DNA of 34,828 nucleotides from an uncultured Candidatus Peribacteria bacterium. Lineage in GTDB: Bacteria; Patescibacteriota; Gracilibacteria; Peribacterales; Peribacteraceae. Positions 1-34,828 of the stretch are shown one piece after another. The translations under genes were made by a program, and so were the position numbers. The notes under the pieces were generated by a model, which was given only the letters and a program-made list of their open reading frames with translations, made no database searches and was not told the origin of the DNA. Location of the stretch: positions 1 through 34,828 of the forward strand of contig CAZLFU010000003.1 in the NCBI GenBank assembly GCA_964558895.1, written 5' to 3'. Position 1 is the first letter of the stretch, and every line of letters starts with the position of its first letter.

Positions 1-336
1 ACACAAGTTCTACACACTCGCTGTGGAAGGTTTTTTTCTCACTTCGAAAAACCTACCCATAGTTTTACACATATATTTTCTCCCGCCCCAGCTGTAGAGC
101 AAAGAGTGATGAGGAGGGGGAAAGTGCTTCTCTTTGTATGTTTTCCACAACTTTTCCACATTCTATTTGCACACTATTTGTGTTCAAATTCTTGATTTTA
201 GGCTTAATTCTAAGAGTTTAAGAGACTTTTCCACATCTCATACAGAGAGTAATGCCCTAAAAGAAATAGAAAGAAAAGAGTGCACTATTATGACTAATTT
301 TGTATGATACTTCTCTATAAATTATTTATATAGATT
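1..336. promoter_or_regulatory. Putative oriC segment: DnaA-box cluster upstream of dnaN
   Basis: Same-orientation matches to TTWTNCACA: ttttacaca 63-71 and ttttccaca at 141-149, 152-160 and 227-235. One-mismatch copies: ttctacaca 8-16 and atttgcaca 165-173. An AT-rich stretch at 280-336 precedes the dnaN ATG. No credible ORF. Confidence 0.6.
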
Positions 337-1488
337 ATGAAATTTTTGTGTAAAACCCAAGATCTTCTCCAGGCACTTCACTTGGTAAGTCGCGCAATTG
401 GAGGACAACAAGCACTTCCAATTTTAGGAAATGTTCTTTTGGAAGTTGAAGGAAAAAGATGCACAGTAAGTGCGACAGATTTAGAATTGAGTATTGTAAC
501 AAGCTTTGAAGCTTCAATAGAAAATGAAGGTTCTATAACCATCCCCGCGAAAGCGATTGTAAACTTTGCACAGTATAACTCCGATGAAGAAGTTCTTTTG
601 GAAACAAGTGAAGGCACACAATTAAAATGTACTTCCACACATGCAAAAACACTAATTGCAGGAGAGCCTTCTTCCGAATACCCAACTATTTCTCCTATTG
701 AAAAAGAAACTACATTTACCCTTCAATCTGGACCACTTCTCTACGCACTTCAAAAAGTTACATTTGCTTCTGCAAAAACAACACTACGCCCTGTGCTTTC
801 TGGTGTGTATTTACGTGCAGAAAAAGGAAATCTTATTCTTGTTTCTACAGATAGTTATCGTCTTTCTGAATATAAGCTTTCTACAGAGGCGAGTGGACAA
901 GATATTTCTTGTATTATTCCTGCAAAGGTTTTGGAGGAACTTGGAGGTATTTTGAGTACTTCTAAAAAATCTGGAAAAAAGGAGGAAGAGGAAGAGAAAA
1001 AAGAAGACAATCACACATTGGAAATTGCACTAAGTAGCCAACAAATCGAAATTACTATTGGTCACACCAAGCTTACTTCTCGGCTTATTGATGGGAAATT
1101 CCCAGATTACAATCAAATTATTCCAAAAGAATCCACTACAACTGTCCGCTTACCAGTGAAGGAGTTTATTATGGTAGCAAAGCGTATGCATTATTTTGCA
1201 AAAGAGATCAATAACAACCTTACCATCACCATCGAACAAAACCAGGTAACTATTGCCACACCCCAAACACAGATGGGTAAAGATGAGGCAACTCTCGATG
1301 GGGATGTACAAGGAACAACAAATAAGATTGCATTAAGCTCCTCCTATCTTTTAGACTTCCTTAGTCATGTAGAAGGTGAAGAGGTGGAAATGCGTGTGAC
1401 AGATAGTATGCACCCTGCGGTTTTCTTCCTCCCAAGCCAAGAAAATTTCCTTCATCTTATTATGCCGCTGCGCATACAAGAAGGATAA
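337..1488 (+). CDS. dnaN: DNA polymerase III beta subunit (sliding clamp)
   Basis: 383-aa ORF with the typical clamp N-terminus (MKF..LL.AL..V.RAI...ALPIL.NVLLEV.G....V.ATDLELSI) and C-terminus (..P..F.......HLIMPLR). It sits next to the DnaA-box cluster. Confidence 0.93.
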   Translation: MKFLCKTQDLLQALHLVSRAIGGQQALPILGNVLLEVEGKRCTVSATDLELSIVTSFEASIENEGSITIPAKAIVNFAQYNSDEEVLLETSEGTQLKCTSTHAKTLIAGEPSSEYPTISPIEKETTFTLQSGPLLYALQKVTFASAKTTLRPVLSGVYLRAEKGNLILVSTDSYRLSEYKLSTEASGQDISCIIPAKVLEELGGILSTSKKSGKKEEEEEKKEDNHTLEIALSSQQIEITIGHTKLTSRLIDGKFPDYNQIIPKESTTTVRLPVKEFIMVAKRMHYFAKEINNNLTITIEQNQVTIATPQTQMGKDEATLDGDVQGTTNKIALSSSYLLDFLSHVEGEEVEMRVTDSMHPAVFFLPSQENFLHLIMPLRIQEG

Positions 1489-1576
1489 ATTTTCTTCTTA
1501 AAAAGGGAATCGACACATTTTCAACACTGTAGCGTTTTCAGAGGAACTTTTTCTATTTATGTTCTAGTCGTCATCT

Positions 1577-4500
1577 ATGTTGCCTTCTCTCCTACTTGGA
1601 AGAGAGACTCACAAAGACATTGCTCGCCTTCTTATGGCGAAGCGTCGTCTTGTGCTTTCTGGTGTTTCCAATGAAACGTCAAAAGCATTGATGATAAGCA
1701 CTATTCTTACCCACGAACCCAACTCGGCCATTCTTGTAACCGAGAAGGAAACACAGGTAGATGCACTGGGGCACTGGTTATCATTTTTCGAAAAAAATTC
1801 TACAACCATTCACGCCATAGAAAATGAAGAGGGTGTAATTATTCCAGAGTATCTCCAGCAATTTTTAGTGTTAATGCAGGGGGATCAAAAATGTATTTTT
1901 CTCACTACGCAAGATGTATGGCATACAGATTTTCCGTTATATGCAGAGCTTTTGGAAAAGAAAATTACACTAAGTATTCAAAAATCTATTCAATTTACCT
2001 CTTTTGTGGAATCACTCATCGAACGAGGGTATCAACATGGTCAAGATTTATATCTCCAACCAGGTGAATACAGGAGAACTGGGGATTTGATTGATATATT
2101 CCCTATTCAATCCACACATCCTTATCGAATTTCCATGAACGTAGATACTGTGGAATTTATTCAAAAAGTGGATGTGCATGATTTATCCAAAGTGGAAAAA
2201 GCTGGAGATACTCTCGATATCTTCCCTGTTATTTATTCCAAAACAGCAACACTTGTAGAGCAGCTGCCAAAAGATGTTCTTTTGATTTTAGATGATCAAG
2301 ATGAGATAGATGCACCTCTCAATCTTTCTACATTACGTTTTACAGCGTTTCCAGAATCCCAAGAGAATCATGTGCATTTGCGGTATCTTTCGGTTCTCAA
2401 GTTCTACACACTCACAGACTTTCTCAATGATGTGAAAGATAAACTAATGCAGGGGTGGGCACTCTTGGTGGTGACGAAGAGAAAAGATGAATTGGAAGAA
2501 ATATTCAAAGAAGAACATGTGCCGTTTATCAGTGATGGTACGAGCAGGCATGGGGCAGTCACAGTGGTATCTGCGGTAGATGACCTCCTCCCGCATTCTA
2601 TCCAAAATCCAGATCTTCAATGTGCACTTTTGACAGACCGAGAAATTTTTTCCCTCAAAAAAGCAGGGAAACAACGCAGTATACAAAAGCTTGCCCTAGA
2701 CTTTATTACCTCTCTTGTACCAGGTGATTACGTGGTGCATATGGAACATGGAATTGGGCACTTTGAGGGAATGACGCAGAAGGAAATCAGTGGAACTGCA
2801 AGAGAATATCTGGAGCTTACGTATGCAGAGGGAGACAAATTGTTCGTTCCGGTCGATCAGGCAGATAAGCTGAGTAAATATGTCTACGAAGAAGGAAACG
2901 AGCCAATTCTCACACGACTTGGGACTGGAGACTGGAAGAAACTGATGAGTAAAACAAGGAAAGAGACAGAAGAGATGGCGAAGGAGCTTCTTGAGCTCTA
3001 TGCAAAACGTGCAAAAGCAAAAGGGTTTGCATTTGAAGATGACACAGCAGCGTACAAAAAATTTGCAGAGGACTTTAAGTACCAAGAGACGCCGGGTCAA
3101 ACCAAGGCGATAGAAGATATTCGTCAGGATATGATAGATGATCATCCAATGGATCGTTTGATATGTGGAGATGTGGGATTTGGAAAAACAGAAGTGGCAA
3201 TGCGTGCAGCATTTCGCGCGGTGCAGAGTGGAAAGCAGGTTGCAGTCATCGCACCTATTACCATCCTGGCAGACCAGCACTATCATTCGTTTGTAGATCG
3301 CATGAAGAATTTTTCTGTACGCATGGAAATGCTCAGTCGGTTTCGCACACCAAAACAGCAGAAGGAAATTCTGCAGAAATTACGAAAGGGAGATATAGAT
3401 ATTATTATAGGCACACATCGCTTGTTGCAGGATGATGTTGAATTTTTGAATCTAGGACTTGTGATTATAGATGAAGAGCAGCGCTTTGGCGTAAAGCAGA
3501 AAGAGAAAATGAAGGAGATGAGAGCCTCCATCGATATCCTTACGCTCACGGCTACTCCCATTCCACGTACTTTGAATTTAGGTCTGCACAAATTGCGAGA
3601 CATTACGACCATCACAACCCCTCCTCCTGGTCGACTTCCAATTATTACAGAAGTACGGAAGTATTCCGATCATTTGGTTCGACAAGCCATTATGACGGAG
3701 CTGGAAAGAAAGGGGCAGATTTATTTCCTGCACAATCGCGTGGAGACCATAGATGCCTTTACTAATAAATTACGTAAAATGGTGCCCGAGGCGAAGTTTG
3801 TAGTCGGTCATGGACAGTTGAAGCCAGAAGACTTAGAAAAACGCATAGTGGGCTTTAAAAATGGCGAATTTGATGTGCTCGTAAGTTCGACCATCATCGA
3901 GAATGGAATCGACCTCCCACGGGCGAACACACTCATCGTCAATGAAGCGGAGCATTTTGGTCTCTCCCAGCTCTACCAGCTTCGTGGTCGTGTTGGCCGA
4001 TCGAAACTGCAGGCTTTTGCGTACTTCCTCTACCATAGCCAAAAACTCAAAGATGATGCCAAGAAGCGCCTTCGAGCAATTGTGGAAGCGTGCGAACTTG
4101 GGAGCGGGTTCCAGGTTGCTATGCGCGATTTGGAAATTCGTGGTGCAGGGGAAATCTTGGGAGGAAGCCAGTCTGGAACTATGCAGACAGTGGGAGTGAG
4201 TCATTATCTGCGCATGCTCAAGAATGCTGTAGAGGAATTGAAAGCAGGGAACAAAGGCACATTGGAAGAAGAAGAGAATGTGGAAATTCTCCTCCCTGTG
4301 GAAGCATTCTTACCTTCCTTCTTCATTCCAGATGAGCAGGAAAAAATCAGTGTGTACCAGAAGTTGGCCGGTAGTGAAGATGAGGGAATTTTGAAGGAAT
4401 TTGAACAAGATCTTTTGGAAGAGTACGGCAAGTTACCTGTGCAAGTGCAAGATCTCTTCTCTATCCTTCGACTCAAACTTGTCTGTCGCAAAGCTGGAGT

Positions 4501-4759
4501 GATTCGCATCAAAATGGAAGATGCTAGCAAAGACAAGCAGGAAATTATTCTTACTCTCAGTGCGCGCGTTACAGCCAAAGAAATTATGCAGCTTTTGCAG
4601 ATCAATTCTCAGTGGAGAATTACAGGATCTCAACTCCGTATAGTGTTTGATGAGATTGTTCGTAGATCTGGCACCAAGAATTCTGAGTGGATTCAAGAAT
4701 TGACGGAAGAAATTGCGGTGCTTCAGAAAAAGAAGGAGAAGAAGGCAAAAGAGGAGTAA
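1577..4759 (+). CDS. mfd: Transcription-repair coupling factor
   Basis: 1060-aa ORF. It has the CarD-like segment (GDYVVHMEHGIGHFEG), Walker A (GDVGFGKTEVAMRAAF), a DEEQRFG box and helicase C motifs (QLRGRVGRS). Confidence 0.92.
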   Translation: MLPSLLLGRETHKDIARLLMAKRRLVLSGVSNETSKALMISTILTHEPNSAILVTEKETQVDALGHWLSFFEKNSTTIHAIENEEGVIIPEYLQQFLVLMQGDQKCIFLTTQDVWHTDFPLYAELLEKKITLSIQKSIQFTSFVESLIERGYQHGQDLYLQPGEYRRTGDLIDIFPIQSTHPYRISMNVDTVEFIQKVDVHDLSKVEKAGDTLDIFPVIYSKTATLVEQLPKDVLLILDDQDEIDAPLNLSTLRFTAFPESQENHVHLRYLSVLKFYTLTDFLNDVKDKLMQGWALLVVTKRKDELEEIFKEEHVPFISDGTSRHGAVTVVSAVDDLLPHSIQNPDLQCALLTDREIFSLKKAGKQRSIQKLALDFITSLVPGDYVVHMEHGIGHFEGMTQKEISGTAREYLELTYAEGDKLFVPVDQADKLSKYVYEEGNEPILTRLGTGDWKKLMSKTRKETEEMAKELLELYAKRAKAKGFAFEDDTAAYKKFAEDFKYQETPGQTKAIEDIRQDMIDDHPMDRLICGDVGFGKTEVAMRAAFRAVQSGKQVAVIAPITILADQHYHSFVDRMKNFSVRMEMLSRFRTPKQQKEILQKLRKGDIDIIIGTHRLLQDDVEFLNLGLVIIDEEQRFGVKQKEKMKEMRASIDILTLTATPIPRTLNLGLHKLRDITTITTPPPGRLPIITEVRKYSDHLVRQAIMTELERKGQIYFLHNRVETIDAFTNKLRKMVPEAKFVVGHGQLKPEDLEKRIVGFKNGEFDVLVSSTIIENGIDLPRANTLIVNEAEHFGLSQLYQLRGRVGRSKLQAFAYFLYHSQKLKDDAKKRLRAIVEACELGSGFQVAMRDLEIRGAGEILGGSQSGTMQTVGVSHYLRMLKNAVEELKAGNKGTLEEEENVEILLPVEAFLPSFFIPDEQEKISVYQKLAGSEDEGILKEFEQDLLEEYGKLPVQVQDLFSILRLKLVCRKAGVIRIKMEDASKDKQEIILTLSARVTAKEIMQLLQINSQWRITGSQLRIVFDEIVRRSGTKNSEWIQELTEEIAVLQKKKEKKAKEE

Positions 4760-4806
4760 ATTTACCTCTTCGGCTCAAGAGGAATATTGCTGCTTTGGCG
4801 TATTTC

Positions 4807-4815
4807 TGCTATACT
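4807..4815 (+). promoter_or_regulatory. Extended -10-like motif TGCTATACT
   Basis: tgctatact lies 26 nt upstream of the ATG at 4842. The same 9-mer recurs at 6135-6143, and a one-mismatch copy lies upstream of dnaE. Confidence 0.4.
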
Positions 4816-4841
4816 ACTTTGATATTTCTCTTATTGTATCG

Positions 4842-6074
4842 ATGGTTTCAAATACACCAGAAACACCAGACGCCAATACAGAAAAAAAAGATTCTGGCTT
4901 GAGGCCTGTTTTTGATCCAGCTGAAAAAGCCGCAGATGCTCAAGCAGAATCCGAAAAAGCAATAAAGGCTGCCAAAGGAGAAGAAGTTGATGACGAGCCA
5001 GGAAGCAAGATTAATGGAACAGAAATTATTATTGCTGCCGGAGAGAGAATTTCCCCTGAGGTAAAGACACTCTACGATTTTGCGATAGGAAAAATGAGGC
5101 CAGAAGAAAAAGAAGACTTGGGAGATTTTTTCTATGGATGGCAGGAGAACATAAATGGTGTAAAAAAAGCCTTTACGCAAAGACTCCAAAATAAAATAGA
5201 CGGAAAGGAAGAGGCAAAAGAGGAAGAAAAAGAATCTCAAGCAACATCCGATGGTCCAGTGGCAGAAATTCAAACAAAAGCAGCTCAATCTATTGCCCTT
5301 ACTGTGAATCGATTTGCGAACGATGCTAATGGGAAAGATCCTTCCGAGGGCAAAAGTGATGCAAGTAGGTTATGGGAAGAAACGAGAGCCAAGGCTCAGG
5401 CGGACTTTGAGTTGAAGGCACCATTTAAACAATTGGATGCAGAGGAAAAATTCTTTGATCTGCTTTCTGTTAAATTTATGATGGAAATTGAGGGAATGAA
5501 ATCTCTTGCTATGGCAGAACCAGATGAATTTGCAGATCTCCAAAGCGAGCTTGATAGAAAAGGAATCAGTCTACAAGACGAGATTGATGCGCTTTCTTCT
5601 GAGAATCTTTTGAGGGAGGCAGAAGATCTGGAGACAAGACATACACTTCCAATTATTATCCAATTTACCAATGCAGAAGATGGGTCAGTCATGCACCAGC
5701 CAGGTGGTTTGGCAGCTCTTGCTAAGGATGGAAAACTCAAATGCTTGCTAGAAATGAAGAATGCAGAAGATGCACAAACGGTGTATCAGATTATTAAAAA
5801 TCACGATGGATTGCCTGCGTTTGAGGCACCAAAAGTAACCGAGAAAAAGAAGGATGATAAAAAAGACTCTCAAGAAGAGGACAAGACTAAGGAGCAAAAA
5901 GAAGACGAAAAGAAGAAAGGAGCCGAAGATACAAAGACGAAAGAAGCAGATGAGGAAATAGACGATACGATGATCAAGTTTACAACACCTTTTTCTGTGC
6001 AGCAGGCACGTAGACTTGTGAGAATCTTGTATTGCTCACCTATTGGAGTCTACCAGGATCCACGGAAGCAGTAG
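4842..6074 (+). CDS. Hypothetical acidic, Lys/Glu-rich protein (410 aa)
   Basis: Long ORF. I prefer the ATG at 4842 (MVSNTPETPD) because the track start at 4713 overlaps the mfd 3' end. No signal peptide or recognisable motif. KE-rich tracts. Confidence 0.6.
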   Translation: MVSNTPETPDANTEKKDSGLRPVFDPAEKAADAQAESEKAIKAAKGEEVDDEPGSKINGTEIIIAAGERISPEVKTLYDFAIGKMRPEEKEDLGDFFYGWQENINGVKKAFTQRLQNKIDGKEEAKEEEKESQATSDGPVAEIQTKAAQSIALTVNRFANDANGKDPSEGKSDASRLWEETRAKAQADFELKAPFKQLDAEEKFFDLLSVKFMMEIEGMKSLAMAEPDEFADLQSELDRKGISLQDEIDALSSENLLREAEDLETRHTLPIIIQFTNAEDGSVMHQPGGLAALAKDGKLKCLLEMKNAEDAQTVYQIIKNHDGLPAFEAPKVTEKKKDDKKDSQEEDKTKEQKEDEKKKGAEDTKTKEADEEIDDTMIKFTTPFSVQQARRLVRILYCSPIGVYQDPRKQ

Positions 6075-6134
6075 TTTTTTGAGGATGTGTACTATGCCCC
6101 TATAATAGGGCCTATTGTGGTTTTGTGTGAATTT

Positions 6135-6143
6135 TGCTATACT
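6135..6143 (+). promoter_or_regulatory. Extended -10-like motif TGCTATACT
   Basis: tgctatact lies 22 nt upstream of the ATG at 6166. Confidence 0.4.
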
Positions 6144-6165
6144 AGCTAGATTTATTCACACAAAA

Positions 6166-6543
6166 ATGACACAACAACTTACAGCAGTGGAAGAAGCTCT
6201 GGGGTTTCGTATCCCAACAGGCAAGGAGATCTACGATCACCTGATGGGTGATATAGAACCCGAACTTGTGACAGATACCATTCCAGCGTTGGATGAAAAA
6301 TACAAAGATGAAACAGAGGAGCAAAAAGAAAAAAGGAAGCAACGTTACAAAGCGGCATTCGATGCCTATCACAAAGCTTTTGATACGTGGATTGCGAACT
6401 TACGAACACAGGTAGATAAAGTTCGTAAGACGGCTTTGCGAGCTGCAGAAGAGAAGTCCTTCGAAAAGGAGGCAGAAATTTTGGCACAAATTGAATCTTC
6501 ATTTTCTACCTCTCACGAGGACCATTCCCCCTCTGTATCATGA
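6166..6543 (+). CDS. Hypothetical protein (125 aa)
   Basis: I prefer the ATG at 6166 (MTQQLTAVEE) because the track start at 6115 is a TTG. Its stop overlaps the next gene's start (ATGA at 6540-6543), which suggests translational coupling. Confidence 0.55.
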   Translation: MTQQLTAVEEALGFRIPTGKEIYDHLMGDIEPELVTDTIPALDEKYKDETEEQKEKRKQRYKAAFDAYHKAFDTWIANLRTQVDKVRKTALRAAEEKSFEKEAEILAQIESSFSTSHEDHSPSVS

Positions 6544-9500
6544 GATACACATATTCACACGCACAACGTTTTAAAGATGCAGAGCGTCGGTTGGTGTTTA
6601 TGAGCTTTGATGTGGGTGATGGTAGTACAAGTCGTAATTCAGATCCAATTCCAGATAATGAATCATTTAATGATGCAAATTCTGGAACAGAGATTCCAAA
6701 ATCGGAGGATATGTCAGTGGATAGCTGGGCAAAACATGAGCAGGAAGTAGCTGGCCAAAGAGCAAGAGAAGTAGCTGAGAGAGCGCGTAAATTGGCTGAA
6801 ATTCAGAAGGGTCCACCCCCTCCGTCAATGCCGGAATCCGCTCTACCAGAAAGCGTAGAGCCACTTACCGAAGAGCAGGTAGCCGATCTTCTTGAGAAGA
6901 AGTTTCGTGAGGCAGTAGACAGGCTCCACGCTGATCAGGATGGATATGAACAATTCACAATTGACTATGAGGTAGATGGTTTAAATGATTTTCTGAGCAC
7001 AATTCCAGACAGCACAAAAAACGGTGAGTATTTTGTAAATAGAATATATAATTTATTTGAAGAGTTTAATGATGGGACACAAATTGATTACGATGAGACA
7101 ACGCATAGGTTTAATGCAATGTATCCAGGGCCAAAACCAAGTAAGACTCCAGTAGCTACCCCTCCAGAAAGCGTAGAGCCACTTACTGAAGAGCAGCTTA
7201 TTAACAATATTATCGATAAATTTGGAGCATTATGTAACACAGTAAGTGGGGATGAAGTTCCGAGATTAAGTATTGATGCCGAGATTCAATTGTCAGGAAT
7301 AAATGAATTGGTTAATGGCCTCTCAGAGAATGCAAAAGATACGCTCAAAAAATATCAATTAATTGCAGGTTTTAGCGATGACACAATAATTTTTTACGAT
7401 CGTGCTTCTAACCAGTTTAGTTATTCCATTCCACGGGAAGCGCCATCTTCTAGTAGTCCGCGGCCTCTAGACGATAGCTCCACACAAGCACCGGATGTTG
7501 CGCAGAGTGGACCTCAAGAAAGAATTGAGTTGGCGAATGAATATGCTACAAACCTTCAAAAGAGAATGAATCAAATGAAGAGTAAGATTGAAATATCTAT
7601 CCTCGCTAGTACTCCAATTGGAAGGATTGTGAGTGATGGGCAATTTACTGCGAGGAATGGAGAAATATTTTTTAGCTCTTCTCAGGTGCAAGATATCAAT
7701 GCTATAGCCTATTCTATTGGTTATAAAACTAGCGGTAACGATCTTGTGCGAGGAGGGGATAGAATTGCAATGACGAATGGCAGTAAATACGAGATGCCAT
7801 TATATCTAGCGCTCGATTCGAACAGAAACAATTTGGAAGATCTCTACCAGGCGTCCATGCAGAGAATGGCTCAGTGGGAAAACCAGCTTCGTTCTGTTGG
7901 TAGCGTTACAGCTATCGAAGGATTTGATAAGACACATAATGTAGGAGATCGAACAGGGGAATTTAAGGATTTACAAAAAGATGAAGAATTGCAGGGAATT
8001 GCGACCAAGATAAAGAGTGGTCTCGATTCAGATCTTCTCAAAAAGACAGCGTTTGGTAATGCTATTGATGGAATTACTTTCCTCAAAGATGAGGAAGGAC
8101 ACTTCTACATGGAGTCAGAGAAGACACCTGCTTTCCAACACTTCTGCCAAGACCTGTGGAAAGGCCTTCCAATTTACTCAAGAAATGGAGAAGGGAAAAA
8201 TGGTACGTATGTTGTGGAATTGCAAGAATCCGATAAGCAAGCATTTATTGAAAGATTAGAATGGGTGAGCGCAGCATTCGGAGGGGAAAAATCAAGAGCA
8301 GGCATCTTTGGTGCTTTAGATAAGGATGCAAAAATTCCTGCAAAAAAGGCAGAAACCCCTGATGTTTCTGACGATACGATACTCAATGTAAATGCCGCAC
8401 CGGAGACAAAAGAGATTAATGAGCTTGTCGAGAAGTTGCAGAATATTTTGATTGAAATGAGAGCGGAAGTTCCAAATCAAGAAAATCTATTAATGTCTCC
8501 AATTGGACGTATTCTAAATTATAGCTCGTTCCAGGCGGTTGGTGGGAAAGTATATTTTCGATCAACAGCAACAAAAGAAATCCAAAAAGTTGCTACAACT
8601 ATCGGTTACACAATGGACGACAAAAAAAACCTAACTCCAAAAAACAACAAAGGAGCTATCACCTTTGTAGAAAAAGAAGGCGAACAAGAGGCGTACTATG
8701 ACGTACCATTCCATCTTGCCATGGGGGGCAAGGAGGATGCAGAGGGTAGTGCAATGATAGAGAGTGCAAAAAAAGTATTAGGAAAATGGGGAAGACTGTA
8801 CTCTGAGCATGTAAATACAATAGAGAACTTTGAAGAGGATATTGCTGTAATTAAACCCGATTATGACAAAATGCAATATGATAATGAGTTAATGAGCGAG
8901 TTTGATGCTCAGGTATTACATGATATGAATGGCAGTATCTATAAAGATACTGTTATTGGAAGAGCATTAAATGGTATACAAATTCGTTCTGATACAGAAA
9001 ATATTTATTTAGGCTCAAGAAAAACAGCGGAGTTCCAGCATTTCTATAGAGATGTATTGCAAAAAATGAATTTATCTATCCCACAAAAAGAGGAATCTGA
9101 ACTATCGCAAATATCTATTTTGCAAACAGAATCTACGCGTGGGGACTATTATGTGAAAATTCCAAAAGCGAATAGAAATCTCTTACTTGAGCAATTTAAA
9201 TTATGGAGAGCAATTCTTGTGTCAGAGGATCCTGAATCCTCTGAAGGGAAATCATCTATAGATATGGGTGTTGTGCAGAATATAGCATCTAAGTTGAAGC
9301 AATTGATAACTCAAGAAAATGATGATGAAGAGAGTATTATAGACGGACTTGCACAAATGCCTGTATTGGAATTAGAGTACGCACTCAATGACGCATCAGA
9401 GGTGAAAACAATTACCCTTGAAATATGGAATAAAATAAAAAGTGAAGATGTGGGTGCTAGGAGAGAGGGCCTACAGGAGTTGCTTGCTATTGTCAAAAAA

Positions 9501-9869
9501 CCTGAAGAACCAATAGGGGCGCCAGAAGCCACACCTGAAACTGAAGTGCAAGCTTGGGAGAGAATCGGTCGAGAATACATTGGTATAGAACCAGATGCAG
9601 AAGGTATCTATACTGTAAATAGATCGATGAAAGGAACCCCTATTCTTCTTCGCTTTAACCCAAAAAGTGGGTGGGAGTGGAATCCTAGTAAGATCCAATC
9701 CAACCCATATCCAGATCAATGGTATTCTCCAGAGCAACTTGAGGTGCCATGGTATGGTACATTTAGTCTTAATTACTTTGAAAGTAAGGCATCACCATCC
9801 GAGGAAAACCAGAAGCTTCTTAATTTATTGGCAGATTTGAATAGAGAAGCTAAGTCTTCTAGTCGATGA
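6540..9869 (+). CDS. Large hypothetical modular protein (1109 aa) with internal tandem duplications
   Basis: Uninterrupted 3.3-kb ORF. It contains two ~106-aa modules that each start ESVEPLTEEQ, and two ~300-aa modules that share SPIGRI...G.(I/V)(F/Y)F.S...IGY and T.(E/A)FQHF. No signal peptide. Confidence 0.7.
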   Translation: MRYTYSHAQRFKDAERRLVFMSFDVGDGSTSRNSDPIPDNESFNDANSGTEIPKSEDMSVDSWAKHEQEVAGQRAREVAERARKLAEIQKGPPPPSMPESALPESVEPLTEEQVADLLEKKFREAVDRLHADQDGYEQFTIDYEVDGLNDFLSTIPDSTKNGEYFVNRIYNLFEEFNDGTQIDYDETTHRFNAMYPGPKPSKTPVATPPESVEPLTEEQLINNIIDKFGALCNTVSGDEVPRLSIDAEIQLSGINELVNGLSENAKDTLKKYQLIAGFSDDTIIFYDRASNQFSYSIPREAPSSSSPRPLDDSSTQAPDVAQSGPQERIELANEYATNLQKRMNQMKSKIEISILASTPIGRIVSDGQFTARNGEIFFSSSQVQDINAIAYSIGYKTSGNDLVRGGDRIAMTNGSKYEMPLYLALDSNRNNLEDLYQASMQRMAQWENQLRSVGSVTAIEGFDKTHNVGDRTGEFKDLQKDEELQGIATKIKSGLDSDLLKKTAFGNAIDGITFLKDEEGHFYMESEKTPAFQHFCQDLWKGLPIYSRNGEGKNGTYVVELQESDKQAFIERLEWVSAAFGGEKSRAGIFGALDKDAKIPAKKAETPDVSDDTILNVNAAPETKEINELVEKLQNILIEMRAEVPNQENLLMSPIGRILNYSSFQAVGGKVYFRSTATKEIQKVATTIGYTMDDKKNLTPKNNKGAITFVEKEGEQEAYYDVPFHLAMGGKEDAEGSAMIESAKKVLGKWGRLYSEHVNTIENFEEDIAVIKPDYDKMQYDNELMSEFDAQVLHDMNGSIYKDTVIGRALNGIQIRSDTENIYLGSRKTAEFQHFYRDVLQKMNLSIPQKEESELSQISILQTESTRGDYYVKIPKANRNLLLEQFKLWRAILVSEDPESSEGKSSIDMGVVQNIASKLKQLITQENDDEESIIDGLAQMPVLELEYALNDASEVKTITLEIWNKIKSEDVGARREGLQELLAIVKKPEEPIGAPEATPETEVQAWERIGREYIGIEPDAEGIYTVNRSMKGTPILLRFNPKSGWEWNPSKIQSNPYPDQWYSPEQLEVPWYGTFSLNYFESKASPSEENQKLLNLLADLNREAKSSSR

Positions 9870-9882
9870 TAGTATCATCAAC

Positions 9883-9902
9883 TGGCCCCGTGGATGAGAC
9901 CC
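9883..9902 (-). repeat. Decayed copy of the tRNA-Leu 3' end (att-like remnant)
   Basis: tggccccgtggatgagaccc matches tggtgccgtgggtgggactc (tRNA 12197-12216) at 15 of 20 positions in the same orientation. Confidence 0.5.
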
Positions 9903-10053
9903 TCTTTGTCTCAATTTGACGACGCAAGATATTGCTCTCGCCTTTGTTTGCCTGCCTCAGGTGGAGCGGACTTCGGTAGGCAAGCAGGATACACTTCTCG
10001 TCTACATCATGGTTTACCATGAGTGAGCAGTTCGCGCACGAACTGCGAATCGA

Positions 10054-10077
10054 ATGGTAACAAGGGGGTTACTGAAT
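10054..10077 (-). repeat. 24-nt direct repeat, tRNA 3'-end-like (copy 1)
   Basis: atggtaacaagggggttactgaat is identical to 11179-11202. It can also form a small hairpin (gtaac/gttac). Confidence 0.8.
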
Positions 10078-10090
10078 GCGATATTTTCTA

Positions 10091-10096
10091 TAGGAT
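10091..10096 (+). promoter_or_regulatory. -10-like TAGGAT, 6 nt upstream of ATG
   Basis: The sequence reads taggat, then tgtttt, then ATG at 10103. Confidence 0.3.
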
Positions 10097-10102
10097 TGTT
10101 TT

Positions 10103-10735
10103 ATGGGATTAGAAGAGCATATTAAGCGCCTAAAAGAACTAGAAGCTCGCCATTTGGAGATCATTCAAAAGATGCTGGAGGCAGATGGCGGCAATGTAAG
10201 TCATATCGATCTGATAGGACTTGCTGCAATTAATAGATCTCTGTCTTTAACAAAAGCCTTCCTTTTAATGATTGAAACAAAAAATGCAATTGCAGGTATT
10301 CCACTAATTCGATTGCAGTTAGATAGTTTAATGAGATTCAACGCTTGCCGTTTTGTCGACGACACGAAGAATTTGATAGTTAATCTACTTGAAGATAAGC
10401 CTCTAAATAAAATTCAATCAAATGATGGCCAGCAACTCACTGATAAATATCTACACGAAAAACTTTCAGAATCTTATCCAGAGGCAACAAAATTTTATAA
10501 AATAACATCTGGATTTATTCATTTATCCGGAAGGCACGTTTTCGCGACAGTCGACAAAGTCGACGATAAAGAGAGAACCATTGATTTCAAATTCGATCAA
10601 AAAGAAATGGAATGGCAATCGCCTCACATAGAAGAAGCGGCAGGATGTTTTGTAGAAATTACTGAAGAGTTATTGGCTTTAGCAATCTCATATGTCCTAG
10701 CGAAGGACAAAATTGATATTACTGATTTGTACTAA
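10103..10735 (+). CDS. Hypothetical soluble, mostly helical protein (210 aa)
   Basis: Clean ORF inside the AT-rich island. No TM segment and no motif I recognise. Confidence 0.6.
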   Translation: MGLEEHIKRLKELEARHLEIIQKMLEADGGNVSHIDLIGLAAINRSLSLTKAFLLMIETKNAIAGIPLIRLQLDSLMRFNACRFVDDTKNLIVNLLEDKPLNKIQSNDGQQLTDKYLHEKLSESYPEATKFYKITSGFIHLSGRHVFATVDKVDDKERTIDFKFDQKEMEWQSPHIEEAAGCFVEITEELLALAISYVLAKDKIDITDLY

Positions 10736-10742
10736 ACCCTAT

Positions 10743-10763
10743 ATGGTAGCGTGGTGTTTACTG
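10743..10763 (-). repeat. Decayed tRNA 3'-end-like repeat
   Basis: atggtagcgtggtgtttactg matches the 24-nt repeat at 16 of 21 positions. The preceding taaaccctat resembles the sequence flanking 11179 and the flank of the tRNA. Confidence 0.5.
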
Positions 10764-10786
10764 CTTACTTCGTAGACATCATAAGC

Positions 10787-10792
10787 TAATAT
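10787..10792 (+). promoter_or_regulatory. -10-like TAATAT, 6 nt upstream of GTG start
   Basis: The sequence reads taatat, then ctaaca, then GTG at 10799. Confidence 0.35.
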
Positions 10793-10798
10793 CTAACA

Positions 10799-11164
10799 GT
10801 GAAGATTGATTTAACCTCAAAAAAATCAGAGGCCGATTGGATTAAGTCTGTTGATAAATTTTGGCTCACATTTACACCACATTTCTTTGAGTTAATCGAA
10901 TGGCTGATCGTTATTGGTCTTATTAAATATCTAAGTGAGAAATACGACTTATTAATTCTAAAAGTTATTCTTGGAATTTCTTACTTATTTCTTACTTTCT
11001 ATGTTTCGAGTGGTCTTTATTCAACAAAATTTCTTATAAGGAAAATGAAATCGCCAAGGTTAGAATTATTGATATCGTTATTGATCTCTACTCTATTTAT
11101 TTATATTTATATCAAAGTGAGCAGCCAATTAATTGAAGTAATTTCTCTATCCAATAAAACATAA
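10799..11164 (+). CDS. Small multi-pass membrane protein (121 aa, GTG start)
   Basis: Three or four hydrophobic segments (WLIVIGLI, LILKVILGISYLFLTFYVSSGL, LLISLLISTLFIYIYI). Very AT-rich. Confidence 0.5.
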   Translation: MKIDLTSKKSEADWIKSVDKFWLTFTPHFFELIEWLIVIGLIKYLSEKYDLLILKVILGISYLFLTFYVSSGLYSTKFLIRKMKSPRLELLISLLISTLFIYIYIKVSSQLIEVISLSNKT

Positions 11165-11178
11165 GTAGTAAACCCTTT

Positions 11179-11202
11179 ATGGTAACAAGGGGGTTACTGA
11201 AT
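11179..11202 (-). repeat. 24-nt direct repeat, tRNA 3'-end-like (copy 2)
   Basis: Identical to 10054-10077. It lies 15 nt after the stop of the 121-aa gene. Confidence 0.8.
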
Positions 11203-11230
11203 TCTATATTTTGCCCTGGGAGCTTACTGC

Positions 11231-12163
11231 CTAAACCGCATTTTGAATAAGTGGCCATTTGTTTTTCGCGTTTTCAAGATTAATAACTAATTTGCCGTCG
11301 ATGCGTTTTGTAGTATTTGCTGAAGAAATCCAGTAATCGAGTTGGATTTCCTTTTCCTCGGTTTGAAGAATGGCATCATGATAAATGAAGTGAAATCCTG
11401 TGCCGACTTTAAGTTCATCTATTTCTATGTAGATGTGACCTGGATGAACGCTATGTGAAAGCCATTTCTCCTTGGGCGGCTCTCCATCATAAGTGCCCCA
11501 GACAATGTCTTTTATGTGCTCTGCTGTCTCAAAACCCTTATACAGCATCGGTTTTTCAGGAGGAGAACATAATTCATTTATATGCTTGTAAAAGCGGAAC
11601 TTGCCTTCGGATTTTGAAGAGGCTGAAATATTTATAGTAATTTTACTGTCCATGAGTGATCCGTGATTATGAATGTAGCAATCAAAAAAATAGCAGTTGC
11701 GAACTTTTTCCCTGAATTCGGTAAGCTTTTTCTTATGCATCGGGACTGAATTCAAATAGTCTCGACATTGATCTTCGGAGGGCGCTATTTGGACAAATTT
11801 TAGCATTTGTTCAGGAGAATATTTTTCAAGCCACTCACCCCATTGCTTTAGAGCTGTTTCTGCCTGAGCAATATCTTCATCGGAAATCTCATATGATTCA
11901 CCGATATAGTCAAAATTTATTTTTCTTACCTCAGATGTGACTCTGTGATCAACAGGGTTTCTGTATTCTCTTGACCAAATCCTGTAGCAAGAAAATAGAA
12001 GAGCACAAAGCACGTACCATCTCATTACGACCATCTCGTATGCTTCTGGAATTGCTGGCGCTACTTTCGCAGTTGCAAGAGCTATGTATGCAAGAAAGAT
12101 TCCACCTGTGAGCCAAGTCGTCCATTCCGTAACTAAACGCCAAAGAAAAACGAAGAATTTCAT
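11231..12163 (-). CDS. Hypothetical membrane-anchored protein (310 aa)
   Basis: The N-terminus has about three TM helices (FVFLWRLV, LTGGIFLAYIALA, WYVLCALLFSCY) followed by a ~230-aa soluble domain. TAAAGT (12170-12175) lies 6 nt upstream of the ATG. Confidence 0.65.
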   Translation of the reverse strand: MKFFVFLWRLVTEWTTWLTGGIFLAYIALATAKVAPAIPEAYEMVVMRWYVLCALLFSCYRIWSREYRNPVDHRVTSEVRKINFDYIGESYEISDEDIAQAETALKQWGEWLEKYSPEQMLKFVQIAPSEDQCRDYLNSVPMHKKKLTEFREKVRNCYFFDCYIHNHGSLMDSKITINISASSKSEGKFRFYKHINELCSPPEKPMLYKGFETAEHIKDIVWGTYDGEPPKEKWLSHSVHPGHIYIEIDELKVGTGFHFIYHDAILQTEEKEIQLDYWISSANTTKRIDGKLVINLENAKNKWPLIQNAV

Positions 12164-12196
12164 GGTTACACTTTAGCCGATTTAGAAACCCATATA

Positions 12197-12281
12197 TGGT
12201 GCCGTGGGTGGGACTCGAACCCACAAGTCTTGCGACACTAGTTCCTAAGACTAGCGCGTATACCAATTCCGCCACCACGGC
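12197..12281 (-). tRNA. tRNA-Leu, anticodon UAG, class II with long variable arm, CCA encoded
   Basis: The reverse complement folds by hand. Acceptor GCCGTGG/CCACGGC. Anticodon arm CTAGT-CTTAGGA-ACTAG. Variable arm TGTCGCAAGACTT. T arm GTGGG-TTCGAGT-CCCAC. It ends ACCA. Confidence 0.9.
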
Positions 12282-12402
12282 ATGTCGCTCGTGAGCGACG
12301 TGCTAAAGCTTTTTGCCATAGCAGTCACTTTCACAAAGATCAGAAGCAGAGAGTAGCACACCAAAAAGGCTTACTACCACCGTATTCCAAAGATAATTAT
12401 CT

Positions 12403-13455
12403 TCACTCCATAGGCCAATCCTTATCGTCAAATACCGCTCCCTCCACTTTTGGATCGCGCCCCTTTTTGATGGCTTTATAGCGCTGTTCTGCCCTACGCC
12501 ACGTTGCAAACTGCTCTTCTGTAATGCGTTTTTCTCGATTATAGAGATCTCGTTCTGCATCGTGAGTCCGCTCTCGCTCGTGTCGGATAATCGAGTCTTT
12601 CTGGAGTTGTATACTGTGCTTGTGTTCAGAGAGTTCCTTTTTAAGGTCTACTTCTAGGTCTGATCGCTGTTTGATAAAACGTTTTTGGGCTATTTCCTTC
12701 TGGCGATTTTCCTCTTGTTCTAGAAGTCTTTCGGTTCTTGTACGCTCGGAAACATCGTGAATAGATTGAAGTTCCTGTTTTTTACGCTCGTATTGAAAAG
12801 CGATTTTCTGTAGATCCATTTTCTCCTTTTCATTCATGCGAGTAAGTTTTTGCCGATACTCTACCTGTAGAACTTGTTGTCTTTCTCGTTCCTGTCCTTC
12901 TAGTTCTGCTCGTTTCTTCCGAGCATCTTCTGCAATGACATGCTTTATCTGATGAGCTTCTTGCTCGGCCAGTAGTTTGAACTGAGCTGCTTTTGCTTTT
13001 GCTTCGGCGTACATACGATCTCTTTCCACAAGGGCATTATGTTTCCACTCTTCCTCTTTTACATTCCTCGCGGCCTCTTCGCTCACGCCTTCCATATACT
13101 CTTGTTGCTTTCCTTTCTCATCTTTCGCTTTTTCACGCAGCTCTTGCTCATGTAGTTCTCTTTCTTTTTTTCTCTCCTTATCTTTGAGCAATTCCTCTTT
13201 ACGCTGCTTCTCCTGCTCTGCCCATTTCTTGCGCTCCTCTCGTCTGTGTACTACCTCTTCGTCTTGTTCCTTCACCATGACGTGCTCCTGTTCCTCCTGC
13301 TTTGCAGCTTCTTCCTGATGTTTCAATTTAGATGCATCCTGTTTTTCTTTCACTTCTGCACGTAGCTCCGCACCGCGTTCGAGGGTGTCTCCAAAAGGGT
13401 TTGGATTTGGGGTTTTCTTGCCTTGATTGTTATCTGTTTGAGGGTTCGGAAACAT
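12403..13455 (-). CDS. Hypothetical highly charged E/K/R-rich protein (350 aa), probable long charged helix or coiled coil
   Basis: Uninterrupted ORF dominated by E, K, R and Q. It has a short Pro/Asn-rich N-terminus and an ordered-looking C-terminus (FATWRRAEQRYKAIKKGRDPK). Confidence 0.65.
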   Translation of the reverse strand: MFPNPQTDNNQGKKTPNPNPFGDTLERGAELRAEVKEKQDASKLKHQEEAAKQEEQEHVMVKEQDEEVVHRREERKKWAEQEKQRKEELLKDKERKKERELHEQELREKAKDEKGKQQEYMEGVSEEAARNVKEEEWKHNALVERDRMYAEAKAKAAQFKLLAEQEAHQIKHVIAEDARKKRAELEGQERERQQVLQVEYRQKLTRMNEKEKMDLQKIAFQYERKKQELQSIHDVSERTRTERLLEQEENRQKEIAQKRFIKQRSDLEVDLKKELSEHKHSIQLQKDSIIRHERERTHDAERDLYNREKRITEEQFATWRRAEQRYKAIKKGRDPKVEGAVFDDKDWPME

Positions 13456-13461
13456 CTAACC

Positions 13462-13470
13462 ATTATACCA
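13462..13470 (-). promoter_or_regulatory. Extended -10 TGGTATAAT, 6 nt upstream of ATG (leaderless candidate)
   Basis: The minus strand reads tggtataat, then ggttag, then ATG at 13455. Confidence 0.45.
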
Positions 13471-13521
13471 TAAAACAGGCTATAAATCTTGTATAATAAT
13501 TAATTGGCCTATATTTAAATT

Positions 13522-13547
13522 TCCACCTTTTTCGCGAAAAAGGTGGA
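13522..13547 (-). terminator. Strong hairpin tccaccttttt-cgcg-aaaaaggtgga
   Basis: 11-bp perfect stem with T/A runs built into the stem. It lies at the 3' end of the aspS-plus-GC-rich-element unit on the minus strand. Confidence 0.5.
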
Positions 13548-13690
13548 GCCAAAACGCAGGCGCGCCAAAGCCTCTCCGCTCGGCTCTGTGTTTCCTCGTC
13601 GGGTTCTACAGGGATTCGAACCCGACTCGTCAACATACTGCTGCGCAGCAGAGCCTTCCCCAACACCCCCCCGTGGCGCGCCACCCCTCC
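13548..13690 (-). ncRNA. Unassigned GC-rich structured element (candidate small RNA or structured 3' UTR of aspS)
   Basis: The GC content is sharply higher than the flanks. Nested complementary pairs are ggcgcgcc 13559-66/13675-82, ggctctg 13582-88/cagagcc 13649-55, and gtcgggtt 13598-605/aacccgac 13619-26. There is also a 14-nt palindrome at 13638-51. Strand is uncertain. Confidence 0.35.
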
Positions 13691-13703
13691 TTCATTCTAA
13701 TAA

Positions 13704-15467
13704 TTATTCCACAATAATTTTCACTCCCAACTCAGTAAGCTGTGCTTCTGGCATGATGGAAGGTGCACCAAGCATCAAATCTTTTGCCTTCTGGTCTTTT
13801 GGATAGGCGATCACCTCTCGGATGTTTGGCTCACCTGCAAAGATCATCGCGATACGGTCGAAGCCCCAGGCGATTCCCCCATGCGGAGGAGCGCCATACT
13901 GGAAGGCTCGTAACATGTGGCCAAAACGCCTCTCTGCGTCTTCGTCAGAAATATTCAAAATATTAAAGACACGCTTCTGCAATTCCCGCTCATGAATACG
14001 AATAGAACCTCCGCCGATTTCGCTTCCATTCAATACAACGTCATAAGCCTCTGCCTTTGCAGAAAGGGGATCTACTTCCAGAGTTTCCGTATATTCCTTT
14101 TTGGGGCGTGTAAATGGATGATGAACTGCAGCAATTGCCCCTGTTTCTTTATCTTTTTCAAACATAGGGAAGTCTGTTACCCAGCAGTAGGCAAATACAT
14201 TTGGGTCGGCCAGGTTTTGACGCTTGGCAATTTCTATACGCACGGCACCTAGACTTTCGCAGGCAGTAGCAAATTGATCTGCAGCAAAAAAGAGGATATC
14301 TCCATCCTGCACACCAATTTCACTCGCAATCTTCTTCATGGTTTCTTCACCTAGCTTATCAACGGGCACTCCTTCGAAAGCGCCATTTACCACTTTTACC
14401 CACGCGAGACCTTTTGCACCATAGATCTTGGCTACCTCTGTAAGATCATCAATATCTTTGCGGCTAAAACTTGCCCCATTGGGGACGCGGAGAGCCTTCA
14501 CAGAGCCGCCATTTTCTACAGTAGAAGCAAACACGCCAAAGCCACACCCTTTGCAGAGGCCCGTAACATCCGTAAACATGAGATCGTATCGCAAATCTGG
14601 CTTATCGGATCCATAGGTATTCATGGCTTCTTCCCATGTCATGCGAGGAAAGGGCGTCTGCTTGATTGTGATATCTGGACGCAGTTCTTTGGTGATGCTG
14701 ATGAGCGCCTCTTCGTTGAAACTCATGATATCTTCTGCCTCGATGAAAGACATCTCCACGTCTACCTGTGTAAATTCTGGCTGGCGGTCGCCACGTTGAT
14801 CTTCGTCTCGGAAACAACGTGCTATTTGCATGTAGCGGTCCAAGCCTCCAATCATCGTGAGTTGCTTTAACTGCTGTGGTGATTGTGGAAGCACGTAGAA
14901 TTGACCGTGATGGAGCCTGCTTGGTACCAGGTATTCGCGAGATCCCTCTGGCGTTCCTTTGATGAGAATCGGCGTCTCTACTTCTATAAAATCTCTACTA
15001 TAGAAGAACTTGCGTACAGCCTGCAAAAGCTTGTGTCGCAGGATGATGTTGCTCTTCATTCGCTCTCGTCGTAAATCTAAATAACGGAATTCCATGCGGA
15101 TTTCTTCGCCTACTTCTTTTGTCTGGTCGATCTCGAAAGGAGGAGTGGCAGACTCATTGAGTATTACGAGCTCTTCTACGAGCACTTCTATTGCACCAGT
15201 GGGATTATCTTCTCGCTCTGCACCTTCTAGGCGCTTGCGGACTTTGCCAGAAATTTGCAGTACCCATTCCGAGCGTACCTTCTCCGCTGCAGCAAACATG
15301 TCTTTATTGGAAGGATCGATTACAACCTGTGTAAAGCCATACCGATCGCGTAGATCGATGAAAATAAGGCCACCATGATCTCTTCTTCTGTGCACCCATC
15401 CTGCAAGCTGAACAGATGCATCCAGATGATCATTTCGTAATTCGCCGCAGGTATTTGTCCTTAACAT
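13704..15467 (-). CDS. aspS: Aspartyl-tRNA synthetase (bacterial type)
   Basis: 587 aa. It has the class II motifs (FRDEDLRADRQPEF-like CFRDEDQRGDRQPEFTQVD, GGGSIRIH, and the GFDR motif in WGFDRIAMIF) and an N-terminal OB domain. Confidence 0.93.
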   Translation of the reverse strand: MLRTNTCGELRNDHLDASVQLAGWVHRRRDHGGLIFIDLRDRYGFTQVVIDPSNKDMFAAAEKVRSEWVLQISGKVRKRLEGAEREDNPTGAIEVLVEELVILNESATPPFEIDQTKEVGEEIRMEFRYLDLRRERMKSNIILRHKLLQAVRKFFYSRDFIEVETPILIKGTPEGSREYLVPSRLHHGQFYVLPQSPQQLKQLTMIGGLDRYMQIARCFRDEDQRGDRQPEFTQVDVEMSFIEAEDIMSFNEEALISITKELRPDITIKQTPFPRMTWEEAMNTYGSDKPDLRYDLMFTDVTGLCKGCGFGVFASTVENGGSVKALRVPNGASFSRKDIDDLTEVAKIYGAKGLAWVKVVNGAFEGVPVDKLGEETMKKIASEIGVQDGDILFFAADQFATACESLGAVRIEIAKRQNLADPNVFAYCWVTDFPMFEKDKETGAIAAVHHPFTRPKKEYTETLEVDPLSAKAEAYDVVLNGSEIGGGSIRIHERELQKRVFNILNISDEDAERRFGHMLRAFQYGAPPHGGIAWGFDRIAMIFAGEPNIREVIAYPKDQKAKDLMLGAPSIMPEAQLTELGVKIIVE

Positions 15468-15474
15468 GGGCAGA

Positions 15475-15480
15475 ATTGTA
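15475..15480 (-). promoter_or_regulatory. -10-like TACAAT, 7 nt upstream of aspS ATG
   Basis: The minus strand reads tacaat, then tctgccc, then ATG at 15467. Confidence 0.4.
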
Positions 15481-15531
15481 TGGGAGTTTATGGCTTGTTG
15501 CTAGATTTATCTTTTATTTTCTGAATGACTA

Positions 15532-15556
15532 CATGATTTCATGATTTCATGATTAA
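15532..15556. repeat. Left 25-bp inverted repeat (8-mer atgatttc iterated)
   Basis: catgatttcatgatttcatgattaa is the exact reverse complement of 16094-16118. Confidence 0.85.
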
Positions 15557-15946
15557 TTAATCTGGCAATCGCTCATTTGTATATTTAATGAGGGAATTTA
15601 TGTCCTTTGGGAGTAACTGTAACTGTTGATAAGTGTAATTATATTCCTCAGTAGTAAGTAAATTGCGTATTCTTGCTTTTTCATTCCAATCAAGAGCTTC
15701 TCTTACAGAAGCGGCACTGTATCTATAGAATTTGATTCGGTCTCTTTTGCCATATCGACCAAATCCTTCTGCGATGTTTGCCGAAATAGAATCAACCGAT
15801 CGAACAAATTGCTTACCAACTGTGTCTTTTGCAAGCCAATCCCACGAAAGCACGATATTCCACACTTCATTGGAAAGGTGAAAGGCAATGCGATAAGAGC
15901 TTATTTGATTAAGTTGCATGTACTGCATAGCAGACCAAAATATCAC
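15557..15946 (-). CDS. Four-helix-bundle protein (23S rRNA intervening-sequence protein family)
   Basis: Family-typical core: VRSVDSISANIAEGFGRYGKRDRIKFYRYSAASVREALDW. The true start is uncertain (GTG at 15946, ATG at 15928 or 15919). Confidence 0.75.
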   Translation of the reverse strand: MIFWSAMQYMQLNQISSYRIAFHLSNEVWNIVLSWDWLAKDTVGKQFVRSVDSISANIAEGFGRYGKRDRIKFYRYSAASVREALDWNEKARIRNLLTTEEYNYTYQQLQLLPKDINSLIKYTNERLPD

Positions 15947-16093
15947 TTTAGAACACCTAAGAATATTCTCAGGCTTACAATCAGAAAGTCTTTATAGCGT
16001 AAAATCCGCATCAGAAAGCGACATTCCCTGTTCTTTCCAAAGAAGAACTAACCCAGCCTACTTAGAATAGCCCATCAAAACCCTCTAAACTTC

Positions 16094-16118
16094 TTAATCA
16101 TGAAATCATGAAATCATG
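16094..16118. repeat. Right 25-bp inverted repeat (8-mer atgaaatc iterated)
   Basis: ttaatcatgaaatcatgaaatcatg. The 8-mer run continues to 16125 and overlaps the nrdR stop codon (16122-16124). Confidence 0.85.
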
Positions 16119-16121
16119 AAA

Positions 16122-16568
16122 TCATTTAAACAAATTCCCCAATTCCTCTTTAAATTCCTCAACGTCTTTGAATTCTCTGTGCACAGAGGCAAAACGGATG
16201 TAGGCAACTTGGTCCAATTTCTTCAATTCTTTCATGACGTCATTGCCAATGGTAGAACTGGCAACCTCCTTTTTGTTGGCTCCCCATTTTTCTTCCAACT
16301 TATTGAGGAGGTCATCAATTTGCTGCTGGGATATTGGCCGCTTGGTACAAGAAAGCCAAATACCACGTTCTAGCTTACTACGGCTATAGGGTTCCCTCGT
16401 TCCATCTCGCTTCATTACAATAAGAGAGCTAAGTTCCTGCCTCTCGAATGTTGTGAATCTGTGATTGCATTTGATGCACTCCCGCCGCCTGCGGACCGTC
16501 CGTCCTTCTTCCGTAATGCGGGAATCGATGACGGACGTGTCTGTGCTTTTACAATGTGGACAGTGCAT
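16122..16568 (-). CDS. nrdR: Transcriptional repressor NrdR
   Basis: 148 aa. It has the N-terminal zinc ribbon (MHCPHC...VIDSR....GR.VRRRREC..C..RFTTFE) followed by an ATP-cone. TAATGT (16575-16580) lies 6 nt upstream of the ATG. Confidence 0.92.
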   Translation of the reverse strand: MHCPHCKSTDTSVIDSRITEEGRTVRRRRECIKCNHRFTTFERQELSSLIVMKRDGTREPYSRSKLERGIWLSCTKRPISQQQIDDLLNKLEEKWGANKKEVASSTIGNDVMKELKKLDQVAYIRFASVHREFKDVEEFKEELGNLFK

Positions 16569-16606
16569 AGATCTACATTACCTCAGTTGACCACGCTCGC
16601 AACTTA

Positions 16607-16798
16607 TTAACCAAGCAAACCCCTTAGGCCTCTTCGGTTATTTAACACTGCTTCTGCCTGAGCCCTTCGTAGAGAGATTTCCATTTGTTCAGCTACTTCT
16701 TGCTCACGAGTTTTTGGCTGAGCTTCTGGAGCGATCTGCGCTTGGTCACTATTATCAGGTGATACAAATACAGGTTCTGGTGCTGTGTCTACAGACAT
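16607..16798 (-). CDS. Possible small hypothetical protein (63 aa)
   Basis: ORF starting at an internal ATG (MSVDTAPEP). Low complexity, with no promoter or SD support. Confidence 0.25.
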   Translation of the reverse strand: MSVDTAPEPVFVSPDNSDQAQIAPEAQPKTREQEVAEQMEISLRRAQAEAVLNNRRGLRGLLG

Positions 16799-16958
16799 AT
16801 AAATTTGGGAAAATGAATAAAATTGCGCAGCTTGTACGTGCCTCCCAGAAAAAAAGCAAGGGTTGTAAAGTTTGTAGTTCACTCTATTTAAGCCAAAAAG
16901 TCTGTGTGTTGACTTTTCTCGCTACTGGAGTTTTATTTTTACTAAAGCCGAAACATTC

Positions 16959-17564
16959 CTAGAGACGTACTTCGCCTTTCCTCAACACAGTTTGCGCATT
17001 TTCTACCAAAGAAATGACTGTGGAAGATGCTCGAAGGGGAAGGATGCCACTACTCAAGAGGAGATTTGGCTGCCAAGTTTGGTTTGCAAATTGCTTCGCA
17101 ATTTCATCGGGATCATACAGTGGTGGCTGGCCGTGGATATTGGCAGAGGTTGTACTAAGAGGCTTACCAAACACTTCTGCAAGCTTCTGTGCAGTGGGAT
17201 GAGAAGAAACGCGTACGCCGACACTTGAACAATCGTTTTGAGGCATTGGGAAAAGCGTACCCCTTCTTTCTGATCGTAGTGGGAGGATAAGCGTAAGTGG
17301 CCCTGGCAGATGTTTTTTTGCCAATTCTTCTGCCTTCTCATTCCATTGGGTATATTCCTTTGCCTGGTCGATAGAAGCAAACAAGCTGCTTATGGGCATA
17401 TCCAATGGGCGCTGCTTGATGGCGAATACTTTTTTGACTGCTTCGATGTTACCCAGATCGCAGGCAAGACCGTATGTTGTTTCTGTAGCGTGCACGACAA
17501 CTCCTCCTGCATGCAGGATGGCGAGCGCTTCTTCTAGGCCTTCGGTATCAATGAGAAACTTCAT
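16959..17564 (-). CDS. tsaC: L-threonylcarbamoyladenylate synthase (YrdC/TsaC type)
   Basis: 201 aa from MKFLIDTEG. It has the motifs HATETTYGLACD, KQRP...P, LPGPLTLIL, VGVR.S and TSAN. TACAAT (17572-17577) lies 7 nt upstream of the ATG. Confidence 0.85.
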   Translation of the reverse strand: MKFLIDTEGLEEALAILHAGGVVVHATETTYGLACDLGNIEAVKKVFAIKQRPLDMPISSLFASIDQAKEYTQWNEKAEELAKKHLPGPLTLILPLRSERRGTLFPMPQNDCSSVGVRVSSHPTAQKLAEVFGKPLSTTSANIHGQPPLYDPDEIAKQFANQTWQPNLLLSSGILPLRASSTVISLVENAQTVLRKGEVRL

Positions 17565-18177
17565 CAGGATTATTGTACGTATTTTTCTGTTTGGCACCTG
17601 CGTTATGTTGATTTTCTTTGTGCTGACCATTTCCTGTATTGTTTACTCTTCCCCGCGCTCGTTCTCGTAATTGCATCAATGTGTGGTATTTCTTGGAGAT
17701 GTGTGGAGTGAAGTGAATACGCATAGTTGTTTCCTGCGCATCTAGTATCAAACTACCGAAACCAAGGATGTTTTGAATAGGGCCGTGTTGGCTTTTGTTA
17801 ATGTCTTGTAGCATCCAAATATCGATGCTTTGATGATCATCAATGGCGAAGAGGGTCTTCTTTATTCTATGCACTTTGTTATTGGTGATGACAGTGATAT
17901 TGAGAAAGTAGCGGTAAAATCTGCTCAGAAGTTCCCATTGAGCAAAGGAAAAGAGTAGAGAGAGTACGACCAAAATTAACCTCCTTGTGAATGGATCTGC
18001 TACGGTAGTATTTCCAAATATCATGTATCCCATTGTAAAAATTAAGAGAGTCCACACCGCTGTTTTGGCGACAGGTCTTAGGAGGCGAATCCAGTGCTGA
18101 CGAAAGCAAAGCTCACAGGTTTCGTGTACATCTTGTCCTTGAAACATCGCCGTAGATTGTTGAGATTCATTTACCAT
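17548..18177 (-). CDS. Membrane protein with bacterial PH (bPH_2/YdbT-like) domain
   Basis: Two TM helices (AVWTLLIFTMGYMIF, LILVVLSLLFSFAQ) are followed by ITVITNNKVHRIKKTLF....SIDIWMLQDI......NILGFGSL. I chose the ATG at 18177. The longer track start overlaps the upstream small ORF. Confidence 0.65.
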   Translation of the reverse strand: MVNESQQSTAMFQGQDVHETCELCFRQHWIRLLRPVAKTAVWTLLIFTMGYMIFGNTTVADPFTRRLILVVLSLLFSFAQWELLSRFYRYFLNITVITNNKVHRIKKTLFAIDDHQSIDIWMLQDINKSQHGPIQNILGFGSLILDAQETTMRIHFTPHISKKYHTLMQLRERARGRVNNTGNGQHKENQHNAGAKQKNTYNNPDEVSH

Positions 18178-18395
18178 AAGAACATGTACAGAAAGGCAAA
18201 GCATCCTGCAAAAAATACAGTATGGACGAAAACAACTATCCGAATAGTTGCATACGTAAATCGCTGTGTACCGGCAATTTTTGCATGTGCTTCTAGCCCT
18301 ACTTCGGCCATTTTTTTTCGAAATACTTTCCACAAGGCATATTCAATAAGAACAATGAATGCAGCGCCGACAATTGCAATCACTATTCCGCTCAT
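18171..18395 (-). CDS. Possible small two-TM membrane protein (74 aa)
   Basis: Hydrophobic N- and C-terminal segments. It fills the gap between dnaE and the bPH gene and overlaps the next start by 7 nt. Confidence 0.35.
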   Translation of the reverse strand: MSGIVIAIVGAAFIVLIEYALWKVFRKKMAEVGLEAHAKIAGTQRFTYATIRIVVFVHTVFFAGCFAFLYMFLW

Positions 18396-18441
18396 GGCAA
18401 TGAGCTATTTTCCTTTTTTGTGTACTTTAAGTCAAGAATTC

Positions 18442-21400
18442 CTAATCCACTACGCCCTGCTTCGTGGATTTCTCTGCGTATTTTGCGATCACTTCTTCTA
18501 TTTTCTGTTCGAGAATAGTAGATATATTAATGGTAAGAGGAAGGGGGATCACTTGGTCACCTATTTTGAGTTGCACTTTTTCTTTCCCTGGGAAAGTCTC
18601 CAGTATTTTTTTGAGATCGAGGAGGAGAGTTTTGGGAGCTCTATCTGGCAACTCGATAGTGTGAATAGAGATAGAGGGGACGGCAGGTGCTGTTGGGACA
18701 TCTCCATTCTTTTTCTCTGACAGATTTGTCGGCTTAGAAAAGAGAGTTGCAATAGATTCATTTGTATTCATGCCTTTTAAGATCCAGGAGCCAAGTGGGC
18801 CAAGGAATTCATCTCCTGTTTCCGCTTCTACTACTTGTATCTTTTCTCCTGCGATTACATTGCCTTCTTCATCCAGTATTTCTACCACCTCTTCGTCATC
18901 AAAGACTGGTTTGGTAATAGAGATTCCCTTCTTTGCTTCTTCTTCGTCAAAGAAACCTTGCTCCTTTGCATTGGCAATCATTGTAGTAAGCGTCACACGT
19001 TTGACTGCATTGGCGCGTAGTTGCAATTGCCCACCTCGATAATCCAGTACCCCATTGATTACCAACACAGTATCTGGTTCCTCCAAAAGATGACCAACCT
19101 CTGCAAAGGTACGAGGAAAGAGTGTCACTTCTATTTTACTTGTTGGGTCTTCCAGAAAGAGGATAGCCATTGTGTCGCCCTTCTTTGTTGTAATTTTTTT
19201 CACACCTTCGGCAATACCAGCAATAGTAATCGTTTTCCCAATTTCTTTTTGAGTAAGATTTGCCAGAAGTTGAGCCTTTTTACTGATGTATTTTCGTAAA
19301 CCAGCTAGTGGATGGCTGGATACATACAGACCCAGTGTTTCTTTTTCCCATTGTAGCTTTACCACATTGGATGCCTCTTTTATGGTAGGAAATTGAATAT
19401 TCATTACCTCTTCCTTGGTATCCATGTGTGCAAATAAGTCGGTCTGCGTTGTACTGACATCTCCAGCAGACTTCCCAAAGTCTACTATGTATTCGTAGCA
19501 TTCCACTGCGGTTGTACGGTCTATGAGCGAATCGAGAGCGCCAGATTTTGCAAGTGATTCAATCATTTTCTTATTGAGAATTTTGGCAGGCATTCTGCGT
19601 GCAAAATCTTCTATGCTCTCAAATTTTCCTCCAGCTTCTCGTACTTCTATAAGCTGCAAGACAGAACTATCTCCAATGCCTTTGATGGCAGTAAGCCCAA
19701 AGCGAATAGCAGGTTGATCACCAGCTTTCTTTTTGGGGAGAGCAGTAAAGTGCCTTAGGGATTCATTTACATCGGGAGGAAGAACATCTATGCCCATTGC
19801 GCGACACTCTTCAATTTCGATCATCACTCTATCGGTACGCTGAGCATCGCTACTGAGGAGCGCTGCCATAAATTCCACAGGATAATTTGCTTTGAGATAT
19901 GCAGTTTCATAGGCAATTCTGGCATAGCCAGCGGCATGGGATTTATTGAAACCGTATCCAGCAAATGGAGTAATAACGTCATCAAAAATTTTCTCGGCTA
20001 GCTTTTGCAAGTATCCCTTGGCAACAGCACCCTCTATAAACTTTACGCGTTGGTCATCCAATTCCTTTTTAACTTTCTTACCAATGGCTTTGCGCAAAAT
20101 ATCTGCTTGCCCCAACGAAAATCCAGAGAATACCTGTGCTATCTGCAGAATCTGTTCTTGATAAATTCCAATTCCGTACGTTGGTTCCAAAATTGGCTTC
20201 AAGTCGTTGTGTACGTACGCCACATTTTCTTTGCCGTGTTTCCTTTTGATGAAGCTAGGGATCCATTCCATAGGACCTGGTCTGTAGAGTGATACCATCG
20301 CTGTAATATCTTCAAATTCCGTTGGCTTGAGTTGCTTAAGATATCTACGCATGCCCGCGGATTCCAATTGGAAGACTCCGGTAGTATCTCCTTTTTGCAA
20401 TAAAGAAAATGTCTTGGGGTCATCGAGCGGAATACTTTCTATATCGAGATCTTCCGATTTTGTTCTCTTGATAATTTCTAGTGTCGTTTGGATCACTGTT
20501 AAGTTCATGAGTCCTAGGAAGTCCATTTTGAGTAATCCAAGAGCATCCAATTGCTTCCCTGCTGTCTGTGTAATAATAATATTTTCATCTTTGGGTGCCC
20601 TTTGGAGAGCGGTATAATGCACAGTGGGCTCCTCTGTAATGATCACTCCACAAGCATGGACAGATACATGCCTTGCTTTGCCTTCCAACTGCAGAGCGGT
20701 ATCTATGATCTTTCGATATGTTTCGTGTGCATCATACGATGCCTTTAACTCCGCTGTTTCCAGGGCTTCCTCTAGTGTGGTTCCTGGTTTTTCTGGAATG
20801 AGTTTGGCGAGCGCATTCATTTCCATAAATGGCACACCAAATGCGCGCCCAACATCCTTTACCGCTGCTCTTGCAGCAAGTGTTCCAAAGGTACAAATTT
20901 GTACCACACGATCACTTCCATATTTTTCTCGCACGTAGTTGAGCACAATATCGCGGCTCGTGTCTGCGAAGTCGATATCTACGTCTGGCATACTTACACG
21001 TTCTGGATTCAAAAATCGTTCGAAGAGAAGTCCATGTTCAAGAGCATCGAGCGCTGTAACACCTATACAGTAGTAGACGATGGAACCCGCGGCAGAACCT
21101 CTTCCGGGGCCTACTGTAATTCCTCTTCGCTTGGCCTCGTTTACAAAGTCTCCCACAATGAGGAAGTACCCTGGAAATCCCATCTGCTCAATAACGCTCA
21201 ATTCAAATTCCAGACGGTCCTTTGCTTCCTGTGTATGATTTGGATATTTTTGAGCAAATCCCTTCTCTGCAAGAGTCCTCAATTCTTTTGCTTCATTTGA
21301 TCCTTCTGGGACAGGGAAGCGTGGAATATGATAGGTGGAAAAATCCAATGCGACGTTGCATCTTTCTGCGATGACAGAGGTATTTTCTAGAGCTTCGGGT

Positions 21401-22182
21401 ACATGTGCGAACGATTGATGCATTTCCTCAAATGAACGCATGGAATAATCGCTATCGCGCATAGAAAAACGACTTGGATCATCTACACGTGCATTTTTCT
21501 GGATACAGAGAAGTACGTCATGTGCTTCTGCATCAGCAGGCCTGCAATAATGAGCGTGGCAAGTAGCAACGAGGGGTACCCCCAATTCTTTTCCCCAATG
21601 AATGAGTTGCTGATTTACTTCTGCTTGGCCACTTACATTTGGAAGATCTATTAATTCGTAGTACAGATTATCTTTCCCAAAAAATTCACGATACTGCTCT
21701 GTGAGATTTTTGATACGCTCACCATCTTCTGCAAGTGCTGCTTGAGGGATAGCTCCTCCAATTTGGCCTGTAAGAGCAATCAGCCCTTTTCCGTATTGAG
21801 AAAGAAGTTCTGCATCCACGCGCGGTTTGTAATACATTCCTTCCAAGCCCGCTTTGGTTGCAAGTTGCAAAAGATTTTTATACCCCTCTTCATTCTCTGC
21901 AAGCAGAACTAGCGGGTATCTTTTGGTATCTATTCCAGATTCCTTGTCGTGTCTGGTTCGGGCTGCGACGTATGTTTCCATGCCGAGAATTGGTTTGATG
22001 CCATGCTTTTTCGCGGCCTGGTACAACTCTACTAGCCCGTAGGTGTATCCCTTATCTGCAAGCGCTACCGTCTTACATCCAAGTTCTTTTGCACGTATGA
22101 CAATTTCCTCTGGGCTTGGAAGTGCCTCGAGAAGGGAATAGGTAGAATGGCAGTGTAAGTGGACAAAATCCTCTGGCTTCAT
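18442..22182 (-). CDS. dnaE: DNA polymerase III alpha subunit
   Basis: 1246 aa. It has the PHP domain start (FVHLHCHSTYSLLEA), the polymerase core (PDVDIDF, GLLKMDFLGL, FNKSHAAGY) and a C-terminal OB region. Confidence 0.95.
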   Translation of the reverse strand: MKPEDFVHLHCHSTYSLLEALPSPEEIVIRAKELGCKTVALADKGYTYGLVELYQAAKKHGIKPILGMETYVAARTRHDKESGIDTKRYPLVLLAENEEGYKNLLQLATKAGLEGMYYKPRVDAELLSQYGKGLIALTGQIGGAIPQAALAEDGERIKNLTEQYREFFGKDNLYYELIDLPNVSGQAEVNQQLIHWGKELGVPLVATCHAHYCRPADAEAHDVLLCIQKNARVDDPSRFSMRDSDYSMRSFEEMHQSFAHVPEALENTSVIAERCNVALDFSTYHIPRFPVPEGSNEAKELRTLAEKGFAQKYPNHTQEAKDRLEFELSVIEQMGFPGYFLIVGDFVNEAKRRGITVGPGRGSAAGSIVYYCIGVTALDALEHGLLFERFLNPERVSMPDVDIDFADTSRDIVLNYVREKYGSDRVVQICTFGTLAARAAVKDVGRAFGVPFMEMNALAKLIPEKPGTTLEEALETAELKASYDAHETYRKIIDTALQLEGKARHVSVHACGVIITEEPTVHYTALQRAPKDENIIITQTAGKQLDALGLLKMDFLGLMNLTVIQTTLEIIKRTKSEDLDIESIPLDDPKTFSLLQKGDTTGVFQLESAGMRRYLKQLKPTEFEDITAMVSLYRPGPMEWIPSFIKRKHGKENVAYVHNDLKPILEPTYGIGIYQEQILQIAQVFSGFSLGQADILRKAIGKKVKKELDDQRVKFIEGAVAKGYLQKLAEKIFDDVITPFAGYGFNKSHAAGYARIAYETAYLKANYPVEFMAALLSSDAQRTDRVMIEIEECRAMGIDVLPPDVNESLRHFTALPKKKAGDQPAIRFGLTAIKGIGDSSVLQLIEVREAGGKFESIEDFARRMPAKILNKKMIESLAKSGALDSLIDRTTAVECYEYIVDFGKSAGDVSTTQTDLFAHMDTKEEVMNIQFPTIKEASNVVKLQWEKETLGLYVSSHPLAGLRKYISKKAQLLANLTQKEIGKTITIAGIAEGVKKITTKKGDTMAILFLEDPTSKIEVTLFPRTFAEVGHLLEEPDTVLVINGVLDYRGGQLQLRANAVKRVTLTTMIANAKEQGFFDEEEAKKGISITKPVFDDEEVVEILDEEGNVIAGEKIQVVEAETGDEFLGPLGSWILKGMNTNESIATLFSKPTNLSEKKNGDVPTAPAVPSISIHTIELPDRAPKTLLLDLKKILETFPGKEKVQLKIGDQVIPLPLTINISTILEQKIEEVIAKYAEKSTKQGVVD

Positions 22183-22188
22183 GCCAGT

Positions 22189-22197
22189 AGTGTAGCA
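22189..22197 (-). promoter_or_regulatory. Extended -10-like TGCTACACT, 6 nt upstream of dnaE ATG (leaderless candidate)
   Basis: The minus strand reads tctgctacactact, then ggc, then ATG. Compare tctgctatactact at 4805-4818. Confidence 0.45.
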
Positions 22198-22239
22198 GAG
22201 ATAGCTAGTTTTCTCTGGTGGAATTTTGCACCGTTTGGC

Positions 22240-22701
22240 CTACGAGCCGCAGTCTTCGTCTTCGTAAGTTGAGCAGATTTTGATGAAGCTACCCAACTGA
22301 TAGATGCGGTAGCCGGTTACAGTTACACTTGTCTCACTTGGGTCTACGGGGATACCAACAAAGTACTCCGAGTTTGTCGTAAGCACAGAAAGATCAAAAC
22401 CATTTGTTGGTGGGTCCGTACAGGCTGTGCCGGTAATTCCGTCTTGGCAGATATCCTTGGCTACTGCTTTAAAATTGGGGACTCCTGTGAGTGAATTTCC
22501 GTCAATAATATACTGAGAAATTGCATTTTCAATTTCTCGAATGGAGAGATTTCTATCTGCACCTCTTGCGTCTTCCAATTGTTTGGTTGGATTGATAGCT
22601 GCTATCACAATTGCTACTAAAATAGCGATGATACCAAGCACCAACATGATTTCTATAAGTGTGAAACCGTTTTGCCAGTGTGGAATTCGACGACTGTTCA
22701 T
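22240..22701 (-). CDS. Type IV pilin / pseudopilin-like protein
   Basis: Prepilin signal: MNSRRIPHWQNG/FTLIEIMLVLGIIAILVAIVIAAI. The C-terminal half has two Cys pairs. The start could instead be the GTG at 22713. Confidence 0.8.
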   Translation of the reverse strand: MNSRRIPHWQNGFTLIEIMLVLGIIAILVAIVIAAINPTKQLEDARGADRNLSIREIENAISQYIIDGNSLTGVPNFKAVAKDICQDGITGTACTDPPTNGFDLSVLTTNSEYFVGIPVDPSETSVTVTGYRIYQLGSFIKICSTYEDEDCGS

Positions 22702-22749
22702 GGAAGGGTACACAAACCTTACTGCAACTTACGAAACGCTGCAATATGA

Positions 22750-24264
22750 CTAGAGACCTGCATCTATTTTGCAGGCTTCGTGAGCATTGCCACTGTAGAG
22801 ATAATCTCCACTGGTGTACGGGAAACAGTTGTCCGATTCTAGAATTTTGAGCAGTGTATCGAGTTTTTCATTACAGGGTCTGTAGAGACATGAGCGCCTG
22901 AGGAAAAATGTATAGTCTATGGCAAACCCACGAACACTTGTTCCTTTCTCGCTGGCTAACTTTGCAAATTGGAACATCGCCTTGCGCAGTTGCGCAGAAA
23001 ACACATTACGAATTTGATACGTTGCATCTGTGCCTTTTGCGATAAATGCAGCTTCTGCTGCACCCTGCGCGGTTGTGAATTCTTGGTATGCTTTTTTTCC
23101 TTCTGATGTTTCTTCCCATAGTGTTACTGTGGGGGAGGTAGGAATCTTACGTTCTATTCCCCAATGTTGCTTGAGGCTCAATAAATTTTCTAAGATTCCA
23201 AGTTGATTCTTTTCGTACGAGAATGGCCCTCGTAGTGCAGCTTTGGTTCCCCCTAATGCATAAATAATATTTGGATCTACTGGGCCAGTTGTAACCTGCC
23301 CATTTGGTTCATGACGAGCTTCGCATCCAAACACCACTTTACGTGGAATAGTTGCAAAGGAAGAAATGGCAGCAGACGGAGCACCTACAATAGAACTCGT
23401 ATTGTTGATCGTGTTTGCTATTTCGGCAAGAAAGTCATCCCTCCAATCCATAAATGCTTCCAACCCGGCAATCTCTTCGTTCGTTGATACATTTGGTCCT
23501 CCTTTGTATGGGAGAAGAACATCCAAGGTGCAACCCAAACCAGCATTGGTAGGCGGAAGATAATCGGAATGGAATGGGCATAGAGCCTCTGGTGTCTCAA
23601 TAACTGGTATGACACCATTGCATCCAGGGCAACAAAAATTCATGCAGGACGCTTCACCAGCATACGATCGACCAAATGCAAGACGCGTGCAAGCTTGTGC
23701 AGAATCATACAACTCGCAGGCATTTCCAATATTTGCACAACACCAAACAGATTGATCTGGATCGAAACTTCGGGGAATTTGCCATCCTTCATCAACATAG
23801 AGAGGATCTAGACCTCCACGGAACAAGCTCTCGTATCGTTCATTGAGGAAGGTGAGTAAATCTTGCAATTTTAAGATCCCGACGGAAGACCCTTGAGAAT
23901 ATGCCTCTTGCATTTTGCAGCGTACCCTCTGCATTTCTGCCTCGATCAAAGCGAGATCTAAATGCATACATGCGGTGAGATCTAAATCCCGTTCCTGTGC
24001 AGTAATGCGTAACTTTGTATCTAGTAAGCTATTCATGGCCACCCCCATTTTCGTGAGCCAGAACAAATAATTCGTATTTGGATCAAATCCTGGAAGAGTA
24101 CTTTGGGCATTTTGAATTCCAGCTTCAGCTCGGTTGAGTACTTGCTGTGTGTAGTGCGAAGAAATAGGTGCTAAAGCGAGAATAGCAGGATCCTCACATG
24201 CATATGCTTCTACTTGTTGAGGTAGGAAGAGCAAGAAGCCGAGAAAAGAGAATACTGAAAGCAT
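22750..24264 (-). CDS. Secreted cysteine-rich hypothetical protein (504 aa)
   Basis: I prefer the ATG at 24264, which exposes the signal peptide MLSVFSFLGFLLFLPQQVEAYA. The upstream 146 codons of the track ORF overlap the preceding gene. It has Cys clusters (WCCANIGNACELY, CMNFCCPGCNG). Confidence 0.7.
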   Translation of the reverse strand: MLSVFSFLGFLLFLPQQVEAYACEDPAILALAPISSHYTQQVLNRAEAGIQNAQSTLPGFDPNTNYLFWLTKMGVAMNSLLDTKLRITAQERDLDLTACMHLDLALIEAEMQRVRCKMQEAYSQGSSVGILKLQDLLTFLNERYESLFRGGLDPLYVDEGWQIPRSFDPDQSVWCCANIGNACELYDSAQACTRLAFGRSYAGEASCMNFCCPGCNGVIPVIETPEALCPFHSDYLPPTNAGLGCTLDVLLPYKGGPNVSTNEEIAGLEAFMDWRDDFLAEIANTINNTSSIVGAPSAAISSFATIPRKVVFGCEARHEPNGQVTTGPVDPNIIYALGGTKAALRGPFSYEKNQLGILENLLSLKQHWGIERKIPTSPTVTLWEETSEGKKAYQEFTTAQGAAEAAFIAKGTDATYQIRNVFSAQLRKAMFQFAKLASEKGTSVRGFAIDYTFFLRRSCLYRPCNEKLDTLLKILESDNCFPYTSGDYLYSGNAHEACKIDAGL

Positions 24265-24265
24265 A

Positions 24266-26740
24266 TTATTCAAATCCACGAGGGCACATCTGGGAAGGAA
24301 GGCGAACGTTGGAAATTCCAGAGAGGATCGTATTTGCATTTTCGATGAGTTCGGCCAGCGTCCTACCAGGGTAGAGAAGATAATTTGCATAGAGTTCTGT
24401 GCCAATTTTTGTGGCAATCCCCTGCGATAGCTTTTGTGTATTGAAGGCAGGTTCTGCGTACTCAACTTGTTGGTCGAGTAGGCTTTGTGCGGTTGCAATA
24501 TCGAGCCCCTTTGGCGCATCAAACGCGCGCGAGTTTTCGAATGCACAAAGCACTGGTGGTGTTTTAGCAGGCAAGCCATTTGTCTGACAAATTGCGAGAT
24601 CCATTTGTTCCATAAGCCATTTAGGAGTGTACGGTGGAAATCGTGTAGATGGTCGCCTTGGTATTGTGAGAATTTCTCCAATGACGGGGTCTGGTTTGAC
24701 ATCTGAATCTTTTTCGAAAGATTGATCTTGAGAAACGATTGCCATTCTGCCGGGGATAATTCTTTCGTGTTCTATGGATTGCTCTATACATTGCCCTATG
24801 TAGCACAGGTTATTTCCAATCGTGTTTTCGTACGTAGCCTGACATTCGGGAGAGCAGATCATAGGGAGTGAATTGATCATTTTTTTCGCGCGCCCATCCA
24901 TATTGTTGATAGCGTCTTCGCAGGAGAGATTTACGCCCAACTCATTCGCGTACGTTTCTGTAAACTGGAAGATCATTGCGTTGATTGTATTCAACTCATC
25001 CACAGAAACTGAGGGTGTGCAAATCATCGATGTTATATTTCCTACACGATCTGTTGGTGCACATGAATTATTTGAAAGAATGCTGCTGCATACTTCGATA
25101 TCTATGCCTAATGTAGGGAGGACACCATCTTCTGCTAGTGCAGCACACTGCGCATGATATGCCTCTCGCTCGTTGGCACAACACTGTTCTGTACCAGTGA
25201 ACATCGTATCAAATGTGTTCTGACCGGGTGGTTGACCACACAATTGCTGTGCGTGAACCAATTCATGAATGAGAACATAATCTGCAAATCCCGCTTCTCC
25301 TAATTCGTTAGGAATACATATTTCTATGACTCCATTATCATTTTTCGGGTTTGTTATCGCAAGCCGCGTTCCCCTTCCACAATTATCCGCACAGTAAATG
25401 TCTACTGCACAGTTGCTACATTCATTTGGCTCAATAGCAGGACTTCCATCAGAGCCATCTTGCTTTTCTGGTGTGTCAGGAACTGTTGAGATGTACGGAT
25501 CAGTTCTCCATCCTCCAATTTCACATATGTCTGTTCCAAATGTTGTATCTGCAACGTAGGAATCGAATAATTGAGGTTCGCAGGATGTGAGTGTTATGGT
25601 GTTTGGCTCGTCATCACTACTTGAACCTCCTCCTATATCAGTACTTTCTCTGCAATCAGAAGAGCGGATAGACCTACAAAGATATCCTCTTTGTCCAAAG
25701 AAATGTGAGCATATACCTTCATTGAGACCAGGTTCTGGTGGTGGATCTGGGTATTTTCCACCAAGAATTGCACCATTCACACACTCTGGTGGCGCGGCGC
25801 TTGAGTTGGAACAATCTAAGGAGGGCAACACTGGTTCTAGTGGCAGACCCCATTGTAGGCCTACATCTTTTTGACTTGCCCACACACTCACATTGAGATC
25901 TGGAAAAGTATAAATTGGGAATATGACATGTTCATTGCGAGTAAGTGGTGGATCGAATGTCATTTGTTGAATTTCTTGTAGTATAGCTTCGAGTGCATTT
26001 TCTACGTCGCACCATCGCATGCGCAGTGTTTGTAGTTCTGTTCCGTCGCCCAGGCTGTTACTAGGGTCACAAGCACCATTGTAATATAGTATCGATTCAA
26101 ATCCGTGACGGTAACGCCACACAGCTGCCGTAAACTCTTCGCCATCATTAAGAGTGTCATTATTTTGAAGCCCTCGAAGGCTCGCACGTAGGTCAGCTAG
26201 TGGACCACTACCATTTGTAACGGTATCAGGAAATGAAGCGCCTCTTAGTTGGGTTTCTATAATTGGGCTTTGAAGTTTATCCGTGTCGGATTGCCATATC
26301 TTGATAATACTTGGCATGCGAGTTGCTACATTTATTTTTCTGCCAGGATATCCATCAATTCCCAATTCGTAACTACTGGCAATTATTTGTAGATCTCTTC
26401 CGAGAGCACGTATCCAATTTGTGCCATTTGCTATAGATGTGATTTCGCTTGTCAGAGCATCGCAATCATTCCATGTGAGAGGATATGGGTCGTATGATTT
26501 TCCCGCGCAGAGACTGTTTACATCTTGTCGTACTGCCCTATTAACATCTTCCTCTACTACTTTCCATTTTGCGGGCATAGCATTTTTTACAAATCGTTTT
26601 ACCACCGGCTCAACTTTTGAATTGGTGTAGTATTCTTGAAGTGTAATTTTTTGCATACGCTCGTAGAGTGAGTCGTCATTTGCTATGACGCTGTGAGGTG
26701 CAACAAGAAGAAGGCCGATAATTATGGTTGAGGATCGCAT
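24266..26740 (-). CDS. Secreted cysteine-rich protein with HExxH zincin motif (824 aa)
   Basis: Signal peptide MRSSTIIIGLLLVAPHSVIAND. The motif YVLIHELVHAQQLCG lies at 25253-25267. Many Cys residues. Confidence 0.75.
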   Translation of the reverse strand: MRSSTIIIGLLLVAPHSVIANDDSLYERMQKITLQEYYTNSKVEPVVKRFVKNAMPAKWKVVEEDVNRAVRQDVNSLCAGKSYDPYPLTWNDCDALTSEITSIANGTNWIRALGRDLQIIASSYELGIDGYPGRKINVATRMPSIIKIWQSDTDKLQSPIIETQLRGASFPDTVTNGSGPLADLRASLRGLQNNDTLNDGEEFTAAVWRYRHGFESILYYNGACDPSNSLGDGTELQTLRMRWCDVENALEAILQEIQQMTFDPPLTRNEHVIFPIYTFPDLNVSVWASQKDVGLQWGLPLEPVLPSLDCSNSSAAPPECVNGAILGGKYPDPPPEPGLNEGICSHFFGQRGYLCRSIRSSDCRESTDIGGGSSSDDEPNTITLTSCEPQLFDSYVADTTFGTDICEIGGWRTDPYISTVPDTPEKQDGSDGSPAIEPNECSNCAVDIYCADNCGRGTRLAITNPKNDNGVIEICIPNELGEAGFADYVLIHELVHAQQLCGQPPGQNTFDTMFTGTEQCCANEREAYHAQCAALAEDGVLPTLGIDIEVCSSILSNNSCAPTDRVGNITSMICTPSVSVDELNTINAMIFQFTETYANELGVNLSCEDAINNMDGRAKKMINSLPMICSPECQATYENTIGNNLCYIGQCIEQSIEHERIIPGRMAIVSQDQSFEKDSDVKPDPVIGEILTIPRRPSTRFPPYTPKWLMEQMDLAICQTNGLPAKTPPVLCAFENSRAFDAPKGLDIATAQSLLDQQVEYAEPAFNTQKLSQGIATKIGTELYANYLLYPGRTLAELIENANTILSGISNVRLPSQMCPRGFE

Positions 26741-27558
26741 CTGAGGGGGTCGTCACAAATATCGCGTAGTGAATCTTTTGCATTCCAAATACGTGGAAGG
26801 CAACTACTTGTTTCTGCAGCAATGGCGAATGCGTTACGGAAATCAAGAGAGGCTCGTTGCATACATTGCAGCTCTTTATCCAGGGTAAGCAATCGGTTAA
26901 AGCCTCCTACAAACTCTAGGACTCTATTGGCTATTGCTCTGGCAGTTAGTAATTCTCTATCAATTTTTTCCTGCTGATCTGCCGTTTCCTTTGTTATTTT
27001 TTCTAGAATAATGGGAGTCAAGCCAGCACCAAAAATAATATCGCTCCACTGGAATTCTTCTCTGGTCACGTCAATTGCAAGACTGTATCCACGTTCTCGC
27101 AGAACACATTCGTATGCATTTACATATTCAAGTATCACAGCTCCAAAATCGTCTTCGCTCAGACGTGCAAAATCCGTCGGATTTTTCCATGGTGGGAGAT
27201 TGCTTGCTACGAAAGATAATGTCGATCCTGGTGGAGAAAAATTCGCCAAGGTATCTGCAGTGCAATTTGGCGCCGTTTCATTGTTGATATCTTTCATATG
27301 GTGAGACACCATGTCGTTCATCGTGCTGTGATATTTACTTTGCCAAATATCTATAGGATCTTGTTTGGTATCTGGATCATTTCCAAATTCTGCAAGTGTA
27401 TACCCAAAGAGTGTTTGATATTCCGAGAGTGAACATGGTTCCAAGATTGGATAGGTAGATTGCGCACTCGTAGGTGGTATCCATTGAGTTTCTATGAACA
27501 AAATACCAATGACGAAGAATAGTGTTGAGAAAGCCTTTTGTGGCAACTGAACAATCAT
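26722..27558 (-). CDS. Secreted hypothetical protein (278 aa)
   Basis: N-terminal hydrophobic segment AFSTLFFVIGILFIETQ. The C-terminus is Cys-rich (CLPRIW...ICDDPLRCDP). It overlaps the next gene by 19 nt. Confidence 0.65.
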   Translation of the reverse strand: MIVQLPQKAFSTLFFVIGILFIETQWIPPTSAQSTYPILEPCSLSEYQTLFGYTLAEFGNDPDTKQDPIDIWQSKYHSTMNDMVSHHMKDINNETAPNCTADTLANFSPPGSTLSFVASNLPPWKNPTDFARLSEDDFGAVILEYVNAYECVLRERGYSLAIDVTREEFQWSDIIFGAGLTPIILEKITKETADQQEKIDRELLTARAIANRVLEFVGGFNRLLTLDKELQCMQRASLDFRNAFAIAAETSSCLPRIWNAKDSLRDICDDPLRCDPQP

Positions 27559-27561
27559 GAT

Positions 27562-28386
27562 CTAAGGGTTTTGAGTAGAATCTTGAATTGGCTCATCGCA
27601 AGATGCGATGAAACAAGGAATACGCCCCAGCGCACCTATTACCCGTGCTCCTGTGCGCAGAGTGCCTGTTACCGTCCACTGAAACTCTTCTAAGAAGAGA
27701 TCAAAATTACCAGCAAATTGTAAGAGGGTTCTGTATGCAGCATCGTACTCTGTAACCATCCGGAGCTGGTCTGCTTCTTGTTCCAGTAAATTATTTGTTA
27801 TGTCTTCGCAGTAACGAAATATTCCGGCCATTTGAGATGTATCTTGTGCATTGGCCAATTGGCACTGTGGAATGCTTGGGATATTTGCAAGGGGCATACA
27901 ACCTGCAGCTGCTAGATTGAATAGCTGGGGGTTGGCAGATCCAATTTGCAAAGACTTTTCTACCAATTGACAGATGCTTGCAGTATTACACTGCAAAGCA
28001 TGCATATTAGAAGTCATATAGGGGATAAGTTCTGATGTGAGCACCCTCTTTGTATTAAGTATGCCTCTTCGGGCCGAGAGCTCGGACTGTTGATCCATCA
28101 GCGTATTTGACCATTCGGTTCCTTCATATCCTTCTGCTCTGGAACGCCATGCAGTCTTGGAAACCTTATACCAAGCATTCCCTTCTTTGTCGTAGTACAC
28201 AGAGCCGATATTGGCATCTTCTGCAGATTGATGCCCTAACAAAACAGAACGATACAAGCGTTGCTCTTTCCACAGGCGCAAGTGGACTTCGTTTCTGCAT
28301 TCATCTGCTCCAACAGAAATTTGCGCCAGAGATGCCACTGGGCAGAGCAGAGTAGTGAGGCCGAGTATGATTGATAATAGTTTCAT
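27562..28386 (-). CDS. Secreted hypothetical protein (274 aa)
   Basis: The ATG at 28386 gives the signal peptide MKLLSIILGLTTLLCPVASLAQ. It lies 10 nt after the upstream stop and ends 3 nt before the next start. Confidence 0.65.
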   Translation of the reverse strand: MKLLSIILGLTTLLCPVASLAQISVGADECRNEVHLRLWKEQRLYRSVLLGHQSAEDANIGSVYYDKEGNAWYKVSKTAWRSRAEGYEGTEWSNTLMDQQSELSARRGILNTKRVLTSELIPYMTSNMHALQCNTASICQLVEKSLQIGSANPQLFNLAAAGCMPLANIPSIPQCQLANAQDTSQMAGIFRYCEDITNNLLEQEADQLRMVTEYDAAYRTLLQFAGNFDLFLEEFQWTVTGTLRTGARVIGALGRIPCFIASCDEPIQDSTQNP

Positions 28387-28396
28387 AGACGTACGT

Positions 28397-31300
28397 TTAT
28401 GGGGGACAAGAACCACAATCATCAACACAGTTTACACATGTTTCGCCTTGGTCGCAGGCCAAGTCACCACAGAATGGTGGAGGGGAGACAAGATTAATTG
28501 AATTACTATTTAAGGTGGTGCTTGTTGTGCCCTCTGTCTCTTCTGGTACAGAAAATGAAGGAGTAATATCCGAGCGGGTGGATGCATAGGGGAAGAGCTG
28601 TTCGGGGGGGACGCCTACTTGCAATAAAGTTTCGTTAAAAATACACGAGCGTAACTGATCAATCAGTGTTCCACGGTCCTGTACAGAGAAGGTTGCAGTA
28701 AAACCACAGACAGGCTCTGCATTGTCGCTATCCGGAGGTGTTGGCCCTTTGAGTTTCCAACTCAATTGAGGGAAGGTTCGAGTTGGTTGCGTGCTCTGGC
28801 ATACAAAATCTGTTGGATCACAATGTGGTCCGTATCCCACTTCAGCTGGATTTGGCAGGGGCTCTTCTGCTTTGTTGAGAACATCTTCTTCGAGTTGTAC
28901 GCCTGGCCTTGCCCCAAGTCGCATAAGTCTCTGGATAATATCCATCTCTGAGTGCACACAAGTTTGACTATTTTTTGCATAACAATCTTCTTCTCCCTCT
29001 GGCTTTACACAGTAGTATCCAGCAGATCCAGACAGACATGAAGGTTTCATAAAGCTCCACCAGAATTTTCTATACACAGCATTCATTCCGCGAATCATTT
29101 GTTTCATACTTGCAATTTCGGTCGAAGCAAAAGTTATAGTTCCCTCCAAATTGGGTATTGAGAAAGAGCCAATAGTTTTTGGAGGTGTGCCCAAGGAAAA
29201 AATTGGTGCATTTTCTGTAATTACTTCTGCAATACTTGGATTCTGCAAATCTATGGAAGGCAGATCTGGAAGAATTGGTTGTGTACCAGTAAGTAGAGAG
29301 GAGCCCTTCGCAGTGTCTGCTGGTGGGGTAAATTTGGAGAAATCCATTCGTACTTGGATAGGCTTTAATACAGGTAGTTTTAGTACTTTTGTAGATTGCT
29401 CCAGGCCTGTTAAATCAAAGAGAGCATCTGGTGATGGGAAAATAGTTAGCTCTGGCATTAAGAATGGCCCCGAGGGGAAACCGGTTGCATCATTGAAAAT
29501 AGTAGAGATTGGATTATCGTCCAACAAAGGACGACCATACATCCAAGGATCTAAAAGAGAATACATAGGTAGTGTGTATCTATCATTTCTACACCAGGGC
29601 ATACTATAGTCGGTTGCATGACGATACGTACTTCCAATACTTCTCCACTCGCTGGAGAGCGTCTGTAATTGATCAAGTTGGTAGAGATAATCAGTATAGA
29701 CAGTTGCATTTTCCTCGAGCCATTTTGTTATTTCCGTCACAATCTGCGATTGGTGTATTACTATCGATTGTATATATTTGGATAACTCTGAGCGCGTGCT
29801 ACGCACGTAGTCCATTTGATCTGCATAGGCATCCAGTTTTGTGATGAGATCATCTGCACCGGTTGTATTGCAATCATTTGTATGGGTGCATATCTCGAGC
29901 CATCTTTTCCACCCGTCAGAAATTACGCGCAGTTCGGTTGCAGATCCCAATGGGACAACAATTGGTACTGGTTCTTCTATCACTTCTATAAGTGAAGTAC
30001 GTTTGACATAGTCTGCAATTTGGCCAAGTAAGTCTTCTCTCGATTCAATTTGCACTTCGATAGCCTGCTCTCTTTTTTCTGGGCTATATCCTGGTGGTGG
30101 ATTTACTGCGGGAATATCTGGTGAAAACAGTGGGTCATTTTTATCTAACCCGATTGACCATAAAGCTGGTAAAAGTAGGCGAATTCTCGGTGGAGTAAAT
30201 AATCTATGTGCATATGTTTGTTGTCTTTGCCACCATCGTACAAGCGATCGGATGCCTGTATCATCAAAGGATCGAATAAGTGATCCTGATGATAGTGGAT
30301 GATCTACATCAAATGGTATTGTTGCTTTATTGCGTGCCTCGTCCGGTGCAAGGAGAGCGTAAGTCAGGTCGCTATCAAAATTGTCGTCAATAAACTGGTC
30401 ATTGACCAGTGATACGCCATTTCCAAGATTTGGAAACCACATGTCTGTATCTTCATCGAAATCCGGATTTCGTGGATCTTCTACAAACGGAGGATCTACC
30501 CAACTGGAATTTTGACCGTATTCCCCTTTATATTTTTGAGTATCGGGTGCGTCTTTAAACGAGATATCGTCGTAATACACAGCGATGACACAATGTTTCC
30601 AACTTCCAAACACACGAGTCACTTTTGGGTCATATTCCTGGTACATGCCGTAGCAGGCAACAGGGATATCCGTTCTATCAAATGTTTCATCTGTACTATC
30701 TGGTAGCCTGTCTCTGCGGTAATTTCCTAGATATCGCCTAAAGTATGAAATATATGTTCTAGCGCCAAAACCACTAGCGTTGACCACTGTACCTTCGTAT
30801 ACGGGCTTTGATGAACGAACTCTGAAATTAGGGTCAGTGTTGTATTGGCTTCTGCAATTATCCCCCTGGCACACAATGCAGTTTTTCCACTCACTACGAA
30901 CATTTTGATCGGTACAGCAGTAATGCGCTCCTAGATTATTCCAGTCAGACCTACTAGGGTCTGTATTTGGTTCATCTAATTTTGCATTAAGCTCTTCATC
31001 CAAGATTTTTTTATCAGGATAAAATACTCTTCCGTCTACTGGTGCTTGCAATTGCCCACATGTGCCCTTCCAATATTCAAACTGAGGAGGATCTTTTGGT
31101 ACCCATCTTCCTGTAGAAGTTCCTCGGATAATTTCTGGTTCTAAAATTTCTCTTTCGAGTAACCAGTACTGCCATAGATCATTCAAGTCATCACAAAGAC
31201 CACCATACGTATCACCAGGGTTATTTGTTCTCCCTGTTTGGGTTCCGAAAATAACAGTGCCACCATCCCCATCCCCATCTCCCCCAGAGCCATCTCCACT

Positions 31301-31885
31301 ATCAAGTCCATCATCTCCTCCCGTGTCTGCCCCTGGTGGATTTGGATATCTAATTAATTGATCTCCCCCACAAGAATAAATAATTCCATCCTCGTTTGCG
31401 TATGGAAAGTTGGGGTCACCTGGTTTGATATCTCCAAATGGCCTTTGGCATGCATGTCGATCAAAAAAAGGGGGAAGATGTCTTGAATCTGCACCAGCCC
31501 ATGGGTTGGGGGTAGCGGGTCTGCATGCTGTTGTGAAACCCCACGCATCGGTTGGGTAATCTAAATTTTGTGCTTGTTCGAGCATGCCTGTATCAGTGGT
31601 TGTTTCCGAGATGATATCGCCTTCTATTTGTCTTCCAGGGACACCCCATATTTCATCTACTATGAGTCCATCTAGACTCGTCTCCCAATCCCACCCTCCA
31701 CATTCTGCTTGTGCAAGATCATCTTCTATTTGTGTCAGCAGTTGCTCTGCTTCGTCAAAACTTGATGGTCGTGTAGAAATGGTCAATGCATCACTGCGAA
31801 AGGGAAGCAGCAATATTGTTGCCAAAAGCACAATACTCAGACCGATGGAATGGACAGCTTTGCGCTGAAGATACACGGTGCTCAT
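28397..31885 (-). CDS. Giant secreted hypothetical protein (1162 aa) with Gly/Asp tract and C-terminal Cys-rich module
   Basis: The ATG at 31885 gives MSTVYLQRKAVHSIGLSIVLLATILLLPFRSDA. A GGDDGLDSGDGSGGDGDGDGG tract lies at about 31261-31330. The protein ends CGDLACDQGETCVNCVDDCGSCPP. Confidence 0.7.
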   Translation of the reverse strand: MSTVYLQRKAVHSIGLSIVLLATILLLPFRSDALTISTRPSSFDEAEQLLTQIEDDLAQAECGGWDWETSLDGLIVDEIWGVPGRQIEGDIISETTTDTGMLEQAQNLDYPTDAWGFTTACRPATPNPWAGADSRHLPPFFDRHACQRPFGDIKPGDPNFPYANEDGIIYSCGGDQLIRYPNPPGADTGGDDGLDSGDGSGGDGDGDGGTVIFGTQTGRTNNPGDTYGGLCDDLNDLWQYWLLEREILEPEIIRGTSTGRWVPKDPPQFEYWKGTCGQLQAPVDGRVFYPDKKILDEELNAKLDEPNTDPSRSDWNNLGAHYCCTDQNVRSEWKNCIVCQGDNCRSQYNTDPNFRVRSSKPVYEGTVVNASGFGARTYISYFRRYLGNYRRDRLPDSTDETFDRTDIPVACYGMYQEYDPKVTRVFGSWKHCVIAVYYDDISFKDAPDTQKYKGEYGQNSSWVDPPFVEDPRNPDFDEDTDMWFPNLGNGVSLVNDQFIDDNFDSDLTYALLAPDEARNKATIPFDVDHPLSSGSLIRSFDDTGIRSLVRWWQRQQTYAHRLFTPPRIRLLLPALWSIGLDKNDPLFSPDIPAVNPPPGYSPEKREQAIEVQIESREDLLGQIADYVKRTSLIEVIEEPVPIVVPLGSATELRVISDGWKRWLEICTHTNDCNTTGADDLITKLDAYADQMDYVRSTRSELSKYIQSIVIHQSQIVTEITKWLEENATVYTDYLYQLDQLQTLSSEWRSIGSTYRHATDYSMPWCRNDRYTLPMYSLLDPWMYGRPLLDDNPISTIFNDATGFPSGPFLMPELTIFPSPDALFDLTGLEQSTKVLKLPVLKPIQVRMDFSKFTPPADTAKGSSLLTGTQPILPDLPSIDLQNPSIAEVITENAPIFSLGTPPKTIGSFSIPNLEGTITFASTEIASMKQMIRGMNAVYRKFWWSFMKPSCLSGSAGYYCVKPEGEEDCYAKNSQTCVHSEMDIIQRLMRLGARPGVQLEEDVLNKAEEPLPNPAEVGYGPHCDPTDFVCQSTQPTRTFPQLSWKLKGPTPPDSDNAEPVCGFTATFSVQDRGTLIDQLRSCIFNETLLQVGVPPEQLFPYASTRSDITPSFSVPEETEGTTSTTLNSNSINLVSPPPFCGDLACDQGETCVNCVDDCGSCPP

Positions 31886-32159
31886 AAGGGTCTGCACTAT
31901 GGTACTGATACCCGTGCACTTGCGTTTGCAACAGGTGTTGACGTTATTTTTTTCAGATTTCTGATCATCAATTTTTTCTTCAAAACAGCAAATACAATTC
32001 TGACAAGTGTATTCGCTTGATCGATCGAGGAAGACAGGTGTACAACTGTACACGCTTCATCTGATATTTAGGTTCATTCATTGTTCTTTTGTGTAGATGG
32101 AGTCGGCAATCTATTGCTCCCGTCAGTGGCATCCTTTACTTCTATTACCTTTTTGTAGC

Positions 32160-33041
32160 ATGTATACCTACAATCGAGTAAACATCATCGGCTATCAGAC
32201 TCAACCAGTTGAGGTACGTCAGACTCCTAATGGGACGAGTGTGACGGATTTAAATGTGGTTGTTCCGCATTCATTTAAAAGTGAAAGTGGCACCATGCAG
32301 ACTGGTAAAAGTTTTCATACAGTAACACTCTGGGGCTCCATGGCAGATGTTGCTGGCCAGTACATTCGTGCAGGAGGACAGGTTTTTATTTCTGGTCGCT
32401 TGCAGACAGATAGCTGGAAGGATGAACAATCCGGCGAAGCGAGAAGTAAAACAAAGATCGTTGGTTTGGATATGATTCTTCTAGATCCCAAAGATGGACA
32501 GATGCCACAGCCAGAAGGTGCCATTTCTATTACGCAGCCTCTCAATAGAGCAGATGTAGTAGGAAATGTGAGCCGAGATCCAGAACTTCGCACTACTACA
32601 AGTGGTCAACAGGTTCTTACTCTTGGAGTAGCAACCAGTGATCGTTGGAAGGACAAAGCAAGTAACGAAGATCGTGAACGAACAGAATTTCACAATGTAG
32701 TTATTTGGGGCGAACTTGCACAGGAAGTAAGTCGTTTCATCAAAAAAGGAAATCGTGTCTTTGTAAGCGGCCGTGTGCAAACTCGCAGTTGGGAAACACA
32801 GGATGGTGCCAAGAGGTACACGACAGAAATTATCGCAGAACAGGTTTCTCTTCTTGGTGTGAAAAACACGGTAGCATTGGAATCGGTAGATGCGAGTGCG
32901 GCTATGTCTGTACCTGCCCCTTCTGCTCCACCTGCGTATGTGCAACAAGGCAGACAGTCCACCGAGCCAGATCCTGTGGCTGTTGGAGTGCCAGATGTGC
33001 AGTACACATCAGAAATTAAAGCTGAAGATCTTCCTTTTTAA
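32160..33041 (+). CDS. ssb: Single-stranded DNA-binding protein with two tandem OB folds
   Basis: 293 aa from MYTYNRVNIIGY. It has two SSB-like halves (NRVNIIGYQTQPVEVR...FISGRLQTDSW and NRADVVGNVSRDPELR...FVSGRVQTRSW), then a Pro/Ala linker and a C-terminal EDLPF tip. Confidence 0.85.
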   Translation: MYTYNRVNIIGYQTQPVEVRQTPNGTSVTDLNVVVPHSFKSESGTMQTGKSFHTVTLWGSMADVAGQYIRAGGQVFISGRLQTDSWKDEQSGEARSKTKIVGLDMILLDPKDGQMPQPEGAISITQPLNRADVVGNVSRDPELRTTTSGQQVLTLGVATSDRWKDKASNEDRERTEFHNVVIWGELAQEVSRFIKKGNRVFVSGRVQTRSWETQDGAKRYTTEIIAEQVSLLGVKNTVALESVDASAAMSVPAPSAPPAYVQQGRQSTEPDPVAVGVPDVQYTSEIKAEDLPF

Positions 33042-33060
33042 TCTCTAGAATAGAGAGAAG

Positions 33061-33087
33061 GCGGGGCAGCAATGCTCCGCTTTTTTT
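33061..33087 (+). terminator. Rho-independent terminator after ssb
   Basis: The stem gcggggc/gctccgc (7 bp including one G-T pair) has a 6-nt loop and is followed by TTTTTTT. Confidence 0.7.
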
Positions 33088-33160
33088 ATCCTTCTCAGGC
33101 GGATTTCGCATACAGGGCTCCAGACAAACTAGAGAGCAGTCTGATTCTTGAGTAGGTGCT

Positions 33161-34030
33161 TCATACAGTTTCTAGTGTTCCATCTTGTCCGTAAAATCGC
33201 ATTTCCACCTCGAGTGGCTCTTCTATCTTCTCGCGTACAGTCTGTACCAATTTTTTTGTATCTTCGTATGTTCCATTTCCTTCATTAATCAAAAAATTGG
33301 CGTGCTTTTCTGCAATGCGGATGGTGCCAACTTGGTGCCCTCGCAACTGTGCTGCATCAATCAATTTCCAAGCGGGTGTATCACCTACTGCTTTAAAACA
33401 CGACCCAGCAGTTTTGATGTGAGGCTGTGTTTCGATACGTTTTTGAAGAAGCTTTTCGATATCTTGCGCAATTTCGCTTGAAGGCCTTGAAGGAACGTCC
33501 AATGTTACTTCCCAAATAATAGGTATGGAATCGAGATGTTTAAACATGCTTTCTCTGTATGCAAATTCGCATTCGGATTGAGGGAGTGACTTCCACTCGC
33601 CTTGGATGAGTGCAGTTACATTTTGCACAAAACTATCTATCCATATACCAGTTGGTCCTTGTCCTGCATTTCCGAAAATTGCTCCTCCTACAGTGCCGAG
33701 AATTCCCGTAAGAGGGGAGAGGTCGAGTCCTTCCTTCGCAAGCTCATTGATGAGCATAGCCAAATTTTTTCCAGATTGAACTTTGATAGTATTTCCTTCT
33801 CTTTGAACAGCATCTGCTTTTATGCGAAGCACTACAGCATCTACTGTGCCATCTGCAAACACAGTGTTGGAACCTCCACCAAGTACAATGAGTGGTAGCC
33901 CTTTTTCCTTTGCAATACACCAAGCTTCCTCAATTTCTTCTTTTGTTGTTGGTTCCACAAAATATCGCGCATTTCCCCCAATGCGCATAGTTGTCTTTTG
34001 CCCAATTGAGACGTTTTCTCGTAGCTCCAT
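33161..34030 (-). CDS. murB: UDP-N-acetylenolpyruvoylglucosamine reductase
   Basis: 289 aa. It has the FAD-binding start (T.RIGG.A.YF.EP) and the motifs GGGSN, AG..W and GSCFKN-like GSCFKA. TACAGT (34038-34043) lies 7 nt upstream of the ATG. Confidence 0.88.
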   Translation of the reverse strand: MELRENVSIGQKTTMRIGGNARYFVEPTTKEEIEEAWCIAKEKGLPLIVLGGGSNTVFADGTVDAVVLRIKADAVQREGNTIKVQSGKNLAMLINELAKEGLDLSPLTGILGTVGGAIFGNAGQGPTGIWIDSFVQNVTALIQGEWKSLPQSECEFAYRESMFKHLDSIPIIWEVTLDVPSRPSSEIAQDIEKLLQKRIETQPHIKTAGSCFKAVGDTPAWKLIDAAQLRGHQVGTIRIAEKHANFLINEGNGTYEDTKKLVQTVREKIEEPLEVEMRFYGQDGTLETV

Positions 34031-34045
34031 CCTCTGTACTGTATC

Positions 34046-34519
34046 TCACTTCTTCGAAAACAGCATAGAGATTTTGTCCATAGTTTCTACCACTTTCTCG
34101 GCCTGTTTGGTCTTCTGTTGCGTGCGAGCCAGTACAAATACGAGCAAGCCAATTACAAGCAGGCTTCCGGAAACAAAGAAGAGTTCTTTCTTGCCAAATG
34201 TGATACTGAAGAACGAGAGAAGCAGCTGGCTAAATGCGGCAAGAAAAATGCCTACGACAATTCCAGATCCAAGTGTTACCAGTACGTAGTGAGATTTTCC
34301 CGCGTTGATATCCTGTTCGGTACTCGCGATATCTGTGAGGAGTGTTGTATTGATAATCACTGGTTCGTTACTCCAATTTTTAAAGAGGCCGAGCACTCTG
34401 CGCTCGAGAATAAGTGTCACCAATGTTTTAAAAGGCACAGCAGTTTTTCCCTCGATAACTGCTTTGGAATGTTCTGCGCGAATACTTACTTCGTAATCTG
34501 AGGAAAGTCGTTTGGACAT
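34046..34519 (-). CDS. Hypothetical membrane protein (157 aa)
   Basis: Two C-terminal TM helices (VLVTLGSGIVVGIFLAAF, LFFVSGSLLVIGLLVFVLA). I prefer the ATG at 34519 because TACACT (34526-34531) lies 6 nt upstream. The alternative ATG is at 34537. Confidence 0.55.
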   Translation of the reverse strand: MSKRLSSDYEVSIRAEHSKAVIEGKTAVPFKTLVTLILERRVLGLFKNWSNEPVIINTTLLTDIASTEQDINAGKSHYVLVTLGSGIVVGIFLAAFSQLLLSFFSITFGKKELFFVSGSLLVIGLLVFVLARTQQKTKQAEKVVETMDKISMLFSKK

Positions 34520-34577
34520 GAATGTAGTGTAGAACATTCGTAAGTGTCTGGCCAGTGTTACCCTTATTGAGAGTTTT

Positions 34578-34689
34578 CATGATTGTCATTCTGAGTAGCT
34601 TGTCCTCAGTTGTCTTTTTGTCATCCTGGGAAGCCTGTCCTTAGTTCCCCCTTTGTCATCCTGAGCCCTGTCGAAGGATGACAATCATG
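34578..34689. repeat. Three 35-nt-period imperfect direct repeats bracketed by a 12-nt inverted repeat
   Basis: The units start at 34583, 34618 and 34653 (ttgtcatYctgRg...), and units 1 and 2 match at 22 of 27 positions. The inverted repeat is catgattgtcat 34578-89 with atgacaatcatg 34678-89. Unit 3 also contains an inner 9-bp stem, tgtcatcct/aggatgaca. Confidence 0.7.
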
Positions 34690-34704
34690 GCCTGCCTATT
34701 CCTT

Positions 34705-34732
34705 TCCACTTTCTTTTTGAAAAGAAAGTGGA
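34705..34732. terminator. 12-bp hairpin tccactttcttt-ttga-aaagaaagtgga
   Basis: Perfect stem. It has the same tccac...gtgga design as the hairpin at 13522-13547. The transcript it serves is unknown because the window ends here. Confidence 0.4.
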
Positions 34733-34828
34733 GAAAGAAAACAGTCGCTTAAGAAAAAATTCCTACGCATGCAATGGCTCACAGGGCTGAAAAGTGCAAA
34801 CTCCTCGCTTCGTATTCACTCCGCTCGT

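Follow-up and report, generated by a model that had tools for sequence, protein, structure and literature searches.

The locus raises the question of how the DNA behind a single tRNA gene came to be divided into a row of small units. In the window, as we call the whole stretch of 34,828 nucleotides analysed here, four sequences ending in ...CCA lie downstream of tRNA-Leu(UAG) in its own orientation, and each interval holds one unit, namely p310, p121, p210 and a non-coding segment. An earlier note had described the arrangement as an integration hotspot at the tRNA-Leu 3' end with discrete tiny cargo modules, and this description is supported here. ARAGORN and Rfam confirm the tRNA, and the list of open reading frames (ORFs) confirms one unit per interval. 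With a probability of about 0.7, we read the island as three non-autonomous mobile cassettes of one gene each, arrayed in tandem and set precisely between the ACCA of tRNA-Leu(UAG) and a trailer designated D. The source, an uncultured Peribacteria-type bacterium, appears to carry three tiny one-gene mobile cassettes directly behind tRNA-Leu, the mobility of which is deduced from comparative anatomy only. The locus comprises the following features, LE and RE being the conserved left and right ends of the cassettes.

12197-12281, minus strand: tRNA-Leu(UAG), anticodon TAG, intact, CCA gene-encoded (ARAGORN; Rfam RF00005, 60.5 bits).
11180-12196, minus strand: cassette C, 1017 bp, same orientation as the tRNA; LE and RE match the cassettes of L094, L096, L101 and L102.
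About 12169-12196: LE of cassette C, TATATGGGTTTCTAAATCGGCTAAAGTG.
11231-12163, minus strand: p310, cargo of cassette C, with an N-terminal membrane segment.
11180-11211: RE of cassette C, AAATATAGAATTCAGTAACCCCCTTGTTACCA.
10744-11179, minus strand: cassette B, 436 bp (repeat family D1; Smith-Waterman score 28; end alignment).
11165-11179: LE of cassette B, TAAAGGGTTTACTAC.
10799-11164, plus strand: p121, a small hydrophobic protein, cargo of cassette B, running against the tRNA.
10744-10771: variant RE of cassette B, GAAGTAAGCAGTAAACACCACGCTACCA.
10055-10743, minus strand: cassette A, 689 bp (repeat families, 24-mers).
10729-10743: LE of cassette A, TATAGGGTTTAGTAC, overlapping the p210 stop codon.
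10103-10735, plus strand: p210, cargo of cassette A, DUF5677-like, reversed relative to the tRNA.
10055-10086: RE of cassette A, AAATATCGCATTCAGTAACCCCCTTGTTACCA.
9883-10054, minus strand: trailer D, tRNA-derived and non-coding, with homologous trailers in L051, L054, L005, L102 and L096.

The insertion point is formed by the last four bases of the tRNA, ACCA (12197-12200), and the three cassettes (p310, p121 and p210) make up an array of 2,142 bp exactly between this ACCA and trailer D. Within 9700-12400, the tRNA was the sole Rfam match, both at the gathering score and at E values up to 10. The island had also been called AT-rich, which is correct in direction (GC 0.364 versus 0.427 in the window) but only modestly so, as 500-nt bins of equally low GC are present elsewhere in the window.

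The reported identity of the 24-mers at 10054-10077 and 11179-11202 was confirmed, with zero expected by chance, and stretches to 34 nt at 94% (repeat family D2). Repeat family D1 comprises three copies in register over 35 nt (10729-10763, 11165-11199 and 12182-12216), the third of which combines the flank with the tRNA 3' end. Against a 43-nt probe that joins the final 28 nt of the tRNA to 15 nt of trailer, the copies at 10744 and 11180 of the island reached Smith-Waterman scores of 28 and 21, and none of 300 dinucleotide-preserving shuffles matched these rank for rank. The fourth copy (9883-9902) matched at 15 of 21 positions, the best in the window against a background of 14 of 21, and ranked fourth in the Smith-Waterman comparison; it is not significant on its own and is rescued by the comparison with L096 given below.

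The view that all four repeats are decayed copies of the adjacent tRNA's own end had to be revised. Three of them are the conserved RE of a cassette family (AAATAGAATTCAGTAACCCCCTYGYTACCA, ~31 nt; window copies at 10055-10086, 10744-10771 and 11180-11211), which differs from the tRNA of each host, and the sequence aaaccc(t/a)(t/a)tatggt, previously given as a flank shared by two copies and the tRNA, is the conserved LE of the next cassette (TATA(T)GGGTTTCTAAATC, roughly 18-27 nt). RE is tRNA-like in register, with T, C, G and CCA as invariant columns in an alignment that includes the tRNA ends. This ~30-mer is nearly identical across contigs with a GC of 0.42-0.58 and unlike each host's own tRNA 3' end, with ACCA as the only exact match to the host tRNA target. 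Since RE is unable to form the T-arm hairpin of the tRNA, the likeness is one of sequence, not of fold. ACCA precedes LE and also terminates RE, and an imperfect inverted repeat of 12-13 bp (RE ATTCAGTAACCC, LE GGGTTTCTAAAT) is centred on it with a 15-16-bp spacer. These subterminal repeats match at 10-11 of 12-13 positions, a similarity that is weak per single cassette (p roughly 0.02-0.3) except in cassette B, where RE and the reverse complement of LE match at 11 of 12 positions, a value reached by 4 of 2000 shuffles.

The same two ends recur in five other metagenome contigs. LE and RE surround unrelated single ORFs right after the ACCA of tRNA-Leu(GAG) in L094 (= L100), L101 and L102; in L096, a cassette with both ends follows the pseudo 3' end of trailer D, and RE alone was found in L093 and L083. 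In the window, L094, L100, L101 and L102, the tRNA-Leu is intact and the joint follows its ACCA immediately, and every copy with a readable far side adjoins a tRNA-Leu-like end. The cassettes of the other contigs measure 0.7-0.9 kb and have a GC of 0.36-0.42 versus 0.45-0.58 in the host contigs, and in L102 they are stacked as in the window. Apart from the window and L083, the RE motif turned up in only six metagenome loci in one metagenome scan; neither the 55 Peribacteria/Peregrinibacteria AspRS loci nor the viral, phage and plasmid collections scanned had it. Several apparent matches were discarded: L092, a viral contig, and likewise L095, L098 and L099 from the metagenome scan were repetitive viral protein genes, L097 was judged a chance match, six matches to the RE-LE junction pattern in the viral scan lacked the rest of RE, and the phage and plasmid collections yielded only a 20-nt chance match.

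Read in the orientation of the tRNA, trailer D starts with TTCGATTCGCAGTTCG..CTCATGGTAAACCA (10054 down to about 10006), and its interval holds a non-coding segment (9903-10053) followed by the pseudo 3' end GGGTCTCATCCACGGGGCCA (9883-9902) as its last part, at a distance of 13 nt from the stop codon of p1109. Trailer D directly follows the tRNA in the orthologous AspRS-linked loci L051 and L054, which represent the empty-site state, and filled states with identical boundaries are found in the window and in L102. Further homologous trailers stand after a 108-nt insert in L005, after the second cassette in L102 and after the tRNA in L096. The trailer of L054 has exact stretches of 13 nt and 8 nt in common with the T arm of its tRNA, and that of L096 closes, where 9883-9902 lies in the window, with a sequence that matches the 3' end of its host's tRNA at 19 of 20 positions. 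These comparisons indicate that trailer D, listed earlier as a captured module with a structured non-coding segment, is the ancestral, tRNA-derived downstream sequence of the locus and not cargo. The expected empty site is thus found as far as the tRNA is concerned, with D directly behind it; the 1109-aa gene, which had been predicted to adjoin it, is not the neighbour there, as no homolog was detectable in any relative and the homolog search with p1109 returned zero matches. Neither p1109 nor p350 and p453 matched their positional counterparts in relatives, and the interval behind tRNA-Leu is different in every relative examined. The plus strand of trailer D, taken as RNA, folds with z = -2.67; the consensus fold of the 5' part of D, with only 2 compensatory pairs from 5 sequences, does not suffice to propose a structured RNA.

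The cargo genes were traced further. A homolog of p210 in L083 (74% identical) has the same RE before the gene, with homology beginning exactly at TGGTA, a left boundary that was found in three independent contexts. A homolog of p310 (58% identity) lies 32 nt after tRNA-Leu(CAG) in L081, there with no recognisable LE or RE, and relatives of p310 stand directly downstream of the tRNA in 3/3 contexts with a visible tRNA (Leu-UAG, Leu-CAG and Asp-GTC); no recorded protein is identical in sequence to p310. The cargo is under purifying selection where this is measurable (p210, dN/dS 0.07; p310 versus its L081 homolog, pN 0.25 and pS 0.79). The cargo proteins are mutually dissimilar, two homolog pairs excepted, and scans of p210, p121, p310, p1109, p350 and p453 with Pfam, NCBIfam, PHROGs and PADLOC gave nothing usable, nor did the predicted structure of p210 (pLDDT 81) have a PDB match with E < 0.1. 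The genes of p310 and of the cassettes in L094, L096 and L102 follow the orientation of the tRNA, whereas p121, p210 and the cargo of L101 and L093 run against it. As cargo occurs in either orientation, it presumably brings its own promoters along. Distant homologs of p210 are bona fide integron cassettes and one relative lies beside a Y1 transposase, so that the p210 family is mobile cargo.

No recombinase domain was found in any ORF of the island or the cassettes, in the scanned ORFs of the 34.8-kb window or beside the examined cassettes. Specifically, the scanned window ORFs had no Phage_integrase match, the scans of window and cassette ORFs found no Cas1, and neither a tyrosine recombinase seed nor a Y1 seed gave a phmmer match at the cassettes. 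For 81 ORFs located behind tRNA-Leu in 31 loci, a Pfam search gave no recombinase among the 25 of 67 families listed. Transposase-type domains in the fetched loci were limited to an ORF with an rve domain (L110-L113), about 4 kb from the p310 relative, and to Y1 ORFs (L046, L084), of which that in L046 is RAYT-like and lies between AspRS and tRNA-Leu; neither type is linked to LE or RE. The earlier observation that no integrase remains, from which the modules were taken to be either mobilised in trans or relics, agrees with these searches, and any mobilisation of cassettes that carry no recombinase would necessarily be in trans.

We propose that a site-specific recombinase, supplied in trans from elsewhere in the genome or by a helper element, would recognise the positions common to RE and tRNA-Leu 3' ends (..AGT....CC..G...CCA). 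RE imitates the T-arm and acceptor part of tRNA-Leu, down to the terminal ACCA of the target. A joint at the extreme end of the gene leaves the tRNA whole, and because each inserted cassette presents a new tRNA-like ...ACCA end, further stacking becomes possible, as in the window and L102. A classical tyrosine integrase needs an identical overlap of 6-8 bp. The identity of only 4 nt between target and element, together with the inverted repeat centred on ACCA, favours a very short crossover, e.g. by a serine-type recombinase, over a tyrosine integrase.

The cassettes may alternatively be relics, i.e. what remained between attL and attR after serial integrase-bearing tRNA islands had been whittled down by deletion. 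Short non-coding inserts ending in partial tRNA copies do occur after tRNA-Leu in L001, L005, L023, L043 and L052 and after tRNA-Asp in L112, and such inserts are the classical scar pattern of tRNA-seeded additive islands (10.1101/2020.12.28.424599). However, independent deletions would not have left the same LE and RE around exactly one ORF at least nine times, a displaced 3' end should match the tRNA of its own host whereas RE is conserved between hosts, and fragments of an integrase were not found. We consider this origin unlikely. The scar pattern is related to the tycheposons of Prochlorococcus, which integrate specifically at tRNA 3' ends, where newer arrivals displace older ones from the tRNA, partial tRNA copies separate the neighbours and degenerate remnants pile up (10.1101/2020.12.28.424599). 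The window cassettes are similar in their position at the tRNA 3' end, their serial arrival and their tRNA-like separators. In contrast to tycheposons, which measure several kb and encode replication genes as well as a tyrosine or serine recombinase of their own, they are 0.4-1.0 kb long, hold a single ORF and lack a recombinase, and their separators are a conserved element end instead of partial copies of the host tRNA.

The anatomy of one passenger gene without a transposase is also that of mobile insertion cassettes (MICs) such as MIC231 and the qnrD MIC (PMC3913671), which have this gene between inverted repeats and are moved in trans. In such a MIC- or MITE-like element, LE and RE would serve as inverted repeats belonging to an insertion sequence family with an extreme target preference, moved by a DDE transposase in trans, and ACCA would be a 4-bp duplication. 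The imperfect inverted-repeat ends are in line with this, and ACCA on both sides can be read as a 4-bp duplication as well as a crossover core. Nevertheless, the repeats lie 7 nt and 4-5 nt inward of the putative ends and are thus subterminal, termini of the form TA...TT are atypical, and the fetched loci, viral contigs, phage and plasmid records yielded no cognate insertion sequence. Where MICs use terminal inverted repeats taken from a known insertion sequence and insert at many sites with target duplications, all cassette copies with a readable far side are at tRNA-Leu-like ends and none is dispersed, and ~28 nt of RE mimic the target, which a transposon end does not need. Such an element is improbable here.

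A third explanation invokes single-stranded DNA, with an RE-LE junction that folds and is cut beside ACCA, either in an attC x attI reaction or by an IS200/IS605-type Y1 HUH enzyme. Elements of the Y1 type, e.g. IS608 and the PATEs, have subterminal hairpins that the Y1 transposase recognises and insert behind a fixed tetranucleotide, on its 3' side, with no longer duplication; this insertion fits the joint, and the Y1 ORFs near a p210 relative and in L046 point in the same direction. The cassettes of integrons have one ORF each, are usually promoterless and share one orientation, and the array is headed by IntI, attI and the Pc promoter; clusters of attC without an integrase are known as CALINs. 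The window array resembles both in its single-ORF units, the conserved recombination sites between them and their stacking at one attachment point, and its cargo is likewise small and of unknown or toxin/defence type, with the p210 relatives as real integron cassettes. However, attC sites are 57-141 nt long, have RYYYAAC and GTTRRRY boxes and fold into a stable imperfect hairpin, whereas the window sites measure ~50 nt, lack these boxes and look quite unlike the genuine attC sites around the p210 relatives. An attC-like fold was dropped because single-stranded hairpins at the RE-LE junctions were no more stable than shuffles (z -1.3 to +0.6), and the inability of RE to form the T-arm hairpin also speaks against folding. 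Furthermore, neither IntI nor attI was found in the window, the array is headed by a tRNA gene the CCA end of which is the attachment point, the crossover would lie mid-site so that both cassette ends carry conserved sequence, and the cargo orientation is mixed. A single-strand mechanism is highly improbable on this evidence. The weakest explanation, in which the repeats are local duplications or promoter, terminator or tRNA-processing signals that resemble a tRNA end by chance, can point to the RE before p210 and its L083 homolog, which may be read as a -35/-10-like pair (TTACTG, 16 nt, TAGGAT or TAATAT), and to one promoter-like site at 11182-11210, but appears largely refuted, and has hardly any probability left, given that the same ends bracket unrelated genes at different tRNA-Leu isoacceptors and neighbourhoods, that the cassettes differ from their hosts in GC as foreign DNA would, that orthologous empty sites exist (L051, L054) and that promoter-like sites are fewer than in shuffles.

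Mobile cassettes behind tRNA-Leu, the reading we prefer, share traits with further systems. The cis-mobilizable elements (CIMEs) of streptococcal integrative elements are bounded by att sites, have no recombination genes, accrete in tandem and are thought to be moved by the integrase of a related element; they are deletion derivatives several kb long with identifiable autonomous relatives. The cassettes are likewise bounded by att-like ends and free of recombination genes, but they are single genes, and one metagenome scan found no autonomous relative. The pdif/Xer modules of Acinetobacter plasmids are one- or two-gene units without a recombinase, moved by the host recombinase at 28-bp XerC/XerD sites of alternating orientation. 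Small size, lack of a recombinase and short recombination sites are common to both, whereas the sites of the cassettes repeat in one direction behind a tRNA gene of the chromosome. The casposons of Methanosarcina mazei insert at the very 3' end of tRNA-Leu, of which a 3' region of ~30 bp is needed for recognition, and are archaeal elements with Cas1, PolB, inverted-repeat ends and 14-bp target duplications, casposons as a class having 14-15 bp (PMC6977970). The last tRNA-Leu bases as the target and the inverted-repeat ends are comparable; a casposon-like 14-bp duplication was rejected, as the sequence after RE differs from that after the tRNA (L094, L096, L101 and cassette A) and the 10 nt following the tRNA are not repeated after RE.

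More tentatively, and with clearly less than even odds, Peribacteria/Peregrinibacteria-type bacteria could possess a new integron-like, tRNA-based gene-capture platform, in which a dedicated trans-acting recombinase inserts, stacks and exchanges cassettes at the CCA end of tRNA-Leu. The attachment sites of such a platform may be this CCA end and the tRNA-like pseudo-ends, with cassette ends of about 20 and 31 bp, and the family or the specificity of the recombinase may be new to science. Bacteria of this type have small genomes, the relatives considered here are known only as metagenome-assembled genomes, and their acquisition and exchange of accessory genes are poorly understood. If the reading is true, integrase-less single-gene cassettes homing to the tRNA-Leu end would offer the lineage a compact path for gene flow and would explain why no two of the relatives examined agree in the interval behind tRNA-Leu. 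LE, RE and the empty site ACCA|TTCGA provide handles for the mining of cassettes and for a recombinase search by co-occurrence, and the highly specific, tRNA-sparing integration site could be tested as a tool. The cargo resembles that of integrons in comprising a HEPN protein, DUF5677-like proteins and small membrane proteins, and the DUF5677-like and HEPN families link two cassette systems, the integrons and the tRNA cassettes.

The only tRNA gene in the window, tRNA-Leu(UAG) (ARAGORN and Rfam concordant), has a gene-encoded CCA and lies among genes for DnaN, Mfd, AspRS, DnaE, SSB and MurB. The AspRS is 70-74% identical to those of Candidatus Peribacterales/Peribacteraceae metagenome-assembled genomes, and the gene order DnaE-p223-p148-AspRS-tRNA-Leu, followed on the opposite strand by p142-Mfd-DnaN, is kept in these relatives (p-names give ORF lengths in amino acids). 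Because of these housekeeping genes, the AspRS identity and the conserved order, the window is part of a Peribacteria-type (CPR) bacterial chromosome. The interval from tRNA-Leu to p142 varies in gene content from one relative to the next, and most of its genes are unrelated. The features of the window considered here are, in tRNA orientation:

12197-12281, minus strand: tRNA-Leu(UAG), with the ACCA end as insertion point
11180-12196: cassette C, with p310
10744-11179: cassette B, with p121
10055-10743: cassette A, with p210
9883-10054: trailer D
6540-9869: p1109, an ORF of 1109 aa

An earlier note had proposed that sequences resembling the tRNA 3' end divide an AT-rich island into single units. 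The repeats are real: two occurrences of a 24-mer are seen where chance predicts none, and when extended to 34 nt they are still 94% identical, while the copies at 10729, 11165 and 12182 are in mutual register over 35 nt. Their likeness to the tRNA end, assessed by Smith-Waterman alignment with the last 28 nt of tRNA-Leu(UAG) plus 15 nt of trailer as probe, gave scores of 28 (10744) and 21 (11180), better, rank for rank, than dinucleotide-preserving shuffles of the island (0/300). The ORF list also bears out a single unit in each interval. The fourth copy at 9883 (15/21 positions) is not significant alone, but it occupies the same trailer position as a 19/20 pseudo-end in L096 (L-numbers denote fetched comparison loci). 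The island is indeed AT-rich (GC 0.364 vs 0.427 for the window), although comparable troughs occur elsewhere in the window. The shared flank aaaccc(t/a)(t/a)tatggt pointed out in the note is actually the conserved left end (LE) of the cassettes, read on the opposite strand.

In tRNA orientation, each repeat is a junction of ...CAGTAACCCCCTTGTTACCA directly followed by TA(A/T)AGGGTTTA.... Scanning metagenome contigs with GGTARCN{2,5}GGGGTTACTGAAT gave 10 loci, six of which have the near-invariant 30-mer TGGTARCRAGGGGGTTACTGAATTCTATTT of the conserved right end (RE); the other four are chance matches. The contigs of the six true matches have a GC content of 0.42-0.58, and in 5/6 a tRNA-Leu(GAG) lies 0.7-0.9 kb off in a window-like geometry: the ACCA end is followed by the LE TATAGGGTTT(C/A)TAAATC.., one ORF, the RE AAATAGAATTCAGTAACCCCCTYGYTACCA and an unrelated flank. 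The tRNA-proximal cassette of the window has the same LE, TATATGGGTTTCTAAATCGGCTAAAGTG. At the comparison loci, which are metagenome contigs throughout, the cassettes measure 0.69-0.92 kb, with a GC of 0.36-0.42 vs 0.45-0.58 for the host contigs. The RE family was recovered just eight times, namely at the six true matches, in L083 and in the window; the contig searches comprised a single exact-pattern run over metagenome contigs and another run over genome contigs. Aligned with tRNA-Leu 3' ends and pseudo-ends, ten REs line up, column by column, with the tRNA from the T arm through the acceptor to CCA, the invariant columns being T, C, G and CCA. The RE is nevertheless kept between hosts, with only ACCA shared exactly with each host's own tRNA, and does not appear to be a copy of the latter.

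The non-coding segment behind the cassettes had been counted as a captured unit. It is instead the trailer of the locus itself: tRNA-Leu(UAG) runs straight into D in L051 and L054, two loci whose linkage to AspRS marks them as orthologous. The empty state, ACCA directly followed by TTCGA..., is therefore seen in these two loci, and the filled state, with cassettes between the two motifs, in the window (three cassettes) and L102 (two, the second degenerate and followed by D). The insertion in the window spans 10055-12196 (2,142 bp). The empty site that the note had expected was thus found in modified form, with the tRNA next to D and not to p1109, a gene for which none of 80 related loci has a counterpart. 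L005 has a palindromic insert of 108 nt, ending in GCACCA, ahead of D. In L096, TTCGACTCGCAGTTCG...CTCATGGCAAGCCA... comes after the tRNA and is homologous to the window from 10054 down to roughly 10006. This trailer closes, 82 nt on, with GGGTCTTCTCCTGGGCACCA, a 19/20 copy of the L096 tRNA 3' end at the position that window 9883-9902 holds in D, and a cassette LE comes directly next. D of L054 shares 13 nt and 8 nt identically with the T arm of its own tRNA, which makes D look like an old partial tRNA-Leu copy that came to serve as the usual trailer here.

As the earlier note had stated for integrases, searches of the window, of all cassettes and of the DNA beside cassettes in larger contigs detected neither recombinase nor transposase domains, and on this evidence the cassettes are non-autonomous. 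Their joint always lies directly 3' of ACCA, the only 4 nt identical between target and element, while about 28 nt of the RE are target-like, with the similarities at fixed positions. ATTCAGTAACCC of the RE and GGGTTTCTAAAT of the LE are imperfect inverted copies of each other, separated by a 15-16-bp spacer whose midpoint lies within ACCA. Tyrosine recombinases require an identical overlap of 6-8 bp, and serine recombinases a crossover of 2 bp. Given an identity of 4 nt, we infer that the agent is most likely a site-specific recombinase acting in trans with a very short crossover. A transposase creating a 4-bp duplication at the joint is possible. A single-strand mechanism, integron-like or of the Y1 type, seems unlikely; folding of the junctions was no better than that of shuffled sequence. 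Every inserted cassette ends in a fresh tRNA-like ...ACCA, so that a target is restored with each insertion; this accounts for both the tandem arrays and the insertion behind the D pseudo-end in L096.

CIMEs and pdif modules are att-bounded non-autonomous elements and, together with integron cassette arrays, are among the closest systems in behaviour. The same applies to mobile insertion cassettes (PMC3913671) and to tRNA-seeded islands. The partial tRNA ends behind short inserts and the variable interval after tRNA-Leu match the additive-island model described for tycheposons, where partial tRNAs set apart the elements that have arrived at the tRNA (10.1101/2020.12.28.424599), whereas the units here are single genes without recombinases. 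Casposons, also among the closest systems, have the same target, the last bases of tRNA-Leu, but possess Cas1 and 14-bp duplications (PMC6977970). The cassettes lack a defining feature of each comparison family testable here, and no description of LE/RE cassettes was found in the literature searched.

The cargo proteins are mutually unrelated and include a HEPN-domain protein, membrane proteins and proteins without assigned function. A p210 homolog in L083 (74% identity, dN/dS 0.07) has the same RE ahead of the gene, and homology with the window begins exactly at TGGTA, likewise at both window copies. Relatives at a greater distance from p210 (L086-L091, L103) are cassettes of the classical integron type, flanked on either side by attC sites. 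DUF5677-like relatives in L086 (501-2400), adjacent to an IntI-like integrase gene, and L103 (1-1080) are first-position cassettes of classical integrons, with attC sites in which GTTAGC/GTTAGGC boxes are visible; in L084 a relative lies between REP-like palindromes beside a Y1 transposase. One p210 relative scores as DUF5677, and the confident structure model of p210 (pLDDT 81) matched no solved structure. The p310 family is very small (6 representatives among 1.84 billion). Its homolog in L081 (58% identity; GC 0.356 vs 0.488 for the contig) lies 32 nt after tRNA-Leu(CAG), and the relative P0010 in L112 (33% identity) lies 315 nt after tRNA-Asp(GTC), beyond short repeats ending in partial tRNA-Asp 3' ends. 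These repeats are two short palindromic units (..GGCCCGCCA, ..GTCCCGCCA) in the region 5686-5800. A small ORF-like stretch separates them from P0010, and a tRNA-like fragment also lies upstream (about 5521-5560).

Partial tRNA 3' ends also occur behind short inserts after tRNA-Leu in L001, L005, L023, L043 and L052. A palindrome-rich non-coding insert of about 108 nt (CGTAAAGGCGC...CCACGTGG...) exactly after the tRNA-Leu ACCA in L005 (12963-13073), L031 and L045 represents a second kind of small module at this site. The partial ends in L043 (about 45-66 nt past the tRNA) and L001 (57-84 nt) stem from another allele of tRNA-Leu or another genome, as their acceptor strand mismatches the resident tRNA (CCTGGGC vs CCTTGGC in L043).

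Elsewhere in the window, p1109 is internally duplicated, with motifs such as PESVEPLTEEQ and SPIGRI...IGY each present twice. It had no match among 5.8 billion proteins, in a search that likewise did not list the window's own copy, and its convergent position in relatives is occupied by different ORFs of 500-720 aa. Two long minus-strand ORFs without a Pfam match, 22750-24702 (650 aa) and 24266-26740 (824 aa), have about 440 nt in common, read in different frames; a misplaced start, a frameshift or a true overlap may be the cause. A 129-aa ORF between AspRS and the p148 gene (15557-15946, GC 0.356) may be a further small lineage-specific insertion, since in most relatives AspRS and p148 are separated by just a short spacer. 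Immediately 5' of tRNA-Leu(UAG) lies a GC-rich hairpin, GCACGTCGCTCACGAGCGACAT (12282-12304), which also scores as terminator-like on the plus strand; a near-identical leader precedes tRNA-Leu(GAG) in L102, where the upstream gene differs (FtsH vs p350 in the window). In L046, the p350 slot just upstream of tRNA-Leu is taken by an E/K-rich coiled-coil ORF, and a Y1 (RAYT-like) transposase ORF with flanking REP-like palindromes (11760-12450) lies between it and AspRS.

What the first reader, a model, noticed from the sequence alone, without database searches (positions are those of the whole stretch)
15532..16118. Four-helix-bundle (rRNA-IVS-type) gene carried in a 587-bp unit bounded by perfect 25-bp inverted repeats, outside any rRNA
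Seen: catgatttcatgatttcatgattaa (15532-15556) is the exact reverse complement of 16094-16118. Both arms are built from an iterated 8-mer. The right arm's repeat run overlaps the nrdR stop codon. The only gene inside encodes a protein with the ANIAEGFGR core of the four-helix-bundle family. Established: this family was first noted inside 23S rRNA intervening sequences, where terminal inverted repeats form an RNase III-processed stem. Inference: here the same ORF-plus-stem architecture sits between two protein-coding genes, which argues that it is a self-contained insertable module (MITE-like, or RNA-level stem-loop processed) rather than an rRNA-specific feature.
Basis: partly seen in the sequence, partly recalled or inferred. 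Interest (0 to 1): 0.62.

Follow-up and report, generated by a model that had tools for sequence, protein, structure and literature searches.

The report
Mobile four-helix-bundle gene cassette with octamer-repeat arms
[quoted passage not shown] The same gene-plus-arrays unit recurs in at least five bacterial phyla as a roughly 440-base cassette that has moved between genomic sites, so it looks like an intervening sequence living in operons rather than in rRNA.

Summary
15532-15556 is the exact reverse complement of 16094-16118. Both arms are runs of CATGATTT. The run reaches into the nrdR stop codon. The only gene inside is a PF05635/TIGR02436 four-helix-bundle protein.

The interpretation, a self-contained insertable module, is supported.
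- Peribacteraceae relatives keep tsaC-nrdR-aspS, but their nrdR-aspS spacers are 12-28 nt (654 nt here). The closest relative has an ORF-less octamer hairpin at that site.
- In 83 loci of the same protein subfamily from at least five phyla, 70 have at least 3 in-phase 8-nt units (consensus ATTGTTNN) upstream and the reverse complement downstream.
- Copies in unrelated contexts share only about 425-460 bp, and that homology ends inside the arrays. One such pair lies in a single MAG.
- The gene runs the same way as both neighbours in 54 of 59 loci, and the arrays fill the spacers.
- The gene is under purifying selection, and its model matches Xcc0516, BT_0352 and DGR Avd.

Most likely it is an IVS-type cassette that is expressed by read-through, with arms that pair into a stem of about 25-33 bp. 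RNase III cleavage and binding of the arrays by the protein are inferred, not shown. The insertion mechanism is unknown. I found no paper describing this architecture.

The parts
16094..16133 (-). Upstream (5') array in the sense of the gene: AUGAUUUC-type 8-nt units. The perfect arm is 16094-16118. The outer degenerate units overlap the last four codons and the TGA stop of nrdR.
   Evidence: (I1, D1)
15929..16093 (-). 165-nt leader between the upstream array and the ATG. Its function is unknown. It has no Rfam match and no similarity to any fetched locus. It is unusually long for this element class.
15557..15928 (-). Four-helix-bundle protein gene (123 aa; PF05635 / TIGR02436; Avd-like fold).
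15517..15556 (-). Downstream (3') array, the reverse complement of the upstream one. The perfect arm is 15532-15556 and starts immediately after the gene's TAA stop.
15468..15516 (-). Residual nrdR-aspS spacer outside the element. It holds a -10-like TACAAT (15475-15480) that corresponds to the TATACT box conserved 6-12 nt upstream of aspS in relatives.
16122..16568 (-). nrdR, the upstream host gene. Its 3' end (...TTT AAA TGA) is fused to the first repeat unit; most relatives end ...TTT AAA TAA.
13704..15467 (-). aspS, the downstream host gene.

Best explanation
This is one copy of a widespread insertable cassette. A single four-helix-bundle (23S-rRNA-IVS-protein / Avd-like) gene is bracketed by two inverted arrays of an 8-nt unit. 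The family consensus unit is ATTGTTNN; the variant here is ATGATTTC.

Shown:
- The cassette is an insertion into the nrdR-aspS spacer of a Peribacteraceae (Peregrinibacteria, CPR) chromosome.
- Cassettes of this class sit between co-directional host genes in the sense orientation.
- The arrays fill the spacers, which leaves little room for a dedicated promoter.

Inferred:
- The gene is expressed by read-through from the upstream host gene, here nrdR.
- In that transcript the two arrays pair into a long stem (25 perfect bp here, about 33 with the flanks) that closes off the whole cassette, as the terminal repeats of ORF-carrying 23S rRNA intervening sequences do.
- RNase III probably cuts the stem and releases the cassette RNA from the host mRNA.
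- The pentameric, Avd-like protein probably binds RNA, perhaps the periodic arrays themselves.

Not known: how the cassette inserts. The best guess is exchange between its arrays and pre-existing ORF-less array hairpins or array-like sequence at gene ends, because homology between copies decays inside the arrays.
For: Insertion at this site:
- Relatives with conserved tsaC-nrdR-aspS order have 12-28 nt spacers, against 654 nt here.
- The closest relative (AspS 79% identical) carries an ORF-less octamer hairpin at the same site. A 66% relative carries another.

A general architecture:
- In the flanks of 83 loci, lag-8 autocorrelation is 0.70/0.73, against 0.44-0.51 at other lags.
- 70 of 83 loci have at least 3 in-phase units in both arms. 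The unit logo is A98 T93 T84 G95 T76 T95 N N, and the modal count is 4 units per arm.
- 42 of 53 stringent arrays lie within 250 nt of the gene ends, a zone that is 16% of the sequence.

Mobility:
- L018 and L019, from the same MAG, share 440 bp at 96.4% with unrelated flanks.
- L036, L058 and L048 share 425-434 bp at 93-95%. L012 and L024 share 460 bp at 85%.
- The protein is 58-72% identical across phyla, while AspS falls to about 50% among the more distant metagenome loci.

Dependence on host transcription:
- 58 of 60 upstream neighbours, 61 of 66 downstream neighbours and 54 of 59 pairs run the same way as the gene. Median spacers are 62 and 57.5 nt.

Stem:
- The MFE and centroid folds of the 651-nt transcript close the unit with the array stem (z = -2.66).
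- Same-locus arm duplexes have a median of -36.5 kcal/mol, against -33.2 for cross-locus pairs (p = 2e-7) and -27.5 for shuffled arms. Unit counts of the two arms correlate (rho = 0.35, p = 0.003).

Precedent:
- The Coxiella 23S IVS carries an S23p ORF with tandem heptamers next to its start codon. RNase III cuts at the first repeat (PMC4990558).

Protein:
- Synonymous to nonsynonymous codon differences are 10:2, 13:4 and 37:12 in close pairs.
- The AF2 model has pLDDT 95.4. It matches pentameric Xcc0516 (TM 0.87-0.93), BT_0352 and DGR Avd.
- Avd binds RNA stem-loops in DGRs (bioRxiv 10.1101/2023.10.23.563531).
Against: - There are no RNA data, so read-through expression and RNase III cleavage are untested.
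- Arm mismatches show no sense-strand G.U bias (68 against 77). Sense and antisense duplex energies are equal. Nothing therefore separates an RNA stem from a DNA-level inverted repeat.
- The variable NN positions are not mirrored between arms beyond what shuffling unit order gives (0.653 against 0.640, p = 0.14). The arms behave as arrays of a shared motif, as protein-binding sites would, rather than as a stem kept up by compensatory change.
- No target-site duplication is visible, and no recombinase, transposase or reverse transcriptase is linked. No RT domain was found among the window's ORFs of 110 aa or more that were scanned.
- Different ORF-less hairpins at the same site in relatives could mean that such hairpins arise in situ.
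- A distant family member (34% identity, Pseudanabaena plasmid) has no arrays.
- This copy has an unexplained 165-nt leader that could hold its own promoter.
Confidence: 0.55

Rival explanations
1. DNA-level, MITE-like or non-autonomous transposon. The inverted octamer arrays are terminal binding sites for a transposase or recombinase encoded elsewhere, the cassette moves as DNA, and any RNA stem is incidental.
For: - The 6-nt core and the fixed inward orientation of the arrays are conserved across phyla.
- Homology is limited to the module in unrelated contexts.
- ORF-less versions exist.
- There is no sense-strand wobble bias.
Against: - No target-site duplication is visible at the window junctions.
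- No transposase lies near any of the roughly 85 loci examined.
- A symmetric-ended DNA transposon should insert in both orientations, yet 54 of 59 copies are co-directional with both neighbours. Selection for expression could still explain that bias.
- Only 1 distant relative turned up in 2.9 million viral contigs.
Confidence: 0.2
2. The arrays are primarily host or regulatory intergenic hairpins that arise and turn over in situ by slippage. They could mark operon boundaries, act as RNA processing or stability signals, or serve as translation-initiation pads. The four-helix-bundle gene would be a passenger that spreads by recombination between such hairpins.
For: - The nrdR-aspS site carries different ORF-less periodic hairpins in different relatives: L167, L094, L121-L123 and L093.
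- Arrays abut the stop and start codons of host genes.
- Arrays also bracket other cargo: RhuM and SIR2-like fragments.
- Heptamer repeats with a related core lie just upstream of start codons in Beggiatoaceae, Cyanobacteria and Bacteroidetes (PMC4679880).
- Outer units diverge more than inner units between L018 and L019.
Against: - Arrays are about 20-fold enriched at four-helix-bundle genes relative to the rest of 450 kb of flanking sequence.
- The closest empty sites have 12-18 nt spacers with no hairpin at all, so the hairpin is dispensable.
- The window has only this one array pair in 34.8 kb.
Confidence: 0.2
3. The gene is a remnant or a satellite of a diversity-generating retroelement, that is, an Avd accessory gene.
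For: The fold matches DGR Avd (4dwl, 8ub7; TMq 0.62-0.74, TMt 0.67-0.84). Pfam PF05635 is the family that a DGR review associates with Avd.
Against: - No reverse-transcriptase domain was found among the window ORFs scanned.
- No template/variable repeat pair appears in the local repeat scan.
- The same single-gene cassette sits between housekeeping genes in dozens of genomes.
Confidence: 0.02

Closest known systems
ORF-carrying intervening sequences of 23S rRNA (Leptospira, Coxiella burnetii, Xanthomonas; 'S23p' ORF)
   Same: - Same protein family (PF05635/TIGR02436).
- Terminal inverted repeats close the element into a stem.
- Short tandem repeats lie next to the ORF start (heptamers GACAGAT x3 in Coxiella, at the RNase III site).
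- Expression depends on a host transcript.
- Distribution is sporadic, with presence/absence between relatives (PMC4990558).
- CPR rRNA insertions also carry this ORF family (bioRxiv 10.1101/2024.02.27.582315).
   Different: - This copy lies between two protein-coding genes, not in an rRNA helix.
- The arms are arrays of an 8-nt unit with a consensus shared across phyla.
- The ORF is under purifying selection, whereas it is decaying in Coxiella.
- RNase III excision has not been shown here.
MITEs whose terminal repeats fold into RNase III substrates when co-transcribed (Correia/CREE elements of Neisseria; REPINs). From my own knowledge; not checked in papers here.
   Same: Small intergenic insertions bounded by inverted repeats that are co-transcribed with their neighbours. 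ORF-less versions of the present element look very similar.
   Different: - This element carries a conserved, selected ORF.
- Its arms are periodic arrays rather than unique terminal repeats.
- No target-site duplication or partner transposase has been identified.
- It shows a strong orientation bias.
Avd, the accessory protein of diversity-generating retroelements
   Same: Four-helix-bundle fold (TMq 0.62-0.74, TMt 0.67-0.84 to 4dwl/8ub7). Avd is a pentameric barrel that binds RNA stem-loops.
   Different: - No reverse transcriptase and no template/variable repeats.
- Sequence identity is only about 8-14%.
- The gene is a single-gene cassette.
Intergenic tandem heptamer repeats (TAACTGA repeats of Beggiatoaceae, Cyanobacteria and Bacteroidetes; MacGregor 2015, PMC4679880)
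   Same: - Short periodic intergenic repeats that abut start codons.
- A similar A(C/T)TG core.
- Overlapping phyla.
- Indels in whole units.
- Suspected horizontal spread with no known mechanism.
   Different: - Those repeats have a 7-nt rather than an 8-nt unit.
- They are direct arrays, not inverted pairs.
- They have not been linked to a cargo gene.
Integron gene cassettes. From my own knowledge.
   Same: Promoterless single-ORF units that are co-oriented and bounded by imperfect inverted-repeat sites.
   Different: - The repeats flank both sides of the gene.
- There is no integrase or attI.
- The cassettes are scattered through housekeeping operons rather than collected at one platform.

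Membership tests
PF05635 / TIGR02436 four-helix-bundle protein (23S rRNA IVS protein, 'S23p') | HMM match above the curated cut-off | tested here: met
   PF05635 at 68.7 bits against a cut-off of 33.8. TIGR02436 at 78.2 bits against 24.
PF05635 / TIGR02436 four-helix-bundle protein (23S rRNA IVS protein, 'S23p') | Four-helix-bundle fold like Xcc0516 (2gsc) and BT_0352 (2rld) | tested here: met
   The AF2 model has pLDDT 95.4 and four helices. Foldseek gives TM 0.87-0.93 to 2gsc and 0.73-0.85 to 2rld.
PF05635 / TIGR02436 four-helix-bundle protein (23S rRNA IVS protein, 'S23p') | Homopentameric ring | not tested
   Both matching crystal entries hold 5 chains. No oligomer prediction was run for this protein.
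23S rRNA intervening sequence (IVS) | Inserted in a helix of an rRNA gene | tested here: not met
   The window has no rRNA. The element lies between nrdR and aspS.
23S rRNA intervening sequence (IVS) | Terminal inverted repeats that pair into a stem enclosing the element | tested here: met
   A 25-bp perfect repeat, 40 nt at 88%. The stem closes the unit in both the MFE and the centroid fold.
23S rRNA intervening sequence (IVS) | Excised from the host transcript by RNase III | not testable with these tools
   No RNA run holds the locus. Runs found for related loci are contigs with low word share.
23S rRNA intervening sequence (IVS) | Sporadic presence among relatives | tested here: met
   Empty nrdR-aspS sites occur in relatives.
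MITE / non-autonomous TIR transposon | Terminal inverted repeats | tested here: met
MITE / non-autonomous TIR transposon | Target-site duplication flanking the repeats | tested here: inconclusive
   No direct repeat is visible at the junctions. The nearest empty sites are only 75-79% related, so the exact breakpoints cannot be fixed.
MITE / non-autonomous TIR transposon | No coding capacity | tested here: not met
   The unit holds an intact 123-aa gene under purifying selection.
MITE / non-autonomous TIR transposon | Several near-identical copies per genome | tested here: inconclusive
   There is one copy in this 34.8-kb contig, and the rest of the genome is not available. Another genome holds two copies at 96% in different contexts.
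Diversity-generating retroelement | Reverse transcriptase next to the Avd-like gene | tested here: not met
   No RT domain in the window ORFs scanned or in the called neighbours of L001-L005.
Diversity-generating retroelement | Template/variable repeat pair | tested here: not met
   The repeat scan of 15000-16700 finds only the arrays and short chance pairs. A window-wide scan was not run.
Tandem heptamer intergenic repeats (TAACTGA type) | 7-nt unit in direct tandem arrays | tested here: not met
   The period is 8, with no signal at lag 7, and the arrays come as inverted pairs.

The most novel reading that the evidence does not exclude
The cassette may be a new kind of recombinase-less mobile element in which the Avd-like pentamer is itself the maintenance or mobility factor. 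In this reading the pentamer reads the 8-nt periodic arrays, with one unit per protomer as in TRAP. Typical arms have 3-6 units. The cassette would then move either through its RNA, using a reverse transcriptase supplied in trans as Avd does in DGRs, or by array-templated exchange into solo hairpins. ORF-carrying rRNA intervening sequences would be the subset of insertions that landed in rRNA.
Probability: 0.15. Interest if true: 0.9.

Novelty: new variant of a known kind. Interest (0 to 1): 0.7.

Why it matters
ORF-carrying intervening sequences in rRNA were described in the early 1990s. It has never been settled what their conserved ORF does or whether they are mobile; the Coxiella IVS paper still lists these as open hypotheses.

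This work shows three things:
- The same gene travels as a sharply bounded cassette of about 440 bp through housekeeping operons of Bacteroidota, Chlorobiota/Ignavibacteria, many CPR lineages, Gammaproteobacteria and Planctomycetota.
- The cassette always has inverted arrays of one 8-nt motif, and it has a near-absolute orientation bias.
- The ORF is under purifying selection.

That makes the old question testable in ordinary culturable bacteria. Pedobacter aquatilis CECT 7114 (L072) and Hymenobacter lucidus BT178 (L057) both carry the cassette.

It also gives a candidate ligand, the (AUUGUUNN)n array, for a structurally solved protein family with no known function. It may connect the family to the unexplained intergenic heptamer repeats of cyanobacteria and Beggiatoaceae. 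For annotation, these cassettes and their ORF-less hairpins explain size variation of intergenic spacers in CPR and Bacteroidota genomes and may also contribute to contig breaks there.

Tried and rejected
- Exact-protein look-up of NrdR found nothing on record.
- RNA evidence could not be obtained. No RNA run holds the window locus. Runs found for L041 and L083 are contigs with 4-10% of the words and gave no processing information. They only showed that arrays recur in many contexts and that a related strain differs around the first L083 cassette.
- DNA runs gave no empty-site joints at 2-4x depth.
- A strand-specific wobble test for an RNA stem showed no bias.
- A mirrored-order test on the variable NN positions was not significant.
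- Promoter and terminator scans of the region gave counts at chance level. There is no terminator between nrdR and the gene.
- The region has no Rfam hit at an E-value up to 1.
- The 165-nt leader is similar to nothing fetched.
- The protein has no PADLOC defence-system match.
- A single-sequence PDB search found nothing. A profile search found 2rld and 2gsc weakly.
- Phage carriage is rejected: only 1 distant relative in the viral contigs.
- Family-wide generality is rejected: a 34%-identical member on a Pseudanabaena plasmid has no arrays.
- Seven literature searches found no description of octamer arrays around these genes.
- The Ralph & McClelland 1993 paper is not held in the library.

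Full report
**1. The observation**

The sequence is as described. 15532-15556 (catgatttcatgatttcatgattaa) is the exact reverse complement of 16094-16118. The repeat finder extends the pair to 40 nt at 88% complementarity (15517-15556 with 16094-16133) and shows both arms to be runs of one 8-mer.

The array motif occurs nowhere else in the 34.8-kb window: there are 5 matches, all in the arms, against 0.12 expected, and 0 of 100 shuffles reach 5. No other array with a period of 6-10 nt exists in the window.

All genes here are on the - strand:
- aspS: 13704-15467
- four-helix-bundle gene: 15557-15928
- nrdR: 16122-16568
- tsaC/Sua5: 16959-17630
- dnaE: 18442-22182

The nrdR stop codon (TGA, 16122-16124) lies inside the outer, degenerate repeat units. 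The gene inside the unit matches PF05635 (68.7 bits) and TIGR02436 (78.2 bits). The window has no rRNA. By the names that sources attach to AspS relatives, the organism is a Candidatus Peribacteraceae / Peregrinibacteria (CPR) bacterium. A strain about 95% identical, from another metagenome, has the element at the same place.

**2. Is it an insertion?**

I fetched 80 loci that encode AspS relatives from metagenomes, and two more through exact-protein look-ups. I then located NrdR, the four-helix-bundle protein and TsaC in them.

About twenty loci keep the order tsaC-nrdR-aspS. None has a four-helix-bundle gene between nrdR and aspS. The spacer from the nrdR stop to the aspS ATG is 654 nt in the window. 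In relatives it is:
- 12 nt in L086 and L168
- 18 nt in L089 and L107
- 26 nt in L097
- 28 nt in L095

These are empty sites. A TATACT-like box 6-12 nt upstream of the aspS ATG is conserved in all of them. It is present in the window as TACAAT (15475-15480), outside the repeat-bounded unit, so the unit's inner boundary matches the left arm.

The closest relative (L167, AspS 79% identical) has a 131-nt spacer that is an ORF-less hairpin. It has four ACTGTTAT-like octamers, a short loop, then five AACAATAT-like octamers. L094 has a 270-nt ORF-less octamer hairpin at the same site (MFE -60 kcal/mol). L121-L123 and L093 have shorter hairpins built from other 7-8-nt units. L087, L091 and L096 hold unrelated genes there. 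The site therefore turns over, and periodic-repeat hairpins come and go at it.

**3. Is the architecture general?**

The protein has thousands of relatives. The best are 63-72% identical and come from Patescibacteria, Bacteroidota and Chlorobiota. The first four contexts I looked at were all different housekeeping neighbourhoods, and all had inverted 8-nt-periodic arrays at both ends of the gene.

A scan of one genome per GTDB species with an alignment of 37 subfamily members returned 80 loci. They come from Bacteroidota, Chlorobiota/Ignavibacteria, many CPR lineages, Gammaproteobacteria and Planctomycetota. Across 83 non-redundant loci:
- Flank autocorrelation peaks sharply at lag 8: 0.70 upstream and 0.73 downstream, against 0.44-0.51 at lags 4-12.
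- 70 loci have at least 3 in-phase units in both arms. The modal count is 4 units and the range is 3-14.
- The unit logo is A98 T93 T84(G13) G95 T76(C16) T95 N N upstream, with its reverse complement downstream.
- The window's ATGATTTC is a variant of this unit. Other variants include ACATGGTT (L020) and ATTGTTCC (L034), and each is shared by both arms of its own locus.

With a stringent array definition, 42 of 53 arrays in 450 kb lie within 250 nt of the gene's ends, a zone that makes up 16% of the sequence. The remaining arrays are the same motif, either as ORF-less hairpins or bracketing other cargo: RhuM in L001 and SIR2-like gene fragments in L053.

A 34%-identical family member on a cyanobacterial plasmid has no arrays. 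The arrays therefore belong to this subfamily, not to all of PF05635.

**4. Has the unit moved?**

Yes.
- L018 and L019 are two contigs of one Bacteroidales MAG. They share 440 bp at 96.4%, covering the arrays plus the gene, and nothing else.
- L036, L058 and L048 are three different MAGs. They share 425-434 bp at 93-95% with unrelated flanks.
- L012 and L024 share 460 bp at 85%.

In the alignments, identity decays inside the arrays, and outer units differ more than inner ones.

The protein is 58-72% identical between phyla, while AspS from the same window drops to about 50% among the more distant metagenome loci recovered with it. This points to horizontal spread. Phages are not the vehicle: one distant relative was found in 2.9 million viral contigs.

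Close pairs differ mostly at synonymous sites (10:2, 13:4, 37:12), so the protein is under purifying selection.

**5. How does it sit in the host?**

The gene is co-directional with the upstream neighbour in 58 of 60 loci, with the downstream neighbour in 61 of 66, and with both in 54 of 59. The median spacers are 62 and 57.5 nt, and they consist largely of the arrays.

Arrays often start at the stop codon of the upstream gene, as at nrdR here, and often end at the start codon of the downstream gene. Because the arms are symmetric, a cassette could in principle sit in either orientation. The bias therefore means that expression from the host transcript matters, or that insertion is coupled to transcription.

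**6. Mechanism**

Shown: insertion, modularity, orientation, and selection on the ORF.

Inferred: in a read-through transcript the arms pair. The fold of the 651-nt RNA closes the whole unit with a stem of 7 + 25 bp in both the MFE and the centroid structure (z = -2.66).

Across loci, same-locus arm duplexes have a median of -36.5 kcal/mol, against -33.2 cross-locus (p = 2e-7) and -27.5 shuffled. The lengths of the two arms correlate.

In the one well-studied ORF-carrying IVS, that of Coxiella, tandem heptamers sit between the stem and the S23p start codon, RNase III cuts at the first repeat, and the copy number of the repeat varies among strains (PMC4990558). By analogy, RNase III would release the cassette RNA from the nrdR transcript.

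The protein model (pLDDT 95.4) matches the pentameric Xcc0516 and BT_0352 structures and DGR Avd. Avd binds RNA stem-loops. An RNA-binding role, perhaps on the periodic arrays, is therefore plausible but untested.

Three results caution against a pure-stem reading:
- There is no sense-strand G.U bias (68 against 77).
- Sense and antisense duplex energies are equal.
- The order of the variable dinucleotides is not mirrored between arms (0.653 against 0.640 for shuffled unit order).

The arms look as much like arrays of a recognition motif as like a compensated helix. The insertion mechanism is unknown. No target-site duplication, transposase or reverse transcriptase was seen. The decay of homology inside the arrays and the existence of solo hairpins suggest exchange between arrays.

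**7. Comparison with known systems**

The element works most like an ORF-carrying rRNA intervening sequence, but it fails that family's defining feature, residence in rRNA.
- It resembles MITEs in being a small intergenic unit bounded by inverted repeats, but it carries a selected gene.
- It shares a fold with DGR Avd, but it lacks the retroelement.
- Its arrays recall the intergenic TAACTGA heptamers described by MacGregor (PMC4679880), but they have an 8-nt unit and come as inverted pairs around a cargo.

Seven literature searches found no description of this architecture. That library is incomplete, so prior description cannot be excluded.

**8. Verdict**

RNase III processing, the protein's ligand and the mode of insertion remain open. 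I rate it a new variant of a known kind, with interest 0.7.

Noticed in passing
window 15475-15480 (- strand); L086-L123 just upstream of aspS: A TATACT-like -10 box (TACAAT in the window) is conserved 6-12 nt upstream of the aspS ATG in all Peribacteraceae relatives. It suggests a leaderless or very short-leader aspS mRNA.
   Followed up: partly
window 15929-16093: A 165-nt leader separates the upstream array from the start codon. Most related cassettes have 2-30 nt there. It has no Rfam hit and no similarity to any fetched locus, and it contains a direct repeat CTTTCTGAT. It may hold a private promoter or be a nested insertion.
   Followed up: partly
L167 2371-2450; L094 2731-3000; L121-L123 and L093 spacers: ORF-less hairpins built from 7-8-nt periodic inverted arrays occupy the same nrdR-aspS site in different relatives, each with a different unit sequence.
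   Followed up: yes
L001 3410-4620; L053 2206-3421 and 5396-6010; L083 1081-4833: The same octamer arrays bracket other cargo: a truncated RhuM gene and SIR2-like gene fragments. They also form tandem sets of cassettes, and an HD-domain gene sits between two modules in two Ignavibacteria genomes.
   Followed up: partly
L087 938-2256: A 1.3-kb insert at nrdR-aspS carries a 406-aa gene on the opposite strand. The insert is flanked by a different set of periodic repeats (AATTGATAATTGAAAATTAAC and CATTTTCCATTTTTCATTTCC).
   Followed up: no
L036, L058, L048 about 3440-3480: A conserved segment of about 35 nt (TTTAGATTTATGCCGTGAATGGTTAC) follows the 3' array in three otherwise unrelated contexts. 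In that lineage the mobile unit may extend beyond the array.
   Followed up: no
window 32097-33041: The SSB gene encodes 314 aa, and Pfam reports two stretches matching the SSB domain, so it may be a tandem-OB SSB.
   Followed up: no
window 22240-32053: A pilin-like gene (N_methyl motif) is followed by five large ORFs (650, 824, 278, 288 and 1218 aa) with no Pfam match. The 650-aa and 824-aa ORFs overlap by about 440 nt, which may mean a miscalled start or a frameshift.
   Followed up: no
window 12403-13455: A 350-aa Glu/Lys-rich protein lies downstream of aspS. Its position is conserved, at only about 28% identity, in several relatives.
   Followed up: no
run X3 laid on window 15522-15555: A contig in a drinking-water metagenome matches only the left array and has unlike sequence on both sides. 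A CATGATTT-type array therefore exists in at least one other context in that community.
   Followed up: no

Follow-up and report, generated by a model that had tools for sequence, protein, structure and literature searches.

A conserved five-gene operon of Peribacteria encoding exported, cysteine-rich orphan proteins: a probable cell-surface complex

What do five adjacent genes of a small-genome bacterium make together, when all five products appear to be exported and none resembles a known protein? The question is raised by a stretch of 34,828 nt (the window, meaning the whole stretch analysed) from an uncultured Candidatus Peribacteria bacterium. A first-pass annotation, made from the letters alone, had noticed in it a tightly coupled six-gene operon, composed of five orphan cysteine-rich secreted proteins and a type IV pilin-like gene, and had read it as a cell-surface or pilus-associated apparatus or, alternatively, as a secreted proteolytic complex. 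Its guess of a small-genome host was right, the organism being a CPR bacterium (Peribacteria). Out of a genome of roughly 1.1-1.3 Mb, about 9.6 kb go to five exported proteins without relatives elsewhere. In this uncultured CPR class they constitute a bounded target for the composition of the envelope or of the host interface, one which offers five new protein families, a testable covalent link (between g3 and g4), and candidates for an anchor and for an enzyme.

Layout and conservation of the operon

The features of the locus are listed below; those of g1-g5 come from the list of open reading frames and their translations.

28397 to 31885, minus strand: g1, 1162 aa, N-terminus MSTVYLQRK..., first gene of the operon
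27562 to 28386, minus strand: g2, 274 aa, N-terminus MKLLSIILG..., 8 conserved Cys
26722 to 27558, minus strand: g3, 278 aa, exported, 5 invariant Cys
24266 to 26740, minus strand: g4, 824 aa, N-terminus MRSSTIIIG...
25043 to 25435, minus strand: zincin-like module of g4, residues 436-566, with HELVH at 25253-25267
22750 to 24264, minus strand: g5, 504 aa, N-terminus MLSVFSF...
22240 to 22701, minus strand: type IV prepilin-like gene, G/FTLIE then a hydrophobic helix, outside the conserved five-gene unit
18442 to 22182, minus strand: dnaE, co-directional downstream neighbour of g5
31886 to 32096, no strand assigned: intergenic region separating the divergent g1 and ssb, where the operon promoter is presumed to lie

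The sizes of the five minus-strand genes and their junctions (a 10-nt gap for g1/g2, a 3-nt gap for g2/g3, a 19-nt overlap for g3/g4 and a 1-nt gap for g4/g5) agree exactly with those first given, and the cysteine strings and the HELVH motif quoted at that time are found in the translations. Conservation of the gene neighbourhood, the lack of which the first-pass annotation had named as a ground for refutation, turned out to be far stronger than could be foreseen. We compared 79 species-level Peribacteria genomes or loci, gene order being scored wherever the contig reaches. The order murB-ssb(-)/g1-g5/dnaE-sua5-nrdR-aspS is kept in 79 of 79 species loci wherever flanks exist, a tally of the operon-bearing loci examined. 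The g1 position is occupied by a homologue of g1 in 70 loci, ssb is divergent to g1 in 62 loci out of 63, and in the complete genome of Ca. Peribacter riflensis the block corresponds to ORFs 963-967, annotated 'hypothetical'. Within g1-g5, the junctions of the relatives are mostly 4-nt overlaps; such an overlap is the commonest g1/g2 junction and is seen at g3/g4 in 40 of 65 relatives (19 nt in the window).

For close species pairs, dN/dS is 0.05-0.21, which indicates that g1-g5 are real genes. They evolve fast, showing 30-37% identity compared to 60-80% for their neighbours in the same genomes, a pace that would also fit a host-facing role. Residuals of evolutionary rate correlate among g1-g5 (r of 0.38-0.87) above the level seen with the housekeeping neighbours, which is weak evidence from 15 species. 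Synteny alone is also weak evidence of shared function, because the lineage has kept gene order frozen over all 20 kb of the region, including the functionally unrelated murB, ssb, dnaE, sua5, nrdR and aspS. A scan of the presumed promoter region (31886 to 32096) found no sigma-70 consensus, and a scan of the window found no convincing terminator between g5 and dnaE. Since dnaE lies less than 200 nt after g5 in most relatives, and as close as 11-25 nt, it may be co-transcribed with the operon.

The sixth gene was correctly read as a prepilin gene. Its open reading frame has a GTG start at 22713, 36 nt after g5, but the ATG at 22701 is the likelier start and gives MNSRRIPHWQNG/FTLIE. The sequence MNSRRIPHWQNG/FTLIEIMLVLGIIAILVAIVIAAI combines the cleavage/methylation motif with the hydrophobic helix that define a prepilin, and scores above threshold with PF07963 (N_methyl; 25.9 bits versus 21.2) and TIGR02532 (29.7 versus 16.3); beyond this N-methylation domain it has no Pfam or NCBIfam match. 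Genes for type IV pili have been reported from Peribacteria (PMC4736985). Its membership of the operon, by contrast, did not hold. The gene is present in 12-13 of about 65 loci, with a patchy distribution within one of the two major clades and no occurrence in the other. In most relatives without it g5 abuts dnaE, and elsewhere the slot after g5 holds unrelated insertions, an ABC-F ATPase or an H+-PPase. The conserved unit is one of five genes, tightly coupled as first described, not six, and the pilin gene is a clade-specific addition, an occasional passenger beside the operon.

Export signals, disulfides and membrane anchors

The Sec-type N-termini that had been seen in the five proteins of the window recur across the homologues of all five families and are thus not due to chance: according to a heuristic check, more than 90% of the 60-77 homologues per family have a charged n-region, a hydrophobic h-region and an AxA-like site. 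Cysteine accounts for 2.5-3.8% of the residues of g1-g5, versus about 0.5-1% in flanking housekeeping proteins. The enrichment first remarked upon is therefore confirmed, but it is not specific to the block, since it is general for exported Peribacteria proteins (PMC4736985). A disulfide-forming protein has also been reported in Peribacteria (PMC4736985).

The number of cysteines varies between species, from 8-28 (g5) to 13-39 (g4), and yet its parity is fixed: even for g1 (52 of 61 homologues), g2 (65 of 71, with exactly 8 cysteines in 57 of the 71) and g5 (75 of 77), odd for g4 (70 of 72 species) and, after removal of the lipobox cysteine, for g3 (at least 62 of 68). The family alignments contain invariant Cys columns. 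Parity that is maintained despite varying counts is indirect evidence that the cysteines of g1-g5 are paired in disulfides, and the odd parity of both g3 and g4 suggests an intermolecular disulfide between the two; alternatively, the unpaired cysteine of each could remain a free thiol or coordinate a metal. The parity argument provides a cheap and general detector of disulfide bonding and inter-subunit links that requires genomes only.

We propose g3 as the membrane tether and as the disulfide partner of g4. The pattern L-[AS]-[GA]-C, looked for where the signal peptide ends, gave a clear lipobox (LLSGC, LLAGC, LTAC) in about 24 of 68 g3 homologues (about one-third), mostly from the major clade other than that of the window. 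The g3 of the window (…FIETQWIPPTSAQS) has no lipobox and displays a signal peptide or signal anchor instead. In two species (loci L047 and L058), g5 carries at its C-terminus a VirB2-like two-helix membrane domain, PF18895, joined by a Pro/Ser linker; this fusion resembles a membrane anchor more than it points to a secretion machine. The g5 of the window has neither PF18895 nor a membrane domain and, its g3 being devoid of a lipobox, we infer tethering in this organism from its relatives.

Orphan families and the zincin-like module of g4

The statement that no family could be recognised stands. The g1-g5 proteins have no match in Pfam, NCBIfam, PHROGs, PADLOC or PDB, those from PHROGs and PADLOC being the ones that would speak for phage or defence membership. 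The five families are not paralogous to one another, and the g4 profile finds only 283 matches among 1.84 billion (1.84e9) protein representatives. A usable structure model was obtained for one of the five proteins. The g1 protein has a signal peptide, an insert rich in Gly/Asp/Ser that is variable, a C-terminal two-thirds that is conserved and, at its C-terminus, a Cys tail peculiar to certain clades; its AF2 model, with a pLDDT of 33.8, is unusable. The AF2 model of g4 has a mean pLDDT of 74.7 and no significant Foldseek match in PDB or BFVD; M36, M61, IrrE and SprT come up at E 0.4-8.

In this model, the block of residues 436-566 (pLDDT roughly 82-93) is predicted to fold as three strands, after which come the motif helix and a second helix. 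HELVH (residues 492-496) sits on predicted helix 486-501, and E524, the putative third zinc ligand, which comes after an invariant CC pair, on helix 517-537. Among 52 aligned sequences, H492 is conserved in 46, E493 in 43, H496 in 44 and E524 in 48; about 88% of species keep HELxHAxQ together with the downstream Glu. The sub-threshold Pfam matches of the module are to zincin families only: DUF6782 (E 4.6e-4, the best value, at 19.9 bits versus a cut-off of 27), M76 (E 0.005), eCIS_core (E 0.02) and YgjP (E 0.1). With HExxH on a helix and a putative third ligand, residues 436-566 would, as judged from alignment and model, constitute a divergent zincin-type metallopeptidase-like module, the remaining 690 or so residues of g4 matching nothing. 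Of 72 species, about 63 retain an intact motif, about 6 have a degenerate one and 3 have lost the whole module by deletion, which puts degeneration and deletion together at about 12%; the module is also missing in a set of g4 representatives of 614-720 aa. In all lineages with a degenerate or deleted module, the remainder of g4 and the operon are still there. Peptidase activity thus cannot be universal, and a module that is lost or inactivated in some lineages would be an accessory part of g4.

A proposed surface complex, its rivals and the nearest known systems

Of the readings first offered, the cell-surface apparatus remains the best one for these proteins: being orphan and exported, with an order kept in every examined genome, g1-g5 probably form a lineage-specific cell-surface complex. 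The best explanation as a whole, to which we give a probability of about 0.5, is that the block is a single-copy operon defining the Peribacteria lineage (CPR/Patescibacteria), and that its five mutually unrelated products constitute a membrane-tethered, disulfide-stabilised extracytoplasmic hetero-complex, core to the lineage. Sec would export the five proteins, which would then be oxidised and acquire their disulfide-bonded folds on the extracytoplasmic side. They would be made in coupled amounts and, most probably, come together in a single hetero-oligomer on the outer side of the cytoplasmic membrane, tethered by g3 (a lipoprotein in one clade, with a signal peptide or signal anchor elsewhere). 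Both g3 and g4 would keep one unpaired cysteine, probably joined in the intermolecular bond, the zincin-type module of g4 would be accessory, and g1, g2 and g5 would be structural or binding subunits. Physical assembly, the g3-g4 bond and function are what we infer, whereas the genes, export signals, conservation, disulfide parity, anchors and motif are observed. The role could be that of a constitutive envelope or surface structure, contributing to envelope architecture, to maintenance or to a standing contact layer with the outside. Universal presence in single copy, a fixed neighbourhood of core replication and cell-wall genes, and purifying selection fit such a constitutive structure, not a variable adhesin, a toxin or a pilus.

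Another possibility is that the same complex serves contact with a host, attaching the presumed episymbiont to it or taking material from it, maybe in cooperation with type IV pili and with the g4 module acting on host surface proteins. The exported, disulfide-rich and fast-evolving nature of g1-g5 agrees with this, as do the symbiotic lifestyle and the 'attachment' roles proposed for Cys-rich exported proteins of Peribacteria (PMC4736985), the pilin gene that adjoins the block in some clades and the VirB2-like domain fused to g5 in two species. However, the block is single-copy, universal and syntenic, and shows no sign of varying from strain to strain as the putative adhesins of these genomes reportedly do; its dN/dS stays far under 1, some lineages do without the peptidase motif, the block does not figure among the highly Cys-rich variable proteins listed in the literature, and there is no known host. 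Host contact is, in our opinion, possible but rather unlikely. Somewhat less probable again is a bolder version: a novel surface machine, that is a disulfide-cross-linked, lipoprotein-anchored, five-subunit envelope organelle defining Peribacteria, by means of which these ultra-small cells dock on a host and exploit it, with the g4 zincin as processing or attack enzyme and with the type IV pilin and the VirB2-like domain as repeatedly recruited accessories.

One could also imagine five independent exported proteins held in an old frozen neighbourhood, with no complex at all, and the frozen 20-kb order with its unrelated genes is in line with that. But 4-nt overlaps, present across all four junctions in most species, exceed simple synteny, and the complementary odd parity of the adjacent g3 and g4 and the correlated rate residuals among g1-g5 leave this idea little chance. 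A secreted protease or toxin complex centred on g4 is a weak alternative and appears quite improbable: the widespread motif with its Glu, the strands and two helices fitting a zincin core and the exclusively zincin sub-threshold matches have to be set against the retention of g4 and the operon where the module is degenerate or deleted, the failure to reach any family threshold, membrane anchors, which speak against free secretion, and a fixed core-genome synteny unlike that of toxin loci. As to a type IV pilus tip or minor-pilin-like complex, in which g1-g5 would prime or decorate the pilus of the adjacent pilin, a bona fide prepilin gene does lie 36-48 nt downstream in the window, and this pilin is 55-66% identical among the relatives that have it. 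Nevertheless, it is missing from about 80% of the genomes with g1-g5, one entire major clade among them, and unrelated genes occupy its slot elsewhere; no prepilin signal (G/F..E, as in G/FTLxE) was seen at any g1-g5 family N-terminus examined, no PilY1/PilC beta-propeller or minor-pilin match came out of Pfam and NCBIfam, whether with g1-g5 themselves or with g1 and g5 homologues (43 of each), and there are no pilus assembly genes in the window or within 10 kb. The pilus association first suggested thus finds no positive support, and this reading, largely refuted by the distribution of the pilin, is the one we deem very improbable.

Comparison with known systems places the surface complex as follows. 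With minor-pilin/PilY1 tip complexes it would share the character of a multi-protein extracellular assembly beside a pilin gene, but it differs by the lack of prepilin leaders, PilY1 domains, a co-conserved pilin and nearby assembly genes. The g4 module resembles the minimal HExxH...E zincins (Atp23/M76, eCIS_core/DUF4157, DUF6782, YgjP/WLM-like and ImmA/IrrE) in that a small sheet precedes the HELxHAxQ helix and the helix after it bears a conserved Glu; unlike them, it stays below curated thresholds, is embedded in an 824-aa protein and has lost catalytic residues in several lineages. As in Atp23, the module contains many cysteines, and its folding would take place in an oxidising compartment. 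VirB2-like (PF18895) pilins belong to the type IV secretion system of Patescibacteria, and CPR genomes contain many of their genes, often in arrays (PMC12102498). The likeness lies in the PF18895 domain fused to g5 in two species, which is not shared by the g5 of the window, and no VirB4, VirB6 or VirD4 was found in the window, in the called genes of two relatives' loci or in the inserts after g5, the remaining flanks (10 kb) having been screened only with the window's own proteins. The large extracellular Cys-rich proteins described in Ca. Peribacter riflensis by Anantharaman et al. (2016) average 1655 aa, contain 2.4-11.4% Cys (Table S4), include a 14-gene cluster with 7.2% Cys on average, and are strain-variable and partly repeat-like (FG-GAP, weak pappalysin similarity) (PMC4736985). 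They are larger and much richer in Cys than g1-g5, which were left out of that list as unremarked hypotheticals, but both sets occur in the same organisms and have in common signal peptides, elevated Cys, a predicted extracellular or membrane-associated location and no assigned function.

The five-gene block and its place in the window

The ORF table and the translations reproduced exactly the five consecutive minus-strand genes, here called g1 to g5, with the sizes and junctions proposed in the first-pass annotation. A sixth, prepilin-type gene follows:

28397-31885, minus strand: g1, 1162 aa
27562-28386, minus strand: g2, 274 aa
26722-27558, minus strand: g3, 278 aa
24266-26740, minus strand: g4, 824 aa
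25043-25435, minus strand: zincin-like module of g4, residues 436-566, an AF2 block with pLDDT of about 82-93
22750-24264, minus strand: g5, 504 aa
GTG 22713 or ATG 22701 to 22240, minus strand: prepilin-type gene, after g5

The junctions from g1 to g5 are of +10, +3, -19 and +1 nt. For the sixth gene, ATG 22701 is more plausibly the start than GTG 22713, giving MNSRRIPHWQNG/FTLIE, and Pfam and NCBIfam recognise in the product the expected N-methylation/prepilin domain and nothing else. The hydrophobic N-termini are present at the start of all five proteins, and the claimed richness in Cys is borne out by a content of 2.5-3.8%, compared with about 0.5-1% in the flanking DnaE, AspRS, Mfd, SSB and MurB. 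A promoter/terminator scan detected neither a sigma-70-like promoter 5′ of g1 nor a convincing terminator within the block.

The remainder of the window consists of core housekeeping genes, for DnaN, Mfd, tRNA-Leu (the sole Rfam match), AspRS, NrdR, Sua5, DnaE, SSB and MurB. The SSB (32097-33041, plus strand; 314 aa) carries two SSB/OB stretches in one polypeptide; this architecture recurs in its relatives (about 290 aa, two PF00436 domains), and the tandem-OB layout resembles that of Deinococcus-Thermus SSBs. A free-standing ‘23S rRNA-intervening sequence protein’ gene (15557-15946, minus strand; PF05635, E 6e-19) is situated between aspS and nrdR, away from any rRNA. Several long Lys/Glu-rich proteins, highly charged and poor in Cys (453, 142, 1109 and 350 aa), are encoded at 4713-9869 (plus strand) and 12403-13455 (minus strand); they lack a Pfam match, look cytoplasmic and are unrelated to the exported block. 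Finally, a 261-aa ORF without family match (17548-18333, minus strand) is Cys-rich at the N-terminus (3.4% Cys), contains hydrophobic segments and is conserved beside sua5 in about 20 relatives; the 83-nt overlap of its start with sua5 makes a true start further downstream probable.

Conservation and family searches

Conservation of the neighbourhood, on which the first-pass proposal of a six-gene apparatus could be judged, was found for the five genes in every locus with sufficient contig, the pilin gene excepted. The g4 protein has about 80 full-length relatives (26-44% identity), all unnamed or ‘hypothetical’ and all from Peregrinibacteria/Peribacteria metagenome bins. Scanning the g4 alignment against one genome per GTDB species yielded 79 loci, from Peribacteria or from contigs of the same synteny under other bin labels, and tblastn of the window proteins against these loci gave the order murB - ssb (divergent) - g1 - g2 - g3 - g4 - g5 - dnaE - sua5 - nrdR - aspS wherever the contig reaches; two extra loci obtained by exact protein look-up have an identical gene order. 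Two loci of full Peribacteria synteny, L019 (JAIPIN010000018.1), binned as Kiritimatiellales, and L055, binned as Gracilibacteria, have a DnaE that groups with Peribacteria. Their labels look wrong (mis-binning) or reflect a different taxonomy scheme. In the complete genome of Ca. Peribacter riflensis the block corresponds to ORFs 963-967 (1030, 279, 263, 821 and 521 aa, with 4-nt overlaps), annotated ‘hypothetical’ and left undiscussed. Such 4-nt overlaps occur at the four internal junctions in most species and, being a signature of translational coupling, argue that the five genes are coupled. Median identity to the window is 30-37% for g1 to g5, while in the same loci it is 70% for dnaE, 80% for nrdR and 63% for ssb; dN/dS between close species pairs is 0.05-0.21 across the five genes and 0.03-0.12 for dnaE. 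These values indicate real, constrained and fast-evolving genes, the rates of which are modestly correlated with one another.

The absence of a recognised family also held, with zero matches for g1 to g5 in Pfam and NCBIfam. PHROGs and PADLOC were likewise negative, on which ground a prophage or defence origin was rejected, and a scan of 43 g1 homologues and as many of g5 added a single exception, PF18895 on the g5 homologue of L047 (see below). These homologues were drawn from the genomic loci, as a word-indexed search gave only 6 for g1 and 9 for g5, probably because low-complexity words swamped the candidate list. Profiles of all five families found nothing below E 0.2 among PDB sequences. 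Internal duplication or paralogy among g1 to g5 was rejected, hhalign aligning the signal peptides only. The C-terminal Cys tail of g1 (CGDLACDQGETCVNCVDDCGSC) is not kept past the closest relative and matches no NCBIfam repeat model. Against 1.84 billion representatives the g4 profile matched 283 proteins, with E <= 1e-30 for 211, which marks out a small family with sharp limits. The AF2 model of g4, built from 52 sequences, has a mean pLDDT of 74.7 and gave no Foldseek match at E < 0.4 in PDB and BFVD; that of g1, from six sequences, is unusable (mean pLDDT 33.8).

Export, cysteine parity and anchoring

A heuristic check found the n-region charged, the h-region strong and an AxA-like site present in more than 90% of the 63-77 homologues per family. 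The conserved alignment columns of the five families are mostly Cys. When these residues are tallied after the signal peptide, their number is even in 52 of 61 g1 proteins (20-40 Cys), 65 of 71 g2 proteins and 75 of 77 g5 proteins (8-28 Cys), and odd in g4 (13-39 Cys) for 70 of 72 species and in g3, which has five invariant Cys, for at least 62 of 68 with the lipobox Cys set aside. Thus, counts differ widely among species while parity stays fixed in each family; Cys are gained and lost in pairs, as disulfides predict, which argues for disulfide bonding. The one leftover Cys in each of g3 and g4, whose genes are adjacent and overlapping, suggests that the two proteins may be joined by an intermolecular disulfide; alternatively, it could bind a metal or stay a free thiol. 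Richness in Cys as such is not special to the block, since a protein that forms disulfides, and an exported proteome that is in general rich in Cys, are reported for Peribacteria (PMC4736985).

In about one-third of the species, most of them in the clade remote from the window, g3 has a textbook lipobox (LLSGC, LLAGC, LTAC). In two groundwater Peregrinibacteria loci, L047 (9368-11428) and L058, g5 ends in a Pro/Ser linker and a two-helix PF18895 ‘T4SS_pilin’ (VirB2-like) domain (E 8.8e-9), a fusion that would provide a natural membrane anchor. The lipobox and the fusion alike locate the proteins on the surface of the membrane and not in the medium.

What the block may be

We consider that g1 to g5 are best explained as one membrane-tethered, disulfide-stabilised extracytoplasmic hetero-complex, core to the Peribacteria envelope or surface. 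This reading draws on the single-copy, order-preserving conservation, universal among the loci examined, the coupling, export, the paired and complementary Cys, the lipid and helical anchors and, weakly, the modest rate correlation; that the five proteins form no complex at all is less likely. A pilus tip, in line with the pilus-associated role first proposed, would account for the prepilin-type gene next to g5 in the window, but tblastn detects this gene in only 12-13 loci. On the DnaE tree these have a patchy distribution in one major clade, while the other major clade has none, so that the gene does not belong to the conserved unit. No prepilin leader was seen at the N-termini of homologues in any of the five families, and no pilus assembly genes lie near the block. 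These observations speak against the proposed role and make a pilus tip less likely. In about 45 of 65 loci dnaE follows g5 within 200 nt (minimum spacing 11-25 nt), and in other lineages the interval holds an unrelated ABC-F type ATPase or H+-pyrophosphatase (L061:13979-15436, L081:11584-13041, L009:6077-8218). Since the pilin gene is patchy and unrelated genes occupy the same slot, we regard the latter as a permissive insertion site.

A toxin or protease, the secreted proteolytic complex named as an alternative in the first-pass annotation, finds its argument in the g4 module, predicted as three strands, a helix with HELVH (492-496) and a second helix with E524, behind an invariant CC pair. 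The isolated module and its homologues have only sub-threshold Pfam matches, all zincin (Peptidase_M76, DUF6782, eCIS_core/DUF4157, YgjP), and weak Foldseek matches of the g4 model are to M36, M61, IrrE-like and SprT-like proteins; from sequence and model, we read it as a divergent, putative zincin-like domain of unproven membership. About 63 of 72 species retain an intact HExxH motif, but it is degenerate in about six, with loss of catalytic residues (e.g. in L005, with HGLVR as part of HGLVRAQQ), and the whole module (window residues ~407-614) is deleted in three (L077, L078, L080); the representative P0051 and about 20 others, of 614-720 aa, also lack it, the 133 weaker g4-profile matches being set aside. 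As all of these keep the operon and, in g4, the portions to either side of the module, N-terminal and C-terminal, proteolysis cannot be the core function, and this possibility is again less likely.

The main rival to the envelope complex is a dedicated host-contact organ. We favour a structure of the envelope or surface that is permanently in place, because the evolution of the five genes resembles that of a constitutive machine.

Published genomes already contain the block, its products entered without comment as hypothetical proteins; a limited full-text literature search found no description of it, and no known family or system was matched to it past generic export signals and the zincin-like motif. 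S-layers are typically made of one or two abundant, Cys-poor proteins, and an S-layer identity was rejected on these traits. The Cys-rich giant proteins of these genomes, proposed to be adhesins, are strain-variable and very rich in Cys, whereas g1 to g5 behave as a constitutive machine.
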